Shown here: positions 1 through 64,000 of the stretch, piece after piece
Layout: each line of letters begins with the position of its first letter
Position numbering within the stretch: the first letter of the stretch is position 1
Assembly (NCBI GenBank): GCA_001821135.1
Contig: MHSA01000011.1
Location: 3,042 to 67,041, forward strand
DNA: 64,000 nt
Source: Candidatus Taylorbacteria bacterium RIFCSPLOWO2_01_FULL_48_100
GTDB taxonomy: Bacteria > Patescibacteriota > Minisyncoccia > Phycocordibacterales > UBA10002
Direction of reading: 5' to 3'
Program-made: the position numbers and the translations under genes
Notes under the pieces: model-generated
Told to the model about the DNA's origin: nothing
Database searches by the model: none
The model's input: the letters and a program-made list of their open reading frames with translations, nothing else

Positions 1-581
1 ATTTCTTGCGGCGCGTAAAATTCAAGACGAAACACGCCGCCCCCAAAGCGCGAGCGAAGAGGCGAGGAAAGGAGCGCGATGCGCGTCGTTGCGGCGAGGA
101 GCGTAAATGGCGGAAGCTCCAGTTGAATTGTGCGCGCCGACGGCCCCTTGCCGATAATGATGTGCAGTTCTCCCGACTCCATTGCCGGATACAACACTTC
201 CTCAATGGAGCGGTTGAGGCGGTGTATTTCGTCAATAAACAAAATATCGCCCGCAGAAAGGTTCGTGAGTATGGAAGCGAGGTCGCCAACTTTCTCAATC
301 GCAGGTCCGGAAGTGGATTTCATCTGCGCGCCCATCTCTTTTGCAATTAGGTGGGCGAGTGTCGTCTTGCCGAGCCCCGGCGGTCCGTAAAAAAGAATAT
401 GCTCGGGCGGGTGACTCCGTTCGCGCGCCGCGCCGAGGAGGATTTTTAGATTTTCCGTAACTTGTTTTTGCCCAGTGTACTCATCAAACGATGCGGGGCG
501 GAGTGCCGCGTCAAGAAAGGCGTCCCGCCGCGCGCCGACATCGGCTTCCGTCTTAATCTTTTCTTTCGCAAGTTTTTGCAT
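1..581 (-). CDS. ruvB: Holliday junction helicase RuvB, truncated by the window start (N-terminal ~193 aa present)
   Basis: Minus-strand translation from the ATG at 581-579 gives [10 protein letters not shown]...GQKQV...[22 protein letters not shown]...LFIDEIHRL, which has the RuvB Walker A, Walker B and sensor motifs. The ORF runs off the window edge, so it is absent from the ORF track. Confidence 0.85.
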
Positions 582-685
582 TTAATGGACTTGTCCCGTT
601 AGAAGCAGGGAATTGTTGCAATTACCGAGGCTTCTAATGGGATTGACAATAAAATTAAACTATGCTAACCTAATTTTGGTAGAAG

Positions 686-781
686 CGTCGCAAAACACAT
701 TTTCAAAATGTCTGGAGCGAGTGGTCGCATTGCAGCGACCCGAGCGTTACCGAGGACTTTTGTAAAATGTGTTTTGCGACG
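686..781. repeat. Nested inverted-repeat element. 23-bp arms (CGTCGCAAAACACATTTTCAAAA / TTTTGTAAAATGTGTTTTGCGACG) flank a central palindrome GGTCGCATTGCAGCGACC.
   Basis: Inverted repeats read directly in the intergenic region between the pilB stop and the ruvB start. Confidence 0.6.
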
Positions 782-1035
782 CGCTGTTATTTTCAAGCGC
801 GCGAATCTCTAAGCAATAGACCTTCGGGTTTTTGACGCCCCATCGGGGATGTTCCGGTTTGATGCTTCACGGCCCCTGACGGGAACACACCCAAGAGCTG
901 CGTTTTGCTTTTCGTGTTTATATGAAAAGTATTGCTTAGAGATTCGCGTTCTGGAAACCTTTTTTCTTTTGTTACTGTACCCGCTTTCTCGGTGCGCGCA
1001 ATTGCTTGACGCGCCTTTTTTGTTTCCTAATGCAT

Positions 1036-2709
1036 TTATTCATTAAACCCGACCACGCGCTCCACTTCTTCAAGTGAAGTGATTCCCAACAACGCTTTCA
1101 GAACACCATCTTGCGGCATTGTGAGAAGTCCTTGCGGTTTTCCTGTCGCTCGGATTTCGCGCTCGCTCGGATTTTCGCGGATTATTTTCTCTATCGCAGA
1201 ATCCATCACAATTCCCTCAAACACGCCGATTCTGCCTTTGTAGCCCGTTTGCGAACACTTGTCGCACCCGACCGCCTTCCACGCGCGCGCCGTCTGCGGC
1301 ACGGATTCTTCTTTGGGAAGCCCTGCAAGCACCTGTTCAACCAACTTCTTTTCATACGCAGACAACGCGGTTTCTTTTTTGCATATAGAACAGAGCTTTC
1401 GGACGAGGCGCTGAGCGAGCGCGAGCGTAATCGCAGAGCTCATCACTTTAGAATCCGCGCCGAGGTCTATGAGGCGTGGGAAGGTGCCAGCGGCGTTGTT
1501 GGTGTGCAATGTTGAGAATACCATATGGCCAGTAAGCGAAGCGTTCAAGGCGACCCCGGCGGTCTCGCCATCGCGGATTTCACCGACCATAATCACATCA
1601 GGGTCTTGACGGAGCGCGGAACGCAAACCCTCCAAGAAAGTATACTTTTCCTCCGCGTTCACTTGCGTTTGCACGATGCCTTGCAGGTGGTATTCAATCG
1701 GGTCTTCAATTGTAATGACCTTCACGCCCGGCGTATAAATCTTCCGCAAAAAGGCGTAGAGCGTTGTCGTCTTACCACTTCCCGTCGGACCCGTTGTGAG
1801 AATCATACCGTTCGGCTTTTTAATTTCTTTTTCCACAAGTGCGTGTAACTTCGGATGCATACCTAGGTCTTCCATCGGCACCGCAATTGTCGCCGGATTC
1901 AAAACGCGTAGCACGACCGACTCGCCATACGAACCAGGAATTACCGAAGTTCGTATTTCTATTTCCGTTCCCCCTACTTTTACGCTAAATCTGCCGTCTT
2001 GCGCTTCGTCGCGCACATTGAGCTTAAGCCCCGATACGAGTTTTACGCGCGAGAGTATAAATTGGAATGAGTCCGTTGGTATGGCGATAAGGTCGTTCAG
2101 TATTCCATCTAAGCGCACGCGCACGCGCACCGAGGCGCTTTCCGGTTCAAAATGAATATCTGACGCGTCGGTTGCGAGCGCGCCGGCGAGTAATGTTTCA
2201 ACCATGCGCGAAACGCGTGAAGATTGTTTTGATGCCAGTTCTGAGCGCAAAACATTAGCAATATCCGCAACCGTCTTTAAGTTTTTCGCCTGCGCCGACA
2301 CCTCGTCGCTCTGAATGGTGATTGAACCCGCGCTTTCTTCATGTGCAAACGATAATTCTTTGTATCGCGCCCACGCTTTTTCAAGTCCCTTCCGTTCCGT
2401 CATAAAAAGCGTTGCTTCGTAGCCCGAACCCGCGAGCTTTTTCAGCGCGGCTTTCGCTTCTTTCTTTTCTGGAGAAAATGCGGCGATGCTCACTTTCTTG
2501 CCGTTCAACGCAAAGCCGGCAATATGCGCCGCGCGCGCTTCGGCTTCGGGGACAAGTCGGAGCGCGTCCAATTCAATCGGGGTGGGGATTAGGTCTATAT
2601 ATGGAATACCAGCTTTTTCCGCCTGTGTTTGCACAAGCGCACGCTCCTCGCGTTCGTGGAGTTCGGTCAGTTGCTCTTTTTGCTTTTCTTCGTCAAATGT
2701 AATGGGCAT
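1036..2709 (-). CDS. pilB: Type IV pilus assembly / type II secretion ATPase (GspE/PilB family)
   Basis: 557 aa. Has an N-terminal GSPII_E_N-like region, Walker A GPTGSGKTTT, and the conserved C-terminal tetracysteine motif (CxxC...CxxC) of the GspE family. Confidence 0.85.
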   Translation of the reverse strand: MPITFDEEKQKEQLTELHEREERALVQTQAEKAGIPYIDLIPTPIELDALRLVPEAEARAAHIAGFALNGKKVSIAAFSPEKKEAKAALKKLAGSGYEATLFMTERKGLEKAWARYKELSFAHEESAGSITIQSDEVSAQAKNLKTVADIANVLRSELASKQSSRVSRMVETLLAGALATDASDIHFEPESASVRVRVRLDGILNDLIAIPTDSFQFILSRVKLVSGLKLNVRDEAQDGRFSVKVGGTEIEIRTSVIPGSYGESVVLRVLNPATIAVPMEDLGMHPKLHALVEKEIKKPNGMILTTGPTGSGKTTTLYAFLRKIYTPGVKVITIEDPIEYHLQGIVQTQVNAEEKYTFLEGLRSALRQDPDVIMVGEIRDGETAGVALNASLTGHMVFSTLHTNNAAGTFPRLIDLGADSKVMSSAITLALAQRLVRKLCSICKKETALSAYEKKLVEQVLAGLPKEESVPQTARAWKAVGCDKCSQTGYKGRIGVFEGIVMDSAIEKIIRENPSEREIRATGKPQGLLTMPQDGVLKALLGITSLEEVERVVGFNE

Positions 2710-2726
2710 AAGAATGCCTTTATTAT

Positions 2727-2775
2727 ACCAATATACGAATGAATACCAATATACGAATGGCTACGAATGGGCTTG
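2727..2775. repeat. Tandem TACGAAT-containing element, copy 1 (ATACCAATATACGAATG x2, then GCTACGAATGG), immediately upstream of a -35 box
   Basis: Direct repeats visible in the sequence. Related copies are at 23534-23578 and 29143-29188. Confidence 0.6.
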
Positions 2776-2801
2776 ACAAGAAATACAGGAGATGCTATAC
2801 T
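2773..2801 (+). promoter_or_regulatory. Sigma70-like promoter: TTGACA, 17-nt spacer, TATACT
   Basis: Consensus -35 and -10 hexamers with a 17-nt spacer, upstream of the 2876 CDS. The same TGCTATACT -10 context recurs at 11521 and 16815. Confidence 0.6.
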
Positions 2802-2875
2802 ATATAGCAGAATCAGCACGATTCAAGATTCAATAAAAAACAAAAAACAATCAAAAAAAGAAAGTTGAGGAAAAA

Positions 2876-3661
2876 ATGAAAAAAGGACACGCAATCACTC
2901 TTGGTATCGTCGCAGGTGTAATTATTTTAATACTCACTGCGATAGTTGGATATCTTTCAGGGAAAAACACACATCGTCCGCAGGCGATTTCAGTTACTAA
3001 CACTCCACCGCCCACCATTGTGGTGCAGACGAACGCGCCAAGTCAGGTTGACATGCTTGCCGCCGAGGTGGAGGCACTGAAGGCCGCCAATGAAGAAAGG
3101 GAGGCGAGGGTGCAGAGATTGCTCGCACTCAACGAAGAAGTTCGTCGGGAGCGGGAGACCAATGTCATCACAATACCCGTCACGGTGAATGTAACCAACA
3201 CACCATCTTCGGTGACTATTAACGGCACTTTTAATGTTGGTGGTTCATCAGAGGCAAAGAAGGCGGCGACTTCGTTGATGGAGCGAAGGCGTGCACCGAA
3301 AACGCGGACCCCGATGTACACCATCACAAACTCCACCTCGTCTGTGACGGTTTCTGGAACCACTACGGTTTCGGAGACACACACCTCGGTGCAGAACTTT
3401 CTGCCACCTGGACGGCGAAGTTTGCTCGGTGTGATTCTTTGGGGTCGGGCAAACCCCATTCCGACCACGGTGCCGAGCGGGCAAAGTGTCCAACAAGGAC
3501 AACCGCCGACGCCTATCGTGGTTGTCCAGCAACCATATGGATATGGGTATCCGTCTGGGTATGGCGGTGGGTATGGATACGGATATCCATACAGCCGAGT
3601 GCCCGCATATTCGGGTTCGTGTGAACGCAAACTCTTCGGAGTTCGCTTTCATACGAGGTAG
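2876..3661 (+). CDS. Hypothetical membrane-anchored protein with a Pro/Thr-rich region and a C-terminal Gly/Tyr/Pro low-complexity tail
   Basis: 261-aa ORF downstream of a strong promoter. It has an N-terminal TM helix, a coiled-coil-like AEVEALKAANEEREARVQRLLALNEE segment and a GYGYP repeat tail. No recognisable domain. Confidence 0.5.
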   Translation: MKKGHAITLGIVAGVIILILTAIVGYLSGKNTHRPQAISVTNTPPPTIVVQTNAPSQVDMLAAEVEALKAANEEREARVQRLLALNEEVRRERETNVITIPVTVNVTNTPSSVTINGTFNVGGSSEAKKAATSLMERRRAPKTRTPMYTITNSTSSVTVSGTTTVSETHTSVQNFLPPGRRSLLGVILWGRANPIPTTVPSGQSVQQGQPPTPIVVVQQPYGYGYPSGYGGGYGYGYPYSRVPAYSGSCERKLFGVRFHTR

Positions 3662-3679
3662 CGAGAAAAAATCTCGCTG

Positions 3680-3716
3680 AGGCGCGCAAACGAAGTTTGC
3701 GCGCCTTTTTCTTTTT
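3680..3716 (+). terminator. Rho-independent terminator (GGCGCGCAAAC...GTTTGCGCGCC plus T-run)
   Basis: Perfect GC-rich hairpin followed by a TTTTTCTTTTT run. Confidence 0.7.
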
Positions 3717-3749
3717 GCGCATACTGTAAAATCACAGGTTGTTGTTTTT

Positions 3750-4217
3750 ATGAAAGAAATCCTTTCTCACAGCATCGCAGACACCGCGAAGTTTGCGCAA
3801 GAGTTTCTTGCTGGGCTGTTTCCATGTGCAGATTCGTCGACAGTTGTTGGGTTATACGGAGATCTCGGTTCGGGCAAGACCGCGTTTGTTCAGCAGATTG
3901 CGAAAGCACTCGGCGCGCGCGGCTCTGTCCAAAGCCCGACTTTTGTCATTATGAAAAAATATGCGCTAAAAAATCCCCCCTCACTCCCCCCTTTATTAAA
4001 GGGGGGATATAGAGGGGATTTACAACTTGTCCATATAGACGCCTACCGTTTAGACAGCGCCACGGATTTAAAAAAACTCGGCTGGGATGCGCTCTCAAGC
4101 GACCATAGTAATCTCATTTTCATAGAATGGGCAGACCGAGTCGCCGACATTTTACCGCTTGACCATATTAAACTCCGCTTTGAGTTTGTAGATGATACAA
4201 CTCGCAAGATATCGTAA
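3750..4217 (+). CDS. tsaE: tRNA threonylcarbamoyladenosine biosynthesis ATPase TsaE (YjeE), carrying a ~17-aa in-frame palindromic-repeat insertion
   Basis: P-loop GDLGSGKT, SPTF motif and HIDAYRL motif are present. The insertion KNPPSLPPLLKGGYRGD is encoded by the palindromic element at 3968-4021. Confidence 0.75.
   Translation: MKEILSHSIADTAKFAQEFLAGLFPCADSSTVVGLYGDLGSGKTAFVQQIAKALGARGSVQSPTFVIMKKYALKNPPSLPPLLKGGYRGDLQLVHIDAYRLDSATDLKKLGWDALSSDHSNLIFIEWADRVADILPLDHIKLRFEFVDDTTRKIS
3968..4021. repeat. G/C-rich palindromic repeat element, copy A (AAATCCCCCCTCACTCCCCCCTTTATTAAAGGGGGGATATAGAGGGGATTT), in-frame inside tsaE
   Basis: Nested inverted repeats. Shares the AAATCCCCTCC...GGAGGGGATTT module with copies at 35846, 55199 and 55722. 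Confidence 0.6.
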
Positions 4218-4285
4218 AACTTAGCGTAATCTTCCACCCGCCAACCCACCTTATTTTTATGTGCGTATAACTTATATAAAAACAC

Positions 4286-4325
4286 CACATCAATATAGTA
4301 CGCGACCGCGTACTATATTGATGTG
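4286..4325. repeat. Perfect 19-bp-arm palindrome CACATCAATATAGTACGCG-AC-CGCGTACTATATTGATGTG. Probably a terminator for the minus-strand gene 4386-4958, and related to the palindrome at 5006-5043.
   Basis: Read directly from the sequence. On the minus strand it is followed by GTGTTTTTA. Confidence 0.6.
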
Positions 4326-4385
4326 GGTAAATTGTTAGACAATCAATAATGAAATAACTAGAAGATTTACGAGAGAAGTTAGAAG

Positions 4386-4958
4386 TTACGGAGGATATAC
4401 TTCAAAATAATCACGAAGCACGCGGTCGTTTTCTATTGCTTCTGCAATCACATACAACAAATCTTTTCCTATTTTGAAATCCGCTTTGAGGAGCGCAATG
4501 AAATCCTCGCAGTCGTGTGGATACACCCACACACTATCTTGTAGCCACTTAAAACCGATTGCTTGGAGCGTGTTCCGTACTTTGTCCCGCAACTCTTTTT
4601 GTTTTTCTGGAATATCAAAAATAAGCACGCGCCATTTGCCGTCCCATTTTTCAGGTTGAGGAAGTTTATACTCGCATTTTTTCCACTCGCACAATTTCTC
4701 TTTTCCTTTCAGCGTTAATTCAAGAAATTTTTTATTCCGGCGGAGCAGTCCATTTTTTACGAGTCGTTCTCGCGCCGCAAGAACCGAGCGGTACTTTTTC
4801 TTTTGTTCGGCACTGTCCATCATTTTATACATTTTATACACACTCCCCGCGAGCATCTGTGTAGTCATTTCAACTAACGATTCTGCCGCGGCAAGCATCG
4901 TACGCTGTAGCCGTGTATTTCGTACTCGCTCCATTACTTTTTTCTCAAGCATTCCCAT
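4386..4958 (-). CDS. PaaX-like transcriptional regulator (N-terminal winged helix plus C-terminal Cas2/VapD-fold domain)
   Basis: 190 aa. The segment VLIFDIPEKQKELRDKVRNTLQAIGFKWLQDSVWVY follows the hydrophobic-FD[IV]-basic...Q.SV[FW] pattern of Cas2/PaaX C-terminal domains. Confidence 0.45.
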   Translation of the reverse strand: MGMLEKKVMERVRNTRLQRTMLAAAESLVEMTTQMLAGSVYKMYKMMDSAEQKKKYRSVLAARERLVKNGLLRRNKKFLELTLKGKEKLCEWKKCEYKLPQPEKWDGKWRVLIFDIPEKQKELRDKVRNTLQAIGFKWLQDSVWVYPHDCEDFIALLKADFKIGKDLLYVIAEAIENDRVLRDYFEVYPP

Positions 4959-5005
4959 ATTATTTGTTTTTCTTTTTGATAGATGTAGTGCAAGTTACAA
5001 GGGGT

Positions 5006-5043
5006 GTGTTTTTAAGTATATCAATATAGTGCGCGGTCGCAAG
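5006..5043. promoter_or_regulatory. Degenerate copy of the 4286-4325 palindrome (ATCAATATAGTGCGCGGTCGCAAGTTATATTGAT), about 50 bp upstream of the PaaX-like gene start. Candidate operator.
   Basis: It shares the ATCAATATA outer arms and the GCGCG-CGC centre with the downstream palindrome. Confidence 0.4.
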
Positions 5044-5270
5044 TTATATTGATATTGACTGATAGAATGAGGTTGTGGTAGGATTTTGGGCAGAGAGACA
5101 CAGAAGTTCCTCTTAGATTTCTGCGCCTCGCAGAGCGGGGGCGGGAAGCGTACGGCGTGTTGCCTGAAAGGGCGGCGCAACGGAGCGCTGAAAGGCGAAT
5201 GAACTTTGAAAACACAAGTTCCGTTTGCCCTGAAAGGGGCGAAAGAACAAAAACCTGAAAGGGTTATAGT

Positions 5271-6083
5271 ATGGACTACTGGAAAAGAGATGAACAAAAC
5301 GATGTTACGCTCCTGTTATTCAAACCAGGCGAGCAGGCATCAGAAGATTGTCATAGAGCTTTTGCGATTCTCAGGGAGGTTGAACTCACTGAAACAGAAA
5401 AGGTTCTCTCAATACTGGGAAAGAAAAATAAGCGACCACATCATGGCGGAGATTTGTACCAGTCCCCCAACTTGGGAGATGCTCCCTTGGAGACGGTGCG
5501 CCGAATCATTGCGGCAACACTCATTGTGTGCCGTGTCGAATGGTTCACTTTTGTGAATAGTATTGTTGAAATCACAAATCACAATAGTAGCAGGTCTCCT
5601 CATTTTCGTTACGGCGCGGTTCTCGGTCTTCTTGATGGGTTTTTGTATCCAGATCTGTTTTTGGGAGACGAAGATGATGAAGAAAAAACCTTGCCGTTTT
5701 ACGAGGACATTGGCCCGTGTTGCATATACACAGCAATACTGCTTTGTATATTGAAACTCACTTGGTGGTGTCCAGACGAAAACGAGGAAGACGGCCATCA
5801 ACTCTCAAAACAGCAATCTGGAGAGCTGTCTAACCTAATTAGCAAGTGTCTAGACGAACCTAAGTTAGGTGTCGTTGGAACTCACCCACGGATGCTTGCA
5901 ATATCGCGGTTCCTCACCGAAGTGGCAGTCCGTTACGATGAGGAAGACAGCGAGGGAGGTTCGTTTCGTTCTGAATGGATAGAGGCAATTGCAAATGGAT
6001 TTCTTTATAAAATGTTCGGTAAACTATCCTTCCAGAATCAAGTGGAGTTGGTGAACGAGGCCATTGTGGACTTAAACGGTTGA
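5271..6083 (+). CDS. Hypothetical protein
   Basis: 270-aa ORF with no recognisable domain. It is preceded by four CTGAAAGG repeats and followed by a terminator hairpin. Confidence 0.45.
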   Translation: MDYWKRDEQNDVTLLLFKPGEQASEDCHRAFAILREVELTETEKVLSILGKKNKRPHHGGDLYQSPNLGDAPLETVRRIIAATLIVCRVEWFTFVNSIVEITNHNSSRSPHFRYGAVLGLLDGFLYPDLFLGDEDDEEKTLPFYEDIGPCCIYTAILLCILKLTWWCPDENEEDGHQLSKQQSGELSNLISKCLDEPKLGVVGTHPRMLAISRFLTEVAVRYDEEDSEGGSFRSEWIEAIANGFLYKMFGKLSFQNQVELVNEAIVDLNG

Positions 6084-6092
6084 ATTTGCACA

Positions 6093-6124
6093 GTCGGGTG
6101 ATTTTTGTCACCCGGCTTTTTTTA
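6093..6124 (+). terminator. Rho-independent terminator (CGGGTGA-TTTTTG-TCACCCG plus T7)
   Basis: Hairpin plus T-run. It lies inside the 5' extension of the tracked polA ORF, which argues that the polA start is downstream. Confidence 0.65.
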
Positions 6125-6142
6125 TGGCGGAGCGATGTTAGA

Positions 6143-8656
6143 ATGATCTCAACGATGGCTGAAAAACAGAACAAGCGGCTGGTGCTTATAGATGCGCACG
6201 CGATACTGCATCGCGCATATCATGCGTTGCCGGAGTTTAGTAATAGCAAAGGCGAACCGACGGGCGGGCTCTATGGGCTTGCGGCGATGCTTATTAAAAT
6301 TATTGCGGATTTAAAACCCGACTATCTTGCTGCAGCGTACGATTTGCCGAAGCCGACTTTTCGGCATACTGCGTACAAAGAGTACAAAGAAGGGCGGGCG
6401 AAGGCAGACGATGCGCTCATTTCACAAATGAAACGCTCGCGCGAGATTTTTGAAGCGTTTGGAATCCCGATTTACGACAAAGAAGGGTTTGAAGCGGATG
6501 ATATTCTCGGTACGATTGTAGAAAAGTTACAAGTTACACGCTACAAGTTACAAGTTGATATAGTTATCGCGTCTGGCGATATGGACACCCTACAATTAGT
6601 TGATGGAAAAAAAGTGCAAGTGTACACACTCAAAAAAGGGATTAATGACACGGTTTTGTATGACGAAGAAAAAGTAAGAGAACGCTATGGATTTGGTCCA
6701 AAACTTTTACCGGATTTTAAGGGGTTGAAAGGCGACCCGTCGGATAATATAAAAGGAATAAAAGGGATTGGCGATAAAACTGCGACCGAACTCATACAAA
6801 AATTCGGCTCGGTTGAGGAAATCTATAAGAAGTTGAAGAAAGATAGGGGTATATTTGAGAAAGAAGGAATAAGTGCGCGAATGATTGGACTATTGGATGC
6901 GGGAAAAGAAGATGCTGAGTTTTCTAAAATACTCGGAACTATTCGGCGCGATGCGCCGATTGAATTCGCACTTCCTGAAAAGCCGTGGCGTGAGTGTGCG
7001 AATGTGGGTAATGCAGAAAAGTTATTTCAAGAGTTGGAGTTTCGCAACCTTGGGCAGAGGTTGCGGGCGGCGATATCAAAAGTTTCTTCATCTCGCCCTT
7101 TTCAAGGGGGAGTACCCGAGCGAAGCGAGGGGGAGGGGGTGGTTTCTGCAGAAATTAAATCACCCCTCCGCCCAGCACTTTCTTCAGAAAGTGCTGGGCA
7201 CCTCCCCTTAATCAAGGGCAGGATGAAAGAAAAAGAATTTTCCGACCTCTCCATCGCCCTTTGGCTCATCAATTCCAACCTAACAAACCCGACCGCGGAC
7301 GATGTGTGTAATTTTGCAGGAACGAAAGATGTGAGCGTGGCGCGCGCGAAAATTCTTGCGGAACTGAAAACGCGCGGCCTCGCGCGCGTATTTGAAGAGA
7401 TTGAAAAACCACTCATTCCTGTTGTTGAAAAAATGAACGCCCGCGGCGTGAAAATGGATACAAAGTATCTTGCCGTGCTTTCTACAGAGTACCACCGCGA
7501 GCTTGCTGCGCTGAAAAAAGAAATCTGGAGTATGGCTGGAACCGAATTTAATGTAAATTCACCAAAACAGCTTGGCGAACTTTTGTTTGTAAAAATGGGG
7601 CTTAAGGCGGCGCGACAGAAGAAGACGGCAGGAGGCGCGCTTTCAACACGCGAAAGCGAGCTTGAAAAGATGCGCGATTTGCACCCAATTATTGCGAAGA
7701 TTCTTGAGTACCGCGAGTTTCAGAAACTACTCTCAACCTATATTGACGCGCTTCCAGAATCGGTAGATACGCACGGTCGCTTGCACGCGTCGTTTTTGCA
7801 GGCGGGAACGACGACGGGGCGAATGTCGTCGCAAAATCCGAACTTGCAAAATATCCCCATTCAGACCGCGCGCGGCAGGCGGATTCGGAACGCATTCGTC
7901 GCGGATAATGGCTGTGCGCTCCTCGCGTTTGATTACTCGCAAGTAGAACTTCGCGTTGCGGCAATTCTTTCTGGAGACCAGAAACTTATTGAAATCTTCA
8001 AGAAAGGGGAAGATGTACATACTGCGGTGGCGGCGGAAGTTTTTGGTGTCGCGCCAGAAAAAGTGACTAAAGAAATGCGCCGACAGGCGAAAGTAATTAA
8101 CTTCGGAATTTTGTACGGTATGGGAGTGAATGCGTTGCGCGCTACACTCGGAGATGTAGAAACTCCAGTATCGCGCGCGGACGCGCAGAAATACTTGGAC
8201 GAATATTTCGCGCGCTTTCCAGTGCTCGCCGCGTATTTGGAAGAAACAAAAGCCGTCGCGCGCGAGCGCAGCTACACAGAGACCTTATTCGGGCGGCGCA
8301 GATATTTTGAGGCGCTCAATTCGCCGATTTCGTACATCCGCGCGGCAGCAGAGCGGCAAGTGATTAACGCGCCGATACAAGGCACTGCCGCAGATATCGT
8401 GAAAATTGCGATGGCTCGGGTGGCTGAATTTTTGCGAGACGAGAAATTAGACGAAAAAGCACGCTTGATTTTACAAGTGCATGATGAATTGGTATATGAA
8501 GTGAAAAAAGAGTCGGTTTCCGAGCTCGCGCCAAAAATACAAAAGATAATGGAGGGCGTGTTGTCTCCAGGGCAGTCGCGGGGTGTGCCGATTCTGGTAG
8601 AAGTGAGCGTCGGCGACAATTGGGGGGAGATGCGGAAGTTAGTGGAAAGTAGTTAG
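6143..8656 (+). CDS. polA: DNA polymerase I (5'-3' exonuclease domain plus family-A polymerase domain; no obvious 3'-5' proofreading domain)
   Basis: N-terminal LVLIDAHAILHRAYHA (5' nuclease). C-terminal family-A motifs DYSQVELR, the O-helix RRQAKVINFGILYG, and QVHDELV. Start placed at ATG 6143 (alternative 6155), after the upstream terminator. Confidence 0.9.
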   Translation: MISTMAEKQNKRLVLIDAHAILHRAYHALPEFSNSKGEPTGGLYGLAAMLIKIIADLKPDYLAAAYDLPKPTFRHTAYKEYKEGRAKADDALISQMKRSREIFEAFGIPIYDKEGFEADDILGTIVEKLQVTRYKLQVDIVIASGDMDTLQLVDGKKVQVYTLKKGINDTVLYDEEKVRERYGFGPKLLPDFKGLKGDPSDNIKGIKGIGDKTATELIQKFGSVEEIYKKLKKDRGIFEKEGISARMIGLLDAGKEDAEFSKILGTIRRDAPIEFALPEKPWRECANVGNAEKLFQELEFRNLGQRLRAAISKVSSSRPFQGGVPERSEGEGVVSAEIKSPLRPALSSESAGHLPLIKGRMKEKEFSDLSIALWLINSNLTNPTADDVCNFAGTKDVSVARAKILAELKTRGLARVFEEIEKPLIPVVEKMNARGVKMDTKYLAVLSTEYHRELAALKKEIWSMAGTEFNVNSPKQLGELLFVKMGLKAARQKKTAGGALSTRESELEKMRDLHPIIAKILEYREFQKLLSTYIDALPESVDTHGRLHASFLQAGTTTGRMSSQNPNLQNIPIQTARGRRIRNAFVADNGCALLAFDYSQVELRVAAILSGDQKLIEIFKKGEDVHTAVAAEVFGVAPEKVTKEMRRQAKVINFGILYGMGVNALRATLGDVETPVSRADAQKYLDEYFARFPVLAAYLEETKAVARERSYTETLFGRRRYFEALNSPISYIRAAAERQVINAPIQGTAADIVKIAMARVAEFLRDEKLDEKARLILQVHDELVYEVKKESVSELAPKIQKIMEGVLSPGQSRGVPILVEVSVGDNWGEMRKLVESS
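7095..7224. repeat. G/C-rich modular palindromic repeat element, copy B, inserted in-frame in the polA inter-domain linker (encodes ~43 aa: RPFQGGVPERSEGEGVVSAEIKSPLRPALSSESAGHLPLIKGR)
   Basis: Module GGGGGAGTACCCGAGCGAAGCGAGGGGGAGGGGGTG is identical to copy D at 39550-39642. Module CAGCACTTTCTTCAGAAAGTGCTGGGCACCTCCCC is shared with copy E. The ending CCTTAATCAAGGGCAGGAT is shared with copies C and D. Confidence 0.75.
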
Positions 8657-8696
8657 TAGTAAGTGATAAATGGGTTGAGAAACGATTAATCGGAGA

Positions 8697-9128
8697 TTGT
8701 CTGACCATGCTACAATGTCGGGCATGAAAAAGAATTATCGCGCGTGGCATAAGAAAAAGTCGGAAGTAAACGAGATAGTAACTCGGCCGTTTTTTCACGA
8801 GCGTGAGATTTGGTTTTGCTATATCGGCACTAATGTTGGTTTTGAGCAGGACGGTTCCGGCAATGATTTTTTGCGACCGGTAGTGGTGTTGAGGAAATTT
8901 AACAACGAAATCTTTTGGGCGATTCCGTTGACAAAAGCGCATAAGAAGAGAAAGAAAAAAGCAGAACAGTATTATTACGCTTTCTCTTTTATACAAGGAA
9001 TCACTAGCATCGCGCTTTTGTCTCAAATTCGTTTGATTGATGCTCGGCGTTTGAGTCGCAATATTGGCGTTATAGCAGATAAAGATTTTAAGGAACTAAA
9101 GAAAAAACTCAAAGCACTTTTGCCTTGA
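8697..9128 (+). CDS. PemK/MazF-family type II toxin (mRNA interferase-like). No adjacent antitoxin recognised.
   Basis: IWFCYIGTNVGFEQDGSGNDFLRPVVVL...AIPLTK...SIALLSQIRLIDARRL matches the PemK/MazF fold pattern. The true start may be the internal M at 8715 or 8724. Confidence 0.5.
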   Translation: MSDHATMSGMKKNYRAWHKKKSEVNEIVTRPFFHEREIWFCYIGTNVGFEQDGSGNDFLRPVVVLRKFNNEIFWAIPLTKAHKKRKKKAEQYYYAFSFIQGITSIALLSQIRLIDARRLSRNIGVIADKDFKELKKKLKALLP

Positions 9129-9227
9129 GTTTTTTCTTTTTCCTCCGCCTTGCGGCGGAGTCGGGCCGAAGCCATTTGTGGTATAAAGGTAGCAAAACGA
9201 GGTTATTAAGTCAAGCAAGTTATCAAC

Positions 9228-9884
9228 ATGTTCTATTTTTTTTACGGTACAGATGGTGTTAAGGCGCGCGAGCGGGCAAGCGCGCTTGTGGAGAGTTTGC
9301 GGAAGAGGAAGCCGCAGGCGGAAGTATTTCGCATTGAAGCGGAAAATTGGAACCCGCTCCAGTTTGATGAACTGATAGTAGGGCAGGGGTTGTTTAATAA
9401 AACATATATCGTCCATATTGTTTCTTTGTTTGAGAATGAAGAAGCGAAGGAGATTTTCTTGCAAAGGATTTCAGATGTCGCGGCCTCGCCGAATATCTTT
9501 GTCGCAGTTGAAGGCGAAATAAATAAAGAGGAATTGCGCGCTATTGCAAAGCACGCGGAAAAAGTTCAGGAATATAAGAAAGACAAATCAGGAAAAAAGA
9601 AGTTTGAGGTGTTTTCGCTCGCGGATGCGCTCGGCGCGCGCGATAAAAAGAGTTTATGGGTCGGATATCAAAAAGCGGTGATTGAAGGCATCGCGCCGGA
9701 AAACATTAACGGCATTTTGTCATGGAAAGCGCGGAGTATGCTTTCAGCGCGGTACCCCAACCGTTATTGGAGTACGGACGAATTAAAAAATCTTTCCGCG
9801 CAATTTGTCGCGCTGTATCACGATTCCCACCGCGGCAGGCATGAGTTTTCGATTGCGCTTGAACGGCTGATTTTGAGGATTTAA
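9228..9884 (+). CDS. holA: Putative DNA polymerase III delta (HolA-like) subunit, short form
   Basis: N-terminus MFYFFYGTDGVKARERAS resembles the HolA N-terminal motif. Weak overall, length 218 aa. Confidence 0.35.
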   Translation: MFYFFYGTDGVKARERASALVESLRKRKPQAEVFRIEAENWNPLQFDELIVGQGLFNKTYIVHIVSLFENEEAKEIFLQRISDVAASPNIFVAVEGEINKEELRAIAKHAEKVQEYKKDKSGKKKFEVFSLADALGARDKKSLWVGYQKAVIEGIAPENINGILSWKARSMLSARYPNRYWSTDELKNLSAQFVALYHDSHRGRHEFSIALERLILRI

Positions 9885-9917
9885 TTTTTTTCTCGGGCGT
9901 GTTATAACTTACTCGTA

Positions 9918-9990
9918 CCGCCCATAGCTCAATTGGTAGAGCAATTCCCTTTTAAGGAAGAGGTTCCTGGTTCGATTCCAGGTGGGCGGA
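9918..9990 (+). tRNA. tRNA-Lys (anticodon TTT)
   Basis: Manual cloverleaf. Acceptor CCGCCCA/TGGGCGG; D-arm GCTC-AATTGGTA-GAGC; anticodon loop CTTTTAA; T-arm CCTGG-TTCGATT-CCAGG. No encoded CCA. Confidence 0.75.
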
Positions 9991-9994
9991 TTAT

Positions 9995-10399
9995 TTACAG
10001 AGGCAAGTCAAACGCAAAGAGGCCGGCGCCTAAGACAAGGAGCGAAAGCGCGATAATAAAAAGAAGCGCTAGAAAACCGCGAGAACTCTCAATGCCATGC
10101 GGCACTTTTTTCTTGAGTATGAGCGCACAGAGTAAAATTAGCGCGACAACGAGCGCGGCGATTTGCGTGTACAAACCAACGATAAGCAAAAGCCCTGCGA
10201 TAAGCTCAATCGCCCCAAAGCCGAACGCGAAATACTCGCCTGGCTTCCAGCCGAGTGACTCAAAAAACGCTGTTTTATCCGCGCGTCCGCGCCCCAATTT
10301 ATGTAAGCCAAAATTAACAAATACCAATCCGAGCGCAACGCGCAAGAGGAATGGGGCGAGGAGCCAGAACGCAAGCAGGTCTGGGAATACGCTTAACAT
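9995..10399 (-). CDS. DoxX-family membrane protein
   Basis: 134 aa with four TM helices and a DoxX-like pattern (GLVFVNFGLHKL...AGLLLIVGL). Confidence 0.6.
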   Translation of the reverse strand: MLSVFPDLLAFWLLAPFLLRVALGLVFVNFGLHKLGRGRADKTAFFESLGWKPGEYFAFGFGAIELIAGLLLIVGLYTQIAALVVALILLCALILKKKVPHGIESSRGFLALLFIIALSLLVLGAGLFAFDLPL

Positions 10400-10434
10400 A
10401 GTGTAAGTATAGCATATACTGATATACTTACAGT

Positions 10435-11349
10435 ATGGCAGAGTTCAAAAAACCATCAAATGGTATGGAAGAAATTAAGTGGTTCATTGGATTCCTGATT
10501 TTCTTTGTCGTTGCGTGGTTTATTGGCGGCGGTATTTTGCGCGAAGTGACAAGCCCTTTCATAGAACCGCCAGTTCCGGTAACGGGAACTGCGGCAGGCA
10601 ATAAAACGGCTCCGTCAAAAACTGTTCCTCAAACTGGTTCATTTTCGGGCGACTTAAAAGCAATTGAACAAAAGAGCGGCGCGTCTTCCCTAAAAGGTTT
10701 GCTTGAATTGTCGGTCAATAATTACGGCTCCGCCGTATCGGCAAACGAAGAGTATGTGATGCTTCAGCTCTCCGACTCCGCGCCATCGCGCGTATTGCTT
10801 ACCGGAATGATTATAAAAAGTGAGGCATCTGGACGAAGCGCGACCATCGGGAAAGGCGCGTACTTACCACAACAAGGGACCATCAACGCAGAAGAACTCG
10901 TGTATCTTGAGCCGGGCGGAATTGCGTATGTCGTTACAGGCCGAGCACCCGTCGGCTATTCTCTGCGCGTGAACAAATGCACGGGCTACTTTGAGCAATT
11001 CCAAAACTTCGTGCCGCAACTCCCGATTGAATGTCCTCTTCCTAAAACAGAACCGCTCCCACCGCCGCCCAACAGCCCTTCGGATGCGTGCCTGCAATAC
11101 ATAGACAATATGCGTAGGTGCCGGATTGAGCCGAATTCGCCTGTTGAACTCGGCGAAGAGTGCCGCCGCTTTATCCGCGACTCATTCACCTATCCGCGGT
11201 GCGTTTCGGCGCACAAGAGCGATGCCGATTTTTACAAAAACGAGTGGCATCTCTACCTCTCGCGCGACCTTCCGCTCTGGAAGAGCACTCGCGAAGTGAT
11301 TACGCTTTTGGACGCAACCGGCAAGGTGGTGGATACGGTTACATACTGA
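10435..11349 (+). CDS. Hypothetical membrane-anchored secreted protein with a Cys-rich C-terminal region
   Basis: 304-aa ORF with an N-terminal TM helix. No known domain. Confidence 0.45.
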   Translation: MAEFKKPSNGMEEIKWFIGFLIFFVVAWFIGGGILREVTSPFIEPPVPVTGTAAGNKTAPSKTVPQTGSFSGDLKAIEQKSGASSLKGLLELSVNNYGSAVSANEEYVMLQLSDSAPSRVLLTGMIIKSEASGRSATIGKGAYLPQQGTINAEELVYLEPGGIAYVVTGRAPVGYSLRVNKCTGYFEQFQNFVPQLPIECPLPKTEPLPPPPNSPSDACLQYIDNMRRCRIEPNSPVELGEECRRFIRDSFTYPRCVSAHKSDADFYKNEWHLYLSRDLPLWKSTREVITLLDATGKVVDTVTY

Positions 11350-11356
11350 TCTATTT

Positions 11357-11380
11357 AATTGTGTCAAAAATGACACAATT
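11357..11380. terminator. Palindromic hairpin AATTGTGTCA-AAAA-TGACACAATT after the 10435-11349 gene
   Basis: Perfect 10-bp inverted repeat just past the stop codon. Confidence 0.45.
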
Positions 11381-11390
11381 CCGACCCTAA

Positions 11391-11448
11391 AACCACCCCT
11401 CCGCCTCGCGGACTCGGCACCTCCCCTTATGTTAAGGGCAGGATGGAA
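11391..11448. repeat. G/C-rich palindromic repeat element, copy C (intergenic)
   Basis: CACCCCTCCGCC and CCTTATGTTAAGGGCAGGATGG modules are shared with copies B and D. Confidence 0.6.
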
Positions 11449-11497
11449 GAGAATATGGCTCAAGACAAGGGTTTTCTGACAATCGCGCCAATAACTA

Positions 11498-11526
11498 TTG
11501 ACTTCTAGAATGGGGTATGCTATACT
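11498..11526 (+). promoter_or_regulatory. Sigma70-like promoter: TTGACT, 17-nt spacer, TATACT
   Basis: Consensus hexamers with 17-nt spacing upstream of the 11650 CDS. Confidence 0.55.
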
Positions 11527-11649
11527 GTATGTAGCGAACTTTGACATACGGATGTGTGTTAGGTGTAGCGGACAGTTTAACTCGTCTTCTGTTTTCAACA
11601 ACAAAAAGACGAGCGGTAACGCGCGACCGCAACAGCGCAACTCCATTGC

Positions 11650-12282
11650 ATGAAAACAAAAAATGTCATCTTCACGGTCGGTCTTCCGAAGCCTGGGACA
11701 GAGATCGAGACGGACTCACTCTGCAACTCCTACCTTACCACCCCAGACGGAAAGTCGGTGGGCGGTTCGGAAACCATTTTTTCCATGCCGGAGTGGAAGG
11801 TGGGTGATGAATTCGTCCTCGATATCCCGAGCGGGACAATCCGCGGGAAGGTGGAGACGGTGCGGGCCTACGGCGCCGCCGAAAGTGCCGAAGCACGGAG
11901 CGTCGCCTCTGTGTTCGGTGGTCCTCAACCCTCGGAAGAGGGTGTCCAACTCTTCGTCTACGGAGAGTGGAGCGGGAAAGAGGGTGGATTGCTCGGGGGG
12001 CTTTTCGGTTATGGGCGGTTCGGGGCAAATCTCGAGCAGGCGGTGGTCGTGGAAAGTTCTCTGGTGCCAAAGGGGAAACAGGTGTCCTACGGGGGATATT
12101 CCTGGGCAAAGTCCGCCCGCCACTTTCTCGGTATCGGAGATACCGAAGCCGCCAAGTTGTTGGCGGTGGTGGTGGAGCGAGAGGAGCGGACATCATCAGG
12201 GGTTGAGAACACCACCAATCAGGTGTTCTTGACTTTCGCCGTAGCGGAAGTCCACCTGAATCCGGTTTTGGCAATCGCCTAG
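11650..12282 (+). CDS. Hypothetical protein (Gly-rich) in a locally GC-rich segment
   Basis: 210-aa ORF downstream of a consensus promoter. The overlapping antisense ORFs in this segment are judged to be artefacts of the local GC richness. Confidence 0.4.
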   Translation: MKTKNVIFTVGLPKPGTEIETDSLCNSYLTTPDGKSVGGSETIFSMPEWKVGDEFVLDIPSGTIRGKVETVRAYGAAESAEARSVASVFGGPQPSEEGVQLFVYGEWSGKEGGLLGGLFGYGRFGANLEQAVVVESSLVPKGKQVSYGGYSWAKSARHFLGIGDTEAAKLLAVVVEREERTSSGVENTTNQVFLTFAVAEVHLNPVLAIA

Positions 12283-12334
12283 TGGCGGTCGCCTCGCCGA
12301 AAGGCAATGGAGACAGACGCCCTCGTGTGAGGGA

Positions 12335-12460
12335 GGGTCGGCGGGACGAAGCGTCCGCGCTTCGTCCCGCAATCATCCGTTGTTTTTTCAGTTCTTTGGT
12401 TCGGGAATTCGCGAAAGCGAATTCCCAAAAACCTCGCGCAGTCGCGAGGTTTTTTGTTTG
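12335..12460. terminator. Cluster of three consecutive hairpins (GGGACGAAGCG-TCCGC-GCTTCGTCCC; GGGAATTCGCG-AAA-GCGAATTCCC; AACCTCGCG-CAGT-CGCGAGGTTTTTT), between convergent genes
   Basis: Three perfect stem-loops, the last followed by a T-run. Likely a bidirectional terminator. A structured sRNA cannot be excluded. Confidence 0.55.
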
Positions 12461-12513
12461 CGGATTTTGTCATTAAGCTACGATCGTATCTTAATGGCAA
12501 TGAAGAATATTTT

Positions 12514-12963
12514 TTATCGGTACAGCACAATTCCCGCCGCGACCGCGACATTGAGGGATTCTTTTGTTCCACGCATAGGGATTTCGGCGACACAGTTGCA
12601 TTGCGCGAGGATTTTTTCCGGAATCCCCGTTACTTCGTTGCCGAACACGAATGCGATATTTTTTCGGCGCGGGATTTTTTTGTAATTGATGGCATGCGGA
12701 TGTTGTTCAACGGCAACCAGAAACACTTTTTCTTTTTTCAAGCGGGCGAGAAGTTTCTGAACTTTTTTAGCGCACTCCCACACCACTACTTTTTCCGCCC
12801 CCAGCGCGGTCTTGGCGATTTCTTTGTTTGTTCTCCCGAAGCGGTCAACTGGCGCAGGCGTGTAGCCCGCTAGAAATATTTTTGCAACTCCCGCCGCGTC
12901 AGCCGTTCTAAAAATTGAGCCGACATTGTGGTTGCTACGGATATTATGAAGTATGATGTACAT
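12514..12963 (-). CDS. SpoU/TrmH-family RNA 2'-O-methyltransferase
   Basis: MYIILHNIRSNHNVGSIFRTADAAG...FVFGNEVTGI...NVAVAAGIVLY are SpoU motifs. The start is taken at the internal M, which gives the canonical N-terminus. Confidence 0.7.
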   Translation of the reverse strand: MYIILHNIRSNHNVGSIFRTADAAGVAKIFLAGYTPAPVDRFGRTNKEIAKTALGAEKVVVWECAKKVQKLLARLKKEKVFLVAVEQHPHAINYKKIPRRKNIAFVFGNEVTGIPEKILAQCNCVAEIPMRGTKESLNVAVAAGIVLYR

Positions 12964-13893
12964 GTGAAAATTATTCTCTTTGTTCTTACCGCGGTACTTT
13001 TCATTTTTGCCGGCGCATGGGCGTCTGATAATTTCCAATATATGTCATTTGACGATATGCGCCGCGCGGTTGCAGGCGTATTTTTTACCGACAGTATCAC
13101 AGAAGGCGAGTTAAAAGAAGCATATGCAAAAGCCGCTCGCGGGGAGGGGAAGGTGAAGATTCTCATTGTGCCCGGGCATGATGATGACAGTTGGGGTACG
13201 GAATACAACGGCATTCGCGAGGCGGATTTGACGATGCGAGTTGGGGAGGCACTCGCTGCGCAATTTGCGAAGAATTCTGCCTATGAAGCGACGCTTTTAC
13301 GCGGCAGAGATGGATATCTGTCGGCGTTTGAGACATATTTCGCTGAGCATAGAGAAGTTGTGCGCGCCGAAGTGGTGGCGAAAAAGAAAATTATGAAGGA
13401 CTTGCTTGCCGCCGGCTCGGTAGAGCGTGTGGAAGGCGTGGGGCACAACAAAGCGGCGCTGGATGTTGCTCTGCGCCTTTATGCGATTAATAAATGGGCG
13501 AATGAAAACGCTTTTCATCTTGTCCTCCACCTTCACTTCAACGATTTCGGTGGGCGCACGGCGAGGAATATGAATCAGTATGGAGGATTTGCGCTCTATG
13601 TTCCCGATGGGCAGTATTCAAACGCGAGAGCAAGTTATGCGGTCGCCGAGTCGCTCTTTTCGGAGTTATCATCTCTCTTTACGAAAAGCAATTTACCAAA
13701 AGAAGATGCGGGCATCGTACCCGACCAGAGTTTGATTGCGATAGGCGCGTACAATACGCTGGATGCGGTATCCGTTCTTATTGAATACGCATACATTTAC
13801 GAAGCGCCACTCCGTACACCATCGGGTCGGAAAGAAGCAATTCAGCGTTTTGCCGATGCGACTTATCGCGGAGTGGAACGATTTTTCCGGTAG
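12946..13893 (+). CDS. N-acetylmuramoyl-L-alanine amidase (Amidase_3 family) with an N-terminal membrane anchor
   Basis: ILIVPGHDDDSWGTEYNGIREADLTMRVG matches the Amidase_3 zinc-site region. Confidence 0.55.
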   Translation: MKYDVHVKIILFVLTAVLFIFAGAWASDNFQYMSFDDMRRAVAGVFFTDSITEGELKEAYAKAARGEGKVKILIVPGHDDDSWGTEYNGIREADLTMRVGEALAAQFAKNSAYEATLLRGRDGYLSAFETYFAEHREVVRAEVVAKKKIMKDLLAAGSVERVEGVGHNKAALDVALRLYAINKWANENAFHLVLHLHFNDFGGRTARNMNQYGGFALYVPDGQYSNARASYAVAESLFSELSSLFTKSNLPKEDAGIVPDQSLIAIGAYNTLDAVSVLIEYAYIYEAPLRTPSGRKEAIQRFADATYRGVERFFR

Positions 13894-14457
13894 TTACTTA
13901 CCAAGTAATTTCAGCGCCGCTTTGATGCGCGCGTTCGTGCCGACAATTCCTCCGTCAACTTTTTTTAGCGCTTCACGCGCTTCTTCATGTGAATAGCCGA
14001 GGGCTTTGAGAGCTTCTAGCGCATCCACTTCTTCTTTAAGTGTAGTGCCTTCTTCGCTTGCGCCTAACTTCTCGCGCAACTCCAAAATTATTTTGTCAGC
14101 GGTCTTCTTGCCGATACCCGATATTTTCGTAAGGTACGCAGTTTCGCCGGAGGTGATGGAGCGGCGGAGGGTTTCTGGTGTGGCGACATTGAGGATATTC
14201 AGTGCGGTTTTCGGCCCAATGCCGGAAATCTTTATCAGTAATTCAAAAAGCCGCAAATCATTTTCGTCCAAAAAGCCGAACAGTTCTTGCGCGTCTTCGC
14301 GCACGGTGTGGTGTGTGCGAAGCTTCGTCTTTGCGCCAACAGCGAGATTATTGAGCGTATCGTCGGTTGCCCACACATTGTATCCGATGCCTCCGGCGTC
14401 AATGATCGCGCTCCGCACTCTTTTTTCCGCGACGGTTCCGGAAATGAAAGAAATCAT
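13894..14457 (-). CDS. ruvA: Holliday junction DNA helicase RuvA
   Basis: N-terminal OB domain MISFISGTV...GIGYNV, two HhH motifs (ISGIGPKTA, ISGIGKKTA), and a C-terminal domain. Confidence 0.85.
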   Translation of the reverse strand: MISFISGTVAEKRVRSAIIDAGGIGYNVWATDDTLNNLAVGAKTKLRTHHTVREDAQELFGFLDENDLRLFELLIKISGIGPKTALNILNVATPETLRRSITSGETAYLTKISGIGKKTADKIILELREKLGASEEGTTLKEEVDALEALKALGYSHEEAREALKKVDGGIVGTNARIKAALKLLGK

Positions 14458-14517
14458 AGGTTTAGTATATAGAAAAGTTGCGCTTTTGTGTAATTTTTGT
14501 TATGTTGCTTTAACACT

Positions 14518-14781
14518 ATGGCTATAACGAATTCAGCAAAGAAGGCGCATCGGGTCTCACTTCGCAGGCGTGTTTTCAACTTGCGCCGCAAGCATGCAGT
14601 TAGCGAGGCGGTAAAAAATATAAAAAAGCTTGTCGCTGAAAAGAAAATTGCGGAGGCGGCGAAGCTCCTTCCGCTTGCGTACAAGGCGTACGATAAGGCG
14701 GCAAAAGAGCACACCATCCACAAAGGCGCGGCTGATAGAAAGAAATCACGGCTTGCGCGACTTGTCTGCAGTGTCTCTTAA
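14518..14781 (+). CDS. rpsT: 30S ribosomal protein S20
   Basis: MAITNSAKKAHRVSLRRRVFNLRRK... matches the S20 N-terminus. Confidence 0.8.
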   Translation: MAITNSAKKAHRVSLRRRVFNLRRKHAVSEAVKNIKKLVAEKKIAEAAKLLPLAYKAYDKAAKEHTIHKGAADRKKSRLARLVCSVS

Positions 14782-14783
14782 AT

Positions 14784-14810
14784 GTCTCGCAGAAGCGAGG
14801 CGTTTTTGTT
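14784..14810 (+). terminator. Terminator hairpin CTCGC-AGAA-GCGAG plus T-run after rpsT
   Basis: Stem-loop followed by GCGTTTTTGTT. Confidence 0.5.
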
Positions 14811-14823
14811 ATAGTTCGGAGAA

Positions 14824-14895
14824 CCTCTCGTCGTTCAATGGAAAGGATACCGGCCTGCGAAGCTGGAAATACAGGTTCGATTCCTGTCGAGAGGA
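14824..14895 (+). tRNA. tRNA-Arg (anticodon reads GCG, which is unusual for bacteria; the D-stem has wobble pairs)
   Basis: Manual fold. Acceptor CCTCTCG/CGAGAGG; anticodon stem CCGGC/GCTGG with loop CTGCGAA; T-arm ACAGG-TTCGATT-CCTGT. Confidence 0.5.
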
Positions 14896-14897
14896 TC

Positions 14898-15353
14898 CTA
14901 GAAGCCGAGATACTCCATTATTTTCTGCGGGAGCGGTTCATGGAGTTCTTCTTCTTGTAAACGCTCGGCAAGCGCGGCGCGAATAATATTCGGATGTATT
15001 TCTTCAATCGGAATTGAGACGAGCAGAGATAGTTTCTTTTTTTGTTTAAGAATTAGGCGAGGAAATCCGTCGCGTGCTTCAACCCAAAAGGAAGTAAGTA
15101 TGTCGTACGGATAATGCGAATCGCCAAAAACAATTTCTGTATCAGTAATGAACACGCGAACCGCGCGTGGCGCGCGGTTCGCAAAAAAGAAGAAACTGAG
15201 CGCCGCGAGCGCGATAACGATTGCAAACAAGATATTACCTAGAAGCGCGGATGCGGCAATGAGCGCAAGCGCAATAATACCGCTCGCCAGAAACCACTCC
15301 GCGGTCTTTTCCGTATGCCTATATTCCGGAGTTGTCCATGAGATGTGGGGCAT
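14898..15353 (-). CDS. Hypothetical small membrane protein (two TM helices)
   Basis: 151-aa ORF; hydrophobic helices at residues 20-70. Confidence 0.45.
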   Translation of the reverse strand: MPHISWTTPEYRHTEKTAEWFLASGIIALALIAASALLGNILFAIVIALAALSFFFFANRAPRAVRVFITDTEIVFGDSHYPYDILTSFWVEARDGFPRLILKQKKKLSLLVSIPIEEIHPNIIRAALAERLQEEELHEPLPQKIMEYLGF

Positions 15354-15367
15354 GATATGAAAAGTTT

Positions 15368-15793
15368 TTAACTTTTTGTCTTTGGTGAAGGCGACAACTC
15401 AAAGACATCGTGGTCTTTTTCAAATTTTACGCGGAAATACTCAAAGAAGTCCTCCTGTCCGAGGAGTATATCGACCGATGGACTGTCAATAAAAGCAACC
15501 AAAGCCGCTACCGGTTTATCAAAGTGTTTGACTTTGAGCGTTATTGACGAAAGGTAGCAAGGTATGCGCGCGCCGCTGATGCCGATAAATTCTTTTTTCC
15601 TTTCTGTATCCAACACAGCATCCAACGCTTTGGCGTACTCAAGATTTATGAGAGTCGTGTCAGCACCCGAATCTAAAAGACCAAGTGCTTTGATATTTTT
15701 ATTTTTACCGATTAACTCGAGTTCAACAAGCGGCCGTTTGAGCAAACGACCTTTCGCATTCGTTCCGAACACGGAAGTATATTCAAATTTCAT
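15368..15793 (-). CDS. Clan AA (retropepsin-like) aspartic protease, module 1
   Basis: Catalytic LLDSGAD (D-S-G-A) motif and a later I-G-x-D-type flap/dimerisation region, at retropepsin length (141 aa). Paralogous to 25373-25921. Confidence 0.7.
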   Translation of the reverse strand: MKFEYTSVFGTNAKGRLLKRPLVELELIGKNKNIKALGLLDSGADTTLINLEYAKALDAVLDTERKKEFIGISGARIPCYLSSITLKVKHFDKPVAALVAFIDSPSVDILLGQEDFFEYFRVKFEKDHDVFELSPSPKTKS

Positions 15794-15993
15794 GCACGAC
15801 AGCCAGGAGCGTACCCGACATCTGAAGGCAACACTCGCATAATGATTGATTCTTTCTCACCGACCTTTTGCTGTAATGACCGCAATGTGTCGTCTACAGC
15901 AACTACTTTTTTATAATCAGAAGAAACCGCCACCCACTTATTTTCGTGGGTTTTATTGAGGACTTTGAGGTTTGGAGCTTTTACTGTTTCCAT
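15790..15993 (-). CDS. DUF5678-like small protein, partner of the retropepsin-like protease (module 1)
   Basis: 67 aa; NKWVAVSSDYKKVVAVDD...IIMRVLPSDVGY. Overlaps the protease start by 4 nt (ATGA). Homologous to 25121-25369. Confidence 0.6.
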   Translation of the reverse strand: METVKAPNLKVLNKTHENKWVAVSSDYKKVVAVDDTLRSLQQKVGEKESIIMRVLPSDVGYAPGCRA

Positions 15994-16227
15994 AATAACT
16001 TTAGTATATCTAATCCATTATTCGTTTGCAATTAAAGATTTTCAGTCAGAAATTCAATGTCTTAAACTGCTCATCGTTTGCGCCAGTCAAAATAATCTTC
16101 TTATTAGGAAATGTCTCAAGTAAATCGTACATTTCTTTAAAAATTCCCTCGCCTTTAATAATAAATACTTGTACCGCATCAACAAGAATTGTTTTCATGG
16201 TTTTTTCATTTTTAATTTCAATAAAAA

Positions 16228-16314
16228 CGGAGGGGGTGAGATTCGAACTCACGAACGGTGTAAACCGTTAGAAGTTTTCAAGACTTCCGCACTAGACCTC
16301 TATGCGACCCCTCC
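16228..16314 (-). tRNA. tRNA-Ser (anticodon TGA), class II with a long variable arm
   Basis: The reverse complement folds as GGAGGGG...GAAGT-CTTGAAA-ACTTC...long variable arm...GTGAG-TTCGAAT-CTCAC-CCCCTCC-G. Confidence 0.75.
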
Positions 16315-16345
16315 CTCGCTACGATACTATCAAAATGAGCCGATA

Positions 16346-16741
16346 ATGTATAATGGCGCAATGCGCTTTATAGGCATTGATTACGGAACAAAGCGGGTGG
16401 GGGTGGCGGTGTCGGACGAGGAGGGGAAAATTGCGTTTCCGCATGTGGTCTTGGCGAATGACGAGAATCTGGTAACCGCGCTCGCGGCGCTGTGCCGCGA
16501 GCGCGGCGTGTCGGAAATTGTTGTCGGCGACTCGCGCGATTTTGCAGGCGAGCCGAATAAAATAACTGCGCACGTTAAAAAGTTTACAAAAGAAATTGTA
16601 GATGCAACGGGGCTTCCGGTACACAGCGAACCCGAGTTTTGGTCTTCGGCGCAAGCCGAGCGGTGGCAAGGCAAGACCGAAAAATTAGACGCTTCCGCCG
16701 CCGCTATTATTTTGCAAAGTTTTTTGGATAGAAATTGTTAA
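16346..16741 (+). CDS. ruvX: Holliday junction resolvase-like protein RuvX/YqgF
   Basis: MRFIGIDYGTKRVGVAVSD...IVVGDSRDF is the YqgF signature. The 5' extension of the tracked ORF overlaps the tRNA-Ser, so the start is set at the internal ATG 16346 (alternative 16361). Confidence 0.8.
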   Translation: MYNGAMRFIGIDYGTKRVGVAVSDEEGKIAFPHVVLANDENLVTALAALCRERGVSEIVVGDSRDFAGEPNKITAHVKKFTKEIVDATGLPVHSEPEFWSSAQAERWQGKTEKLDASAAAIILQSFLDRNC

Positions 16742-16790
16742 CCAAAACATACTTCTACAAAGCCGTATTCTCGCTGTTCCTCCACGGCAC

Positions 16791-16820
16791 TTGACAAAAA
16801 AGCATCAGTTATGCTATACT
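16791..16820 (+). promoter_or_regulatory. Sigma70-like promoter: TTGACA, 18-nt spacer, TATACT, upstream of the DGR target gene
   Basis: Consensus hexamers, with the same TGCTATACT -10 context as the promoters at 2796 and 11521. Confidence 0.55.
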
Positions 16821-16888
16821 GTTAGGTAGTTCAATGTACCTTGTAAGGTTACGGAGGACTGTTAAATCAACAACTCAAAAAAGAAAGG

Positions 16889-17674
16889 ATGGCTATGAAT
16901 AAAGTAGTCGTCGGTCAATCGGTTACGGCTGGCCAAATGAAGGACTTCTGGCGTCAGGTTGACGATGGAAGTATTGGTGGAGATTATTTTCAAGATTTTC
17001 TCGCACACAAACTGGAAAGGAAAGATGGGAACACGGTATCAGAAGTGACAACACCAAAAATCGTCATCCCAAACCTCCTCTCCACCCCTCCCACCCTCGC
17101 CGACTGGCTCAAAGCCCGAGAGGAACTGCACAAGTTCCTTACAGGTGAGCAGGTGATTCTGCGCGATATCTTCGCCCTCACGGACGAAGAACTCGCCAGC
17201 ACCACGCTGATGCCCGCCTTTCGTCCTGCAGGTGCCACCAACCGTAATGCGATTTATTGGAAAATCAAAATTGGGGAGAACAAACCCTATGAAGAAATAG
17301 ATGTAATGAAGTACACAAACAGTCAAGGTCCAAAACAACCCGAGCTGTACATCATCAACCGCTCCGTTACACCAGATGACGACACGGTCGGCGACAAAGC
17401 CAAGAGTCCCAACCAACTCATCGCTCACAACAAGCTATGGCTCGGACTCTTCTGCTGGTGCGATGCAGATACTCTGCATCATGTCATTACCGGAGAGACC
17501 CTTGACCAAAAAACTTGGACATGGTTCCCAAACGACCGTCTCCGCTACGCCAAGGTTGCGCTCGGCTACTGGAACCCGCTCAACCGCCGGGTCTACCTCT
17601 ACTGGCGCTATGCCGTCTATTGCAATCCGAACAACGGCGCTCGCTCAGCAAAAAAAGTTCCCATTAAATCTTGA
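16889..17674 (+). CDS. DGR target (variable) protein; the C-terminal ~35 aa are encoded by the VR
   Basis: 261 aa. The C-terminus ...RYAKVALGYWNPLNRRVYLYWRYAVYCNPNNGARS aligns with the TR-encoded NGKVANGNWNPNNRQVYLNWNYADNCNPNNGARS. Confidence 0.8.
   Translation: MAMNKVVVGQSVTAGQMKDFWRQVDDGSIGGDYFQDFLAHKLERKDGNTVSEVTTPKIVIPNLLSTPPTLADWLKAREELHKFLTGEQVILRDIFALTDEELASTTLMPAFRPAGATNRNAIYWKIKIGENKPYEEIDVMKYTNSQGPKQPELYIINRSVTPDDDTVGDKAKSPNQLIAHNKLWLGLFCWCDADTLHHVITGETLDQKTWTWFPNDRLRYAKVALGYWNPLNRRVYLYWRYAVYCNPNNGARSAKKVPIKS
17542..17648 (+). repeat. DGR variable repeat (VR)
   Basis: About 84% identical to the TR at 17938-18044. It differs from the TR only where the TR has A (apart from one edge position). 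It ends in the shared GC-rich CGGCGCTCGCTCAG (IMH-like). Confidence 0.85.
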
Positions 17675-17937
17675 ACCTTTCCCCCTTAAATCTTACTCGC
17701 TTCTTCGGTGGGTAGGTCATCGCCACTGTGGATACCCATGGTGGCGATTTTGTTACACTAACAACGGCTGTGAAATTGGTCCAGCACTTACCGTAAGTGC
17801 TGGATAACAATTTGCCAAAAAAGAAATTGCTTGCTGCATTTTTATACAATGCTCGCTCTACCCCGAGATAACACAGAAAACTGTGTAAACGATTTTCGGT
17901 GATACGGATGAAGACGCGGCACAATGAGGCACCGTCT

Positions 17938-18044
17938 CCACAACGGCAAGGTTGCGAACGGCAACTGGAACCCGAACAACCGCCAGGTCTACCTCAACTG
18001 GAACTATGCCGACAATTGCAATCCGAACAACGGCGCTCGCTCAG
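17938..18044 (+). repeat. DGR template repeat (TR)
   Basis: Non-coding copy of the VR with many AAC codons. All informative mismatches are TR-A to VR-N. Confidence 0.85.
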
Positions 18045-18066
18045 AAATTTCTCGTACCAAGGAGCC

Positions 18067-18386
18067 GTTACGGCTCCTTGGTCGTTTCGTAAGTTATCCA
18101 ACCGTTTAACATCTTTGCGATTTCAACGAGTTGCGATGACAAGCGGAGATATATTTTTTCCGTGAAAATACCAAGTTCATATTCTGTTCGAATGAGGTGA
18201 ATTACTCGGTGAACTTGAATGCGCGCCCCCTTTAAGAATAGGAATCTTTTCTTTTCTTGAAGTCAAAGATGCCGCAATCGTTGTGGCGAGTAATTCTAGA
18301 GTATATTTCTCAACCGTCGCATGAATTCCTAATTTGTCTCCCTTCGGCAATTTCTTCCCAATCTCGTAAATCTCTTTATGCAACAA
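18067..18386 (-). pseudogene. avd: DGR accessory variability determinant (avd, four-helix bundle), interrupted by a frameshift at a C5/G5 homopolymer near 18226-18230
   Basis: The N-terminal 69-aa ORF (EIYEIGKKLPKGDKLGIHATVEKYTLELLATTIAAS) matches the Avd/23S-IVS family. The +1 frame continues as ...YELGIFTEKIYLRLSSQLVEIAKMLNGWI, which resembles the Avd C-terminal helix. Confidence 0.55.
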
Positions 18387-18393
18387 TCGAATC

Positions 18394-19281
18394 TTGAGAA
18401 TAACTGATGGTGTCTTGTCGGGGGGGCGTCATAGTAGTGATTTTTATGATGTAATCTCGCTCGAACATCTACTCTGTGCATGGCGGAAGTTCTCCAAGGG
18501 AAAGCGAACCGACAGTGAAGTTGCAAAGTTTGAATTATGTTTGGAAGAAAATCTTTTCTCTCTCCACGAACGATTGGCGCAAGGAGTATGGACAAACGAC
18601 CCCTACCGACGCCAACCAGTTGCTGACCTCAAACCTCGCGTCATTCATATTCCGAGCGTTCGCGACCGAGTTCTTTTTCAAGCCGTATATCAAGCATTGT
18701 ATCAGATATTTGATAAGACATTTATCCACGACTCGTACGCTTCCGGGAAATGCAAAGGAACGCATACAGGCGTGAACCGATTTGAGACATTTGCACAAAA
18801 AGTATCTGCAAATCATACCAAACCCGCTTTTGTCTTGAAATGCGATATCAAAAAGTTTTTTGCAAATATCTACCTGAATGAACTAGACCAATTCGTAAAA
18901 CACAAACTTAAGGTGCGGTACTATATTCGTTACTGCGATGATTTCGTGATTTTAGACAATTCACACAAACAACTTCTGTCGCACATTTCTGCACTCCGCG
19001 CATTTCTCAATGAAAAACTCTTGCTAGAACTGCATCCGAGCAAGGTAACCATACGAAAATTGCATCAGGGAACCGATTTTCTTGGTTATGTCTCTCTCCC
19101 ACACTATCGCGTATTGCGGACAAAGACAAAACAGAGGATGCTCGCGCGAGTGAGTGAGAAGAATGTTGCGTCATATCTCGGAATGTTATCTCATTGCTGT
19201 TCCCACAATTTAACGAAAAAAATTTTGGCGGGTTATACTAAGGCGGTACAACATCATGCAATTCATACAATCTATTATTGA
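18394..19281 (+). CDS. DGR reverse transcriptase
   Basis: RT motifs present: PRVIHIPSVRDRVLFQAV (motif 1/2), LKCDIKKFF, the YCDDFVIL (YxDD) motif, and LELHPSKVTIRKLHQGTDFLGY. The tracked ORF starts at a TTG. Confidence 0.8.
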   Translation: MRITDGVLSGGRHSSDFYDVISLEHLLCAWRKFSKGKRTDSEVAKFELCLEENLFSLHERLAQGVWTNDPYRRQPVADLKPRVIHIPSVRDRVLFQAVYQALYQIFDKTFIHDSYASGKCKGTHTGVNRFETFAQKVSANHTKPAFVLKCDIKKFFANIYLNELDQFVKHKLKVRYYIRYCDDFVILDNSHKQLLSHISALRAFLNEKLLLELHPSKVTIRKLHQGTDFLGYVSLPHYRVLRTKTKQRMLARVSEKNVASYLGMLSHCCSHNLTKKILAGYTKAVQHHAIHTIYY

Positions 19282-19894
19282 TTTTCTAAATCCTACTTTT
19301 CTCATTACCGCGGTCGGTATTTTCGGGGTTTTTGCGATTGTGTTTGCCGAGTCGGGACTCTTTTTCGGTTTTTTCTTGCCGGGGGATTCGCTCCTTTTTA
19401 CTGCGGGGCTTCTCGCGTCGCTCGGGCACTTCAATATAGTGTGGCTATGGCTTGGCTGTATGGCGTGCGCAATTTTAGGCGATAGCGTTGGATATGCGTT
19501 TGGAAAGAAGATTGGACAGAAAATCTTCACGCGCGAGGATTCGCTCTTTTTTCACAAAAAACATATAGAGCGTACGCAGAAGTTTTATGCACGCTACGGC
19601 AAGAAGACCGTCGTGCTTGCGCGCTTCGTGCCGATTGTCCGCACTTTCGCGCCAATTCTAGCGGGGGTAGGGAAGATGGAGTATCGTACTTTTCTTGCGT
19701 ACAATATTATCGGAGGTATGTTATGGGCGACTCTTCTAATTTTTCTCGGTTTTTTTCTCGGTATGTTCATTCCAGACCCCGACCGTTACTTGATGCCGCT
19801 AATATTCGTTATTATTTTCATCTCCTTCCTTCCGATTTTTCGCGAATGGTGGAAAAGTAGAAAAAAGAGAGGTGATATACTGGAAGTATGGTGA
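19256..19894 (+). CDS. DedA-family (SNARE-associated) membrane protein
   Basis: FFLPGDSLLFTAGLLA and ARFVPIVRTFAPILAGVGKM are DedA motifs. Confidence 0.75.
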   Translation: MQFIQSIIDFLNPTFLITAVGIFGVFAIVFAESGLFFGFFLPGDSLLFTAGLLASLGHFNIVWLWLGCMACAILGDSVGYAFGKKIGQKIFTREDSLFFHKKHIERTQKFYARYGKKTVVLARFVPIVRTFAPILAGVGKMEYRTFLAYNIIGGMLWATLLIFLGFFLGMFIPDPDRYLMPLIFVIIFISFLPIFREWWKSRKKRGDILEVW

Positions 19895-20868
19895 ATGCGC
19901 TCATGAAGTTGTTTACTCCTCCGCGATTTCTTGCGATGCCCGCGCCGGGCATTGAAATTTCGGACGCATTTGTGCGCGCGCTTTCTTTTTCTGGGGCACC
20001 TGGAAATCTGCGCGTTGCGTGGTGGGAAGAAACAGCACTCCCTACTGGCGCGGTAGTCGGCGGAGTCATAAGCGATAAAAAAGCGGTTATTGAGATATTG
20101 AAAAAGATGCGGAGCGCACACCGCTTTAGTTTTGCGCATATCGCACTTCCAGAACAGCAGGTGTATTTATTTGAGATGTCCGCGCCAGTAGTTTCTAATG
20201 AGGAAACACACGCCGCGATTGAACTTCGTCTTGAAGAACATGTGCCGGTGCGCTCTACAGAAGCAGTGTTTGATTTTGATATGCAACGCGCCAATGCGGG
20301 TGCGCCAGGAGTAGAACGATTATTCCGCGTCGCAGTCGCTTCGCGAAGGACTTCTGAGATGTATGCGAGCGTATGCGAGGAAGCGGGTATTGCGCCGCTT
20401 TCGTTTGACAGCGAGGCGAACGCTGTCGCGCGCGCCGTGGTTGGAATACATGACCCTCGCGCGATTTTAGTCGCGCACCTCTCTGAAGATGATACTGGTT
20501 TGTATATTGTGAGTGACGGGGCGGTTCGTTTCGCGTCTACTGTGCCTCTCTCAGCAGAAAAGCTGGCATCTGACCCTGCGGCGCAAGAGGCGCTCGCGAG
20601 CGAAGCGGCGCGCGTATGCTCATTTTGGGAAGCGCATCGCGATAAAAAGAGCCGCGCGATTGAGAGTGTAGTTGCGTGCGGGCGCGGCGCGGCATTTCCG
20701 CGCATCCTTTCTGCGCTTTCGTCCACGCTTCATATTACGGCGGAGCCCGCGCTTGTGTGGGGCAATGCATTTTCTTTGGAGCGCACGGTACCTTCTTTGC
20801 CGCGCGACGAGTCGCTCCGTTTCTCTGTTCCTGCGGGTCTTGCGCTCCGCTCATTCATTTATGTTTAA
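19888..20868 (+). CDS. pilM: Type IV pilus assembly protein PilM-like (actin-fold ATPase)
   Basis: 326 aa. The call rests mainly on context, directly upstream of the PilN-like and PilO-like genes. Confidence 0.5.
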   Translation: MVNALMKLFTPPRFLAMPAPGIEISDAFVRALSFSGAPGNLRVAWWEETALPTGAVVGGVISDKKAVIEILKKMRSAHRFSFAHIALPEQQVYLFEMSAPVVSNEETHAAIELRLEEHVPVRSTEAVFDFDMQRANAGAPGVERLFRVAVASRRTSEMYASVCEEAGIAPLSFDSEANAVARAVVGIHDPRAILVAHLSEDDTGLYIVSDGAVRFASTVPLSAEKLASDPAAQEALASEAARVCSFWEAHRDKKSRAIESVVACGRGAAFPRILSALSSTLHITAEPALVWGNAFSLERTVPSLPRDESLRFSVPAGLALRSFIYV

Positions 20869-21406
20869 CTTACTTACCGAACATGCGAAAAGAGGTGCGA
20901 TGCGCGAATATCGCGCGCGACTTATAACAGTTCTATGTGTTTTTGTTGGCGCAGAGTTATTGCTTGCTGCGAGCGGCGGCGTATTTTCTTTTGTCGCATT
21001 GCGCGAAGAAGGGAAGCGTCTCGCGAGCGAGTTGGAAGTGCTCCACAGCACGCGCGCTTTGACTGAAGAAACTGTGATGATTGAAGAAGTGAAAAAAACA
21101 AAAGCTCGTCTTGGTTTTCTAGTGTCGCCGCATCCAATTCAGGTAGCAGAAGCGGTGTCTGCGTTTGCGTCATTACGCACCGCCGGGATTCATCTTGTTG
21201 CAATCAATGTGATACTGAACGCAGAAATAGAGTGGACGATTTCTGTAAGCGGGGTTGCGGCAACGCGAGATGCGCTTGCCGAGTTTGAGAGTGCCGTGAA
21301 GGCGGACCGCCGATTTGCGGATTCCGATTTTCCACTCGGAAGTCTCGCAAAAGAGAAAGATATAGCTTTTAATATTTCCGCGATGTATCTCGGAGATTCT
21401 ATATAA
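20861..21406 (+). CDS. pilN: Type IV pilus assembly protein PilN-like
   Basis: N-terminal MFNLLTE resembles the conserved PilN INLLP motif; a single TM helix follows, then a periplasmic domain. The 5' extension of the tracked ORF (from 20672) is rejected. Confidence 0.5.
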   Translation: MFNLLTEHAKRGAMREYRARLITVLCVFVGAELLLAASGGVFSFVALREEGKRLASELEVLHSTRALTEETVMIEEVKKTKARLGFLVSPHPIQVAEAVSAFASLRTAGIHLVAINVILNAEIEWTISVSGVAATRDALAEFESAVKADRRFADSDFPLGSLAKEKDIAFNISAMYLGDSI

Positions 21407-21408
21407 CT

Positions 21409-21951
21409 ATGACGCCCTTTCGTTCAACGAAGTTCCTTTTGTGGGTTAGCGCAGGACTTGCGCTCGCGGCAGTAACACTGTATGCCGCGCTTTGGTTTGT
21501 GTTTACACTGGAACAGTCGCGAGTGTCTGCCGCTGCTGGCGCGCTTGCGGATGCGGCACAAGCGCGCATTTCCGACACTGCGCTCCGCGCGCTTTTGTCT
21601 GAAACCGAGGAAAAGCGCGCGCAGGCGAACGAATTGTTTGTTGGGAGGGGCGATACTGTCGCATTTCTGAAAGATCTTGAAGTGGTTGGCGCGGATGCGG
21701 GAGTTAAGACGAAAGTTGTCAGTGTTGCAAAAGCCGAAAGCGTTGAAGACGCTGATACACTTGCGGAGGCGGGTCTTGAAACGCTTGCAATCGCAGTTGA
21801 GGCAAGCGGCAGCTTTTCTGGTACGCACCGCTTCCTTGTGTTATTGGAACGAATGCCGCGCACAATTTCCATTCGGCGCGCGTCGTTTGCTATGGACGAT
21901 AACGGTATTTGGAACGGCGTATTTGAGATTCAAGTTCTCAAGATTAAATAG
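21409..21951 (+). CDS. pilO: Type IV pilus assembly protein PilO-like
   Basis: N-terminal TM helix, a coiled-coil region and a C-terminal domain; sits after pilM and pilN in the same orientation. Confidence 0.45.
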   Translation: MTPFRSTKFLLWVSAGLALAAVTLYAALWFVFTLEQSRVSAAAGALADAAQARISDTALRALLSETEEKRAQANELFVGRGDTVAFLKDLEVVGADAGVKTKVVSVAKAESVEDADTLAEAGLETLAIAVEASGSFSGTHRFLVLLERMPRTISIRRASFAMDDNGIWNGVFEIQVLKIK

Positions 21952-21970
21952 ATTATTCTTGTAAAATATT

Positions 21971-22228
21971 ATGAAGTCCTTTTTTCAAAAATGCCGCGAC
22001 TGGATGCTCATCTTGGCGGGAGCGGTGCTGTTTGCGCTTGTCCTCGCATTACTCAATTGGTTTCTGTTTATAAGAAATATAAAACCGGAACCGGTTCAGA
22101 GTACGGCGCGCGCCGTGTCGTTTTCGCGAGAGAAGTTGGACGAAGTACTTGGCGCGTTTGAACAGCGGGAAGCGCAATACGACAGCGCGCGCCGAACGCT
22201 TCCTTCAATTGCCGACCCGTGGAAATAG
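21971..22228 (+). CDS. Hypothetical small membrane protein (possible pilus-assembly accessory)
   Basis: 85-aa ORF with one TM helix, immediately after the pilO-like gene. Confidence 0.35.
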   Translation: MKSFFQKCRDWMLILAGAVLFALVLALLNWFLFIRNIKPEPVQSTARAVSFSREKLDEVLGAFEQREAQYDSARRTLPSIADPWK

Positions 22229-22245
22229 GGGTATTGTTTTTATAC

Positions 22246-22317
22246 CCCCTTGTAGTTCAATGGATAGAACAACGCTCTTCTAAGGCGTTGATGTAGGTTC
22301 GATTCCTACCAAGGGGA
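22246..22317 (+). tRNA. tRNA-Arg (anticodon TCT)
   Basis: Acceptor CCCCTTG/CAAGGGG; D-arm GTTC-AATGGATA-GAAC; anticodon stem ACGCT/GGCGT with loop CTTCTAA; T-arm GTAGG-TTCGATT-CCTAC. Confidence 0.75.
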
Positions 22318-22426
22318 TTAAAATGTATCTGTGCATATCTCGCGCTTGCGGTGAAATTGGCGTGTTATAATAAATGGCGCAAAGGTCTTTGTATTTATTA
22401 TGCAGTTTTTTTAGTATTTAATTTTT

Positions 22427-22645
22427 ATGAAAGGAATTCATGTTATTTCTTGGATTTTGCTCGTGGTCGGCGGTCTAAACTGGGGACTCCTAGCGCTTAC
22501 CGGTTGGGAAGTTGGGTCGCTCTTCGGCGGTATGGATGCGGGAATTTCTAAGACAATCTATGTCTTGGTAGGCCTCGCGGCACTCTATGAGCTCTTCACG
22601 CACAAGAAGGGGTGCAAGGTATGCGCGGGCAGTTCGTCAATGTAA
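22427..22645 (+). CDS. DUF378-family small membrane protein
   Basis: ISWILLVVGGLNWGLLAL and YVLVGLAALYELF; two TM helices typical of DUF378. Confidence 0.6.
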   Translation: MKGIHVISWILLVVGGLNWGLLALTGWEVGSLFGGMDAGISKTIYVLVGLAALYELFTHKKGCKVCAGSSSM

Positions 22646-22663
22646 TGGTGAAATGTGCGGCAG

Positions 22664-22703
22664 AAAAACAGATCATCTCCCGTCGGGAGATGATCTGTTT
22701 TTT
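22664..22703. terminator. Bidirectional rho-independent terminator (AACAGATCATCTCCCG-TCGGGAGATGATCTGTT flanked by A-run and T-run)
   Basis: Perfect 15-bp stem with poly-A/T on both sides, between the DUF378 gene (+) and tRNA-Val (-). Confidence 0.8.
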
Positions 22704-22705
22704 GA

Positions 22706-22778
22706 TGGACGGTGCAGGGCTCGAACCCGCGACCCCCTCAGTGTAAATGAGGTGCTCTACCAACTGAGCTAACCGTCC
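22706..22778 (-). tRNA. tRNA-Val (anticodon TAC)
   Basis: The reverse complement folds as GGACGGT-TA-GCTC-AGTTGGTA-GAGC...CCTCA-TTTACAC-TGAGG...GCGGG-TTCGAGC-CCTGC-ACCGTCC-A. Confidence 0.8.
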
Positions 22779-22855
22779 GTATCTGTAAGGATACGCAACG
22801 CGGAGCATTTTGCAAAGGTTGTACAAAGGCGTATAACCCTATAAGATACACTCTT

Positions 22856-23533
22856 ATGTCCTCACCCCAATGCATAGGCATCATTATGGACGGCAATCGG
22901 CGCTTCGCGCGCGAGCGCGGGCTCTCGCTCCTTGAAGGGCACAATGCTGGTTCGGAGAAGTTGAAAGAGGTGATGCGCTGGGCGCGCGAGGCGGGCATCA
23001 AACATGTCATTGTGTACGCATTTTCCACAGAAAATTGGAATCGCTCAAAAAGCGAAGTTCTTTACCTCCTCCGTTTGTTCAAAAGAATTTTGACTCGCGA
23101 ACTTACGGCGATTAAGCGCGATGGTTTTCGCGTGCGCTGTGTCGGGCTCCTCTCGCGCTTCTCGCGCGAATTGCAAAAAATTATGCAGAATGCGGAAGCG
23201 GAAACCGCCAATCTTCCAGGACCAACGCTCGCGCTAGCGCTCTCGTATGGCGGCAGAGCCGAGATTCTTGACGCCGCAAATCGCGCGCTCAAAAACGGAG
23301 AGAAGAATTTGGACGAAAAGACATTTCGCAAATACTTGTGGACGCAAGACCTTCCGGACCCCGACTTAATTATACGAACTTCAGGGGAGAAGCGGCTTTC
23401 TGGGTTTCTGCCGTGGCAGGGCGTGTATAGTGAGCTATTCTTTACAAAAACCTACTGGCCCGCGCTCTCGCGCAATGAATTTTTCGGCATTCTGAAAGAG
23501 TTTGGCGACCGCGAGCGTAGAATGGGTAGATAA
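22856..23533 (+). CDS. uppS: Undecaprenyl diphosphate synthase (isoprenyl transferase)
   Basis: GIIMDGNRRFARERG...GH.AG...VYAFSTENWNR... is the UPPS signature. Confidence 0.85.
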   Translation: MSSPQCIGIIMDGNRRFARERGLSLLEGHNAGSEKLKEVMRWAREAGIKHVIVYAFSTENWNRSKSEVLYLLRLFKRILTRELTAIKRDGFRVRCVGLLSRFSRELQKIMQNAEAETANLPGPTLALALSYGGRAEILDAANRALKNGEKNLDEKTFRKYLWTQDLPDPDLIIRTSGEKRLSGFLPWQGVYSELFFTKTYWPALSRNEFFGILKEFGDRERRMGR

Positions 23534-23578
23534 ACATACGAATATACGAACAATACGAATCTACGAATGGCTACGAAT
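23534..23578. repeat. Tandem TACGAAT element, copy 2 (CATACGAATATACGAACAATACGAATCTACGAATGGCTACGAAT); its 3' end forms the rluA-like start codon (ATGGCTACGAAT = MATN)
   Basis: Near-identical to the inverted copy at 29143-29188; related to 2727-2775. Confidence 0.6.
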
Positions 23579-24271
23579 AAAATCCAAATTCTTTATGAAG
23601 ATAATGATGTGTTGGTTATCAACAAACCAGCTGGCTTAATTGTGCATGCAGACGGACGCACGAACGAACCAACGCTCGTTGATTGGGTTTTGGGAAAATA
23701 TCCGGAAATTAAGATGGTCGGCGATGCGGCTAGACCTGGAATTGTGCATCGTCTAGACCGCGACACTTCAGGTGCGCTAGTTATTGCGAAAAATCAAAAG
23801 GCGTACGATTTTTTGAGAGAGCAATTTCAATCGCGGAAAGTAGAAAAAATCTATCATGCGTTTGTATATGGGCGCGTGAAAAATGACGAGGGGGTTATTG
23901 ACCGCCCTATTGCGCGGAGCAAGCGCGGAGGCGCGCTTTGGAGCGCGACGCGCGGGAAAAAAGGTAAAGAGCGCGATGCTGTAACGGAATACAAGGTCTT
24001 GAAGAGAGGAGATGGCTATTCGCTGATTGAATTGCGGCCGCTGACAGGTAGGACACACCAACTTCGCGTGCACCTGAAAGCGATTAATTATCCGGTGGTG
24101 TGCGATAAGTTGTATGCGCCTAAAAAAGAATGTTTGCTGGGCTTTAACCGTCTCGCGCTCCACGCGCGCTCGCTCACGCTCGCGCTAATATCTGGAAAAA
24201 AGATAAAAATAGAAGCGCCGTACCCGAATGACTTTGAGGAAGCGTTAAAAATTGCAAATCTTGAATCTTGA
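23567..24271 (+). CDS. RluA-family pseudouridine synthase
   Basis: VLVINKPAGLIVH and the catalytic HRLDRDTSGALVIAKN motif. Confidence 0.8.
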   Translation: MATNKIQILYEDNDVLVINKPAGLIVHADGRTNEPTLVDWVLGKYPEIKMVGDAARPGIVHRLDRDTSGALVIAKNQKAYDFLREQFQSRKVEKIYHAFVYGRVKNDEGVIDRPIARSKRGGALWSATRGKKGKERDAVTEYKVLKRGDGYSLIELRPLTGRTHQLRVHLKAINYPVVCDKLYAPKKECLLGFNRLALHARSLTLALISGKKIKIEAPYPNDFEEALKIANLES

Positions 24272-24298
24272 AGTAAGTCATGCTAGATTGATTCTGTT

Positions 24299-24739
24299 AT
24301 GCCGATTACTATTTCATCCGTAAATATGGAGGAGCGCAGAAAGCTTGACTTGCGCGCGGGCGACACTGTGCGCGTTACGCAGAAAATTACCGAGCGCGTT
24401 ATGGAAAAGGACAAAGTGAAGGAAAAGAAACGCTTGCAGGCGTTTGAGGGGCTCGTGCTCGCGCGCAAGCACGGGCGCGAGGCAGGCAGCTCGTTTACAG
24501 TGCGGCGCATTATCGGCGGTATTGGCGTGGAGCGAATTTTCCCTTTGTATGCGCCAACTATTGAAAAAATTGAAGTATTGAAGCGCGCGAAAGTGCGCCG
24601 CGCGAAGCTCTACCACATTCGCCGTAAAGCGGCGAAGGAAATCCGCAAGGCGATGCGCCACGAGCGGATGGAACAAAAAGAAATAAAAACAGAAACGACG
24701 CCCGTTGCCTCTGTTGCAGAAACGCCCCACACAGCATAG
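24299..24739 (+). CDS. rplS: 50S ribosomal protein L19 with a C-terminal Lys/Glu-rich extension
   Basis: AGDTVRV...[15 protein letters not shown]...[27 protein letters not shown]...[10 protein letters not shown] is the L19 signature. Confidence 0.8.
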
Positions 24740-24752
24740 GATAATTGAAGTC

Positions 24753-24833
24753 GCGCGGGTGTTGTAATGGTAGCCAAGCACGCTTGAGGTGCGTGTGCCG
24801 AAAGGCGTGGAGGTTCAAATCCTCTCCCGCGCA
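24753..24833 (+). tRNA. tRNA-Leu (anticodon GAG), class II
   Basis: Acceptor GCGCGGG/CCCGCGC; anticodon stem CACGC/GCGTG with loop TTGAGGT; long variable arm TGCCGAAAGGCGTG; T-arm GGAGG-TTCAAAT-CCTCT. Confidence 0.7.
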
Positions 24834-25120
24834 TTTAGATCTTAAAAAAATACTTATTAACATGACTTTTTGGGCAAAGATTTCTTGGGCTTCCGTATTT
24901 ATTTTTGGAACTACATGGTTTGTTGAAGGAGTATGCGACAATCCACCGCCAAGTTTGTGGCTCCAAGGAATACTGGCATTTCCTTGTTGGGATATTATAT
25001 GGTTTTGGGGGTACATGGCCGGAATAGCATTTTTGTATGGTGCTGTGACGGGTGAATAATGGGAAACTATAAAATTATAAAATATTGTAAAATTACCCAA
25101 GATATATTAATATATAGAAT

Positions 25121-25369
25121 ATGAAAGATAATTATCTTCAAATACAACTTGACTATTTTAAAGCACATCAAAATGAACTCGTAAAAAAATACGATGGAAA
25201 GTTTCTTGTCATCAAAGATCAAGAAGTTCATGGCGTTTATGATACAGAAATGGAGGCATACACAGATGCTAAGAAGAAATTTGAGATGGGTACTTTTTTA
25301 ATTCAACTATGCCTCCCTGGTCAAGAAAGTTATACCCAGACATTTCATTCTCGGGTTGCATTTTCTTAA
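25121..25369 (+). CDS. DUF5678-like small protein, partner of the retropepsin-like protease (module 2)
   Basis: 82 aa; GKFLVIKDQEVHGVYDTE...FLIQLCLPGQESY aligns with the module-1 protein (NKWVAVSSDYKKVVAVDD...IIMRVLPSDVGY). Confidence 0.6.
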   Translation: MKDNYLQIQLDYFKAHQNELVKKYDGKFLVIKDQEVHGVYDTEMEAYTDAKKKFEMGTFLIQLCLPGQESYTQTFHSRVAFS

Positions 25370-25372
25370 CCG

Positions 25373-25921
25373 ATGAAACATCACGCATTCACCACTAGAT
25401 ATAGCGGACGAGCACGGATGTTGTTTAATGAAGTTGGTGTGTGTTTACCAATTATTCCAACTGAAACACAAACGCCAAAAGTTGATTTCAGGAAGTATGT
25501 TGCGATATGGGATACAGGAGCAACACATTCTGCTATAACAAAAAAAGTTGCAGACGATTTGGGCTTGAAAGCAACAGGCATTGTAGAAGTCAGATATGGC
25601 GATGGAAAGTCTTCAACTAATACTTATCTCGTGAATATTTCATTGCCAAACAAAGTGATGGTTCCCCATGTGCGAGTAACAGAAGTAAAGCTTATTCCTG
25701 ACGACAACATTTCAGATGATAAACAACTTCAACTTTTAATCGGAATGGACATAATCGGTCTTGGCGATTTTGCTGTTACCAATGTCAACGGAAAAACGGT
25801 TTTTTCGTTTCGCATCCCATCAGTTGAGGAAATAGATTTTATACCTAGTGCTCAAGAAAATAATGTAATGGACAGTGGAAATAGACATGCACGGCGCGTT
25901 ATTCAAGCGAGAAAGAAATAG
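25373..25921 (+). CDS. Clan AA (retropepsin-like) aspartic protease, module 2
   Basis: Catalytic IWDTGAT motif and a later LLIGMDIIG region; 182 aa. It lies in an AT-rich islet immediately 3' of tRNA-Leu. Confidence 0.7.
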   Translation: MKHHAFTTRYSGRARMLFNEVGVCLPIIPTETQTPKVDFRKYVAIWDTGATHSAITKKVADDLGLKATGIVEVRYGDGKSSTNTYLVNISLPNKVMVPHVRVTEVKLIPDDNISDDKQLQLLIGMDIIGLGDFAVTNVNGKTVFSFRIPSVEEIDFIPSAQENNVMDSGNRHARRVIQARKK

Positions 25922-25976
25922 TGCTATACTACCCTCGCGTCGAGAACTATTATAAACCTCTTAATTTTTTCATTTT

Positions 25977-26234
25977 ATGGCGGAAAAAAAGGAAAAAGAA
26001 ATAGGAAAGGTGATTCATTGGTACGGCAAAATCAATGTCGCCGTGGTTAAGCTCGCGGGTGCATTAAAAGTGGGTGATGCAATAAAAGTGCGGCATGGCG
26101 AGAGCGAGTTTAAGGATGCGGTGTCGTCTATGCAACTGGACCATAAGCCGGTTGAAGCGGGGAAGAAAGGGCAGGAAATCGCCATCCAACTCTCGCAAGA
26201 AGCAAAAGACGGCTCGCTCGTGTATAAAGCGTAA
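25977..26234 (+). CDS. Hypothetical small protein (possible EF-Tu domain-2-like beta-barrel)
   Basis: 85-aa ORF; VGDAIKVRHGESEFKDAVSSMQLDHKPVEAGKKGQEIAI weakly resembles translation-factor beta-barrel domains. Confidence 0.35.
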   Translation: MAEKKEKEIGKVIHWYGKINVAVVKLAGALKVGDAIKVRHGESEFKDAVSSMQLDHKPVEAGKKGQEIAIQLSQEAKDGSLVYKA

Positions 26235-26236
26235 GT

Positions 26237-26821
26237 ATGTGGTACACACGCAAGGGCGACAAAGGAGATACGAAAACGCTACGCGAGAAAACGGGCGCGC
26301 GCATTTCTAAATCCTCGTGCGCCACTGAAGCACTCGGCGCGGTGGACGAACTCAATTCTTTTTTGGGGTTGCTCAAAGTGCAGTCGCTTAACCTTCCATT
26401 TGAGGTGCGCGGCGTTTCGCTTCCCGCGCTCTTTCATGCGATGCAGGAAAACCTTTTTATCGTTCAAGCAGAACTGGCGGGTGCTGACAAACGGGTCGCT
26501 CCGGAAAAGGTGAAAGAAATTGAAGACATCATACACTCAATTGAAAAGAAACTTCCGCCCGTGAAGTCGTTTTTTATAGGCGGTGGCGCTCCGCGCGGAA
26601 AGTTTTCTGCCGGCAGAGAGCTTGCCGCCCATATTGATGTCGCGCGCGCGATTGCGCGCCGCGCAGAGCGGCGCGTTATTGCAGGAGTTGAAAAGAAGGA
26701 ATTAAAAATATCAGCAGGGACGCTCGCGTATCTCAACCGTCTCTCTTCTCTTTTGTACGCGCTTGTGCGGTTTTTAAACCATAATGCTGGAGTGCCCGAA
26801 GCGGCGCCGAGTTACAAGTAG
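26237..26821 (+). CDS. ATP:cob(I)alamin adenosyltransferase, PduO/MMAB type
   Basis: MWYTRKGDKGDTKTL...ISKSSCATEALGAVDELNSFLG matches the PduO-type ATR N-terminus. Confidence 0.65.
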   Translation: MWYTRKGDKGDTKTLREKTGARISKSSCATEALGAVDELNSFLGLLKVQSLNLPFEVRGVSLPALFHAMQENLFIVQAELAGADKRVAPEKVKEIEDIIHSIEKKLPPVKSFFIGGGAPRGKFSAGRELAAHIDVARAIARRAERRVIAGVEKKELKISAGTLAYLNRLSSLLYALVRFLNHNAGVPEAAPSYK

Positions 26822-26848
26822 TTTATTTTGTGTTATTTTGATGCTTAT

Positions 26849-26922
26849 GGTGCCTATAGTGTAGCGGCTCTGCACGAGGGTTTGTGGAACCCTAAGTTCC
26901 GGATCGACACCGGATAGGCACC
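26849..26922 (+). tRNA. tRNA-His (anticodon GTG) with a 5' G-1 and a genomically encoded CCA (26923-26925)
   Basis: G-1 then GTGCCTA/TAGGCAC acceptor; anticodon stem AGGGT/ACCCT with loop TTGTGGA; T-arm TCCGG-ATCGACA-CCGGA; then CCCA. Confidence 0.65.
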
Positions 26923-26936
26923 CCAAATTATTGCGC

Positions 26937-26964
26937 TTGTTGTTGCGTGTCGGAGTGGTACAAT
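26937..26964 (+). promoter_or_regulatory. Sigma70-like promoter: TTGTTG, 16-nt spacer, TACAAT
   Basis: Hexamers upstream of a ~200-nt unit that ends at the 27146-27172 terminator. Confidence 0.4.
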
Positions 26965-26992
26965 TGATGCGGAATTGAACATGGAGGTTTAA

Positions 26993-27184
26993 ATGAAAAA
27001 GAAAAGACTGCATTGCAGAAGAAATGGCCGTTTCGTCAAAATTACCGAGGCGATGATTCATCGCGCTTTCCACGCACTCGCACTCGCAGAATGCAGAAAG
27101 TGGGAGCGCGAAGTTGGCACTAATACGCACATTCGCGGTTTGGTCGGGGGCAGATTTTTCTGCCCCCTTTTTGCGCTTTCTTAG
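26993..27184 (+). other. Candidate small transcript (63-aa basic ORF, or an sRNA/leader) with its own promoter and an intrinsic terminator embedded in its 3' end, immediately upstream of folD
   Basis: ORF MKKKRLHCRRNGRFVKITEAMIHRAFHALALAECRKW... has no family match. The terminator hairpin GGGGGCAGATTTTTCTGCCCCC-TTTTT lies inside the ORF's 3' end. Confidence 0.3.
27146..27172 (+). terminator. Rho-independent terminator
   Basis: GGGGGCAGA-TTTTT-CTGCCCCC followed by TTTTT. Confidence 0.75.
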
Positions 27185-27190
27185 CAAACG

Positions 27191-28105
27191 ATGCAGAATA
27201 AAGAAATGAAAGCACAGACGCTCATATTGGACGGACGCACTGCGCGCGATGAAATACGCGCGCGGCTTAAAAAAGAATTCAACGCGCTTACACAGCCGCG
27301 CGCGCTCGCCATTGTGCAAGTAGGCGACGACCACGCGTCATCTGCGTACATTCGGCAAAAAATCTTGTTTGGAAAAAGTGTCGGTGTAGAGGTGATTCAT
27401 GAAAAATTGCCCTCGGACTCGCGCGAGCAAGCGGTTGCGGATTGCATTTTCGCGCTGTCTGCGAATCCGTCTGTTGCAGGAATTATCGTGCAGTTGCCTT
27501 TGCCAGCGCATTTGGAGCGCGAGCGCATTTTGGATTTAGTTCCTCACGAAAAAGATGTTGACGGACTTTCTTCCGCGAGCCGCACTCGGCTCGCGGCTGT
27601 GGATGCATCAGGTTTTGTACCTGCGACAGCGCGCGGAGTCGGCGAACTTCTTTCGCGTTACGGTATCTCGGTTGTAGGAAAGAAAGTTGCCGTGTTCGGG
27701 CGCTCGCTTATTGCGGGCAGGCCGATTGCGCAACTACTATCTGCAAAGGGCGCGCGCGTTACTGTTCTACACAGCAAAACCCCTAAAGCAGAAGCGCAAA
27801 GGATTTCGCGCGCGAGCGATATTGTCATTGTCGCAATCGGAAAACCGTGTTTTATAGGAAGCGAATATTTCAGGAGCGACAAAACACAAGTTGTTGTTGA
27901 TGTAGGAATCAATCGCACTGCAACAGGCGTAGCGCTTTTTGAAGAAGTTCCACGAGTAAATCTGATTGGAGATGTTGATTTTGATATTGTGAAAAATATG
28001 GTCGTGGCCATCTCGCCCGTCCCTGGTGGGGTCGGTCCCATGACCGTCGCATGCTTGTTTGAGAATCTCCGCGATGCTGTGTATAATCAAAGCAATGTTA
28101 AATAA
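27191..28105 (+). CDS. folD: Bifunctional 5,10-methylene-THF dehydrogenase/cyclohydrolase
   Basis: ILDGRTARDEIRARLKKE..., the conserved YIRQK lysine motif, the GKK.AV.GRSLIAGRP Rossmann loop, and PVPGGVGPMTVA. Confidence 0.9.
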   Translation: MQNKEMKAQTLILDGRTARDEIRARLKKEFNALTQPRALAIVQVGDDHASSAYIRQKILFGKSVGVEVIHEKLPSDSREQAVADCIFALSANPSVAGIIVQLPLPAHLERERILDLVPHEKDVDGLSSASRTRLAAVDASGFVPATARGVGELLSRYGISVVGKKVAVFGRSLIAGRPIAQLLSAKGARVTVLHSKTPKAEAQRISRASDIVIVAIGKPCFIGSEYFRSDKTQVVVDVGINRTATGVALFEEVPRVNLIGDVDFDIVKNMVVAISPVPGGVGPMTVACLFENLRDAVYNQSNVK

Positions 28106-28883
28106 CATCAAAATACAAAAGGCGGTTTTTGCGGTTTTAATAATTTTGGCGGTATTGTTACTCGGCAAGGTGTTTGCGGAGTTTGGCTCGCTCCGCTATA
28201 TCGGCACGAATCCACAGGCGCAAAGCATCATTTCCGTTTCGGGGAAGGGTGAGGTTGTCGCCGTGCCAGACATAGCAACTTTTTCATTTTCCGTAGAAAA
28301 GGAGTCGCTTTTGGTCGCGGACGCGCAAGCGGATGTCGCGAAGCGCACTAACGACATTATCGCGTTTCTGAAGAAAAATAAAGTTGAGGAAAAAGACATC
28401 AAAACCGCCGGCTACAACATTTACCCGCGTTACGAATACCAGACGATAGGTGATAGCGTGTCGGTGCTTTACCAAGGCGGCGGCAAGCGGTACCTCGCGG
28501 CGTATGTGGTGAGCCAAAGCATTTCAGTAAAGGTGCGTACGGTTGGTGATGCGGGAAAATTGCTGTCGGGCATCGGCGAACTGGGAGCGGAAAATGTGTC
28601 GGGTCTTTCATTTGATTTTGACAAGCGCGACGAGATGATTAAAGAGGCGCGCGGCAAAGCAATTGCGGAGGCGCGCGCAGAAGCGGAAAATCTCGCTAAG
28701 GCGCTCGGCGTGCGGCTCGTGCGCATCGTGTCGTACAACGACAATGGCAGATACCCGATTTACTACGCGAAAGCAGAAGCCGCATCGTACAGCATTGGAG
28801 GCGGTGGGCGCGTTACGCCCGAGATTCCCGTTGGAGAAGATAAAATAATTTCTCAAGTAAATATCACATACGAAATCAAGTAG
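28095..28883 (+). CDS. SIMPL-domain (DUF541) periplasmic protein
   Basis: Signal anchor followed by SIMPL-like repeats (ISVSGKGEVVAVPDIATFSFSVE...). Start taken at the internal M 28095. Confidence 0.55.
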   Translation: MLNNIKIQKAVFAVLIILAVLLLGKVFAEFGSLRYIGTNPQAQSIISVSGKGEVVAVPDIATFSFSVEKESLLVADAQADVAKRTNDIIAFLKKNKVEEKDIKTAGYNIYPRYEYQTIGDSVSVLYQGGGKRYLAAYVVSQSISVKVRTVGDAGKLLSGIGELGAENVSGLSFDFDKRDEMIKEARGKAIAEARAEAENLAKALGVRLVRIVSYNDNGRYPIYYAKAEAASYSIGGGGRVTPEIPVGEDKIISQVNITYEIK

Positions 28884-28957
28884 AGTTTGACAGCCGTTTT
28901 GTTTGGCGTATGATATAAAAAACGGCCGAAAGGCCTTTTTTATTAGGAAACGCGTTT

Positions 28958-29137
28958 ATGTCTAGAATTACCGAATATCTCAAGGAAACGCGCGGGGAAC
29001 TGCGCCATGTGAACTGGCCGACGCGCAAGCAAGCGTCAGTGTTTACCGCGCTCGTAGTTGCCGTGTCGCTTATTACCGCGGCGTATCTCGGTGTGTTTGA
29101 TTATCTTTTTTCCCTAATTCTTCGGCAAATTTTTTAA
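28958..29137 (+). CDS. secE: Preprotein translocase subunit SecE (59 aa)
   Basis: MSRITEYLKETRGELRHVNWPTRKQASVFTALVVAVSLITAAYLGVFDYLFSLILRQIF. This is the SecE pattern, directly upstream of nusG. It is below the ORF-track length cutoff. Confidence 0.8.
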   Translation: MSRITEYLKETRGELRHVNWPTRKQASVFTALVVAVSLITAAYLGVFDYLFSLILRQIF

Positions 29138-29142
29138 TCCAT

Positions 29143-29188
29143 TTTCGTAGCCATTCGTAGATTCGTATTGTTCGTATATTCGTATATG
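29143..29188. repeat. Tandem TACGAAT element, copy 3, in inverted orientation (reverse complement CATATACGAATATACGAACAATACGAATCTACGAATGGCTACGAAA), directly before the nusG start
   Basis: About 95% identical to copy 2 on the opposite strand. Confidence 0.6.
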
Positions 29189-29728
29189 TCTAAACAGCAA
29201 ACAGCAGAGCGGAATTGGTACGCGATTCATACCTACGCAGGGTATGAAAACGCCGTTGCGCGCAACTTAAAACAGCGCATTGAGTCCCTCGGTATGGAAG
29301 GTAAGATTTTTAATGTAGTTGTGCCGGTAGAAAAGAAGATAAAAATAAAAGGCGGCAAGCGCGCGGAGGAGGAAGAAAAGATTTACCCTGGGTATGTGCT
29401 GGTGGATATGATTGTAACCGACGACTCGTGGTATGTGGTGCGCAACACGCCGCGCGTGACGGGCTTCGTCGGTTCGGGCGTTTTTCCAGTTCCGCTTGAT
29501 AAAAAAGAGGTGGAAGGTCTGTTTACGCGGATGAGCGCGGAACAGGTGGAACACAACATTGACTTATCTGCGGATGATGCGGTAATCATTACCGACGGAC
29601 CGTTTAAGGAGCTTGAAGGGAAGGTTGCCGAAGTGGATAAGAGCCGCGGCAAGGTGAAGGTACTCGTGTCTATGTTTGGAAGAGAGACCCCGGTAGAATT
29701 GGACTTTTTACAAGTGAAGAAAATATAA
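29186..29728 (+). CDS. nusG: Transcription termination/antitermination factor NusG
   Basis: WYAIHTYAGYENAV (NGN domain) ... C-terminal KOW motif FKELEGKVAEVDKSRGKVKVLVSMFGRETPVELDFLQV. Confidence 0.9.
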   Translation: MSKQQTAERNWYAIHTYAGYENAVARNLKQRIESLGMEGKIFNVVVPVEKKIKIKGGKRAEEEEKIYPGYVLVDMIVTDDSWYVVRNTPRVTGFVGSGVFPVPLDKKEVEGLFTRMSAEQVEHNIDLSADDAVIITDGPFKELEGKVAEVDKSRGKVKVLVSMFGRETPVELDFLQVKKI

Positions 29729-29732
29729 TTTT

Positions 29733-30155
29733 ATGGCAAAGAAATTACTGCGAAAGTTGAAGTTGATTGTTCCAGGTGCGGCGGCAACGCCCGCGCCGCC
29801 TTTGGGTCCCGCTTTGGGGCAGGCGAAGGTAAACATCGGTGAGTTCGTGACTCGCTTCAATGCGGCGACGCAAAAGATGAAGGGCGAGACGCTTCCTGTG
29901 GAAGTGCATATTTTTGACGACAAGTCGTTTGACCTAAAAATAAAAGCGCCGACTGTTTCCAGTATGCTTCTCAAGGCAATCGGCAAAGAGAAAGGTGCGG
30001 GCAAGCCGCCGGTAGAAAAAGCGGGAACAATTACTAAGGCGAAATTGCGCGAAATTGCAGAAAAGAAAATGCAGGACTTGAATACAACCACAATTGAAGC
30101 CGCCGAAAAAATAGTCGCCGGTAGCGCGCTGTCTATGGGGATAGAAATTAAATAG
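29733..30155 (+). CDS. rplK: 50S ribosomal protein L11
   Basis: KLIVPGAAATPAPPLGPALGQAKVNIGEFV...FDLKIKAPTVSSMLLKA is the L11 signature. Confidence 0.9.
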   Translation: MAKKLLRKLKLIVPGAAATPAPPLGPALGQAKVNIGEFVTRFNAATQKMKGETLPVEVHIFDDKSFDLKIKAPTVSSMLLKAIGKEKGAGKPPVEKAGTITKAKLREIAEKKMQDLNTTTIEAAEKIVAGSALSMGIEIK

Positions 30156-30708
30156 CGCGTTCCAAATCAACCCACACATATCTTAATCCAGTTTTCGTGT
30201 CAGTTCTTTCTTCGCGGAATACTTCGTGCGTGAAGTCCTTGTTCCAGTCGTGGAAGAAAACATCACCCTCCGCATCGCTTTCAACGAGCGTGAGGTAGAG
30301 TTTGTCGGTGAGCGGGAGCGCTTGTTTATAAATCTCTCCGCCACCGATGATGAAGATTTCCTTTTTGTTTTCCTCCTGCCCTTTTCCAAAGGGGAGGTGT
30401 CTCCCATAGGGAGACGGAGGGGTGTCTTCTGTTTTCTGCGCAATTTGTATCGCTTCTTCAAGCGACCCCGCAACCACCACTCCTTCCTTCTTAAAATACG
30501 GATTGCGCGTTATAACGATATTTGTGCGGTTTGGAAGTGCTTTGCCGATAGAGTCAAATGTCTTTCTGCCCATAATAACCGTATGTCCAGTCGTGAGCAC
30601 CTTAAACCGCTTAAGGTCGTCCGAAATGCGCCAAAGGAGCGCGCCCGCCTTTCCAATCGCGCGATTGTTCCTCCCCACCGCGGCAATGATGCTGATGCAC
30701 GCTTCCAT
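30148..30708 (-). CDS. folA: Dihydrofolate reductase carrying a ~24-aa in-frame palindromic-repeat insertion
   Basis: ISIIAAVGRNNRAIGKAGALLW...DLKRFKVLTTGHTVIMGRKTF ... IGGGEIY are DHFR motifs. The insertion EDTPPSPYGRHLPFGKGQEENKKE is encoded by the palindromic element at 30379-30426. Confidence 0.85.
   Translation of the reverse strand: MEACISIIAAVGRNNRAIGKAGALLWRISDDLKRFKVLTTGHTVIMGRKTFDSIGKALPNRTNIVITRNPYFKKEGVVVAGSLEEAIQIAQKTEDTPPSPYGRHLPFGKGQEENKKEIFIIGGGEIYKQALPLTDKLYLTLVESDAEGDVFFHDWNKDFTHEVFREERTDTKTGLRYVWVDLERAI
30379..30426. repeat. G/C-rich palindromic repeat element, copy H (CCCTTTTCCAAAGGGG ... GTCTCCCATAGGGAGAC), in-frame inside folA
   Basis: Two inverted-repeat modules in the style of the CCCTTATCATAAGGGGG modules of copies B, C and D. 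Confidence 0.55.
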
Positions 30709-30709
30709 T

Positions 30710-31342
30710 TTATTTTACCGCATGCTCTGCTTTAAGTTTTCTTATATCACCCTTAAAGATAAGCCGTGACTCCAGTGCTCTTTCTTTTTTAATGCCTTCT
30801 ATAATGTCGCGCTTGTGGTATTTGCTCTTTCGAGGGGCGACTGGTTCGGTGAGTTCTTCAAAAACAATTTGGCATAGCCGTTCTCCCGGGTAAAGGCGGA
30901 CAATTTGCGAACTGGTGTTGTTGCGGATGGGGAGCGTCAATTGTCCTTCATATCCAGAATCAATAATCCCAGTGAGGTCAAGCGAGAGCCCTTTGCGGTT
31001 GGTAGACGAACGAGGATACAAAATCGCCATAATATCGTTCGGCACTTTTATTGATTCAAGGGTTGAGACAAGCACATATTCGTTTGGCAATAGGTCAAAA
31101 TACTGGCCTTGTTCAAGTTCTATAATCTCAAAATAGTCGGCGTTCACTTTGTCAAAATTGAGTATGTCTAGCGATTCGCGACCGCGCGCCGTGATGTGCC
31201 AGATTTTGGGAATTAGAAAGGTGAAGCCGAGCCGCAAGTCCACTGCGTGGTCTTGCAGTTGGAACGAATCCAGATTCGGCGAGAAGCCGATTTCTTTTTT
31301 TGCAACCCGCTCAAGAATTCCTTTTTTGGTCAGTATAGCCAT
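30710..31342 (-). CDS. dcd: dCTP deaminase (Dcd/dUTPase superfamily)
   Basis: MAILTKKGILERV...DLRLG...DSGYEGQLTLPIRN... gives Dcd-like length and motifs. Confidence 0.7.
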   Translation of the reverse strand: MAILTKKGILERVAKKEIGFSPNLDSFQLQDHAVDLRLGFTFLIPKIWHITARGRESLDILNFDKVNADYFEIIELEQGQYFDLLPNEYVLVSTLESIKVPNDIMAILYPRSSTNRKGLSLDLTGIIDSGYEGQLTLPIRNNTSSQIVRLYPGERLCQIVFEELTEPVAPRKSKYHKRDIIEGIKKERALESRLIFKGDIRKLKAEHAVK

Positions 31343-31354
31343 AAGTATTGTATG

Positions 31355-32191
31355 TTATAGCACAATTTTGATTCCCTTAATGTGTTCAAGCGGTTCATAT
31401 TGACTTTGCAGATTTCCAACAATTTCTTTTACAAGCTTTTTATCTTTCTTTTCAGCGCGCTCAAATGTTTTTGGCGGAAGATTCAAAATGACTTTTTTAT
31501 GCTCGTTACTCCTTCGTAAGATTTCTTCAGCTGCAAAGTAATGCGTGTCATAAATATGTGCGTTAGAGATTGAATGGCTGTATATTCCGGGTTTTACGCA
31601 GAGTCGCTCGGCAAGAATACATTGCAGAAGCGCAAAACCCGCGACATCGGAAGGAGTACCAAGTATTACATCATTTGAACGAATGATATTATGCAGATTA
31701 AGCCGCCCCCCGATTATATTAACCGTAAAGGTATATGGGCACGGCACATTTTTTTTCACCGCTCCGCCAAGTCCGTCGCCACTTGGGTCCCATGCAATAA
31801 CAACTCCATGCCGCGAACTCGGGTCCTTTTCCAAAAGTTTTACCAAAAGCCCGAGTTGGTCGCGGCCAAAATGTTTTCGCCATCGGTAGCCGTAGGCGAC
31901 TGTAACTACATCGCCGGGATTGGTGAAGTCATCCCAGATTTTGGTGAACTCGCGTAGAAAATCTTCGGGTTTGCGCCCGCCGGAGATAAACCATAGTTGT
32001 TCCGCGACAAACATCTGAATTGGAATCTTTCTGAGCGTCAGAAGCGGGAAGCCGTCTTTTTCAATATCCACGGAGAAATGCATGCCAGGAATTGCTCGCG
32101 TTTCGTGCCCAGTGCGCTTGTTCACATCGGCAATACCCTCGGTCATAATACGCCGAACCAACCCCTGATAAATCTCATCAAATTTTGTCAT
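31355..32191 (-). CDS. thyA: Thymidylate synthase ThyA (divergent: PCP instead of PCH, RSND instead of RSCD, and a C-terminal extension)
   Basis: NKRTGHETRAIPGMHFSV...FPLLTLRKIPIQMFVAEQLWFISG ... VPCPYTFTVNIIGGRLNLHNIIRSNDVILGTPSDVAGFALL are ThyA/dCMP-hydroxymethylase family motifs. It sits with folA, dcd, tmk and glyA. Confidence 0.75.
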   Translation of the reverse strand: MTKFDEIYQGLVRRIMTEGIADVNKRTGHETRAIPGMHFSVDIEKDGFPLLTLRKIPIQMFVAEQLWFISGGRKPEDFLREFTKIWDDFTNPGDVVTVAYGYRWRKHFGRDQLGLLVKLLEKDPSSRHGVVIAWDPSGDGLGGAVKKNVPCPYTFTVNIIGGRLNLHNIIRSNDVILGTPSDVAGFALLQCILAERLCVKPGIYSHSISNAHIYDTHYFAAEEILRRSNEHKKVILNLPPKTFERAEKKDKKLVKEIVGNLQSQYEPLEHIKGIKIVL

Positions 32192-32207
32192 AGCAGTTTT
32201 ATACTAT

Positions 32208-32675
32208 ATGCTGTTTCGTATGGTCATTCAATACCCATACTTACCTAGTGGAAGGGAAATAAAATATGTCTCAGAAGATAATGTGTTTATGCGCGCGGCG
32301 CGCGAATATATACACACACACAAAAAAGATATCGTTCACCCAACAGGAAGTGTGATTGTAAAAGACGAGCTTATTATTGGACGAGGCGCGAACGGAAGCG
32401 ATTATCACGAACGACACGGCTGTGAGCGGAAACGAAAGAATATCCCGACGGGCGAACGGTATGATTTATGCGAGGGATGTCATCCGAAAAATCACAGTGA
32501 ACCAAAGGCGATTGCGGACGCTATTTCTCATGGCGAAGATACGCACGGTGCGGATTTATATTTATACGGCCATTGGTGGTGCTGTAAGCCGTGTTGGGAC
32601 GCAATGATTGACGCAGGTATTCGCGATGTGTATCTTATGGAAGGAAGCGAACGGATATTCAACAGTAAAAGGTGA
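32208..32675 (+). CDS. dCMP (cytidine/deoxycytidylate) deaminase, zinc-dependent
   Basis: HSEPKAIADAI (HxE) and CKPCWDAM (PCxxC) zinc-binding motifs. The start is uncertain (32208 or 32220). Confidence 0.7.
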   Translation: MLFRMVIQYPYLPSGREIKYVSEDNVFMRAAREYIHTHKKDIVHPTGSVIVKDELIIGRGANGSDYHERHGCERKRKNIPTGERYDLCEGCHPKNHSEPKAIADAISHGEDTHGADLYLYGHWWCCKPCWDAMIDAGIRDVYLMEGSERIFNSKR

Positions 32676-33307
32676 TTATGAAAAATAAAAAAGGAAAGTT
32701 CTTTGTACTTGAAGGCGGCGAGGGTTCGGGGAAAAGTAGCCAGCTTAAGAAATTAAGCGAGTATTTTGGCGAGCGTGTTTTGATAACACGCGAACCCGGC
32801 GGCTCTCCTTATGCCGAAGAAATTCGTTCACTTATCCTCAATTCAGAAAACGCGAAACAAGCTGACGCGAAAACCCATTTTGCTCTGTTCTGGGCAGCAC
32901 GGGCAGACCATTTGAAAAACACCATTCTTCCGGCTTTAGCGCGAAGACAAAATGTTCTTGTGGACCGATTTGATTCGTCTACTTATGCGTATCAAGTTTT
33001 TGCGCAAGAAGCATCTGAACTAAAAGATTTTTTCTGGAAGATGCGGCAGTTTTATCTAGGTAAAAATATCCCAAGTAGATATTTTTTTCTTGATGTAGAA
33101 CCAAGTATCGGCTTGGCGCGCAAACAAAAACAAAAAAGAGAAGTATTAAATCATTTTGACGAACGCGATGTGCAATTTCATACACGAATGCGCAAAGGAT
33201 TTCTTGATTTTTTTAAACAAGTCCCATACTCCACGATTGACGCCAATCAACCATTTGATACCGTAACCATGACGCTTGTAACCGAACTGAAAAAATATAT
33301 TATATAA
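32672..33307 (+). CDS. tmk: Thymidylate kinase
   Basis: FFVLEGGEGSGKSSQ P-loop, ITREPGGS, and DRFDSSTYAYQ (DRY-like) motif. Confidence 0.9.
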   Translation: MIMKNKKGKFFVLEGGEGSGKSSQLKKLSEYFGERVLITREPGGSPYAEEIRSLILNSENAKQADAKTHFALFWAARADHLKNTILPALARRQNVLVDRFDSSTYAYQVFAQEASELKDFFWKMRQFYLGKNIPSRYFFLDVEPSIGLARKQKQKREVLNHFDERDVQFHTRMRKGFLDFFKQVPYSTIDANQPFDTVTMTLVTELKKYII

Positions 33308-33310
33308 ACA

Positions 33311-34498
33311 ATGAAAGACCTACAAATCAAAAAATTGATGGATGCCGAGAAAAAGCGGCAGAAAAGCGTGATTAACCTAATTGCCTCGGAAAATTATGTT
33401 TCCAAAGATGTGCTTGAGGCACTTGGAAGCGAGCTCACCAATAAATACGGCGAAGGGTATCCTGGTAAACGCTACTATCGCGGGTGCGCGGTTGTTGACG
33501 AGGTAGAGCGCGCAGCGCGGAAGCGCGCGCTTGATTTGTTTGGGCTTACCGAAAAAGAATGGGGAGTTAATGTGCAACCATTATCGGGTTCGCCCGCCAA
33601 CTTCGCAGTGTATGCTGCACTTGTTCCAATTGGTGGAAAGGTGATGGGTATGTCGCTTGACCACGGCGGACACCTCACTCACGGCCAGCCCGTTTCTATG
33701 ACTGGAAAGGTGTGGAAGCAAGTGCCGTACGGATTGGATAAGGAAACCGAAAGATTGGATTACGAACACATTAAAAAGATTGCGACAGAAAACAAGCCCG
33801 CTCTTATCGTTGCGGGTTTTACTGCATACGCGCACATCATTGATTTTAAGAAGTTTCGCGAAATCGCGGATTTATGCAACGCGATTTTAATGGTAGATAT
33901 GTCGCATTTTGCTGGGCTAGTTGCAGGTGGAGAGTATCCATCGCCGTTTGCATATGCGGACATTGTAACGACGACAACTCACAAAACTCTACGAGGACCG
34001 CGCTCGGCGCTCATTTTCTCAAAAGAAGACGAACGAAAGTTGCCTAGAAAAATTGATAAAGCAATTCTACCAGGATTGCAGGGCGGTCCGCACTTCAACC
34101 AAATTGCGGCGGTGGCGGTGGCGCTCAAAGAGGCGAGTACGCCTTCGTTTAAGAAATACGCGGCGCAAGTGGTAAAGAACGCGCGCGCGCTCGCGGATGA
34201 ATTGCAAAAGCTCGGACACAGGATTGTAGAAGGCGGAACGGAAACGCACCTCTTGCGCATTGACACTTGGCTCGGCGGCCGCGGAATCGGGGGGCGGGAA
34301 GCCGCCGACAAACTTGAGGCGGCGGGGATTATCGTGAGTGAAAGCACTCTTCCATTTGATACGCGCGGTCCGGTAGACCCATCGGGCATACGGCTCGGCA
34401 GTGCGGCAGAGACCACGCGTGGCAAAAAAGAGAAGGACTTTATAGCAATCGCGCGGAAAGTTGATAGAATACTCCGTAATGGTAACAGAGAGCATTAA
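33311..34498 (+). CDS. glyA: Serine hydroxymethyltransferase
   Basis: LIASENYVSKDVLEALGSELTNKYGEGYPGKRYY ... VTTTTHKTLRGPR (PLP lysine region). Confidence 0.95.
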   Translation: MKDLQIKKLMDAEKKRQKSVINLIASENYVSKDVLEALGSELTNKYGEGYPGKRYYRGCAVVDEVERAARKRALDLFGLTEKEWGVNVQPLSGSPANFAVYAALVPIGGKVMGMSLDHGGHLTHGQPVSMTGKVWKQVPYGLDKETERLDYEHIKKIATENKPALIVAGFTAYAHIIDFKKFREIADLCNAILMVDMSHFAGLVAGGEYPSPFAYADIVTTTTHKTLRGPRSALIFSKEDERKLPRKIDKAILPGLQGGPHFNQIAAVAVALKEASTPSFKKYAAQVVKNARALADELQKLGHRIVEGGTETHLLRIDTWLGGRGIGGREAADKLEAAGIIVSESTLPFDTRGPVDPSGIRLGSAAETTRGKKEKDFIAIARKVDRILRNGNREH

Positions 34499-36152
34499 AC
34501 AGGCGGTTGCGGAAGCACTCACAAAACTTGGGATTAAAAATCCCGATGTGTCGTTGGAACACCCAGAGGAATTGTCGCACGGCGATTATTCCACGAATGT
34601 TGCGCTTCGGTATGCGAAAGAACTTAAAAAAAGCCCGCAGACAATCGCAGAAGATATAATACGATATATCGTACTACAGAAGATTCCAGCACTTGCGCGC
34701 GCGGAAGCGGCGGCAGGTTTTGTGAACTTTTTTCTCGCCGGAGAATTCTTTGCGGAACGAATACAAGAGATTTTGGAAAAGAAAGATGGTTTTGGAAAGC
34801 AGGATGTTGGAAAGGGAAGGAAAGTGGTTGTAGAATTTTCGTCTCCGAACATTGCAAAGCCGTTTACGATTGGGCATTTGCGCTCAACAATTATCGGAGA
34901 CGCAGTTGCGAAAACGCTCTCTTTTCTAGGATATTCTGTTATCCGCGACAATCACCTCGGTGATTGGGGTACGCAATTCGGAAAAATGATTGTTGCGATT
35001 AAGAAGTGGGGAGATATTCAGAAAATTGCAGAAAACGCGGCTCCTGTTAGAGCGTTGGTGGATTTGTATGTCTGTTTTCACGCTGAAGCAAAAACGAACA
35101 TCGCGCTTGAAGATGAGGCGCGTGAGTGGTTTGTGAAATTGGAGAAAGGAGATGAAGAAGCGCGCGGTTTGTGGAAGCAGTGCGTAGCGTGGTCAATGAA
35201 GGAGTTTGAGTCGCTGTACAAACGGCTTGGCGTTTCTTTTGATACGATGCATGGAGAGAGTTTTTTTGAAGATAAAATGCGCGCTGTGGTGGAGGATCTT
35301 GAACGGAAAAATCTCTTAAAAGAAAGCGAAGGCGCGCGGCTTGTATTTTTTCCTAGCGATTCCTTGCCGCCGCTTATGATAATAAAAAAAGACGGCGGGA
35401 CATTGTACGCGACTCGCGACCTGGCGACTGATGCATGGAGGAAAAGAGAGTATGGCGACGGGGTAATTATCGTCAATGAGACGGGCGGAGAGCAATCGCT
35501 GTATTTCAAGCAGGTTTTTATGCTGGAAGAAATGCTCGGCTGGTTTGCGCGCGGCGAGCGGGTGCACATCGGGCACGGGCTCACGCGTGGGAAAGAAGGG
35601 AAGATGAGCACGCGGGAGGGCAACACGATTTGGCTTGAAGATGTGCTTGACGAGGCAGTGAAGCGCGCGGAAGCAATAAATAAAGAGACGGCAGAAATAG
35701 TTGGAATCGGCGCGCTTAAGTTTAACGACTTGAAGCGGGAGGCGAAACAAGACACCATTTTTGATTGGAATGATGTGCTGAATATGAAAGGCGACTCTGG
35801 ACCGTACTTGCAGTATTCTTATGCGCGGGCAATGTCGGTAATCAGAAAATCCCCTCCTCAGTTGAGGAGGGGTGCCGAGTTCGCGAGGCGGGGTGGTGGT
35901 GTTACTACATTAGAACGCCTCCTTTACCGATTTCCTGAAGTCGTACTGCGCGCGGGCAAGGACTACGCGCCGCATTTTATTGCGACTTATCTTATTGAAT
36001 TAGCGGGCGCGTTTAACAATTGGTATGCGAAGGAGCGCATTCTTAATGCTGGGGAGGAAACGGAATACCGCCTCGCGCTCACCGCCGCATTCGCGCAGGT
36101 TATGAAAAATGGACTTTGGCTACTTGGCATCGCCGCGCCGGAGAAGATGTAA
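34479..36152 (+). CDS. argS: Arginine--tRNA ligase carrying a ~19-aa in-frame palindromic-repeat insertion near residue 455
   Basis: SSPNIAKPFTIGHLRSTIIGDA (HIGH-like), GDWGTQFGKMI, and a C-terminal DALR domain. The insertion SPPQLRRGAEFARRGGGVT is encoded by repeat copy G. Confidence 0.9.
   Translation: MVTESIKQAVAEALTKLGIKNPDVSLEHPEELSHGDYSTNVALRYAKELKKSPQTIAEDIIRYIVLQKIPALARAEAAAGFVNFFLAGEFFAERIQEILEKKDGFGKQDVGKGRKVVVEFSSPNIAKPFTIGHLRSTIIGDAVAKTLSFLGYSVIRDNHLGDWGTQFGKMIVAIKKWGDIQKIAENAAPVRALVDLYVCFHAEAKTNIALEDEAREWFVKLEKGDEEARGLWKQCVAWSMKEFESLYKRLGVSFDTMHGESFFEDKMRAVVEDLERKNLLKESEGARLVFFPSDSLPPLMIIKKDGGTLYATRDLATDAWRKREYGDGVIIVNETGGEQSLYFKQVFMLEEMLGWFARGERVHIGHGLTRGKEGKMSTREGNTIWLEDVLDEAVKRAEAINKETAEIVGIGALKFNDLKREAKQDTIFDWNDVLNMKGDSGPYLQYSYARAMSVIRKSPPQLRRGAEFARRGGGVTTLERLLYRFPEVVLRAGKDYAPHFIATYLIELAGAFNNWYAKERILNAGEETEYRLALTAAFAQVMKNGLWLLGIAAPEKM
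35846..35903. repeat. G/C-rich palindromic repeat element, copy G (AAATCCCCTCCTCAGTTGAGGAGGGGTGCCGAGTTCGCGAGGCGGGGTGGTGGTGTT), in-frame inside argS
   Basis: Shares the AAATCCCCTCCTCA(A/G)(C/T)TGAGGAGG module with copies E and F. Confidence 0.65.
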
Positions 36153-36159
36153 AATATAT

Positions 36160-39100
36160 ATGAACACAGACAATCAACAACAAAAAAAGACGATTGCCGA
36201 GAAAGAGAAAGAAATCTTGAAGTTTTGGAAAGAAAACAGGGTTTTTGAAAAAACATTGGAGAAAAAAGCTCCAAAAGGCGATTTCGTTTTTTACGACGGG
36301 CCGCCGTTTGCGACGGGGCTCCCGCACCACGGCTCGCTCCTCTCGTCTGTCATTAAAGATGTAGTACCGCGCTACAAGACAATGCGCGGGTTCCGCGTCG
36401 AGAGGCGGTGGGGGTGGGACTGCCACGGGCTTCCGATTGAGAGCTTGGTAGAAAAACGGCTTGGACTTAAAACGAAAAAAGACATTGAAAAAATCGGCGT
36501 TGCGGCGTTCAACGAAGCGGCGCGCGAGAGCGTGCTTGAATTTGAGAAAGAGTGGGAGAAATATATTGAACGGGTTGGGCGGTTTGTTGATTTCAAGAAC
36601 TCCTACAAGACGATGGACAACTCTTATATGGAGAGCGTGTGGGGCGCGCTGAAAAAGCTTCACGAAAAGAAATTGCTATACGAAGGAAAGAAAGTGCTTA
36701 TGTATTGCCCGCACTGTGAGACCCCGCTCGCAAAAGCGGAAATCGCGATGGATAATACCTATAAGAAAATTACTGAGGAGGCAGTTACTGTGAAGTTTAA
36801 GGTCAAAAATGAACCAAATACACATCTTTTGGCGTGGACGACGACGCCGTGGACATTGCCGGGGAATGTCGCTCTTGCTGTCGGTAAAAAGATTGTCTAT
36901 GTAAAAGCAAAAGTTGGTAGCGAGATTTTTATTATTGCAAAAGACCGTTTGGAAATATTGGATGGAAAACAATATGAAATTATTGAAGAGGTTGTCGGTA
37001 AAGATTTGGTGGGCTTGGAATACGAACCAGTTTACGGAGTACCTAAAATACTTAAACAATTTAAAATAAATGCAATTGAGCCGCATCGTATTCTTGAGGC
37101 AGGGTTTGTAAATACCAATGAGGGTACAGGAATTGTACACATTGCGCCAGCATACGGAGAAGAAGATTATCAGTTAGCGGGTCGCAATGATTTACCAATA
37201 GTGCAACTACTTGATGCTGGCGCGAAGTACAACGATAGCGCGCCTGAATTTTTGCGCTGTAAGTATGTAAAGAGCGCGGAAAAAGAAATAAAAGAGGATT
37301 TGGAAAAGCGCGCGTTTTTGTTTGCGCGCGCGATGAATACGCACGAGTACCCGCACTGTTACCGATGCGGCACCCCACTGATTTACAATGCGGTCCCGTC
37401 ATGGTTTATCGCTATACAAGATGCGAAAAAGAAGATGCTTTCGGAGAACGAAAAGATACAATGGGTGCCTGAGCACCTGAAGCATGGGCGCTTCAAGAAC
37501 ATCGTTGAAGGCGCGCCCGATTGGAACATTTCGCGAAGCCGCTTTTGGGCAACGCCATTGCCGATTTGGAAAGAAAAAGGTGGCGAGCGCGTAATGGTTG
37601 TTGGCTCGCTTGAAGAACTAAAAAAGCGCGTGAAAAAGTCGGGCAATCAATATTTTGTAATGCGGCATGGCGAGGCGGTAGATAATGCTGAACATAAAGA
37701 AGACATTTATGGCGACCCGCAGAATCATCTAACTGATAAAGGAAAGAAAGGTGCTGTGCATACAGCCGCTAATCTTAAAAAGGAGCGTATTGACCTCATT
37801 ATCACCTCGCCATTTGTGCGCACGCGCGAAACCGCTCTGCTTATCCAAAAAGAGCTCGGATTGTCGGACGATACGGTGGTAGTTGATGAACGCTTACACG
37901 AGCGCAACGAGCCGACCTTAGTAGAAGTGCGTCGGCGCGTGGGCGAATTCTTGTTTGAAATAGAGCGCCGCGAGCAAAACAAAAACATACTTATTGTCGG
38001 ACACGGCAGTCCGCTTTGGGTTTTGTCCCAAGTTGCGGAAGGCAAACCGTCGGACGATTTTCAAGACAGAGTGATGTTGGAACTTGCCAAAGCGCGCGCG
38101 CTTCCGTTTATTCCGTTTCCACATAACAAGGACTATGAGATTGATTTACACCGTCCGTGGATTGATGCACTGACGCTTGTTGATGAAGGTGGGAGAGAAT
38201 ACGAGCGCATTCCGGAAGTGGTTGATTGTTGGGTGGAATCGGCAGCGATGCCGTTTGCGTCCGGCACTGCGAAATACCCTGCGGACTTTATTGCAGAGTA
38301 TATTGCGCAAACGCGCACTTGGTTTTACTACCTCCACGCGCTCGGCATTTTGCTTGTGGGCAAGCGAGCGTTTAACGCAGTCGTGTCTACAGGAACGCTT
38401 CTCGCAGAAGATGGCGCAAAGATTTCTAAATCAAAAGGCAACTACACCGACCCGTTTCTTCTTATGGACAAGTATGGCGCAGATGCGTACCGCTTTTACC
38501 TTATGGGAAGCGTGGTGATGCAAGGCGAGGACCTTTCTTTTCGCGATAGCGATGTGCGCGAAGCGCACAATCGCGTTGTCGGAATACTCCGCAACTGCCT
38601 CGCTTTTTTTGAGTTGTATAAAAATAAATATGACGGAAATACGAAGGCGGAAGAAAGCGCGCACATTTTGGATAAATGGATTCGCGCGCACCTTAGGCGG
38701 AGTACGGCAGTAATTACGGATGCGATGGAGGCGTACGACACGCCTTCCGCATGCCGCGAGATTCGTGCGTTCACAGAAGATTATTCTACATGGTACATTC
38801 GCCGCTCGCGCGAACGGGTGAAGTCCGCCTCTTCTGCGGACGAGGCAGGTAGCGCTGACGCGCAACACTGCCTCGCAACCCAACGCGAAGTTCTTCTCGC
38901 GCTCTCAAAACTCATTGCGCCGATAATGCCGTTCTTGGCGGAGGAGATATATAAATCGGTTGACGGAGAAAAAGAGAGCGTGCATCTAGACGGATGGCCG
39001 GAAGTCGGAAGTCGAAAGTCGGAAGAAAAATTGTTTGAAGAAATGGAAAAAGTGAGGAAGATTGTGTCGCTCGCGCTGGAAGCGCGTGCGAAGGCGAATA

Positions 39101-39522
39101 TCAAAATACGGCAACCACTCGCTTTGCTCAAAATCCGAAATCCGAAATCCGAAATCCGAAATAAACCAGAATTACTTAATTTAATAAACGAAGAAATAAA
39201 TGTTAAGAAAATAATTTTTGATGAAGAAGTTGCAGGAGAAGTGGAATTAGATACAGCGATAACGCCAGAACTAAAAGAAGAAGGCGAGTTTCGCGGGCTT
39301 TTGCGCGCGGTACAGAATTTGCGCAAGAAAAAAGGTCTCACCATTTCCGATGTTGCAACGCTTCTTGTGGACACGAGCGCGGATGGCAAAAGGTTTGTTG
39401 AAAAGTTTTCAAGTGAACTCAAAAAATCCGCATTACTCAAAGATATTGAGTTTGTTTCGGTTGCGTATGGGGAAGCGGTTGCTGTTGGCGAACATACAGC
39501 CAAACTTGACATTCGGAAGTGA
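36160..39522 (+). CDS. ileS: Isoleucine--tRNA ligase with a ~165-aa histidine-phosphatase (PGM/SixA-like) domain inserted inside the catalytic core
   Basis: HIGH (PHHG), WNISRSRFWATPLPIW, DCWVESAAMPF and KMSKS (KISKSKG) are all present in order. Between PIW and DLHRPW lies YFVMRHGEAVDN ... ITSPFVRTRETALLI ... ILIVGHGSPLWVL, the RHG / SP.RA.ET / GHG motifs of the histidine phosphatase superfamily. Confidence 0.9.
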   Translation: MNTDNQQQKKTIAEKEKEILKFWKENRVFEKTLEKKAPKGDFVFYDGPPFATGLPHHGSLLSSVIKDVVPRYKTMRGFRVERRWGWDCHGLPIESLVEKRLGLKTKKDIEKIGVAAFNEAARESVLEFEKEWEKYIERVGRFVDFKNSYKTMDNSYMESVWGALKKLHEKKLLYEGKKVLMYCPHCETPLAKAEIAMDNTYKKITEEAVTVKFKVKNEPNTHLLAWTTTPWTLPGNVALAVGKKIVYVKAKVGSEIFIIAKDRLEILDGKQYEIIEEVVGKDLVGLEYEPVYGVPKILKQFKINAIEPHRILEAGFVNTNEGTGIVHIAPAYGEEDYQLAGRNDLPIVQLLDAGAKYNDSAPEFLRCKYVKSAEKEIKEDLEKRAFLFARAMNTHEYPHCYRCGTPLIYNAVPSWFIAIQDAKKKMLSENEKIQWVPEHLKHGRFKNIVEGAPDWNISRSRFWATPLPIWKEKGGERVMVVGSLEELKKRVKKSGNQYFVMRHGEAVDNAEHKEDIYGDPQNHLTDKGKKGAVHTAANLKKERIDLIITSPFVRTRETALLIQKELGLSDDTVVVDERLHERNEPTLVEVRRRVGEFLFEIERREQNKNILIVGHGSPLWVLSQVAEGKPSDDFQDRVMLELAKARALPFIPFPHNKDYEIDLHRPWIDALTLVDEGGREYERIPEVVDCWVESAAMPFASGTAKYPADFIAEYIAQTRTWFYYLHALGILLVGKRAFNAVVSTGTLLAEDGAKISKSKGNYTDPFLLMDKYGADAYRFYLMGSVVMQGEDLSFRDSDVREAHNRVVGILRNCLAFFELYKNKYDGNTKAEESAHILDKWIRAHLRRSTAVITDAMEAYDTPSACREIRAFTEDYSTWYIRRSRERVKSASSADEAGSADAQHCLATQREVLLALSKLIAPIMPFLAEEIYKSVDGEKESVHLDGWPEVGSRKSEEKLFEEMEKVRKIVSLALEARAKANIKIRQPLALLKIRNPKSEIRNKPELLNLINEEINVKKIIFDEEVAGEVELDTAITPELKEEGEFRGLLRAVQNLRKKKGLTISDVATLLVDTSADGKRFVEKFSSELKKSALLKDIEFVSVAYGEAVAVGEHTAKLDIRK

Positions 39523-39549
39523 TTCGTGATTTTTTGTATTCTTTCCTCT

Positions 39550-39642
39550 CGCCCTTATCATAAGGGGGAGTACCCGAGCGAAGCGAGGGGGAGGGGGTGT
39601 CAGAAAAAAAACACCCCTCCCTTTCCCTCCCCTTAGGTAAAG
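39550..39642. repeat. G/C-rich modular palindromic repeat element, copy D (intergenic, between ileS and recO)
   Basis: CCCTTATCATAAGGGGGAGTACCCGAGCGAAGCGAGGGGGAGGGGGTG ... ACACCCCTCCC ... CCCCTTAGGTAAAGGGCAGGGTAT. The GGGGGAGTACCCGAGCGAAGCGAGGGGGAGGGGGTG module is identical to copy B. Confidence 0.75.
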
Positions 39643-39661
39643 GGCAGGGTATAAAGAAAAT

Positions 39662-40252
39662 ATGTATCACCTCTATCACACCCCCGCGTTGGTTCTCGGA
39701 AGCTCGCCGACTGGCGAAGGAAGCCGCACTGTGGAACTTTTTACGCGGGAACTCGGATTAGTTTCAGCGCGCGCGCAAGGCGTGCGCCTTGCGCGTTCTA
39801 AACTCCGCTATCACTTGACCGATTTTTCCTACACCGATGCGTGGCTTGTGCGCGGGCGCGAAGTGTGGCGGCTTGCAAACGCCGTGTCGCGCGCGAATTT
39901 CTTCTCGGAACTTGTGGGGGATTCCGCCGCGCGCGCGGTTCTCGCGCGCGCGGCGCTGCTTCTGCGGCGACTCCTTCCGCCCGAAGAAAAGCATGAAAAG
40001 CTTTTTGACGCCGTTGTGTCGTGCGCTGCGTTTTTTCAGAGCCGCACCTGTTCGGCGGGTGAATTTCGCGATATTGAGATTTTGCTCGCGCTTCGCATTT
40101 TGTTCCACTTGGGTTACTTAGGTGAGCCGAAAGAATTTTTGGAAGTCGCGGCTGGCGAGAGTTTCGGTGCGTTTGAGATTTCGTCAATTGCGCCGCTTCG
40201 GCGTCAGTTGGTTTCAATAATAAATTCGTCTCTGCGAATAACTGGTTTGTGA
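39662..40252 (+). CDS. recO: DNA repair protein RecO
   Basis: Has the N-terminal OB-fold pattern ALVLGSSPTGEGSRTVELFTRELGLVSARAQGVR.ARSKL typical of RecO. Confidence 0.7.
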   Translation: MYHLYHTPALVLGSSPTGEGSRTVELFTRELGLVSARAQGVRLARSKLRYHLTDFSYTDAWLVRGREVWRLANAVSRANFFSELVGDSAARAVLARAALLLRRLLPPEEKHEKLFDAVVSCAAFFQSRTCSAGEFRDIEILLALRILFHLGYLGEPKEFLEVAAGESFGAFEISSIAPLRRQLVSIINSSLRITGL

Positions 40253-40264
40253 TATACTTTTCGT

Positions 40265-42187
40265 ATGGACGGATTGGAAAAAATACGCAAAGGTCTTTAC
40301 GCGCGCGAGCAGGAGCCGAACGAAAATGAAAATACTCAGCACTCGCCTCTATTTCATTCCGAAAAAATAGAATCAAAATCCTCGTGGGAACGCGAGCCGC
40401 TTTCTCCCGAGACGCCGACAGTTGAGCTGCGCAACGCTATGTCTCTAGCAAAAAAACTTTTTATCGGGTCCGCTATTTTTTTTGCGTGCGCAGTCGCGTT
40501 CGCCGGGTTCGTGATGTTTCGCGGCGGCAATGTGGTGAGTTCGGAAAAGGTGTTCGTGCAATTTGCTGGTCCGCTTTCAGTTGCCGGTGGCGAGCCGTTT
40601 AATTTTGAGGTGTCGGTACGGAACGACAACAGTTCGCAGATTGAGGCAGCCGATTTGTTGTTGGAATTTCCTGAAGGTACGCGCCGCGCTAACAACCCGC
40701 TCGCAGAGATGCGCCGCTTCCGCGAAGCACTCGGCGAGATTGCGCCGGGCGAGAGCTTGTCTAAAAAACATGAAGCAATTCTATTTGGCGAAGAAGGCGA
40801 ACATCTGGTTATTTCTGCAACTCTTGAATATCGCGTGCGCGGTTCCAACGCGCTTCTCAAAAAGACATCGCGGTACGAAGTGGCGCTCGGCACCGCGCCG
40901 CTTTCCATTTCAATTACCGGTATGCGCGAGACAGCGAACAAAAGCGAGTTTTCGCTGGAGCTTGAAGTGAAATCAAACAGTACGACCGCGCTTCGCGACA
41001 TTATTGTTGAAGCGGACTATCCGTTCGGGTTCGCATTTAAAAACTCGTCACCACGCCCAACATCGGGCGAGCGCGCGTGGGCACTAGGTGATCTGTCCGC
41101 GGGAGGAACGCGCCGCATTACGCTCTCCGGAATCGTGTCTGGTGCGGAGGGCGACGAACGGGTTTTTAGATTTCGCGCAGGTCCAGCACAAAGCGGTAGC
41201 GGTTCCAATATTGGTACAGCGCTAGTATCAGCATCTCATGCAGTTCTTCTTCGCAGGCCGTTTTTAGCCATCTCGCTTATTGTTAATGGGGAAGAAGGAA
41301 CTGAATTTATTACCGAAAAAGGAAAAACGGTGCGCGTAGGTGTCGCGTGGGAAAACAATTTACCAACGCGCGCGACTGACGCGCAAATTACCGTGCGACT
41401 AGACGGCGCACTTTACGACCCGGCTTCGGTTGTTCCAGATGGCGGCAGCTATTACCGCGCGCAGGACGGAACGATTGTGTGGGACAGGAGCGCAGACGGC
41501 TCGCTCGCCACAATGGAGCCGGGCGCTCGCGGGCAGAAGCAATTCTCCGTAAATGTGCGCGGTCCTGGTACTGGCGTGTATGCGCTAAAAAATCCGTCGT
41601 TTGGAATAAGCGCGTCAATTTCCGCGCGTGGCCCCGCGGGCGCAAGCGAGGCGGGTGGCGCGATTGAAACGAAAACGCGCGCGGAAGTAAAACTTCTCGC
41701 AGACCTTTCGCTCTCTGCGCGGCTCGCGCGTTGGAGCGGGACGTTCACCAACCGCGGACCGATTCCACCGAAAGTCGGCGAAGAAACAACATACACAGTT
41801 GTGTGGTCGCTTTCTAATGCCTTTAACGAGCTTTCGGATGCGCGTGTTTCCGCAACGCTTCCGTCTTATGTAAGGTTTGTCGGCGCGGTGTCGCCGGCGG
41901 GTGAGCGCGTCAGCTACGATGCAATAAGCGGCGTAGTTATGTGGGAAGCGGGGGAAGTTAAAGCGGGAGTCGGTATCGGCGGTATCCCACGCGAAGTTGC
42001 GTTCCAAGTCGCGCTCGTTCCGGCGAGCAGTCAAGCCGGCTCCATACCGACTCTTGTCGGCGAGGCGTCAGCAGAAGGCAACGACCGCTTTACAGGCCGC
42101 TCGGTCTCCAGCGCAACCCGCCCCGCACTCTCCACCGCCTTTTCCGATGCATCATTCGTAAGTGGGCAGGATGTGGTAGGAAAATGA
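40265..42187 (+). CDS. Hypothetical large membrane-anchored, surface-exposed protein
   Basis: 640 aa with an N-terminal TM helix (residues 65-85), then a Ser/Gly/Ala-rich extracellular region resembling DUF11-like repeats. Confidence 0.5.
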   Translation: MDGLEKIRKGLYAREQEPNENENTQHSPLFHSEKIESKSSWEREPLSPETPTVELRNAMSLAKKLFIGSAIFFACAVAFAGFVMFRGGNVVSSEKVFVQFAGPLSVAGGEPFNFEVSVRNDNSSQIEAADLLLEFPEGTRRANNPLAEMRRFREALGEIAPGESLSKKHEAILFGEEGEHLVISATLEYRVRGSNALLKKTSRYEVALGTAPLSISITGMRETANKSEFSLELEVKSNSTTALRDIIVEADYPFGFAFKNSSPRPTSGERAWALGDLSAGGTRRITLSGIVSGAEGDERVFRFRAGPAQSGSGSNIGTALVSASHAVLLRRPFLAISLIVNGEEGTEFITEKGKTVRVGVAWENNLPTRATDAQITVRLDGALYDPASVVPDGGSYYRAQDGTIVWDRSADGSLATMEPGARGQKQFSVNVRGPGTGVYALKNPSFGISASISARGPAGASEAGGAIETKTRAEVKLLADLSLSARLARWSGTFTNRGPIPPKVGEETTYTVVWSLSNAFNELSDARVSATLPSYVRFVGAVSPAGERVSYDAISGVVMWEAGEVKAGVGIGGIPREVAFQVALVPASSQAGSIPTLVGEASAEGNDRFTGRSVSSATRPALSTAFSDASFVSGQDVVGK

Positions 42188-42207
42188 TTTTATGGTAAAG
42201 TGTTGTT

Positions 42208-43599
42208 ATGAAAAATGAAGACAATCTATTAGATAAAATCGTATCGCTCTGCAAACGACGCGGGTTTATTTATCCTGGTTCGTCTATTTACGGTGGATTT
42301 GCCGGGACTTACGACCTTGGACCTTACGGTGTAATGCTTCGTCGCAATCTTGTTGATGAGTGGAAACGAGCGATAGAAGAAGAGGATTCTATCGCTTTTA
42401 TTGAATCCAGTATATTTACTTCGCGTAAGGTATGGGAGGCAAGCGGGCATGTGAGCGGCTTTTCTGATCCGCTTGTGGTGTGCAATTCCTGTCATACGAA
42501 ACAACGGGCTGACCATTTACTTGAATCTATAGGTGCCTTTGCTGACGAGAAGATGACAGAAAAAAAGATTAATGAAGTCTTTGATGCGCACCGAAAAGAA
42601 CTCACTTGTACAATATGTGGTAAAAAGGATTTTGGAAAAGTCAGGGCCAAAAATCTCCTAGCAACATCTACACTCGGTGTTTTTGAAGAAGATGACCAAG
42701 AAGTGTATCTGCGCGCGGAGACGGCACAAGGGATTTATATAAATTTTAAGAATGTTTTTGATGTTGGTTCTTATGAGATACCATTTGGTATCGCGCAAAT
42801 CGGTAAGGTTTTCCGCAATGAAATTAGTCCGCGGCAGTTTCTTTTTCGGATGCGTGAATTTGAGCAGATGGAAATGCAATATTTCGTCAGACCGAAAGAC
42901 GCTCCTGCGGCGTATGCGCGCTGGAAACAAAAACGCTTTGAGTATTATCCAACGCTTGGCATTAAAAAAGAAAAGTTGCGTCTTAAACAGCATGACAATC
43001 TGGTATTTTATGCTAAGGATGCATGGGATATTCAGTACGAATTTCCTTTCGGGTGGAATGAACTTGAAGGACTCCATTACCGAGGCGATTATGACCTTTC
43101 TCAACATCAGAAATTTTCTGGCGCAGATGCCGGTGTATATGACGAAGAAACAAAAGAGCGTTACATTCCACATGTTGTGGAGACATCAGTTGGCGTAGAA
43201 AGGACTATGCTTATGGTTCTATGTGATGCGTATAGTGAGGATGAAATGAATGGAGAAAAAAGAGTAGTACTTCGCTTCCATCCCCGAATAGCCCCAATTA
43301 AGACCGCTGTTTTCCCTTTATTGAGGAACAAACCACAATTAGTAGAAAAAGCGCAGGAAGTTTACCGGATGTTAAGACAAAATCCAGCTTTTGGCGGAGC
43401 AGTGAGATTTGACGACAACGGCAATATCGGCAAACGCTATCGGAGACAAGACGAAATCGGCACCCCGTTTTGCGTTACGGTGGATTTTGATTCTCTGGAA
43501 AAAGACGATGTTACTGTACGTGACCGCGATACGGGGAAGCAGGAACGTATAGATGTAAAAAGCCTTACCCTGCATATCAAGGAAGAATTGACAAAGTAG
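42208..43599 (+). CDS. glyQS: Glycine--tRNA ligase (alpha2 dimeric type)
   Basis: IVSLCKRRGFIYPGSSIYGGFAGTYDLGPYGVMLRRNL ... class II motifs, including the FRNEISPRQF-containing motif 2 region. Confidence 0.9.
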   Translation: MKNEDNLLDKIVSLCKRRGFIYPGSSIYGGFAGTYDLGPYGVMLRRNLVDEWKRAIEEEDSIAFIESSIFTSRKVWEASGHVSGFSDPLVVCNSCHTKQRADHLLESIGAFADEKMTEKKINEVFDAHRKELTCTICGKKDFGKVRAKNLLATSTLGVFEEDDQEVYLRAETAQGIYINFKNVFDVGSYEIPFGIAQIGKVFRNEISPRQFLFRMREFEQMEMQYFVRPKDAPAAYARWKQKRFEYYPTLGIKKEKLRLKQHDNLVFYAKDAWDIQYEFPFGWNELEGLHYRGDYDLSQHQKFSGADAGVYDEETKERYIPHVVETSVGVERTMLMVLCDAYSEDEMNGEKRVVLRFHPRIAPIKTAVFPLLRNKPQLVEKAQEVYRMLRQNPAFGGAVRFDDNGNIGKRYRRQDEIGTPFCVTVDFDSLEKDDVTVRDRDTGKQERIDVKSLTLHIKEELTK

Positions 43600-43624
43600 C
43601 CACTATGGCTATAATGGCTACTAT

Positions 43625-43909
43625 ATGATTACGACAACCTTCTCAGCGAAAGAGGCAAAGAATAATTTTGGGCGGCTTTTGGACGAAGCCCGCCGGTTTC
43701 CTGTGTTTGTTAAAAAGAACGGTCGTCAGGTTGCGGTGGTAATGTCTTCTGAAGAATATGAGTTTTTGGAGGCACTTTCGGACGCTTATTGGGGAAAGCG
43801 CGCACAGCAAGCCGCTAAAGGAGGGTTTATTGGGGTTAATGCGTCTATGAAATATCTGATGTCTATTCTTAAGAGAAATGCCAATAAAACTATCAAAACA
43901 CGCGATTAA
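43625..43909 (+). CDS. Phd/YefM-family type II antitoxin
   Basis: 94 aa; the SAKEAKNNFGRLLDEARRFPVFVKKNGRQVAVVMSSEEYEFL pattern of Phd/YefM. Confidence 0.7.
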   Translation: MITTTFSAKEAKNNFGRLLDEARRFPVFVKKNGRQVAVVMSSEEYEFLEALSDAYWGKRAQQAAKGGFIGVNASMKYLMSILKRNANKTIKTRD

Positions 43910-44147
43910 ATTTCTAAAACACCTGCCTCCCAAGCAGGAATATCAGTTAGTGAGGAGAATTACAGAACTGGCTCAAAATCCGATTGCACCCGATGTGAGA
44001 AAGATGTCCGGTTTCGATTGCCTGCGTGTTGATAGTGGAGAATACCGAATTGTCTATTCTATGCGGGACGACAGCATTTTTGTGTGGTTGGTCGGCAAGC
44101 GAAACGACGATGAGGTGTACAGAAAACTAAAACGCATGTTAAAGTAG
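43878..44147 (+). CDS. RelE/ParE-family type II toxin (YoeB/RelE-like mRNA interferase)
   Basis: 89 aa; EYRIVYSMRDDSIFVWLVGKRNDDEVYRKL matches the RelE C-terminal core. It overlaps the antitoxin's 3' end. Confidence 0.65.
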   Translation: MPIKLSKHAIKFLKHLPPKQEYQLVRRITELAQNPIAPDVRKMSGFDCLRVDSGEYRIVYSMRDDSIFVWLVGKRNDDEVYRKLKRMLK

Positions 44148-45424
44148 TGTTCACGATGAAATTTTCTAAAACAATTCTTCCGAACAGGTTGCGGCTCATT
44201 ATCGTGCCAATGAAGGATAGCCAAACGGTTACCGTTATGGCGCTGGTGGAAGCGGGGAGCAAGTACGAAACTAAAAACATAAACGGCATCTCGCACTTTT
44301 TGGAACATATGTGCTTCAAGGGGACGGCAAAGCGGCCGCGCGCCATAGACATCTCACGCGAACTGGACGCCATAGGCGCGCAGTATAACGCTTTCACTTC
44401 GCAGGAGTTTACAGGATATTTTGCGAAATCCGCTAAACAACATTTCGGGAAGATTCTTTCCGTAGTGTCGGATATATATCTCAACCCCACATTTCCCGAG
44501 GCAGAAATTGAAAAAGAAAAAGGCGTGATTGTTGAAGAAATAAATATGTACAGAGACCTGCCGCAAAGGCATGTGCAGGATTTGTTTTTGGAACTCTTGT
44601 ATGGAGCTCAGCCCGCTGGGTGGAACATTGCAGGAACGCCCGATACGGTGCGCTCAATGACGCGCACTGACTTCGTAACATACCGCGCTCAGCATTATGT
44701 ATCAAGCGCAACCTCTATGATTATTGCGGGCGCGGTTTCCGAACCGGAAGCGGAAGAAGCTGTTCTGCACGCGTTTGAAGGAATGTCCGCAGAAAAAAAG
44801 CATACGAAAATCGCTGTTGTTGAAAAACAAAATGCACCCGCTGTGCGTGTTGAAACACGCAAAACTGACCAAACGCACTTCGTTTTAGGTGTACGCACAT
44901 TTAACGCTTACGACAAGAAACTGCCAGCACTCAAAGTGCTTGCGGGTGTGCTCGGCGTGGGAATGAGCTCGCGTTTGTTTCAGAAAATGCGCGAGGAACT
45001 CGGTATTTGCTACTATGTGAAGACAGATATGGACGCGCTGACCGACCACGGACTGCTCACGGTATCTGTTGGCGTTGCGCCGAGCCGCGCAGAAGAGGCG
45101 GTGCGCGCGATTCTCGCCGAGTTCGCGCGCCTTGCGCGCGAACCGCTCGCGGACGCAGAATTGAACAAAGTGAAAGATTGTCTTATTGGAAATATGTATT
45201 TGTCGCTGGAATCAACAGACGAACTCGCTGAGTTTTACGGTATGCAAGAGATTTTACGGAAGGACTTAAAACAGCCGGACGAGCTCGCGGCAGAAGTTAC
45301 AAAGGTAACGAGTGGGGAAGTTCAAGCGACCGCGCGCGAGATATTTACGCTGGAAAGGCTCAACCTTGCCGTTGTCGGGCAAGCACCCGCCGAATCGCGC
45401 TTGCGGGAGATTTTGACCTTGTAA
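44147..45424 (+). CDS. M16-family (pitrilysin/insulinase-like) zinc peptidase
   Basis: Inverted zinc-binding motif HFLEHMCFKGT (HxxEH), and the NAFTS..T.Y pattern. Confidence 0.8.
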   Translation: MFTMKFSKTILPNRLRLIIVPMKDSQTVTVMALVEAGSKYETKNINGISHFLEHMCFKGTAKRPRAIDISRELDAIGAQYNAFTSQEFTGYFAKSAKQHFGKILSVVSDIYLNPTFPEAEIEKEKGVIVEEINMYRDLPQRHVQDLFLELLYGAQPAGWNIAGTPDTVRSMTRTDFVTYRAQHYVSSATSMIIAGAVSEPEAEEAVLHAFEGMSAEKKHTKIAVVEKQNAPAVRVETRKTDQTHFVLGVRTFNAYDKKLPALKVLAGVLGVGMSSRLFQKMREELGICYYVKTDMDALTDHGLLTVSVGVAPSRAEEAVRAILAEFARLAREPLADAELNKVKDCLIGNMYLSLESTDELAEFYGMQEILRKDLKQPDELAAEVTKVTSGEVQATAREIFTLERLNLAVVGQAPAESRLREILTL

Positions 45425-45547
45425 TGTAGTGTGGTACACTTTTATTATATGCAATCCCGTTAGAAATCCAAGCGTTATATTTGGTGTATATGTAAGAAAT
45501 TGATAAAATGATATACTATATAGCAACTTATCAAATAACAAACAGAA

Positions 45548-46672
45548 ATGCTTTTAGCGTTTCCTATTTCTAACGGGATGCAACCAAACACTCCTACTCA
45601 ATTTTCGGTTTCCGCAGGCACTGTTGCCAAAGCGATTTTGGTGGGTCTCTTGGCGTGGGGGCTTTTTCACCTTCGCGATGTTTTACTTGTTGTGCTGACC
45701 GCCGTCGTGCTCGCGTCCGCCATTGAGCCATTCGCGCGCGCTCTCGGAAAATGGCACATCGCGCGCTTACCTTCGGTTATTTTAATCTACCTCGTGTTCG
45801 CGCTCGTTGCCGTTTCTATTTTCTATTTCTTCATACCAACACTCGTATCAGATGTAGTGGGTCTATTCAGCAATGTACCGATGCTTATTGACACAGTGTC
45901 AGGATGGAGCCCATTTGGCGCATTAAGCGCCGGTGCTGTTCTTGGTGTGGAAGGCGACAGCGTTGCTTCTACAGGAAGTTTCGCATTCGGCGATATGCTT
46001 CAAGCGTTTCGCATTGTTGCCGAGAATGTGTCTGAAGGATTTCTCCCAACATTGTCAGTATTTTTCGGTGGCGCGGTGTCGTTTGTTCTTATTATCGTGC
46101 TCTCATTTTATCTTGCGGTGCAGGACGATGGCATTGCGAAATTTCTACGCATCGTAACGCCCATTAAACACGAAACATATGTCATTGGGCTTTGGCGGCG
46201 CGCGCAAGAAAAAATAGGGCTTTGGATGCAAGGCCAACTTTTGCTGGCGGCGCTTGTCGGTCTCCTTGTGTACCTCGGGCTTACCGTGCTCGGCGTTGAA
46301 AACGCGCTTGCGCTGGCGTTCCTTGCGGCGCTTATGGAAACCATTCCGCTCTTCGGTCCGATTATCGCCGCAATTCCAGCCGTATTTGCGGCGTATCTTT
46401 CGGGCGGCTTTTCAACAGGGCTTATGGTGGTAGGCCTCTACATCATTATTCAACAATTTGAGAATCATCTCTTTTATCCTCTTGTTGTGAAAAAGATTAT
46501 CGGCGTGCCGCCCATCCTTGTTATTCTCTCGCTCATTATCGGCGCAAAGCTCGCAGGATTTCTCGGATTGCTTCTCTCTGTGCCGGTCGCGACGACGGTT
46601 ATGGAGTACTTGAACGACCTCCAGCGTAGCAAGATTACTCCGCCTTCCTCCCCCGTTTCTGCAAATGTATAA
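45548..46672 (+). CDS. AI-2E-family (UPF0118/PerM-like) transporter
   Basis: 374 aa, about 8 TM helices, with the conserved C-terminal LSVPVATTVMEY-type segment. Confidence 0.65.
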   Translation: MLLAFPISNGMQPNTPTQFSVSAGTVAKAILVGLLAWGLFHLRDVLLVVLTAVVLASAIEPFARALGKWHIARLPSVILIYLVFALVAVSIFYFFIPTLVSDVVGLFSNVPMLIDTVSGWSPFGALSAGAVLGVEGDSVASTGSFAFGDMLQAFRIVAENVSEGFLPTLSVFFGGAVSFVLIIVLSFYLAVQDDGIAKFLRIVTPIKHETYVIGLWRRAQEKIGLWMQGQLLLAALVGLLVYLGLTVLGVENALALAFLAALMETIPLFGPIIAAIPAVFAAYLSGGFSTGLMVVGLYIIIQQFENHLFYPLVVKKIIGVPPILVILSLIIGAKLAGFLGLLLSVPVATTVMEYLNDLQRSKITPPSSPVSANV

Positions 46673-48092
46673 GCGCTCCTACATTACGACGCCGATTTTT
46701 TACCCCAATGCGCGGCCTCATCTTGGGCACGCCTATACCGCGACGATTGCGGATATTCTCGCGCGCTATCGTAGGGCAGTGGGAGACGAAGTGTATTTCC
46801 TAACAGGCGTTGATGAGAATACCGAAAAAGTCGCGCGCGCGGCGCGCGCGGCGGGGCAGGAGACGGGAGCATACCTCAATACTGTCGTGTCTTCGTTTAA
46901 GGACTTGTTTTCGGAGAAGAAACTCAATATCTCGTACGATCAATTTATCCGGACTTCCGATGAAAAAGTTCATTGGCCTGGAGCACAGGCGCTCTGGCGC
47001 AAACTTGTGGAAGCGGGGGATATTTATCCGTCCTCGTATGAAGGTTTGTACTGCGTCGGACACGAGGCGTTTGTGACGGAAAAGAATTTAGTGGGTGGGA
47101 AATGCCCCGACCACAACGAAGCGCCGCAACATCTCAAAGAAACGAATTATTTTTTTCGCCTCTCAAAATACACCAAAGAGATAAAAAAGAGAATTGAATG
47201 CGCCGAACTTCAGATAATTCCCGAGGAGCGAAAAAATGAAATCATCGCTTTACTTGAGCGTGGGCTTGAAGATGTGAGTTTCTCTCGTCCTTCCGACAAG
47301 GTGTCGGTTGGGATTCCAGTGCCGGACGACTCAACGCAAAAAATGTATGTGTGGTGCGACGCGCTCACGAATTATATAAGTGCTTTAGGGTATGGACGCG
47401 ATGATGAATTGTTCCGTAAGTTTTGGCCAGCGGATTTGCACATTATCGGCAAAGATATTTTGCGTTTTCATGCTGGTATTTGGCCAGGAATGCTTCTCTC
47501 GGCAGGCCTGCCTCTCCCGAAAAAGATTTTGGTTCATGGTTTTATAACAAGCGGCGGGAAGAAAATGTCCAAGACCCTAGGCAATGTGATAGACCCCGAC
47601 ACACTCATTGAGGAATACGGTGGGGAGGCGGTGCGGTATTTCCTCGCGCGACATATTTCTCCGTTTGAAGATGGCGATATCACACTTACAAGATTCAAAG
47701 AGACCTACAACGCAGACCTTGCGAACGGGTTGGGGAATTTGGTTGCGCGAATATTGCAAATGTCGAGCCAATGTTTTGAACATCCTGTAGATTTGTCGGA
47801 AAAAAGAAAACCATTTTCTGTAAGTCAGTATATAGAGAAATTCGAACTTAATAATGCTCTTATTGCAATATGGAGCGATATGTCGGTACTCAATGATTTT
47901 ATTCAAGAAAACAAGCCATTTGATGTTATAAAAACCGATAAGAAAAAAGCTCAATTGCAGATCTCGTATTTGGTAAAAGAGCTATTTAGAATCGCAGAGA
48001 TCCTTGAACTTTTTATGCCCGAGACAAGCAAGAAAATAAAAGAAGCAATTCAGCAAAACAAAAAACCGGAGAATCTATTTCCGCGAAAATGA
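46665..48092 (+). CDS. metG: Methionine--tRNA ligase (short form lacking the C-terminal tRNA-binding appendix)
   Basis: ITTPIFYPNARPHLGHAYTATIADILARY (HLGH) and KMSKTLGN. Confidence 0.9.
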   Translation: MYKRSYITTPIFYPNARPHLGHAYTATIADILARYRRAVGDEVYFLTGVDENTEKVARAARAAGQETGAYLNTVVSSFKDLFSEKKLNISYDQFIRTSDEKVHWPGAQALWRKLVEAGDIYPSSYEGLYCVGHEAFVTEKNLVGGKCPDHNEAPQHLKETNYFFRLSKYTKEIKKRIECAELQIIPEERKNEIIALLERGLEDVSFSRPSDKVSVGIPVPDDSTQKMYVWCDALTNYISALGYGRDDELFRKFWPADLHIIGKDILRFHAGIWPGMLLSAGLPLPKKILVHGFITSGGKKMSKTLGNVIDPDTLIEEYGGEAVRYFLARHISPFEDGDITLTRFKETYNADLANGLGNLVARILQMSSQCFEHPVDLSEKRKPFSVSQYIEKFELNNALIAIWSDMSVLNDFIQENKPFDVIKTDKKKAQLQISYLVKELFRIAEILELFMPETSKKIKEAIQQNKKPENLFPRK

Positions 48093-48925
48093 ATTATCGC
48101 TACATAGACATCCACACGCACACGAACTTCGCGGCGTTTGAAGGCGACCGCGCGGAGGCGATACGGCGCGCACAGGAGGCGGGCGTTGCGCTAATAAATG
48201 TCGGGACGCAGAAAGATACTTCGCAGAAAGCGGTTGAGATTGCGGAAAAATACGAAAACGGAGTGTACGCGACAGTAGGGCTTCACCCGATCCATACGGC
48301 AAAATCCTTTCATAATGAAGAAGAAATTGGCGAAGGCGGAAAAGAATTCACATCACACGAAGAACAGTTTGATTATGAATATTACAAAAAACTTGCAATA
48401 CACACGAGAGTGGTGGCGATCGGGGAGTGCGGGCTTGATTTTTATAGACAAGACGCGGGTGCCGCGAATGTAAGAAAACAAGAAGAAGTGTTTAGAAAAC
48501 AGATTGAGTTAGCGATAGAAATAAAAAAACCGCTTATGTTACACATTCGGAAGGCATACAAAGAAGCATACGATATTCTAAAATCGTACACAGGCATTGC
48601 TGGCAATCTGCATTTCTTCTCTGGAACTCCCGAAGAAGCAAGACCGTTTTTGGATAAAGGATTTTCTTTTTCATTTACTGGTGTGATTACATTCGCGCGC
48701 AGTTACGACAGCGTCATATGCTACATTCCGCTCAATCGCATTATGTCGGAAACAGACGCGCCGTTTGTCGCGCCCGCGCCGTACCGAGGGAAACGGAATG
48801 AGCCGGCGTATGTTATAGAAGTGGTAAAGAAAATAGCAGAAATTCGCAATGAGGACCATGAGACGGTTCGCGCGCAACTCCTAAAAAACGCCGAGCAGTT
48901 TTTCGGTATTTCGCTTGCCCGATAG
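48089..48925 (+). CDS. tatD: TatD-family metal-dependent hydrolase/DNase
   Basis: YIDIHTHTN, GECGLD and SETDAPF motifs. Confidence 0.85.
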   Translation: MNYRYIDIHTHTNFAAFEGDRAEAIRRAQEAGVALINVGTQKDTSQKAVEIAEKYENGVYATVGLHPIHTAKSFHNEEEIGEGGKEFTSHEEQFDYEYYKKLAIHTRVVAIGECGLDFYRQDAGAANVRKQEEVFRKQIELAIEIKKPLMLHIRKAYKEAYDILKSYTGIAGNLHFFSGTPEEARPFLDKGFSFSFTGVITFARSYDSVICYIPLNRIMSETDAPFVAPAPYRGKRNEPAYVIEVVKKIAEIRNEDHETVRAQLLKNAEQFFGISLAR

Positions 48926-48950
48926 GGCGTGCCGTGCTATTCTTTTTTGC

Positions 48951-49454
48951 ATGTCCGAAAATAAAATAATTGACCCAGAGATCGTTCGGCTTTATGAGAT
49001 TTCATACCTCGTGAGTCCTGCGCTTGCTGAAGACAAAGCGCCTGCGGCGCTACTTCCGCTTAAAGACCTGCTCGCGGGGAAGAATGTTGTTGTGTCTGCA
49101 GAGGAATCTCCGAAGTTTCGACGGTTGGCGTACCCGATACGGGTCGCGGCTCACGGGGAGAAAAAGCAGGTTTTTGATTCAGCGTCATTCGGTTGGATTC
49201 GTTTTGAATCGGATGCCGATACGATTTTTGAGGCGAATAAACTCCTTGCATCTTCCGCGGATATTATTCGTTTTCTTATAGTGAAGGCGGAAAAAGCGGT
49301 ACCTGTAAAGCCATTTCAGAGCTACCGCACGCGACCTGAACGGGAAGTTCCTATTTCGGTTTCTGAAAAAGGCACGATTGGCGAAGAGGACAAGAAGCCG
49401 CATGTGTCGCAAGAAGAATTAGACCGCAAGATTGATGAATTAGTCGGCGCATAA
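48951..49454 (+). CDS. rpsF: 30S ribosomal protein S6 with a C-terminal extension
   Basis: YEISYLVSP ... RRLAYPI are S6 motifs. It sits in the conserved rpsF-ssb-rpsR arrangement. Start taken at the internal M 48951. Confidence 0.7.
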   Translation: MSENKIIDPEIVRLYEISYLVSPALAEDKAPAALLPLKDLLAGKNVVVSAEESPKFRRLAYPIRVAAHGEKKQVFDSASFGWIRFESDADTIFEANKLLASSADIIRFLIVKAEKAVPVKPFQSYRTRPEREVPISVSEKGTIGEEDKKPHVSQEELDRKIDELVGA

Positions 49455-49466
49455 TATCATAATGGT

Positions 49467-49931
49467 ATGTACTTAAACAAAGCATTAATTTACGGCAATT
49501 TAACTCGCGATCCGGAGCTTAAGGCGCTTCCGAACGGCGGGAAGGTTGCAGAGTTCGGAGTGGCGACAAATCGCGTTTTTAAAGACCGCGACGGCAACAA
49601 TCAAGAGGAAGTAGAGTTCCACAATGTCGTTTGTTTCGGCAAGCAAGCAGAAGTCGTCGGGCAATATTTAAAAAAAGGGCGCGGCGTCTTTATTGAAGGC
49701 AGAATCCGCACGCGCAACTGGGAGGCAAAGGACGGAAGCGGTAAGCGCTACCGAACCGAGATTGTCGTAGACCGCTTTCAATTTGGTCCGCGACCACCTG
49801 GAGAGGGAAGTGGTGGCGCGTGGCAGGGGAGGAAAAAGACAACTTCTCCCGAATCGCAAGAGCCGAAGGACTCCGGTGAGGCGATACAGTACCCCGAAGA
49901 AGACATTAAGCCAGAAGATATTCCATTTTAA
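49467..49931 (+). CDS. ssb: Single-stranded DNA-binding protein
   Basis: [19 protein letters not shown]...[14 protein letters not shown]...GRIRTRNWE is the OB-fold pattern; the acidic C-terminal tip is [11 protein letters not shown]. Confidence 0.9.
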
Positions 49932-49936
49932 TTATT

Positions 49937-50131
49937 ATGAATCCAAACTCATCCCACACCCATAAGTCGTTTGATTACAAAAATACCGAACTTCTTAAGA
50001 AGTTCCTCAATCCGCACGGCAGGATTCTTTCGTGCAAGCGAACAGGGCTTACAGCAAAAGCCCAGCGCAGTTTAGCACTTGCCGTCAAGCGCGCGCGCTT
50101 TATGGCGCTCCTACCTTTTGTGGCTCGTTAG
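49937..50131 (+). CDS. rpsR: 30S ribosomal protein S18
   Basis: [50 protein letters not shown]. Confidence 0.9.
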
Positions 50132-50688
50132 ACCCTTTCTACATACTCTCCAGTATCGGTATTGATGCGTAGCACATCTCCTTCGTTTATAAAAAGGGGA
50201 GCGTTGATAGTCGCGCCGTTTTCCAATGTTACTGTCTTTGAGCCACCTTTCGCGGTGTCGCCTTTGACAGCAGGCGGTGCCTCGGTGACTTTCAGCTCAA
50301 CTTTAATCGGTAGCTTAACGCCGATGGTCTGCTCGTTAAACACAAGAAGTTCAATAAGCGAGTTTTGCTTTAGGAACTTACTTGCGCTTCCTATCATTTC
50401 TTCCGCAATCTTAAAGCGGTTTGACGGAACGGTTGGGTCACAAAACCACCAATCACCGCGGTTGGTGTAAAGATATTTCGCTTCTTTTTTTTGCAGGTCG
50501 GCTTCAACAACCTTGTCCGCTTGATGAAAAGTTGTCTCGGCGATTTTGCCTGTAATGAGGTTCTTCAACTTCGTCTGGTTCACGGGCTTGCGCTGTTGCA
50601 TACGGAAAATATGCGCGTCCAATACCTCATACGGCGCGCCGTCCATCACAATAAACTTCTTCGGCAAAATTTCGTTGTAATTCAGCAT
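50128..50688 (-). CDS. efp: Elongation factor P
   Basis: From the internal start [48 protein letters not shown]. This is the KOW-like domain I, which carries the conserved Lys loop. Confidence 0.8.
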
Positions 50689-50731
50689 ACAAGAAAAACA
50701 GTGTAGCAGAACAGATGAAAAAGTCCAGATA

Positions 50732-51583
50732 TCATACACGAACAAACCGGTAATCATATGTACGAGATGTACCTTTTTGACTCTTTTCGATCATTTTTAG
50801 ACCCGCGTTTTCAATCAAGTCTACAATCTGAATACACCCCTCGTCTTTCTCGTCTATTTCTACCTGAATTGTCTTTAAGTACGGACTTTTAATAACATCA
50901 TGTGCACCCCTTATGACTTGCAATTCGTGCCCGTCCACATCAATTTTCATTATTGTTGGATATGGAAGATTTGCTAGCCGCACTAAGTCATCCAAAGAAT
51001 ACGCTTGTACAAGATGTGAAAAACAGCAGTTTAAGGTCGGATTCATATTAACTCCTGGATGTACAGCAGATCCAGCTCTTAAAGTTCCATACGAAAAGTA
51101 AGTAAGACGGGTTGCATCTGATAGTGGAAACGGTATTGGAAATATTGTTTTCATCTTGTTTAAAAAAATATTTTCACATAAGACCGCAAAAGTACACTGA
51201 CCCGGTTCAAAAGAATAAATAGGAATGGCGATTTCGGATAACATTAAAGCGATAAACGAATACGCCCCGATGTTTGCACCTATGTCATAAAAAACTGAAT
51301 TGGCCGAGATATTTTTCTCTAGCCACCGTATCGTTGCAGGCTCTTTTTTATACGCTCGTAAATATTTATACGCAATAGTTGACGATACATTCATTTTTAT
51401 TACCCTGTTTTTATAATGAAGATTGCCTATGGGGGGGGTATGAGTCGTTATATACGATTGAGTATAAAGAGGTAACACACTCCATAATCTACCAACGAAT
51501 GCAGATAGGATATTTTTAATACCACCATATATTTTCCACAACGCCACCTGTATTTTTTTGATTTTCTTCATTTTCATACACAC
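50732..51583 (-). CDS. FkbM-family SAM-dependent methyltransferase, in a locally AT-rich segment
   Basis: SVFYDIGANIGAYS motif I. The region is visibly AT-rich relative to its flanks. The start could be the internal M at 51394. Confidence 0.6.
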   Translation of the reverse strand: MCMKMKKIKKIQVALWKIYGGIKNILSAFVGRLWSVLPLYTQSYITTHTPPIGNLHYKNRVIKMNVSSTIAYKYLRAYKKEPATIRWLEKNISANSVFYDIGANIGAYSFIALMLSEIAIPIYSFEPGQCTFAVLCENIFLNKMKTIFPIPFPLSDATRLTYFSYGTLRAGSAVHPGVNMNPTLNCCFSHLVQAYSLDDLVRLANLPYPTIMKIDVDGHELQVIRGAHDVIKSPYLKTIQVEIDEKDEGCIQIVDLIENAGLKMIEKSQKGTSRTYDYRFVRV

Positions 51584-51620
51584 AATATAAAGATTATAAA
51601 GAGTTCATGGTGTGTCCTTA

Positions 51621-52661
51621 TTACACCACCCCTTCTTTTAGTTTCTCGCGGATTTGTTTGAGGATTTCGGCTTTGAGTTTTGGATTTTCAAGAAGAAAGG
51701 TGCGGGTTGCGTCGTAGCCCCTGCCGAGTTTCGTCTCGCCGTAGGCGTACGAGCCCGCGCCGGCTTTTTGGACAATCCCGTACTTTTCGCCAAGCGCGAT
51801 TATTTCTCCTTCTTCTGAAATACCCTCGTTGTAGAGCAAGTCAAACTCTGTCTGCTTAAATGGAGCGGCGACTTTGTTTTTCACTATTTTCGCTCTTATT
51901 CTTCCGCCGACAATTTCCTCACCTTTTTTAATTTGCGCAATGCGGCGCACATCAATTCGGACGGAGGTGTAAAACTTGAGCGCCTTGCCGCCAGGCGTTG
52001 TCTCTGGGTTGCCCCACATCACGCCTATCTGCATTCGTATTTGGTTGATGAAAATGACAATGGTCTTTGAGCGCGCGACAATCGCCGTGAGCTTGCGGAG
52101 TGCCTGCGACATCAGCCGCGCCTGCTTGCCGACATGCTGTTGCCCCATATCGCCCTCAATTTCGTCTTTGGGGGTGAGCGCGGCGACCGAATCCACGACA
52201 ATCACATCAATCTTTCCGCTTCGCACGAGCGATTCCACGATTTCCAACGCCTGCTCGCCCGTGTCCGGCTGAGAAATGAGGAGCTCGTCTATGTTCACGC
52301 CGATTTTCTTTGAGTACTCCGGGTCCATTGCTTGCTCTGCGTCAATGTACGCGCAAATGCCGCCCAGCTTTTGCGCTTCGCGCACCACATGGAGGGAGAT
52401 GGTGGTCTTACCTGACGATTCAGGTCCGAAGATTTCAATAATGCGACCGCGCGGGAGCCCGCCGATACCTAGTGCGGCATCCAGCCCTATAGAGCCCGTT
52501 GGTACGGCGTTTACATCCACGCGCGGCTTCTCGCCGAGCTTCATAATCGCGTCATCCCCGAATTTCGTCTTAATCGCCGCGATGGCATCTTCAATTTTCT
52601 TATCCGCGCCGGCAATCGTCTTCGGCTCTTTCACTACTTTTTTCTTTGATCCAAATGCCAT
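51621..52661 (-). CDS. recA: Recombinase RecA
   Basis: [34 protein letters not shown], and both L1 and L2 loops. Confidence 0.95.
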
Positions 52662-52681
52662 AAGTTCTTGTAAATAGATTA

Positions 52682-53026
52682 TTAAATATTATCTGCTGTG
52701 CGATACGCATCAAGATATTTTTCGTTCGTTCTTCCGAAGCGGTCGCTCGCCGCGACTGTAATACTATTATATCCCGGTAAGAGTAGTGCCGTCTCTTGCC
52801 AGAGCCCGTTTTCATCGGTGAAAATCTGTTTGCCATTCAGCGATAAAAACGCAATCCGTTTCGCCTCGCCCCCGATATGTACAAGTGCTCCGTCCTGCGC
52901 GGTGCTTTCAATATAGAGGGAAGGGCCGCGTAAATATTCACGCGCCTGATATGTGCCGTACGACGCAAGTCCGGCAAGAGTGATAACCGCAAGCGCGAAC
53001 GCAAGCCGTGTGCGGAGATTTCTCAT
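52682..53026 (-). CDS. Hypothetical signal-anchored small protein
   Basis: 114-aa ORF between recA and ftsK on the same strand, with an N-terminal TM helix. Confidence 0.4.
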
Positions 53027-55164
53027 ACCGTTTCGGCCGGTTCTGTTGGCGCGATCGGCACTTCGGATTCCACCGCGCCACGTACCATTCGCGGCTTCGC
53101 GCCGTCTGCGGGCCCGATGACGCCGCGCTCCTCAAGAATATCCATTAAGCGCGCGGCGCGGGCGTATCCAACGCGTAATTTCCTTTGCAAGTATGAAGTA
53201 GATGCTTTACCAGCTCGTTCCACTTCTTCTTTTGCCGCTGCGTACAGGTCGTCATCAACATCTCTGTCGTCCGTAAACGCACTCTCCAATTGGTGTGGCG
53301 CGGAGATGTCTTGCACTGGTAGCTCCGCGCCGCCGCCGTCCGGATAGCGCTTTGTCAGAAAGCCCGCCACTTTTTTGACCTCATGTTCTGAAATGTATGA
53401 CGATTGAATACGCTCAGGTTTTGAGCGTTCTCCTGAAAGGAATAGCATATCGCCGCTTCCGAGCAGTTTTTCCGCGCCTCCTGTGTCTAAAATGGTTCGC
53501 GAGTCAATTTGCGAAACGACCTGCAGGGCAATACGGGAAGGAATGTTTGCTTTTATGAGACCTGTGATTACATTGACCGACGGACGCTGAGTGGATAGCA
53601 CGAGATGTATACCGACCGCGCGGCTCATTTGCGCGAGGCGCACCACGGCGGCTTCCAGCTCGCGCGGGTACGAAGACATAATGTCTGCAAGTTCATCAAT
53701 CACAACAACGAGGAAGGGAAGCGGGTCCTGCTTTTCGGGCGCGGGTAGAAATATGTTTTTATGATACGAATCAATGTCGCGGACCGATTCTTGTTCCAAA
53801 ATGTCGTAGCGTCTATCCATTTCTTTCGCGGTCCAGCGCAGGGCTTGTATAGCTTTCTTTGCATCCGTAATAACTGGAGTTAGGAGATGGGGTATGCCGT
53901 TGTAAAGCGTTAATTCAACGCGCTTCGGGTCAATAAAAATAAAGCGGAGTTGTTCGGGAGAATTGCGATAGAGTAGCGACGCGATAAGAGTATGTATGGC
54001 GACGGATTTTCCCGAGCCAGTCGCTCCGGCGATAAGAAGGTGAGGCATTTTTGCAAGGTTGGCGAAGTGGAGTTTACCTGCGACGCTTTTCCCAAGCGCG
54101 AAGAAAAGTTGTTTTTCCGCACTCGCAAACTCTTCGCTCCCAAGAAGGTTTCCGAGCCGCACGGTCGCGCGCGCGGTGTTCGGAATCTCAATGCCGACGA
54201 GCGAGCGGCCCGGAATCGGCGCTTCAATGCGAATGGAGTGTGCGGCAAGCGCGAGCGCAAGGTCGTTTTGCCGCGCGACTATTCCAGTCAACTTTACTCC
54301 CTCGGCTGGTTTTAGTGCGTAACGAGTTACCGATGGTCCAATAGACACCTCATCCATTTCAACATCAATGCCAAAGTTGCGGAGCGTACGCTTAATAATA
54401 TTGGAATTTGCTTTGATGTCTCCAACATCTGGTTTGCCGTGATCACGCTCAAGCATTGAAAGCGGCGGTGGCTCGTACGCTCCGAAGCGCACACGCATTT
54501 TTTTCTTAGGTTCCCATGCGGCTTCTTCCGCTTCTGCAACAAGATTAGGTGTTTGCTCGCTAGTCGTCTCATTTTCGGTTTCAGGATTTTCTTTTTCAGT
54601 TTCATTTATATTATCTTCTTCTACAACATCAGTATCTTCTTCACCGTGTATTTTTATTGGAGGACGCGCGAAGCGCGCGATAAAATTCCATACGCGCGTA
54701 AGCGGGGAGAGCGAAATGCGCACATTAAAGGCGAGCGAGAGCGTTACGAGCGCGATTGCGCCAAGAAGCACAATACTCGCGTAGCGGTCAAACAAAGATA
54801 CGAACGCGTCTGCGATTCCAGCTCCGGCGAGCCCGCCGCGCGACGGGAGTACGAGCTCGGTGAGCCCAAGTGTTGCCGCGATAAAAAGCAGTACGCCCAC
54901 TGTTTTAACAAAAGAAATCTTTTTACTGTCTTCGCTTGAGCGGAATATCGTGATTGCGCCATATAGAAGCGCGAGCGGGAATAGGAAATACGCCCTTCCT
55001 AAAAACGCCTCAAAAGTGCCGAGCAGGAGAGTGCCTACAAATCCCGCTTTTCCGATTCCCGCGAGCACTGCAAAAAGAGCGAGTGCAAAAAGAATTATCG
55101 CGCCAACCCTGCGACCTATTGCCGGTTTAATCCACGGATCAGTTTCTTTTTTTCGTTTAGCCAT
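53023..55164 (-). CDS. ftsK: DNA translocase FtsK/SpoIIIE
   Basis: N-terminal TM helices, a linker, the motor domain with PHLLIAGATGSGKSV Walker A, and a C-terminal gamma (wHTH) domain. Confidence 0.9.
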   Translation of the reverse strand: MAKRKKETDPWIKPAIGRRVGAIILFALALFAVLAGIGKAGFVGTLLLGTFEAFLGRAYFLFPLALLYGAITIFRSSEDSKKISFVKTVGVLLFIAATLGLTELVLPSRGGLAGAGIADAFVSLFDRYASIVLLGAIALVTLSLAFNVRISLSPLTRVWNFIARFARPPIKIHGEEDTDVVEEDNINETEKENPETENETTSEQTPNLVAEAEEAAWEPKKKMRVRFGAYEPPPLSMLERDHGKPDVGDIKANSNIIKRTLRNFGIDVEMDEVSIGPSVTRYALKPAEGVKLTGIVARQNDLALALAAHSIRIEAPIPGRSLVGIEIPNTARATVRLGNLLGSEEFASAEKQLFFALGKSVAGKLHFANLAKMPHLLIAGATGSGKSVAIHTLIASLLYRNSPEQLRFIFIDPKRVELTLYNGIPHLLTPVITDAKKAIQALRWTAKEMDRRYDILEQESVRDIDSYHKNIFLPAPEKQDPLPFLVVVIDELADIMSSYPRELEAAVVRLAQMSRAVGIHLVLSTQRPSVNVITGLIKANIPSRIALQVVSQIDSRTILDTGGAEKLLGSGDMLFLSGERSKPERIQSSYISEHEVKKVAGFLTKRYPDGGGAELPVQDISAPHQLESAFTDDRDVDDDLYAAAKEEVERAGKASTSYLQRKLRVGYARAARLMDILEERGVIGPADGAKPRMVRGAVESEVPIAPTEPAETV

Positions 55165-55198
55165 GATGTAAATAATAGTAGCATATTTAATTTGTTTC

Positions 55199-55346
55199 CA
55201 AATCTCCCACTCAGTTGAGGGGGAGTACTTGAGTCCGTCTAATGCGGACGAATAGGAAGGGTGGGTTCGGGAAAAACACCACCACCTCCCCCAGCACTTT
55301 CTAAAGAAAGTGCTGGGTACTCCTCCTCAATTAATGAGGAGATTTA
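55199..55346. repeat. G/C-rich modular palindromic repeat element, copy E (largest, ~148 bp)
   Basis: AAATCTCCCACTCAGTTGAGGGGGAG ... CAGCACTTTCTAAAGAAAGTGCTGGGTACTCCTCCTCAATTAATGAGGAGATTT. Shares modules with copies B, F and G. Confidence 0.7.
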
Positions 55347-55409
55347 AATATAACACAAAAGAAAAACCGCCGTTCGCAAAAGATGTATGGCGGTTTCTGT
55401 AACATCAGT

Positions 55410-55652
55410 TTATTTGTAGCATTTTTTTTCGTTTGATTTACAAACCTCCTCGTAACTTATCCAGAACACTAAAACAAAGAGTATTGCCGCAAACGCAGGT
55501 AGTGTCCACAGTGTTCCCTCAAAAGAGAGGAATAAAAGACAACCCAATAAAAGCAGCAAAAACATTTTCGGTTTCCTTATCACCGCAATTGCTATGCTAA
55601 AGGCATCTTTTATGTTTTTTCGATTATTCTTCATAGCGTCCACTTTCTTCAT
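55410..55652 (-). CDS. Hypothetical small membrane protein flanked by repeat copies E and F
   Basis: 80-aa ORF with one or two TM helices. Confidence 0.35.
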   Translation of the reverse strand: MKKVDAMKNNRKNIKDAFSIAIAVIRKPKMFLLLLLGCLLFLSFEGTLWTLPAFAAILFVLVFWISYEEVCKSNEKKCYK

Positions 55653-55721
55653 TACACAAAACTGTCCAGTAAAGAATATACACTACACCGTTTATCGCGT
55701 CAACATTTTGTATATGTTCCA

Positions 55722-55751
55722 AAATCCCCTCCTCAACTGAGGAGGAGATTA
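55722..55751. repeat. Palindromic repeat element, copy F (AAATCCCCTCCTCAACTGAGGAGGAGATT)
   Basis: Minimal module also present in copies E and G. Confidence 0.6.
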
Positions 55752-55813
55752 AAGAGAAGCACCTTGCCTTGCTCACCCTTCTGTTTCCCATCGCAAAAAA
55801 CGCTTGAAAGAAC

Positions 55814-56650
55814 AAATGTCTTTTATGTATAATACAAATGTCCTTTATAAATGTCCGTTAGATTTTATAAACGACATTCATATATGTATAAAAAGAGCAT
55901 AAAGGACATTAGAAGAAATACAAATGTCCTTTATAAAAAGACAGAATATCCCGATATGTCCTTTATAGGCGGAGAGTACTTGATTTTCCTTGTTAAAAAG
56001 GTAGAAAACTTTGTTCGCGCTATATACCTAATAACAAATTTTCTATCGGACAGTGAGCCGTTAAAATGGAGATTACGGACAATCTCAACTGAATTAATTG
56101 ATAAGTTAATGTCCTTTATAAAAAGTGAAGTAAATCAAGTGAATATTCGTTTGTACCGCGCGGACTTTTTAGGGTGTCTCTCCGGTATTGTATCTCTGTT
56201 GAATGTAGGAGAAGAGGGCGGCGTTATTTCTGAAGCGAATGTTGCGCTTCTAAAGAGGGAAATACAAAGCTTTTTCCCCATTTTTAATGAGAGAATCTTT
56301 GTGATGCGCAAGGACGATATTGAAAATCTTCCGCTTGCAAAAAATAAAGAGGCGTCTTTTCGGCACAAACCTGCGCGCGGAAGACCCCGTCTTATGCGGA
56401 GGTTGTCCGTTAGAAACACTGAAGATGTTTTAATAAGTCCTATACAGGATTCTGATAACATACAAAATGTCTTTTATAAACATAAAGGACAAGACAATGT
56501 AAGCGTTCGTAAAAGAAATAAAAGAACAAGAAACATAGAAGACATAAGGTCAAAACTGCGCATCACTCGCCAGAAATCAATTATGGATATTCTAAAGGAC
56601 AAAAAGAAGTTAACAATTCGTGAGTTAATGTCCTTTATAAAGGACTGCGG
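55814..56650. repeat. Iteron-like array: at least 8 copies of ATGTCCTTTATAAA (and its inverse ATAAAGGACAT) in the promoter region and within the coding sequence of the 55851-56774 gene
   Basis: Copies at approximately 55819, 55838, 55898 (inverted), 55924, 55957, 56109, 56468 with adjacent inverted copy 56481, 56593 (inverted, partial: TAAAGGACAAAAAG) and the perfect palindrome GTCCTTTATAAAGGAC at 56631. Confidence 0.7.
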
Positions 56651-56774
56651 TGAGAAAACACTTCAGCGGGATTTATACGAATTGTCCGATAAGGGCGTGT
56701 TAAAAAAAGAGGGAGAAAAAAGGTGGAGTGCTTATTCTTTTGTTCAGCCGCTTCTATTATTTGATGGAAAATGA
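55851..56774 (+). CDS. Hypothetical DNA-binding protein with a C-terminal winged helix-turn-helix; the coding sequence itself contains the iteron motif (MSFIK peptide repeats)
   Basis: The C-terminal SIMDILKDKKKLTIRELMSFIKDCGEKTLQRDLYELSDKGVLKKEG is a DeoR/MarR-like wHTH. AT-rich gene. Confidence 0.5.
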   Translation: MSVRFYKRHSYMYKKSIKDIRRNTNVLYKKTEYPDMSFIGGEYLIFLVKKVENFVRAIYLITNFLSDSEPLKWRLRTISTELIDKLMSFIKSEVNQVNIRLYRADFLGCLSGIVSLLNVGEEGGVISEANVALLKREIQSFFPIFNERIFVMRKDDIENLPLAKNKEASFRHKPARGRPRLMRRLSVRNTEDVLISPIQDSDNIQNVFYKHKGQDNVSVRKRNKRTRNIEDIRSKLRITRQKSIMDILKDKKKLTIRELMSFIKDCGEKTLQRDLYELSDKGVLKKEGEKRWSAYSFVQPLLLFDGK

Positions 56775-57275
56775 GTTAAATAATTGACCATTTTTTGTGT
56801 ATATGCGATACTTATCGATGTGGATTCACGCGGGTTTCTACAAGAAACCTTTAGTTATCCACACATATATTTTGCGCATAAAAACTATGCGTCTTATAAT
56901 GTTTTATCAGCCCTTTGACAATTTAATAGTACACAGGTAAGATAGACAAAGTTGCATTGCGCCATATACCATTAAAACGACATTGCGCACATGCTTGTTA
57001 CGAAAGTAGTAATTATTCACCTTACCAACAATCCCTTTTTGTTTCTGTTGGCGATGACAGAAACCAAAGAAAAAGGGCGTTGGACCCGCATCATTTTTTT
57101 TATAAAAAAGTGATACTGGGTGCCAAACCGCTTTGAGCGTGTGCGCGTCGAACGCGCGCGCTCCGCAGTTGCGGTTTATAGAAAAAATCGTAGTTTGTTT
57201 TTCGGCATTATTGTTTTTTTATTAATAAATACCGAAAAGCAAATTATCCCTTAGTATTAATTTTTAGCTTTATTT

Positions 57276-60200
57276 ATGGATACCATTATTACATCCAAGA
57301 CAAAATGGCTTGCAGTAGGACTTGTGGGTGTGGGAGTGGCGGCGGTTCTCTTTGCGGGTGCGTTCGCTCAAACAGCGAGCGCGCAAAGCTTGACGCTCAA
57401 AGACCTGGTGGAACTTTTCATCAGCTTGGGCATCATTGCTCCTGACAAAGCGGCACAGGCGCGCACAGCGGTCTCATCACCTTCTACTACCGTAAGCACG
57501 ACATTTACCAAAAACCTCACTGTCGGTTCTACCGGTAGTGATGTGAAGGCGCTTCAGCAATTCCTTAACGGTAAGGGATACACTGTGGCTTCTTCGGGTC
57601 CGGGTTCAGCTGGGAACGAATCAATGTATTTCGGTCCGGCAACTCGGGCGGCTCTCGCAAAATATCAGGCGGCACAGGGTATTTCCCCGGCAGTCGGATA
57701 TTTCGGTCCTGCCACTCGTGCCAGTGTTAATTCAATGACGGGCGGCACGCCAATAACTACGCCAGGCACGACACCAGGGACATCTCCGGTTGTCACGGTT
57801 CCTGCGGGAACGGGGCTTGTTGTATCTTCAACGGAACAGCCGGCGGCAGGTCTTGCGCCTGAAAACGCAGCGCGCGTTCCGTTTACCAAATTCACCCTCA
57901 CCGCTGGCTCAAGCGATGTTGTGGTGAGCAACTTGACGATTGAGCACTCAACTTTGGCGGGAGATGCGATATTCTCCGGCGTTATTCTCCTTGATGAGAA
58001 CGGCACGCAAGTTGGTGTTTCCAAAACCTTCAATTCCAATCACCAAGCAACGCTCGGCGAAGCATTCACGGTGAAAGCGGGCACTTCCAAAATGATGACG
58101 ATTGCCGGCAACATGGCGGCAAACAACGATGCGCGCGCCGGCGAAATCTCAAGCATTAAACTGCTTGCGGTGAACACCTCGGCGACAGTATCGGGCTCGC
58201 TACCGATTTCAGGCGCATCGCATACGGTCAACTCAACGCTTGCGCTTGGTTCTGTAACGAACGAGCGCGGTCCGCTTGACCCGAATGCGGCAGTTAACAA
58301 GAATGTCGGCGTAACAGGGTACACTTTCTCGTCTATCCGAGTTACTGCCGGTTCGCAGGAAGACATCCGCATTCATTCCATTCGTTGGAATCAGGCGTCT
58401 TCCGTTGGCGCATCCGACCTTGCAAATGTGAAGACAATTGTTGACGGTACTGAATACGCAGCCACGATTTCTTCAGACGGCAAGTATTACACATCAACAT
58501 TCGGAACCGGCATTGTTGTTGCAAAAGGTCTCAACAAGGAGCTTTCCGTGAAAGCAGATATTGTCGGTGGCTCTGGACGCACTATTGCGTTCAATGTTGA
58601 AAAAACAACCGACATCTACATTACCGGCGAACGGTATAAGTACGGCATTACGCCCGCCACATCAGGCACGGGCTTTACGGCAGGCGTAATCTGGTACCCG
58701 GGAAAAACGGTAACGGTTGATACAGGTTCTCTGACGGTTGAAAATGCCACTTCGGTTTCAGCAACCAACATTGCTGTTACACTTGCAAACCAAGCACTAG
58801 GCGGCTTTACGGTTGACATAAAAGGTGAGCCGATTACAGTTGCATCCAGCGCTTTCACCTTTACGACGACCGGCACCGCAACTGCGGGCGGAGATGCACA
58901 AATCACCAATGTAACGCTTGTTGACGAAAACGGCACCGTCGTTGCTGGTCCTTCAGATGTAGGACACACAGGAACTCTAACCTTAGCTGACACTATTCTT
59001 TATAGTGTTGGTAAGAAGGCCTACACACTTAAAGGTAAGGTTGGCTCGGGCTTCGGTTCAAATGGAACGGTTGCCGTAACATTTGTACCTTCAACAGCTT
59101 GGACGACCGTAACAGGACAAGTAACGGGTAAGACGATTTCAACATCGTCAATGACCACATCATCCGTTGCGCTCAGCACAATGACCGTGAAGACCGCATC
59201 GCTTGCGATCAGCGTTTCTTCACAGCCGGCGGCGCAGACGATTGTTGCGGGTGCACAGCAGTTCACCTTTGCGAACATTCAATTGTCCGCAATTGATTCA
59301 GGCGAAGATGTGTCTATGAACGCTCTTCCGCTTGACTATGAATTGGTGTCCGGTACTACCAATGTAACGAGTTGCAACCTGTACAACGGTTCAGTTCAAC
59401 TCACTTCGGGTACGAACACGGTTGACCCGTCAGGCGACGACAATTCCAAGAGCTTTACCTTTGATTCCCAGATAACAGTTCCGAAGGGAACAGTGTTAAC
59501 GCTTGCGGTAAAGTGCAACATCCCGTCTTCAATTACCTCGGGCTCATTCTCGTTCGGCTACAACGACGCTTCGTCTCCGACGGCGACTGGAAAGGTTTCC
59601 GGTTCATCGGTAACGGTAACGGAGAACACTTCAGCTGGACAGACGATTACCATAACGAGCAGCGGTTCGCTCACAGTTGAGCTTTCCGGCCAAAGCCCGT
59701 CATACACGCTCGCGTCAGCAGGAACGACCGACTATGTCGCAAGCATCTTGCGCGTTCGGGCGACCAACGAAGCGGTGCGCATTGACGACCTTGCGCTCTC
59801 GCTCGCGGCAGCAGATGTGAACGCCGCTTCCAGCTCCCTTTCTGATTTGGCGGGCGGTAAAGTAACTCTCTGGGACGGCGTAGACAAAGTCGGCGAGGCA
59901 ACCTTCGTAACAAGCGCGTACTTCAATACAGCTTCTACGACAGTTTCTACCTGCGCTGGCTGCAAAGAGTTCATTGTTCCGAAAGATGAGTACAAGGACA
60001 TCACGGTAAAAGTTGACCTCTCGGCGCAAGGAACCAGCCAAGCAGGCACTCCAGGCGCGTTCGTTAGAGTTGATTACGAGAATGCGCGCGGCACCTTCGG
60101 CGGTATAAAGGGCACCGGTTCGCAGAGCGGCACGAAAGTTACAGGAACGAGTGCTGATACTGCGGCTTCGGGCTTCCGCGTTGTGAAATCGGTACCGACG

Positions 60201-60911
60201 GTGAAGTTTATCTCGCTCCCGACAGGCACTTCGCTTACGGGTGCATCAGACAAACCTCTGTATCGCTTCAGCGTTACAGCATCTCCGAAGGGTCCTGTCG
60301 GCGTGAGCCAATTGACCTTCCGGTTCTCAACTTCATCAGCCACAACGATTATTGACCTTCTGGACAACATCAATGTGAAGGTCTACACCGATTCCGCCTA
60401 TTCAGTGCTAGCAAGCGGCATTCAGACCGACGGCACGATGCAGGCGAACGACCAACCACTTGACAGTGTATGGGCAAGCTCAGATACGGAATTCAAAATC
60501 GGCGCGGCAACTGCGGCAAACGCATCCACGACGATTGAAATTCCATCAGGCGGCTCAAGGTACTTTGAGGTTATCGGAGATGTATCGCTCTCTGGCGCGG
60601 GTACGACCTACTCGGTTACGACCCAACTCCAAGGCGATGCCAGGTTCTACTCAAACATTCTGCCTTATGCAATCGCAACTTCAGCGCCAGCAGGAGGTAG
60701 TGGAGTAACTTCTAATTCCTTCCTTGCGACCTCAACCTTCTTCACGGAGCCGACCTTCCCAGCAACTGACTCCAATAACTTCATCTGGAGTCCGTTCTCA
60801 ACAACAACGATTACGAGCTGGAATGCGAACGACTACTTGAACGGCTACGGCGTATCAGGACTCCCGGCGAGCAACCTTACTCCGCAGACCATAAGCGACA
60901 AAGCGCTCTAA
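57276..60911 (+). CDS. Giant cell-surface protein (1211 aa): signal anchor, a peptidoglycan-binding (PG_binding_1-like) domain, then a long Thr/Ser/Gly/Ala/Val-rich repetitive beta region
   Basis: TFTKNLTVGSTGSDVKALQQFLNGKGY...YFGPATRAALAKYQAAQGI matches PG-binding domain repeats. The remainder is low-complexity beta-rich and S-layer-like. Confidence 0.75.
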   Translation: MDTIITSKTKWLAVGLVGVGVAAVLFAGAFAQTASAQSLTLKDLVELFISLGIIAPDKAAQARTAVSSPSTTVSTTFTKNLTVGSTGSDVKALQQFLNGKGYTVASSGPGSAGNESMYFGPATRAALAKYQAAQGISPAVGYFGPATRASVNSMTGGTPITTPGTTPGTSPVVTVPAGTGLVVSSTEQPAAGLAPENAARVPFTKFTLTAGSSDVVVSNLTIEHSTLAGDAIFSGVILLDENGTQVGVSKTFNSNHQATLGEAFTVKAGTSKMMTIAGNMAANNDARAGEISSIKLLAVNTSATVSGSLPISGASHTVNSTLALGSVTNERGPLDPNAAVNKNVGVTGYTFSSIRVTAGSQEDIRIHSIRWNQASSVGASDLANVKTIVDGTEYAATISSDGKYYTSTFGTGIVVAKGLNKELSVKADIVGGSGRTIAFNVEKTTDIYITGERYKYGITPATSGTGFTAGVIWYPGKTVTVDTGSLTVENATSVSATNIAVTLANQALGGFTVDIKGEPITVASSAFTFTTTGTATAGGDAQITNVTLVDENGTVVAGPSDVGHTGTLTLADTILYSVGKKAYTLKGKVGSGFGSNGTVAVTFVPSTAWTTVTGQVTGKTISTSSMTTSSVALSTMTVKTASLAISVSSQPAAQTIVAGAQQFTFANIQLSAIDSGEDVSMNALPLDYELVSGTTNVTSCNLYNGSVQLTSGTNTVDPSGDDNSKSFTFDSQITVPKGTVLTLAVKCNIPSSITSGSFSFGYNDASSPTATGKVSGSSVTVTENTSAGQTITITSSGSLTVELSGQSPSYTLASAGTTDYVASILRVRATNEAVRIDDLALSLAAADVNAASSSLSDLAGGKVTLWDGVDKVGEATFVTSAYFNTASTTVSTCAGCKEFIVPKDEYKDITVKVDLSAQGTSQAGTPGAFVRVDYENARGTFGGIKGTGSQSGTKVTGTSADTAASGFRVVKSVPTVKFISLPTGTSLTGASDKPLYRFSVTASPKGPVGVSQLTFRFSTSSATTIIDLLDNINVKVYTDSAYSVLASGIQTDGTMQANDQPLDSVWASSDTEFKIGAATAANASTTIEIPSGGSRYFEVIGDVSLSGAGTTYSVTTQLQGDARFYSNILPYAIATSAPAGGSGVTSNSFLATSTFFTEPTFPATDSNNFIWSPFSTTTITSWNANDYLNGYGVSGLPASNLTPQTISDKAL

Positions 60912-60932
60912 ACGAAATAGGCCAACTTGTGT

Positions 60933-61000
60933 CCAGCCCCTTTCTCAAGGGGCTGGAGGCCACCCCCACACTTGATGCTATCAAGTGTGGGGGTTTTCGT
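60933..61000 (+). terminator. Tandem terminator hairpins after the surface-protein gene
   Basis: CCAGCCCCTTTCTCAAGGGGCTGG and CCCCCACACTTGATGCTATCAAGTGTGGGGG, followed by TTTT. Confidence 0.75.
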
Positions 61001-61049
61001 TTTGGTGAAATTGTTTTTTTCTAGAAAAACAGATATACTGATACACATT

Positions 61050-61862
61050 ATGTATTGGAAAATAATGAGTATAGTCGCTATATTAGGTATCTCGGCTCTT
61101 GTGCAGTATGTGCTGTTGCAAAAAGAAACCGACGAACCTGCTGGAACTTCTAGCACTACGCCATTTGCGTCTTCTACTATCCCAGATGTACACATTACAG
61201 ATTCATCTGGTGGCGGATATATCGTTACACCTGAGCCGCTTCCGAATGACTCCGCTCGCCCGAAGGCGCCGGATGTTAATGCGCTTATTGCCGATATTGT
61301 TCCAAAAAACGATTATGAAAAACTTGTGTTTTCTAATCTTACAAAAGCGCGCGACGCGCTCCGCGACGACCCTAAGAGTTACAATGATTGGCTCACGGTC
61401 GGCACATCGCTCAAGCAGTTGGAAGAATACAAAGGCGCGAGCGATGCCTGGTTCTATGTCGCCGCGCTGTGGCCTGACCAGCCGGTGCCGCACGGCAATC
61501 TCGGCTCTCTTTACCATTTGTATCTGAAAGATTTTCCAAAATCGGAGGCCGAATACAATAAAGCGATTGCATTGGACCCGACGCAGAGCGCGTGGCACCG
61601 AGGACTTTATGAGTTGTATGTCTATTCTTACAAAACAAAAACAAATCTATGGGAAGAAGCACTCAAAGCGGGTATTTCACAAAGCGGCTCTATTGACCTG
61701 CGCGTAGTACTTGCCGAACGATATGAAAAAGCGGGGCGTTTTACGGATGCGGTTGCTCTGTATGATGACGCGCTTGCCGTTGCAGAGGCGTACCCCAATA
61801 CAGAAGCGATTATTAACCAGATTATCGGGCTTCGCGCCGCCGCGCGTGCGAACATAAAATAG
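61050..61862 (+). CDS. Membrane-anchored TPR-repeat protein
   Basis: N-terminal TM helix (IVAILGISALVQYVLL), then TPR-like helical repeats. Start set downstream of the terminator, since the 5' extension of the tracked ORF overlaps it. Confidence 0.55.
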   Translation: MYWKIMSIVAILGISALVQYVLLQKETDEPAGTSSTTPFASSTIPDVHITDSSGGGYIVTPEPLPNDSARPKAPDVNALIADIVPKNDYEKLVFSNLTKARDALRDDPKSYNDWLTVGTSLKQLEEYKGASDAWFYVAALWPDQPVPHGNLGSLYHLYLKDFPKSEAEYNKAIALDPTQSAWHRGLYELYVYSYKTKTNLWEEALKAGISQSGSIDLRVVLAERYEKAGRFTDAVALYDDALAVAEAYPNTEAIINQIIGLRAAARANIK

Positions 61863-61863
61863 T

Positions 61864-63951
61864 ATGGCTATTTCTTTTGAAAAAGTCCTTCGCTTCACCT
61901 CGCTCGGCGCGCTGTTTGCGGCTCTTCTCGTTCCGCTTTATGTTTCGGGAGAACTCTTCTTCCCGTTTATCAGCGGAAAGAATTTTGCATTTCGGATTCT
62001 TATTGAGATTGCATTTGCAGCGTGGCTTGTATTGGCGTTTCGTAATCCATCATACCGCCCCAGGAAATCATGGCTTATGTGGAGTATTTTGTTTTTTGTC
62101 GCGGCACTTGGCGTTTCTGTTATTCTTGCGGAAGACCCATATAAAAGCTTCTGGTCAAACTTTGAACGGATGGAAGGATTTATCGGCATAGCGCATTTTG
62201 CGCTTGCGTTTCTGGTAGCAGGAAGCGTCTTTCGCGCCGCCGATTGGCGGAGGTTTGTCCTCGGGTCGCTTGGCGTCAATGTTTTTATTCTCGGTTACGC
62301 ATTGCTTCAATTCTCGGGTATTCTTTCTATTAACCAGGGCGGGGTGCGCGTAGACGCAACTCTCGGTAATGCTATTTATCTAGGTGTCTATGCTCTTTTT
62401 CATATATTTTTCTCCATTCTTGCCGCGTATAATGCACGCAAAGAAGGCAGAAGCGTATGGCTGATTGGCTGTTTCGCGGCACTTGCGTTCGGTAATGTTG
62501 TACTTGTATTTCTTTCCGCGACTCGCAGTATCGTTCTTGGGCTTTTCGCGGCGTTTGTCGTTTCTTCCCTTTTTCTTGTATTTTCGCGCGCCGCGCCGCG
62601 GCGCACGCGGATGGTTGGAGCAGTCGGTCTCGTTCTCGCAGCGCTCGCTGTTGGCGGGTTTTTTGCGGCGCGCGAAATAACCGTACTCCGCAATCACCCT
62701 ATGTTCGGTCGCATTCTTTCAATCTCTTTCGTAAATGATGATGCCGCTGCGCGGTTCACGATATGGAACATTGCCCTAAAAGGATTCGCGGAACGGCCGC
62801 TTTTTGGCTGGGGGCAGGAGGGTTTCAGTTTCCCATTCAGCAAACACTATGACCCGAGCTTGTATGGCAGGGAACAATGGTTTGACCGCGCGCATAACAC
62901 TTATTTGGATTGGCTGGTGGCGGCGGGCATATTCGGGTTTCTTGCATATCTTGCTCTTTGGATTTCCGCAGGCCGCGCCGTTTTTCGCAGAGATAGATTT
63001 TCTCCTGCGGAGCGCGCGCTCTTCGCCGGTTTTGGCGCGGCGTACGCAGTCAACAGCATATTTGTGTTTGACAACGGTGTGAGTTATTTCTTGTTGTGTA
63101 TGCTTCTTGCCTACATACATTTTCGCGAAACAGAAGGGGCGGCTCCTCTCTTTTCAACAACCGCTATTCTTCAGAATGGCGCGCTGGCGCGCGCATTCGC
63201 GCCGACCGTTTTGATAATACTTTCGGTGTCGCTCTATTGGTTTAATGCGCGGCCTGCGTATGCAGGAGCCATGCTTCTTAATGCGCTTCATCCTCATCCC
63301 GACGGACCTCTGGAAAATCTAGCAATTTTCCGCAGGGCGCTCGCGCTCAACTCGTTTGCAACTGCGGAAATACGGGAACAACTTGCGCAAGTAACGACTG
63401 CGGTCGCCCAAATTGCCGATGTTCCGGTCGCCGTCAAGCAGGAATTTTTAGCTCTCGCCGCAAGCGAGTTGGACAAAGAAATCAAAAAACGCCCCGCTGA
63501 CGCTCGTTACTATACTTTTATGGGAGCGTTGCTTGACGCTTTCCACTTATATGAACAAGGATTTCCCTATTGGAAAGAGGGTCTCGCGCGCTCGCCTAAA
63601 AAGCAAATGCTTCTCTTTCAGATAGGCACTAATCGGTTTAATGCTGGGAAACTTGAAGATGCCGCGGCATATTTCAGAGATGCATATCTGTTGAATCCCA
63701 ACAATCACGAAGCAGTTATTGTGTATGCATCCGTCCTTATATATGCCGGCGATAAAGAAACCGAACAAAAAGTATTAGCGACGCCGTCGTATGCGCAAAA
63801 TTCTTCCGATGATGTGCGGCTCGTTACTGCGTACGAAACCGTTGGCCGTATCAGTGATGCGATTACGCTGATTATGAGGCGTCTTGAGCGTGAACCGAAC
63901 AATAAAACATTTCAGCAAAAATTAGAGCAATTGGAAAAACTTAAGCGATGA
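61864..63951 (+). CDS. O-antigen ligase/Wzy_C-family polytopic membrane protein fused to C-terminal TPR repeats (candidate O-oligosaccharyltransferase, e.g. for pilin or surface-protein glycosylation)
   Basis: About 12 TM helices with the Wzy_C loop motif RAHNTYLDWLVAAGIFG. C-terminal TPR region (NAGKLEDAAAYFRDAYLLNPNNHEA...). Confidence 0.65.
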   Translation: MAISFEKVLRFTSLGALFAALLVPLYVSGELFFPFISGKNFAFRILIEIAFAAWLVLAFRNPSYRPRKSWLMWSILFFVAALGVSVILAEDPYKSFWSNFERMEGFIGIAHFALAFLVAGSVFRAADWRRFVLGSLGVNVFILGYALLQFSGILSINQGGVRVDATLGNAIYLGVYALFHIFFSILAAYNARKEGRSVWLIGCFAALAFGNVVLVFLSATRSIVLGLFAAFVVSSLFLVFSRAAPRRTRMVGAVGLVLAALAVGGFFAAREITVLRNHPMFGRILSISFVNDDAAARFTIWNIALKGFAERPLFGWGQEGFSFPFSKHYDPSLYGREQWFDRAHNTYLDWLVAAGIFGFLAYLALWISAGRAVFRRDRFSPAERALFAGFGAAYAVNSIFVFDNGVSYFLLCMLLAYIHFRETEGAAPLFSTTAILQNGALARAFAPTVLIILSVSLYWFNARPAYAGAMLLNALHPHPDGPLENLAIFRRALALNSFATAEIREQLAQVTTAVAQIADVPVAVKQEFLALAASELDKEIKKRPADARYYTFMGALLDAFHLYEQGFPYWKEGLARSPKKQMLLFQIGTNRFNAGKLEDAAAYFRDAYLLNPNNHEAVIVYASVLIYAGDKETEQKVLATPSYAQNSSDDVRLVTAYETVGRISDAITLIMRRLEREPNNKTFQQKLEQLEKLKR

Positions 63952-64000
63952 ATACTCACCTCTTATCTCGCGCAGGTGCCGGCGCACTTTTTCTAGTTCC

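Follow-up and report, generated by a model that had tools for sequence, protein, structure and literature searches.

What is a short AT-rich motif doing a dozen times, in both orientations, in front of and inside a gene for a winged helix-turn-helix (wHTH) protein of a Candidatus Taylorbacteria genome? A preliminary description of the 64-kb window (the whole stretch of DNA analysed) read the locus as a replication-initiator module of a plasmid or phage, or as the strongly autoregulated repressor of a mobile element. In this study, we relate the array to the sequence, predicted structure and neighbourhood of the gene across related genomes, and we favour, with moderate confidence, a multivalent autorepressor acting on an operator array that reaches into its own coding sequence.

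The array itself is readily confirmed. Allowing two mismatches, the 14-mer ATGTCCTTTATAAA has eight matches in the window, direct and inverted, as the preliminary description had stated (at least eight copies); all lie inside 55838-56647. The expected number is 0.47, and none of 100 shuffles reached eight. The informative repeat unit is a 10-bp core, TGTCCTTTAT, which with at most one mismatch occurs 12 times between 55817 and 56646 (starts and strands 55817+, 55839+, 55867-, 55899-, 55925+, 55957+, 56110+, 56468+, 56482-, 56592-, 56629+ and 56637-), the rest of the window holding only five scattered one-mismatch matches. Start-to-start spacings are irregular (22, 28, 32, 26, 32, 153, 358, 14, 110, 37 and 8 bp). 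A conserved variant of the core, TGTCCGTTAGA, is found at 55852 and 56404. The perfect palindrome reported earlier was recovered (GTCCTTTATAAAGGAC, at 56630-56645), as were the repeated peptides attributed to the in-gene copies, MSFIK, NVLYK and NVFYKHKGQ being genuine traces of the motif, and the AT-richness of the locus is evident in a GC content of 0.37-0.39 in the region of the gene against about 0.49. The distribution of the copies needs revision: because the start codon is at 55884, and not at 55851 or 55956, three copies lie upstream and nine of the 12 in the coding sequence, instead of four or five and four. A search for RNA families (Rfam) over 54900-57500 gave no match. The features of the locus are as follows.

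55165..55760, unstranded: species-specific insertion (about 550 bp) that separates ftsK from the conserved intergenic block and lies outside the conserved module
55200-55345 and 55722-55750, unstranded: palindromic elements inside this insertion
55410-55652, minus strand: 80-aa membrane ORF inside this insertion
55804..55833, plus strand: predicted promoter of the wHTH gene (-35 TTGAAA at 55804-55809, 18-nt spacer, -10 TATAAT at 55828-55833)
55817..55826, plus strand: motif copy 1, TGTCTTTTAT, one mismatch, within the promoter spacer; the homologous copy is exact in orthologous locus L005
55839..55848, plus strand: motif copy 2, exact, at about +1 of the predicted transcript and followed by the variant TGTCCGTTAGA at 55852-55862
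55867..55876, minus strand: motif copy 3, one mismatch, in the 5' leader
55884..56774, plus strand: coding sequence of the wHTH protein, 296 aa
55899..55908, minus strand: motif copy 4, exact, translated I-K-D
55925..55934, plus strand: motif copy 5, exact, translated N-V-L-Y-K
55957..55966, plus strand: motif copy 6, exact, translated M-S-F-I
55974-56291, plus strand: predicted four-helix bundle, aa 31-136
56110..56119, plus strand: motif copy 7, exact, translated M-S-F-I within the helical bundle
56292-56522, plus strand: predicted disordered basic linker, aa 137-213
56376-56390, plus strand: AT-hook-like RGRPR inside the linker
56404..56414, plus strand: second copy of the variant TGTCCGTTAGA, in the linker, kept in 5/7 orthologues
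56468..56491, unstranded: motif copies 8 (plus, one mismatch) and 9 (minus, exact), an inverted pair TGTCTTTTAT-AAAC-ATAAAGGACA translated NVFYKHKGQ
56523-56741, plus strand: predicted long helix and winged HTH, aa 214-286, the C-terminal part of the protein
56592..56601, minus strand: motif copy 10, one mismatch, translated L-K-D-K, at the beginning of the wHTH module
56629..56646, unstranded: motif copies 11 (plus, exact) and 12 (minus, one mismatch), overlapping in the palindrome GTCCTTTATAAAGGAC; MSFIKD within the HTH
56855..56863, plus strand: perfect DnaA box TTATCCACA, 81 bp past the stop codon and about 30 nt before a TATAAT

Is this a variable or mobile locus, as had been proposed? 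Its context indicates that the wHTH gene is a conserved chromosomal gene of Parcubacteria/Paceibacteria and not a mobile one. In 17 species-level genomes the order is fixed: EF-P, recA, p114, ftsK, divergently the wHTH gene, and then a peptidoglycan (PG)-binding giant surface protein. At 50% identity the protein family divides into more than 2,500 clusters, and no Rep, integrase, partition or mobility gene was found within 10 kb on either side of the gene. Since its chromosomal position is conserved, the gene is no variable locus in itself; what varies here is the gap to ftsK, 719 bp compared with about 150-180 bp in orthologous loci L001 and L005-L009. Nor do palindromic repeats flank the gene, because both clear elements lie on the ftsK side, within the species-specific insertion. 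A literature search brought up no paper on the motif in this context or on the protein family.

Related loci were collected by a search with the close-clade protein alignment, and such a search of related genomes, suggested at the outset, found gene and motif kept together in 20 species, with protein identity as low as 26%. Across these 20 loci, the gene regions contain 81 exact cores in 18.6 kb and the flanks a single one in 369 kb, a density about 1000-fold higher at the gene, so that the motif is not the common genome-wide AT-rich promoter element that, according to the preliminary description, would have spoken against its proposal. The in-gene copies occupy all three reading frames and both orientations. 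Over seven species, degenerate codons at invariant residues were identical in 11/14 cases inside the motif and in 19/100 outside it (p = 1.8e-5), and in distant homologues 15/22 IKD tripeptides are written ATAAAGGAC when 3.8% would be expected. As to individual copies, copy 2 is kept at -45 in the close orthologues compared (-46 in orthologous locus L009), 14 nucleotide columns at copy 5 are invariant over seven species, copy 7 stands at +226 in 7/7 close orthologues, copies 8 and 9 sit in a linker stretch otherwise devoid of conservation, and NVLYK and KGQ peptide traces survive in homologues at 29% identity. On this evidence it is the DNA of the motif copies that is under selection.

The predicted promoter at 55804-55833 is the best-scoring in the region (11/12 matches), and the copies at 55817 and 55839 overlap this predicted sigma-70-type promoter, an arrangement found in both clades. 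In close and distant orthologues alike, TTGCAA/TTGATA and TATAAT stand 16-18 nt apart, the spacer between them holding a site that resembles the motif. Copies 2 and 3 form an inverted pair with arms at 55832-55851 and 55864-55883. Niyogibacteria retain the gene and its recognition helix, the motif persisting only as degenerate remnants.

The claim of a C-terminal winged HTH was upheld by domain search and by structure modelling. Against Pfam and NCBIfam the protein gives only a weak HTH_DeoR match, at C-terminal aa 229-275; the DeoRC effector domain was found in none of 81 family members, and with the HTH_DeoR-like region at the C-terminus we rejected membership of the DeoR family. All 81 sequences share the recognition-helix residues K-T-x-Q-R-x-L and G-x-x-R-W-x-x-Y without exception. 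Structure prediction of the N-terminal part, also suggested at the outset, gave a four-helix bundle over aa 31-136 (pLDDT > 90) and a disordered linker over aa 137-213 ahead of the wHTH. The closest structural relatives are pentameric S23/Avd bundles, and 2gsc, which is among them, is also the best PDB hit by profile search (E = 0.22); the Pfam family 23S_rRNA_IVP (PF05635) was not matched in the 81 members at E up to 0.1. The model assigns the N-terminal bundle to the Avd/S23 fold type, and the oligomeric state would, by extrapolation from these distant structural relatives, be pentameric. Neither a Rep domain or fold, by domain and structure searches, nor a ParB domain was found in the protein, no reverse transcriptase gene lies within 10 kb on either side of its gene, and no DGR repeats are nearby.

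Taking together the array as observed, its deep DNA-level conservation, its overlap with the predicted promoter, the computed fold and the synteny, the best-supported reading is that of a repeat array with a cognate, autoregulating wHTH protein. Of the proposed autoregulated mobile-element repressor, the autoregulation is the better-supported part, and the mobility fails. Autoregulation is favoured by the copies that occupy the spacer of the best promoter and its +1, a family-wide feature; that the wHTH protein is the binder is suggested by the co-occurrence of motif and gene, and that it represses by where the sites lie. Mechanistically, the Avd/S23-like bundle would oligomerise, as its relatives do in building pentamers, with a flexible basic linker of about 80 residues tethering the C-terminal wHTH to it, and each wHTH would recognise one non-palindromic 10-bp site (wwwTGTCCTTTATaa). 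With several wHTHs flexibly tethered to one oligomer, neither the orientation of a site nor its distance from the next would need to be fixed. One site falls in the promoter spacer, one at the transcription start and one in the leader; once occupied, these three would block RNA polymerase. The nine sites in the coding sequence would be auxiliary, raising local avidity, looping or coating the gene and making repression steep. Against so plain a scheme, the promoter sites would suffice for simple autorepression, and the conservation of nine further sites within the gene hints at an additional role.

The motif is not confined to the wHTH gene. In other Parcubacteria it also forms clusters within and near cca, tRNA and xth genes, beside perfect DnaA boxes and parS-like sites, and is found 5' of another giant surface-protein gene. 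A cca-type composite, TTATCCACA-N3-15-TGTCCTTTAC-N2-TGTCCTTTAT, recurs in many genomes directly 5' of -10-like hexamers; tandem DnaA boxes and parS-like sites lie in and 3' of cca, a TrmB-like regulator gene recurs near, or syntenic with, this region, and the only RNA families around the composites are tRNAs. At several of these loci motif pairs stand 3-15 bp from perfect DnaA boxes, a proximity that came as an unexpected partial vindication of the preliminary description. In view of these further clusters, the wHTH protein probably binds a few additional chromosomal places as well, controlling a small regulon or serving an architectural purpose.

The origin prediction that had been suggested gave no support for an origin in the window. 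The box at 56855 is its sole perfect DnaA box and lies 210 bp from the nearest motif copy; there is no parS, no dnaA among the large ORFs and no GC-skew minimum, and oriC at the wHTH locus was rejected on these grounds. Cumulative GC skew flattens near 50 kb and follows gene strand. A terminus or fork-trap role, raised by the ftsK neighbour and by the position of the gene at 0.50 of the complete genome CP066691, found no support, as the skew does not flip there and the gene lies at 0.91 in another, 840-kb contig. At cca, GC skew flips in 1/8 loci. A cluster of perfect DnaA-box sequences in locus L011, considered as an origin, turned out to be part of REP-like palindromes; these palindromes flank an ORF that reads like a putative Y1 (IS200-type) transposase.

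Among the alternatives, the one that survives best makes the array chiefly a cis-acting chromosomal site and the protein an architectural or cell-cycle factor cooperating with DnaA. Like ParB on the parS in spo0J, it would nucleate a nucleoprotein complex on its own gene; at a few sites that are ori-proximal or under DnaA control it would help to control replication, titrate DnaA or organise the chromosome, and gene regulation would come second. The many conserved intragenic sites would fit, as would the predicted multivalent architecture, the fixed neighbours ftsK and recA, the recurrent DnaA-box/motif composite with the tandem DnaA boxes and parS-like sites of cca-type loci, and the perfect DnaA box that stands in the same place and orientation 3' of the gene in nearly all orthologous loci. 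It is opposed by a window that lacks a DnaA-box cluster, parS and dnaA, by the skew, which does not flip at the gene in the complete genome and does so at cca in one locus of eight, and by the composites, which adjoin -10-like hexamers downstream as in ordinary promoter control. We regard it as possible but unlikely. More speculative still is an extended form, in which a hitherto unrecognised Paceibacteria chromosome factor, with a pentameric Avd-like hub and five tethered winged helices, would cover its own gene and join DnaA in marking a few sites in and around cca, tRNA and surface-protein genes, sites that contain DnaA boxes and are close to parS; were it true, the state of replication would be tied to division and recombination (through ftsK-recA), to tRNA maturation and to what is expressed at the cell surface, in a minimal cell-cycle circuit of an ultra-small bacterium.

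As the motif occurs at several unrelated loci beyond the wHTH gene, a different factor could also be its reader, for example a TrmB-like HTH global regulator or a DnaA partner, the wHTH gene being merely its most-controlled target. The synteny of the TrmB-like gene with the cca region agrees with this, and so do the Niyogibacteria, whose recognition helix outlived the motif. Yet in every species the sites are by far densest at the wHTH gene, they overlap that gene's own predicted promoter, and an invariant recognition helix parallels an invariant 10-mer across deep divergence, so that another reader seems doubtful, slightly more so than the extended chromosome-factor idea.

Action at the RNA level, with AUAAAGGACA units or hairpins in the leader and mRNA controlling translation or stability, possibly through an RNA-binding protein, is improbable. 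It could draw on the SD-like AAAGGA within the motif, on the ability of copies 2/3 and 8/9 to form hairpins, and on the sense orientation (ATAAAGGACA) of nearly all transcribed copies in the distant clade and at cca, but this bias has a coding explanation, IKD and KGQ being suited to disordered linkers. In both clades there are copies ahead of the -10, either within the spacer or at the -35 region, the cca composites place the motif upstream of -10-like hexamers, both orientations are used in the close clade, and Rfam offers no match.

A phage link was examined through 85 viral contigs carrying the motif pair and was rejected, since most of them proved to hold collagen-like KGQ repeats with a 9-bp period, or tandem repeats; the same background accounts for most of 75 'other' metagenome matches. 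One phage-like IMG/VR contig has seven same-orientation motif copies in a non-coding gap. To the original proposal, an iteron origin with its Rep initiator, or else a repressor belonging to a plasmid, a phage or an integrated element, we accord very little credence: a repeat array beside a DNA-binding protein gene, low GC, a nearby DnaA box and that phage-like contig speak for it, but the housekeeping synteny of 17 species and the breadth of the family, the lack of Rep domain or fold in the protein and of Rep, integrase or partition genes within 10 kb either side, the irregular, bidirectional and mostly coding sites, and the absence of any family member from the 85 viral contigs all speak against it.

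The favoured autorepressor matters beyond this locus. Paceibacteria are uncultured, and to our knowledge gene regulation in them is almost unexplored; here, one invariant 10-bp site and one conserved, unannotated protein family, with an N-terminal domain that has no Pfam family, make a pair open to in vitro study without cultivation. The DNA signal is unusually clear, runs across a coding sequence in three frames, has been held for very long and constrains the evolution of protein and codons alike. Its recurrent adjacency to perfect DnaA boxes and parS-like sites at a second locus gives an initial entry point to control linked to replication or the cell cycle in CPR bacteria, and, in carrying an Avd-like bundle joined to a winged helix, the protein points to a function for a fold family otherwise enigmatic outside DGRs.

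Several known systems put these findings into context. Regulators that bind beside DnaA boxes include Spo0A of B. subtilis (0A-boxes in oriC), CtrA of Caulobacter, HP1021 of H. pylori and MtrA of M. tuberculosis; the motif pairs close to perfect DnaA boxes at several Parcubacteria loci resemble them, but the wHTH protein is no response regulator, the DnaA box at this locus is 210 bp away, and the other loci are candidate origins at most. In iteron Rep/ori modules (RepA of pPS10, TrfA of RK2, RctB of Vibrio) repeated sites also adjoin the gene of a winged-helix protein, with a DnaA box nearby and partial autoregulation; the locus differs in being a chromosomal core gene with no Rep fold or domain, no DnaA-box cluster and no regular tandem 17-22-bp iterons, most of its sites lying in the coding sequence. 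The predicted four-helix bundle is of the type found in Avd (the DGR accessory variability determinant) and in S23, the 23S rRNA intervening-sequence proteins (4dwl, 8ub7, 2rld, 2gsc), whereas here it is fused to a linker and a wHTH, has no RT or DGR repeats nearby and does not match PF05635. In the ParB-parS system, a parS site lies inside the spo0J/parB gene itself, and the conserved sites that the wHTH gene carries in its coding sequence, with those in a few genes elsewhere, similarly suggest nucleation of a larger complex, the cca-type second locus even carrying parS-like sites; yet parS sites are single 16-bp palindromes, while ours are non-palindromic, 10 bp long and present at 10-13 per kb, and the protein lacks the ParB N-terminal domain. 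The closest precedents for the autorepressor may be the intragenic operators of LacI (O1, O2 and O3, with O2 in lacZ), GalR (OE and OI, with OI in galE) and the multi-operator loop of DeoR. As in those systems, where oligomers act by cooperativity or looping, sites lie over the controlled promoter and additional ones in coding sequence, and the HTH resembles the DeoR type. Unlike them, the protein carries its HTH at the C-terminus and has no effector domain of the DeoRC or LacI type; each site is a single non-palindromic 10-mer, and nine of the sites lie in the regulator's own gene, in three frames, frozen over deep divergence.

We found the 14-mer ATGTCCTTTATAAA to match eight times in the 64-kb window at up to two mismatches, every match lying inside 55838-56647; 0.47 matches would be expected by chance, and eight was not reached in any of 100 shuffles. 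This bears out the preliminary description of a 14-bp motif repeated at least eight times over about 840 bp in an AT-rich locus (GC 0.37-0.39 vs ~0.49 elsewhere), its last copy a perfect palindrome (GTCCTTTATAAAGGAC, 56630-56645). The conserved unit is the 10-bp core TGTCCTTTAT, with 12 copies at up to one mismatch, in both orientations, between 55817 and 56646 and just five dispersed one-mismatch matches in the rest of the window. The variant TGTCCGTTAGA occurs twice (55852 and 56404). The array overlaps the winged-helix (wHTH) gene, in an ORF spanning 55851-56774; codon alignment of seven orthologues sets its start codon at 55884, because downstream the frame is kept, with third positions varying under a conserved T[ED]YPD, and upstream it is disrupted in the orthologous locus L009.

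In the close clade (the window, L001 and L005-L009; protein identity 51-79%), most sites lie at equal offsets of -45, -17, +41, +73 and +226 while their flanks differ, and most of the seven loci have further sites at about +584, +708 and +745. Distant clades have 3-5 copies left, upstream of and within the gene. Across 20 loci, gene regions totalling 18.6 kb hold 81 exact cores and 369 kb of flanks hold one, so that the motif does accompany the gene in related genomes and is not a common AT-rich promoter element genome-wide; a position matrix from these loci has at most a weak A/T preference beyond the core. As had been noted, copies inside the coding sequence yield repeated peptides, here from several frames and both strands (MSFI, NVLYK, IKD, KGQ, LKDK). 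Among codons for an invariant, degenerate amino acid in the seven close species, the same codon is used throughout in 11 of 14 within motif columns vs 19 of 100 elsewhere (p = 1.8e-5, Fisher), and 72% vs 38% of nucleotide columns are invariant. In distant homologues, ATAAAGGAC encodes 15 of 22 IKD tripeptides (3.8% expected), and the Ile is ATA in all 22 (24% background). The protein's linker cannot otherwise be aligned, and its sole conserved peptide traces are those of the motif. These comparisons argue that the motif is conserved as DNA, its synonymous positions frozen.

The locus had been called variable and likened to the Rep or repressor modules of mobile elements; neither view holds. 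An identical neighbourhood is found in 17 species-level genomes, across which FtsK identity is 52-72% and that of the wHTH protein falls to 26-31%. Judged from this synteny, the gene is neither mobile nor variable, and the variable part amounts to a ~550-bp insertion in this species, the same interval being ~150-180 bp in other close species. The palindromic repeats and tiny membrane protein reported near the array are present, both in this ftsK-side insertion and not in the conserved block:

EF-P, recA, 114-aa unknown, ftsK, on one strand: conserved neighbourhood in 17 genomes
wHTH gene, divergent from that block, with the PG_binding surface-protein gene next: the same 17 genomes
55165-55760: insertion separating ftsK from the conserved intergenic block
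55200-55345 and 55722-55750: palindromic elements within the insertion (third family member at 35854)
55410-55652, minus strand: 80-aa membrane ORF with two TM segments within the insertion, absent from sister species

The 114-aa protein between recA and ftsK (52682-53026, minus strand) is conserved in position in all 17 species examined and has no Pfam match. Elsewhere in the window, 36109-39522 encodes a class-I aminoacyl-tRNA synthetase (tRNA-synt_1 + Anticodon_1) with a His_Phos_1 histidine-phosphatase domain inserted at aa 516-600. Homologues of the wHTH protein are numerous (2,521 50%-identity clusters at E < 1e-30 in a full profile search); of 118 word-indexed ones, most are annotated 'hypothetical', and all taxon-bearing source names are Parcubacteria, Paceibacterota, Patescibacteria or Niyogibacteria.

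The sole Pfam/NCBIfam match of the window protein is a weak C-terminal DeoR-type HTH (HTH_DeoR is matched by 70 of 81 family members), and the N-terminal half has no Pfam match in any of the 81. An AlphaFold model from the 81-sequence alignment agrees with the C-terminal winged HTH described before and supplies the N-terminal prediction proposed there:

aa 31-136: predicted four-helix bundle, confident (pLDDT >90)
aa 137-213: basic, disordered linker; close-clade members have an AT-hook-like RGRPR here
aa 214-286: predicted long helix and winged HTH

Recognition-helix residues and wing are invariant across the 81 sequences, which parallels the invariant 10-mer. The best sigma-70-like site, a predicted promoter matching at 11 of 12 positions, comprises TTGAAA (55804), an 18-nt spacer and TATAAT (55833), with one motif copy within the spacer, a second near +1 and a third in the leader. 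Close and distant orthologues share this design: TTGCAA or TTGATA, 16-18 nt and TATAAT, a motif-like stretch between the two hexamers, and 2-5 motif copies in the leader. Such a layout is classical for autorepression. Of the mechanisms considered, a multivalent autorepressor is best supported, for which we infer binding, oligomeric state and sign of regulation. An oligomerising bundle would bear several wHTH domains on flexible tethers, with every domain reading a single 10-bp site; this would account for non-palindromic sites in mixed orientation and irregular spacing. Copies at the promoter would occlude RNA polymerase, and intragenic ones could act through looping, as roadblocks or by adding avidity. 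Coding explains why, in distant clades and in cca genes, intragenic copies are biased to the sense strand: ATAAAGGACA in sense encodes hydrophilic IKD/KGQ, suiting disordered linkers, and in the opposite sense hydrophobic MSFI/VLY. Niyogibacteria call for caution with autorepression, as they retain the gene, recognition helix and DnaA box with a degenerate motif and ftsK synteny lost.

Ranked second is what motif-bearing loci elsewhere indicate: either a small regulon or a role that is architectural and linked to DnaA. Scanning metagenomes for pairs of exact cores separated by 5-35 bp gave at least 120 loci; among the matches listed, 17 have the wHTH gene (L065 adds one), 28 share a second conserved Parcubacteria neighbourhood, and most of the other 75 are chance matches, tandem repeats or collagen-like repeats of KGQ. 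This second neighbourhood reads:

UPF0102, tRNAs, cca, ~350-nt non-coding, xth, XerC/D-like recombinase, rpsO

Its cca genes have 2-3 copies at a single position, read as YKGQ...DIKDK or AIKDI...DIKDK. Further copies combine with perfect DnaA boxes: one composite, in which TTATCCACA is the box, is TTATCCACA-N3-15-TGTCCTTTAC-N2-TGTCCTTTAT with a -10-like hexamer after it, and in another, adjoining tRNA genes, a motif copy precedes a tandem pair of boxes. Three cca loci retrieved by protein similarity alone, independently of the motif, have the same features, and source names place both locus types in Parcubacteria or Patescibacteria. A parS-like TGTTTCACGTGAAACA (0-2 mismatches) lies within and after cca in many Parcubacteria, often as two copies 48 bp apart, and the convergent cca and xth are separated by about 350 nt of conserved non-coding DNA:

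L150: parS-like 10888-10951; non-coding 11495-11840
L236: parS-like 10873-10936 and 11508; non-coding 11530-11845
L075: parS-like 1328-1391; non-coding 1990-2300
L047: parS-like 4226

Read on its minus strand, this non-coding region comes after a DnaA box, two motif copies and a -10-like hexamer; it has no Rfam family match and may be an ncRNA of a new kind. At L109, where the wHTH gene is not adjacent, another PG_binding surface-protein gene (1,239 aa) has a motif cluster 90-160 bp upstream (3230-3300, including the palindrome TGTCCTTTATAAAGGACA) and four copies inside (6621-6973); at L123, a ComFC-like gene has four copies. On the phage-like IMG/VR contig L197, seven same-orientation GTCCTTTAT/C copies occupy 100 bp (3500-3600) of a 1.2-kb non-coding gap and may reflect a mobile element exploiting a host factor. 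At L124, two 19-bp tandem-repeat arrays (gtcattccgTGTCCTTTAT; 335-400 and 830-940) on either side of an AT-rich segment include the core yet are probably part of an unrelated repeat element.

The window's sole perfect DnaA box (TTATCCACA, 56855-56863) lies 81 bp past the wHTH stop codon, and nearly all orthologous loci (L001-L025) have one after the gene in the same position and orientation, with TATAAT ~20-31 nt downstream; this placement suggests that DnaA controls the transcript downstream. The conserved non-coding stretch 57037-57195, which has no Rfam match, precedes the gene of the 1,211-aa PG_binding surface protein and is a candidate structured 5' leader: in seven species it folds into three hairpins, and in the variable middle one 10 pairs have changed on both sides with pairing maintained. 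At L011, an apparent DnaA-box cluster proved to be mimicked by REP-like palindromes bearing the perfect box sequence (7040-7110 and 7950-8010), which border ORF 7209-7931, a putative IS200/Y1-type transposase by its sequence.

A different reader protein and an RNA-level function of the motif rank below both autorepression and the regulon or architectural reading. A Rep/iteron origin, proposed earlier from the repeats and the wHTH protein, ranks lower too; the single DnaA box is no origin-type cluster. From that proposal, a cognate wHTH protein with a strongly autoregulating array survives as the best-supported model, and the origin and the mobile repressor do not. We found no paper on the motif in this context or on the protein family, and no Pfam family covers the aa 31-136 bundle. 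Systems in which a DNA-binding protein regulates its own gene through an operator array are of a known kind; what is new is the predicted fusion of an Avd-like bundle to a wHTH, the extent of operators embedded in coding sequence, the depth of their conservation and their pairing with DnaA boxes.
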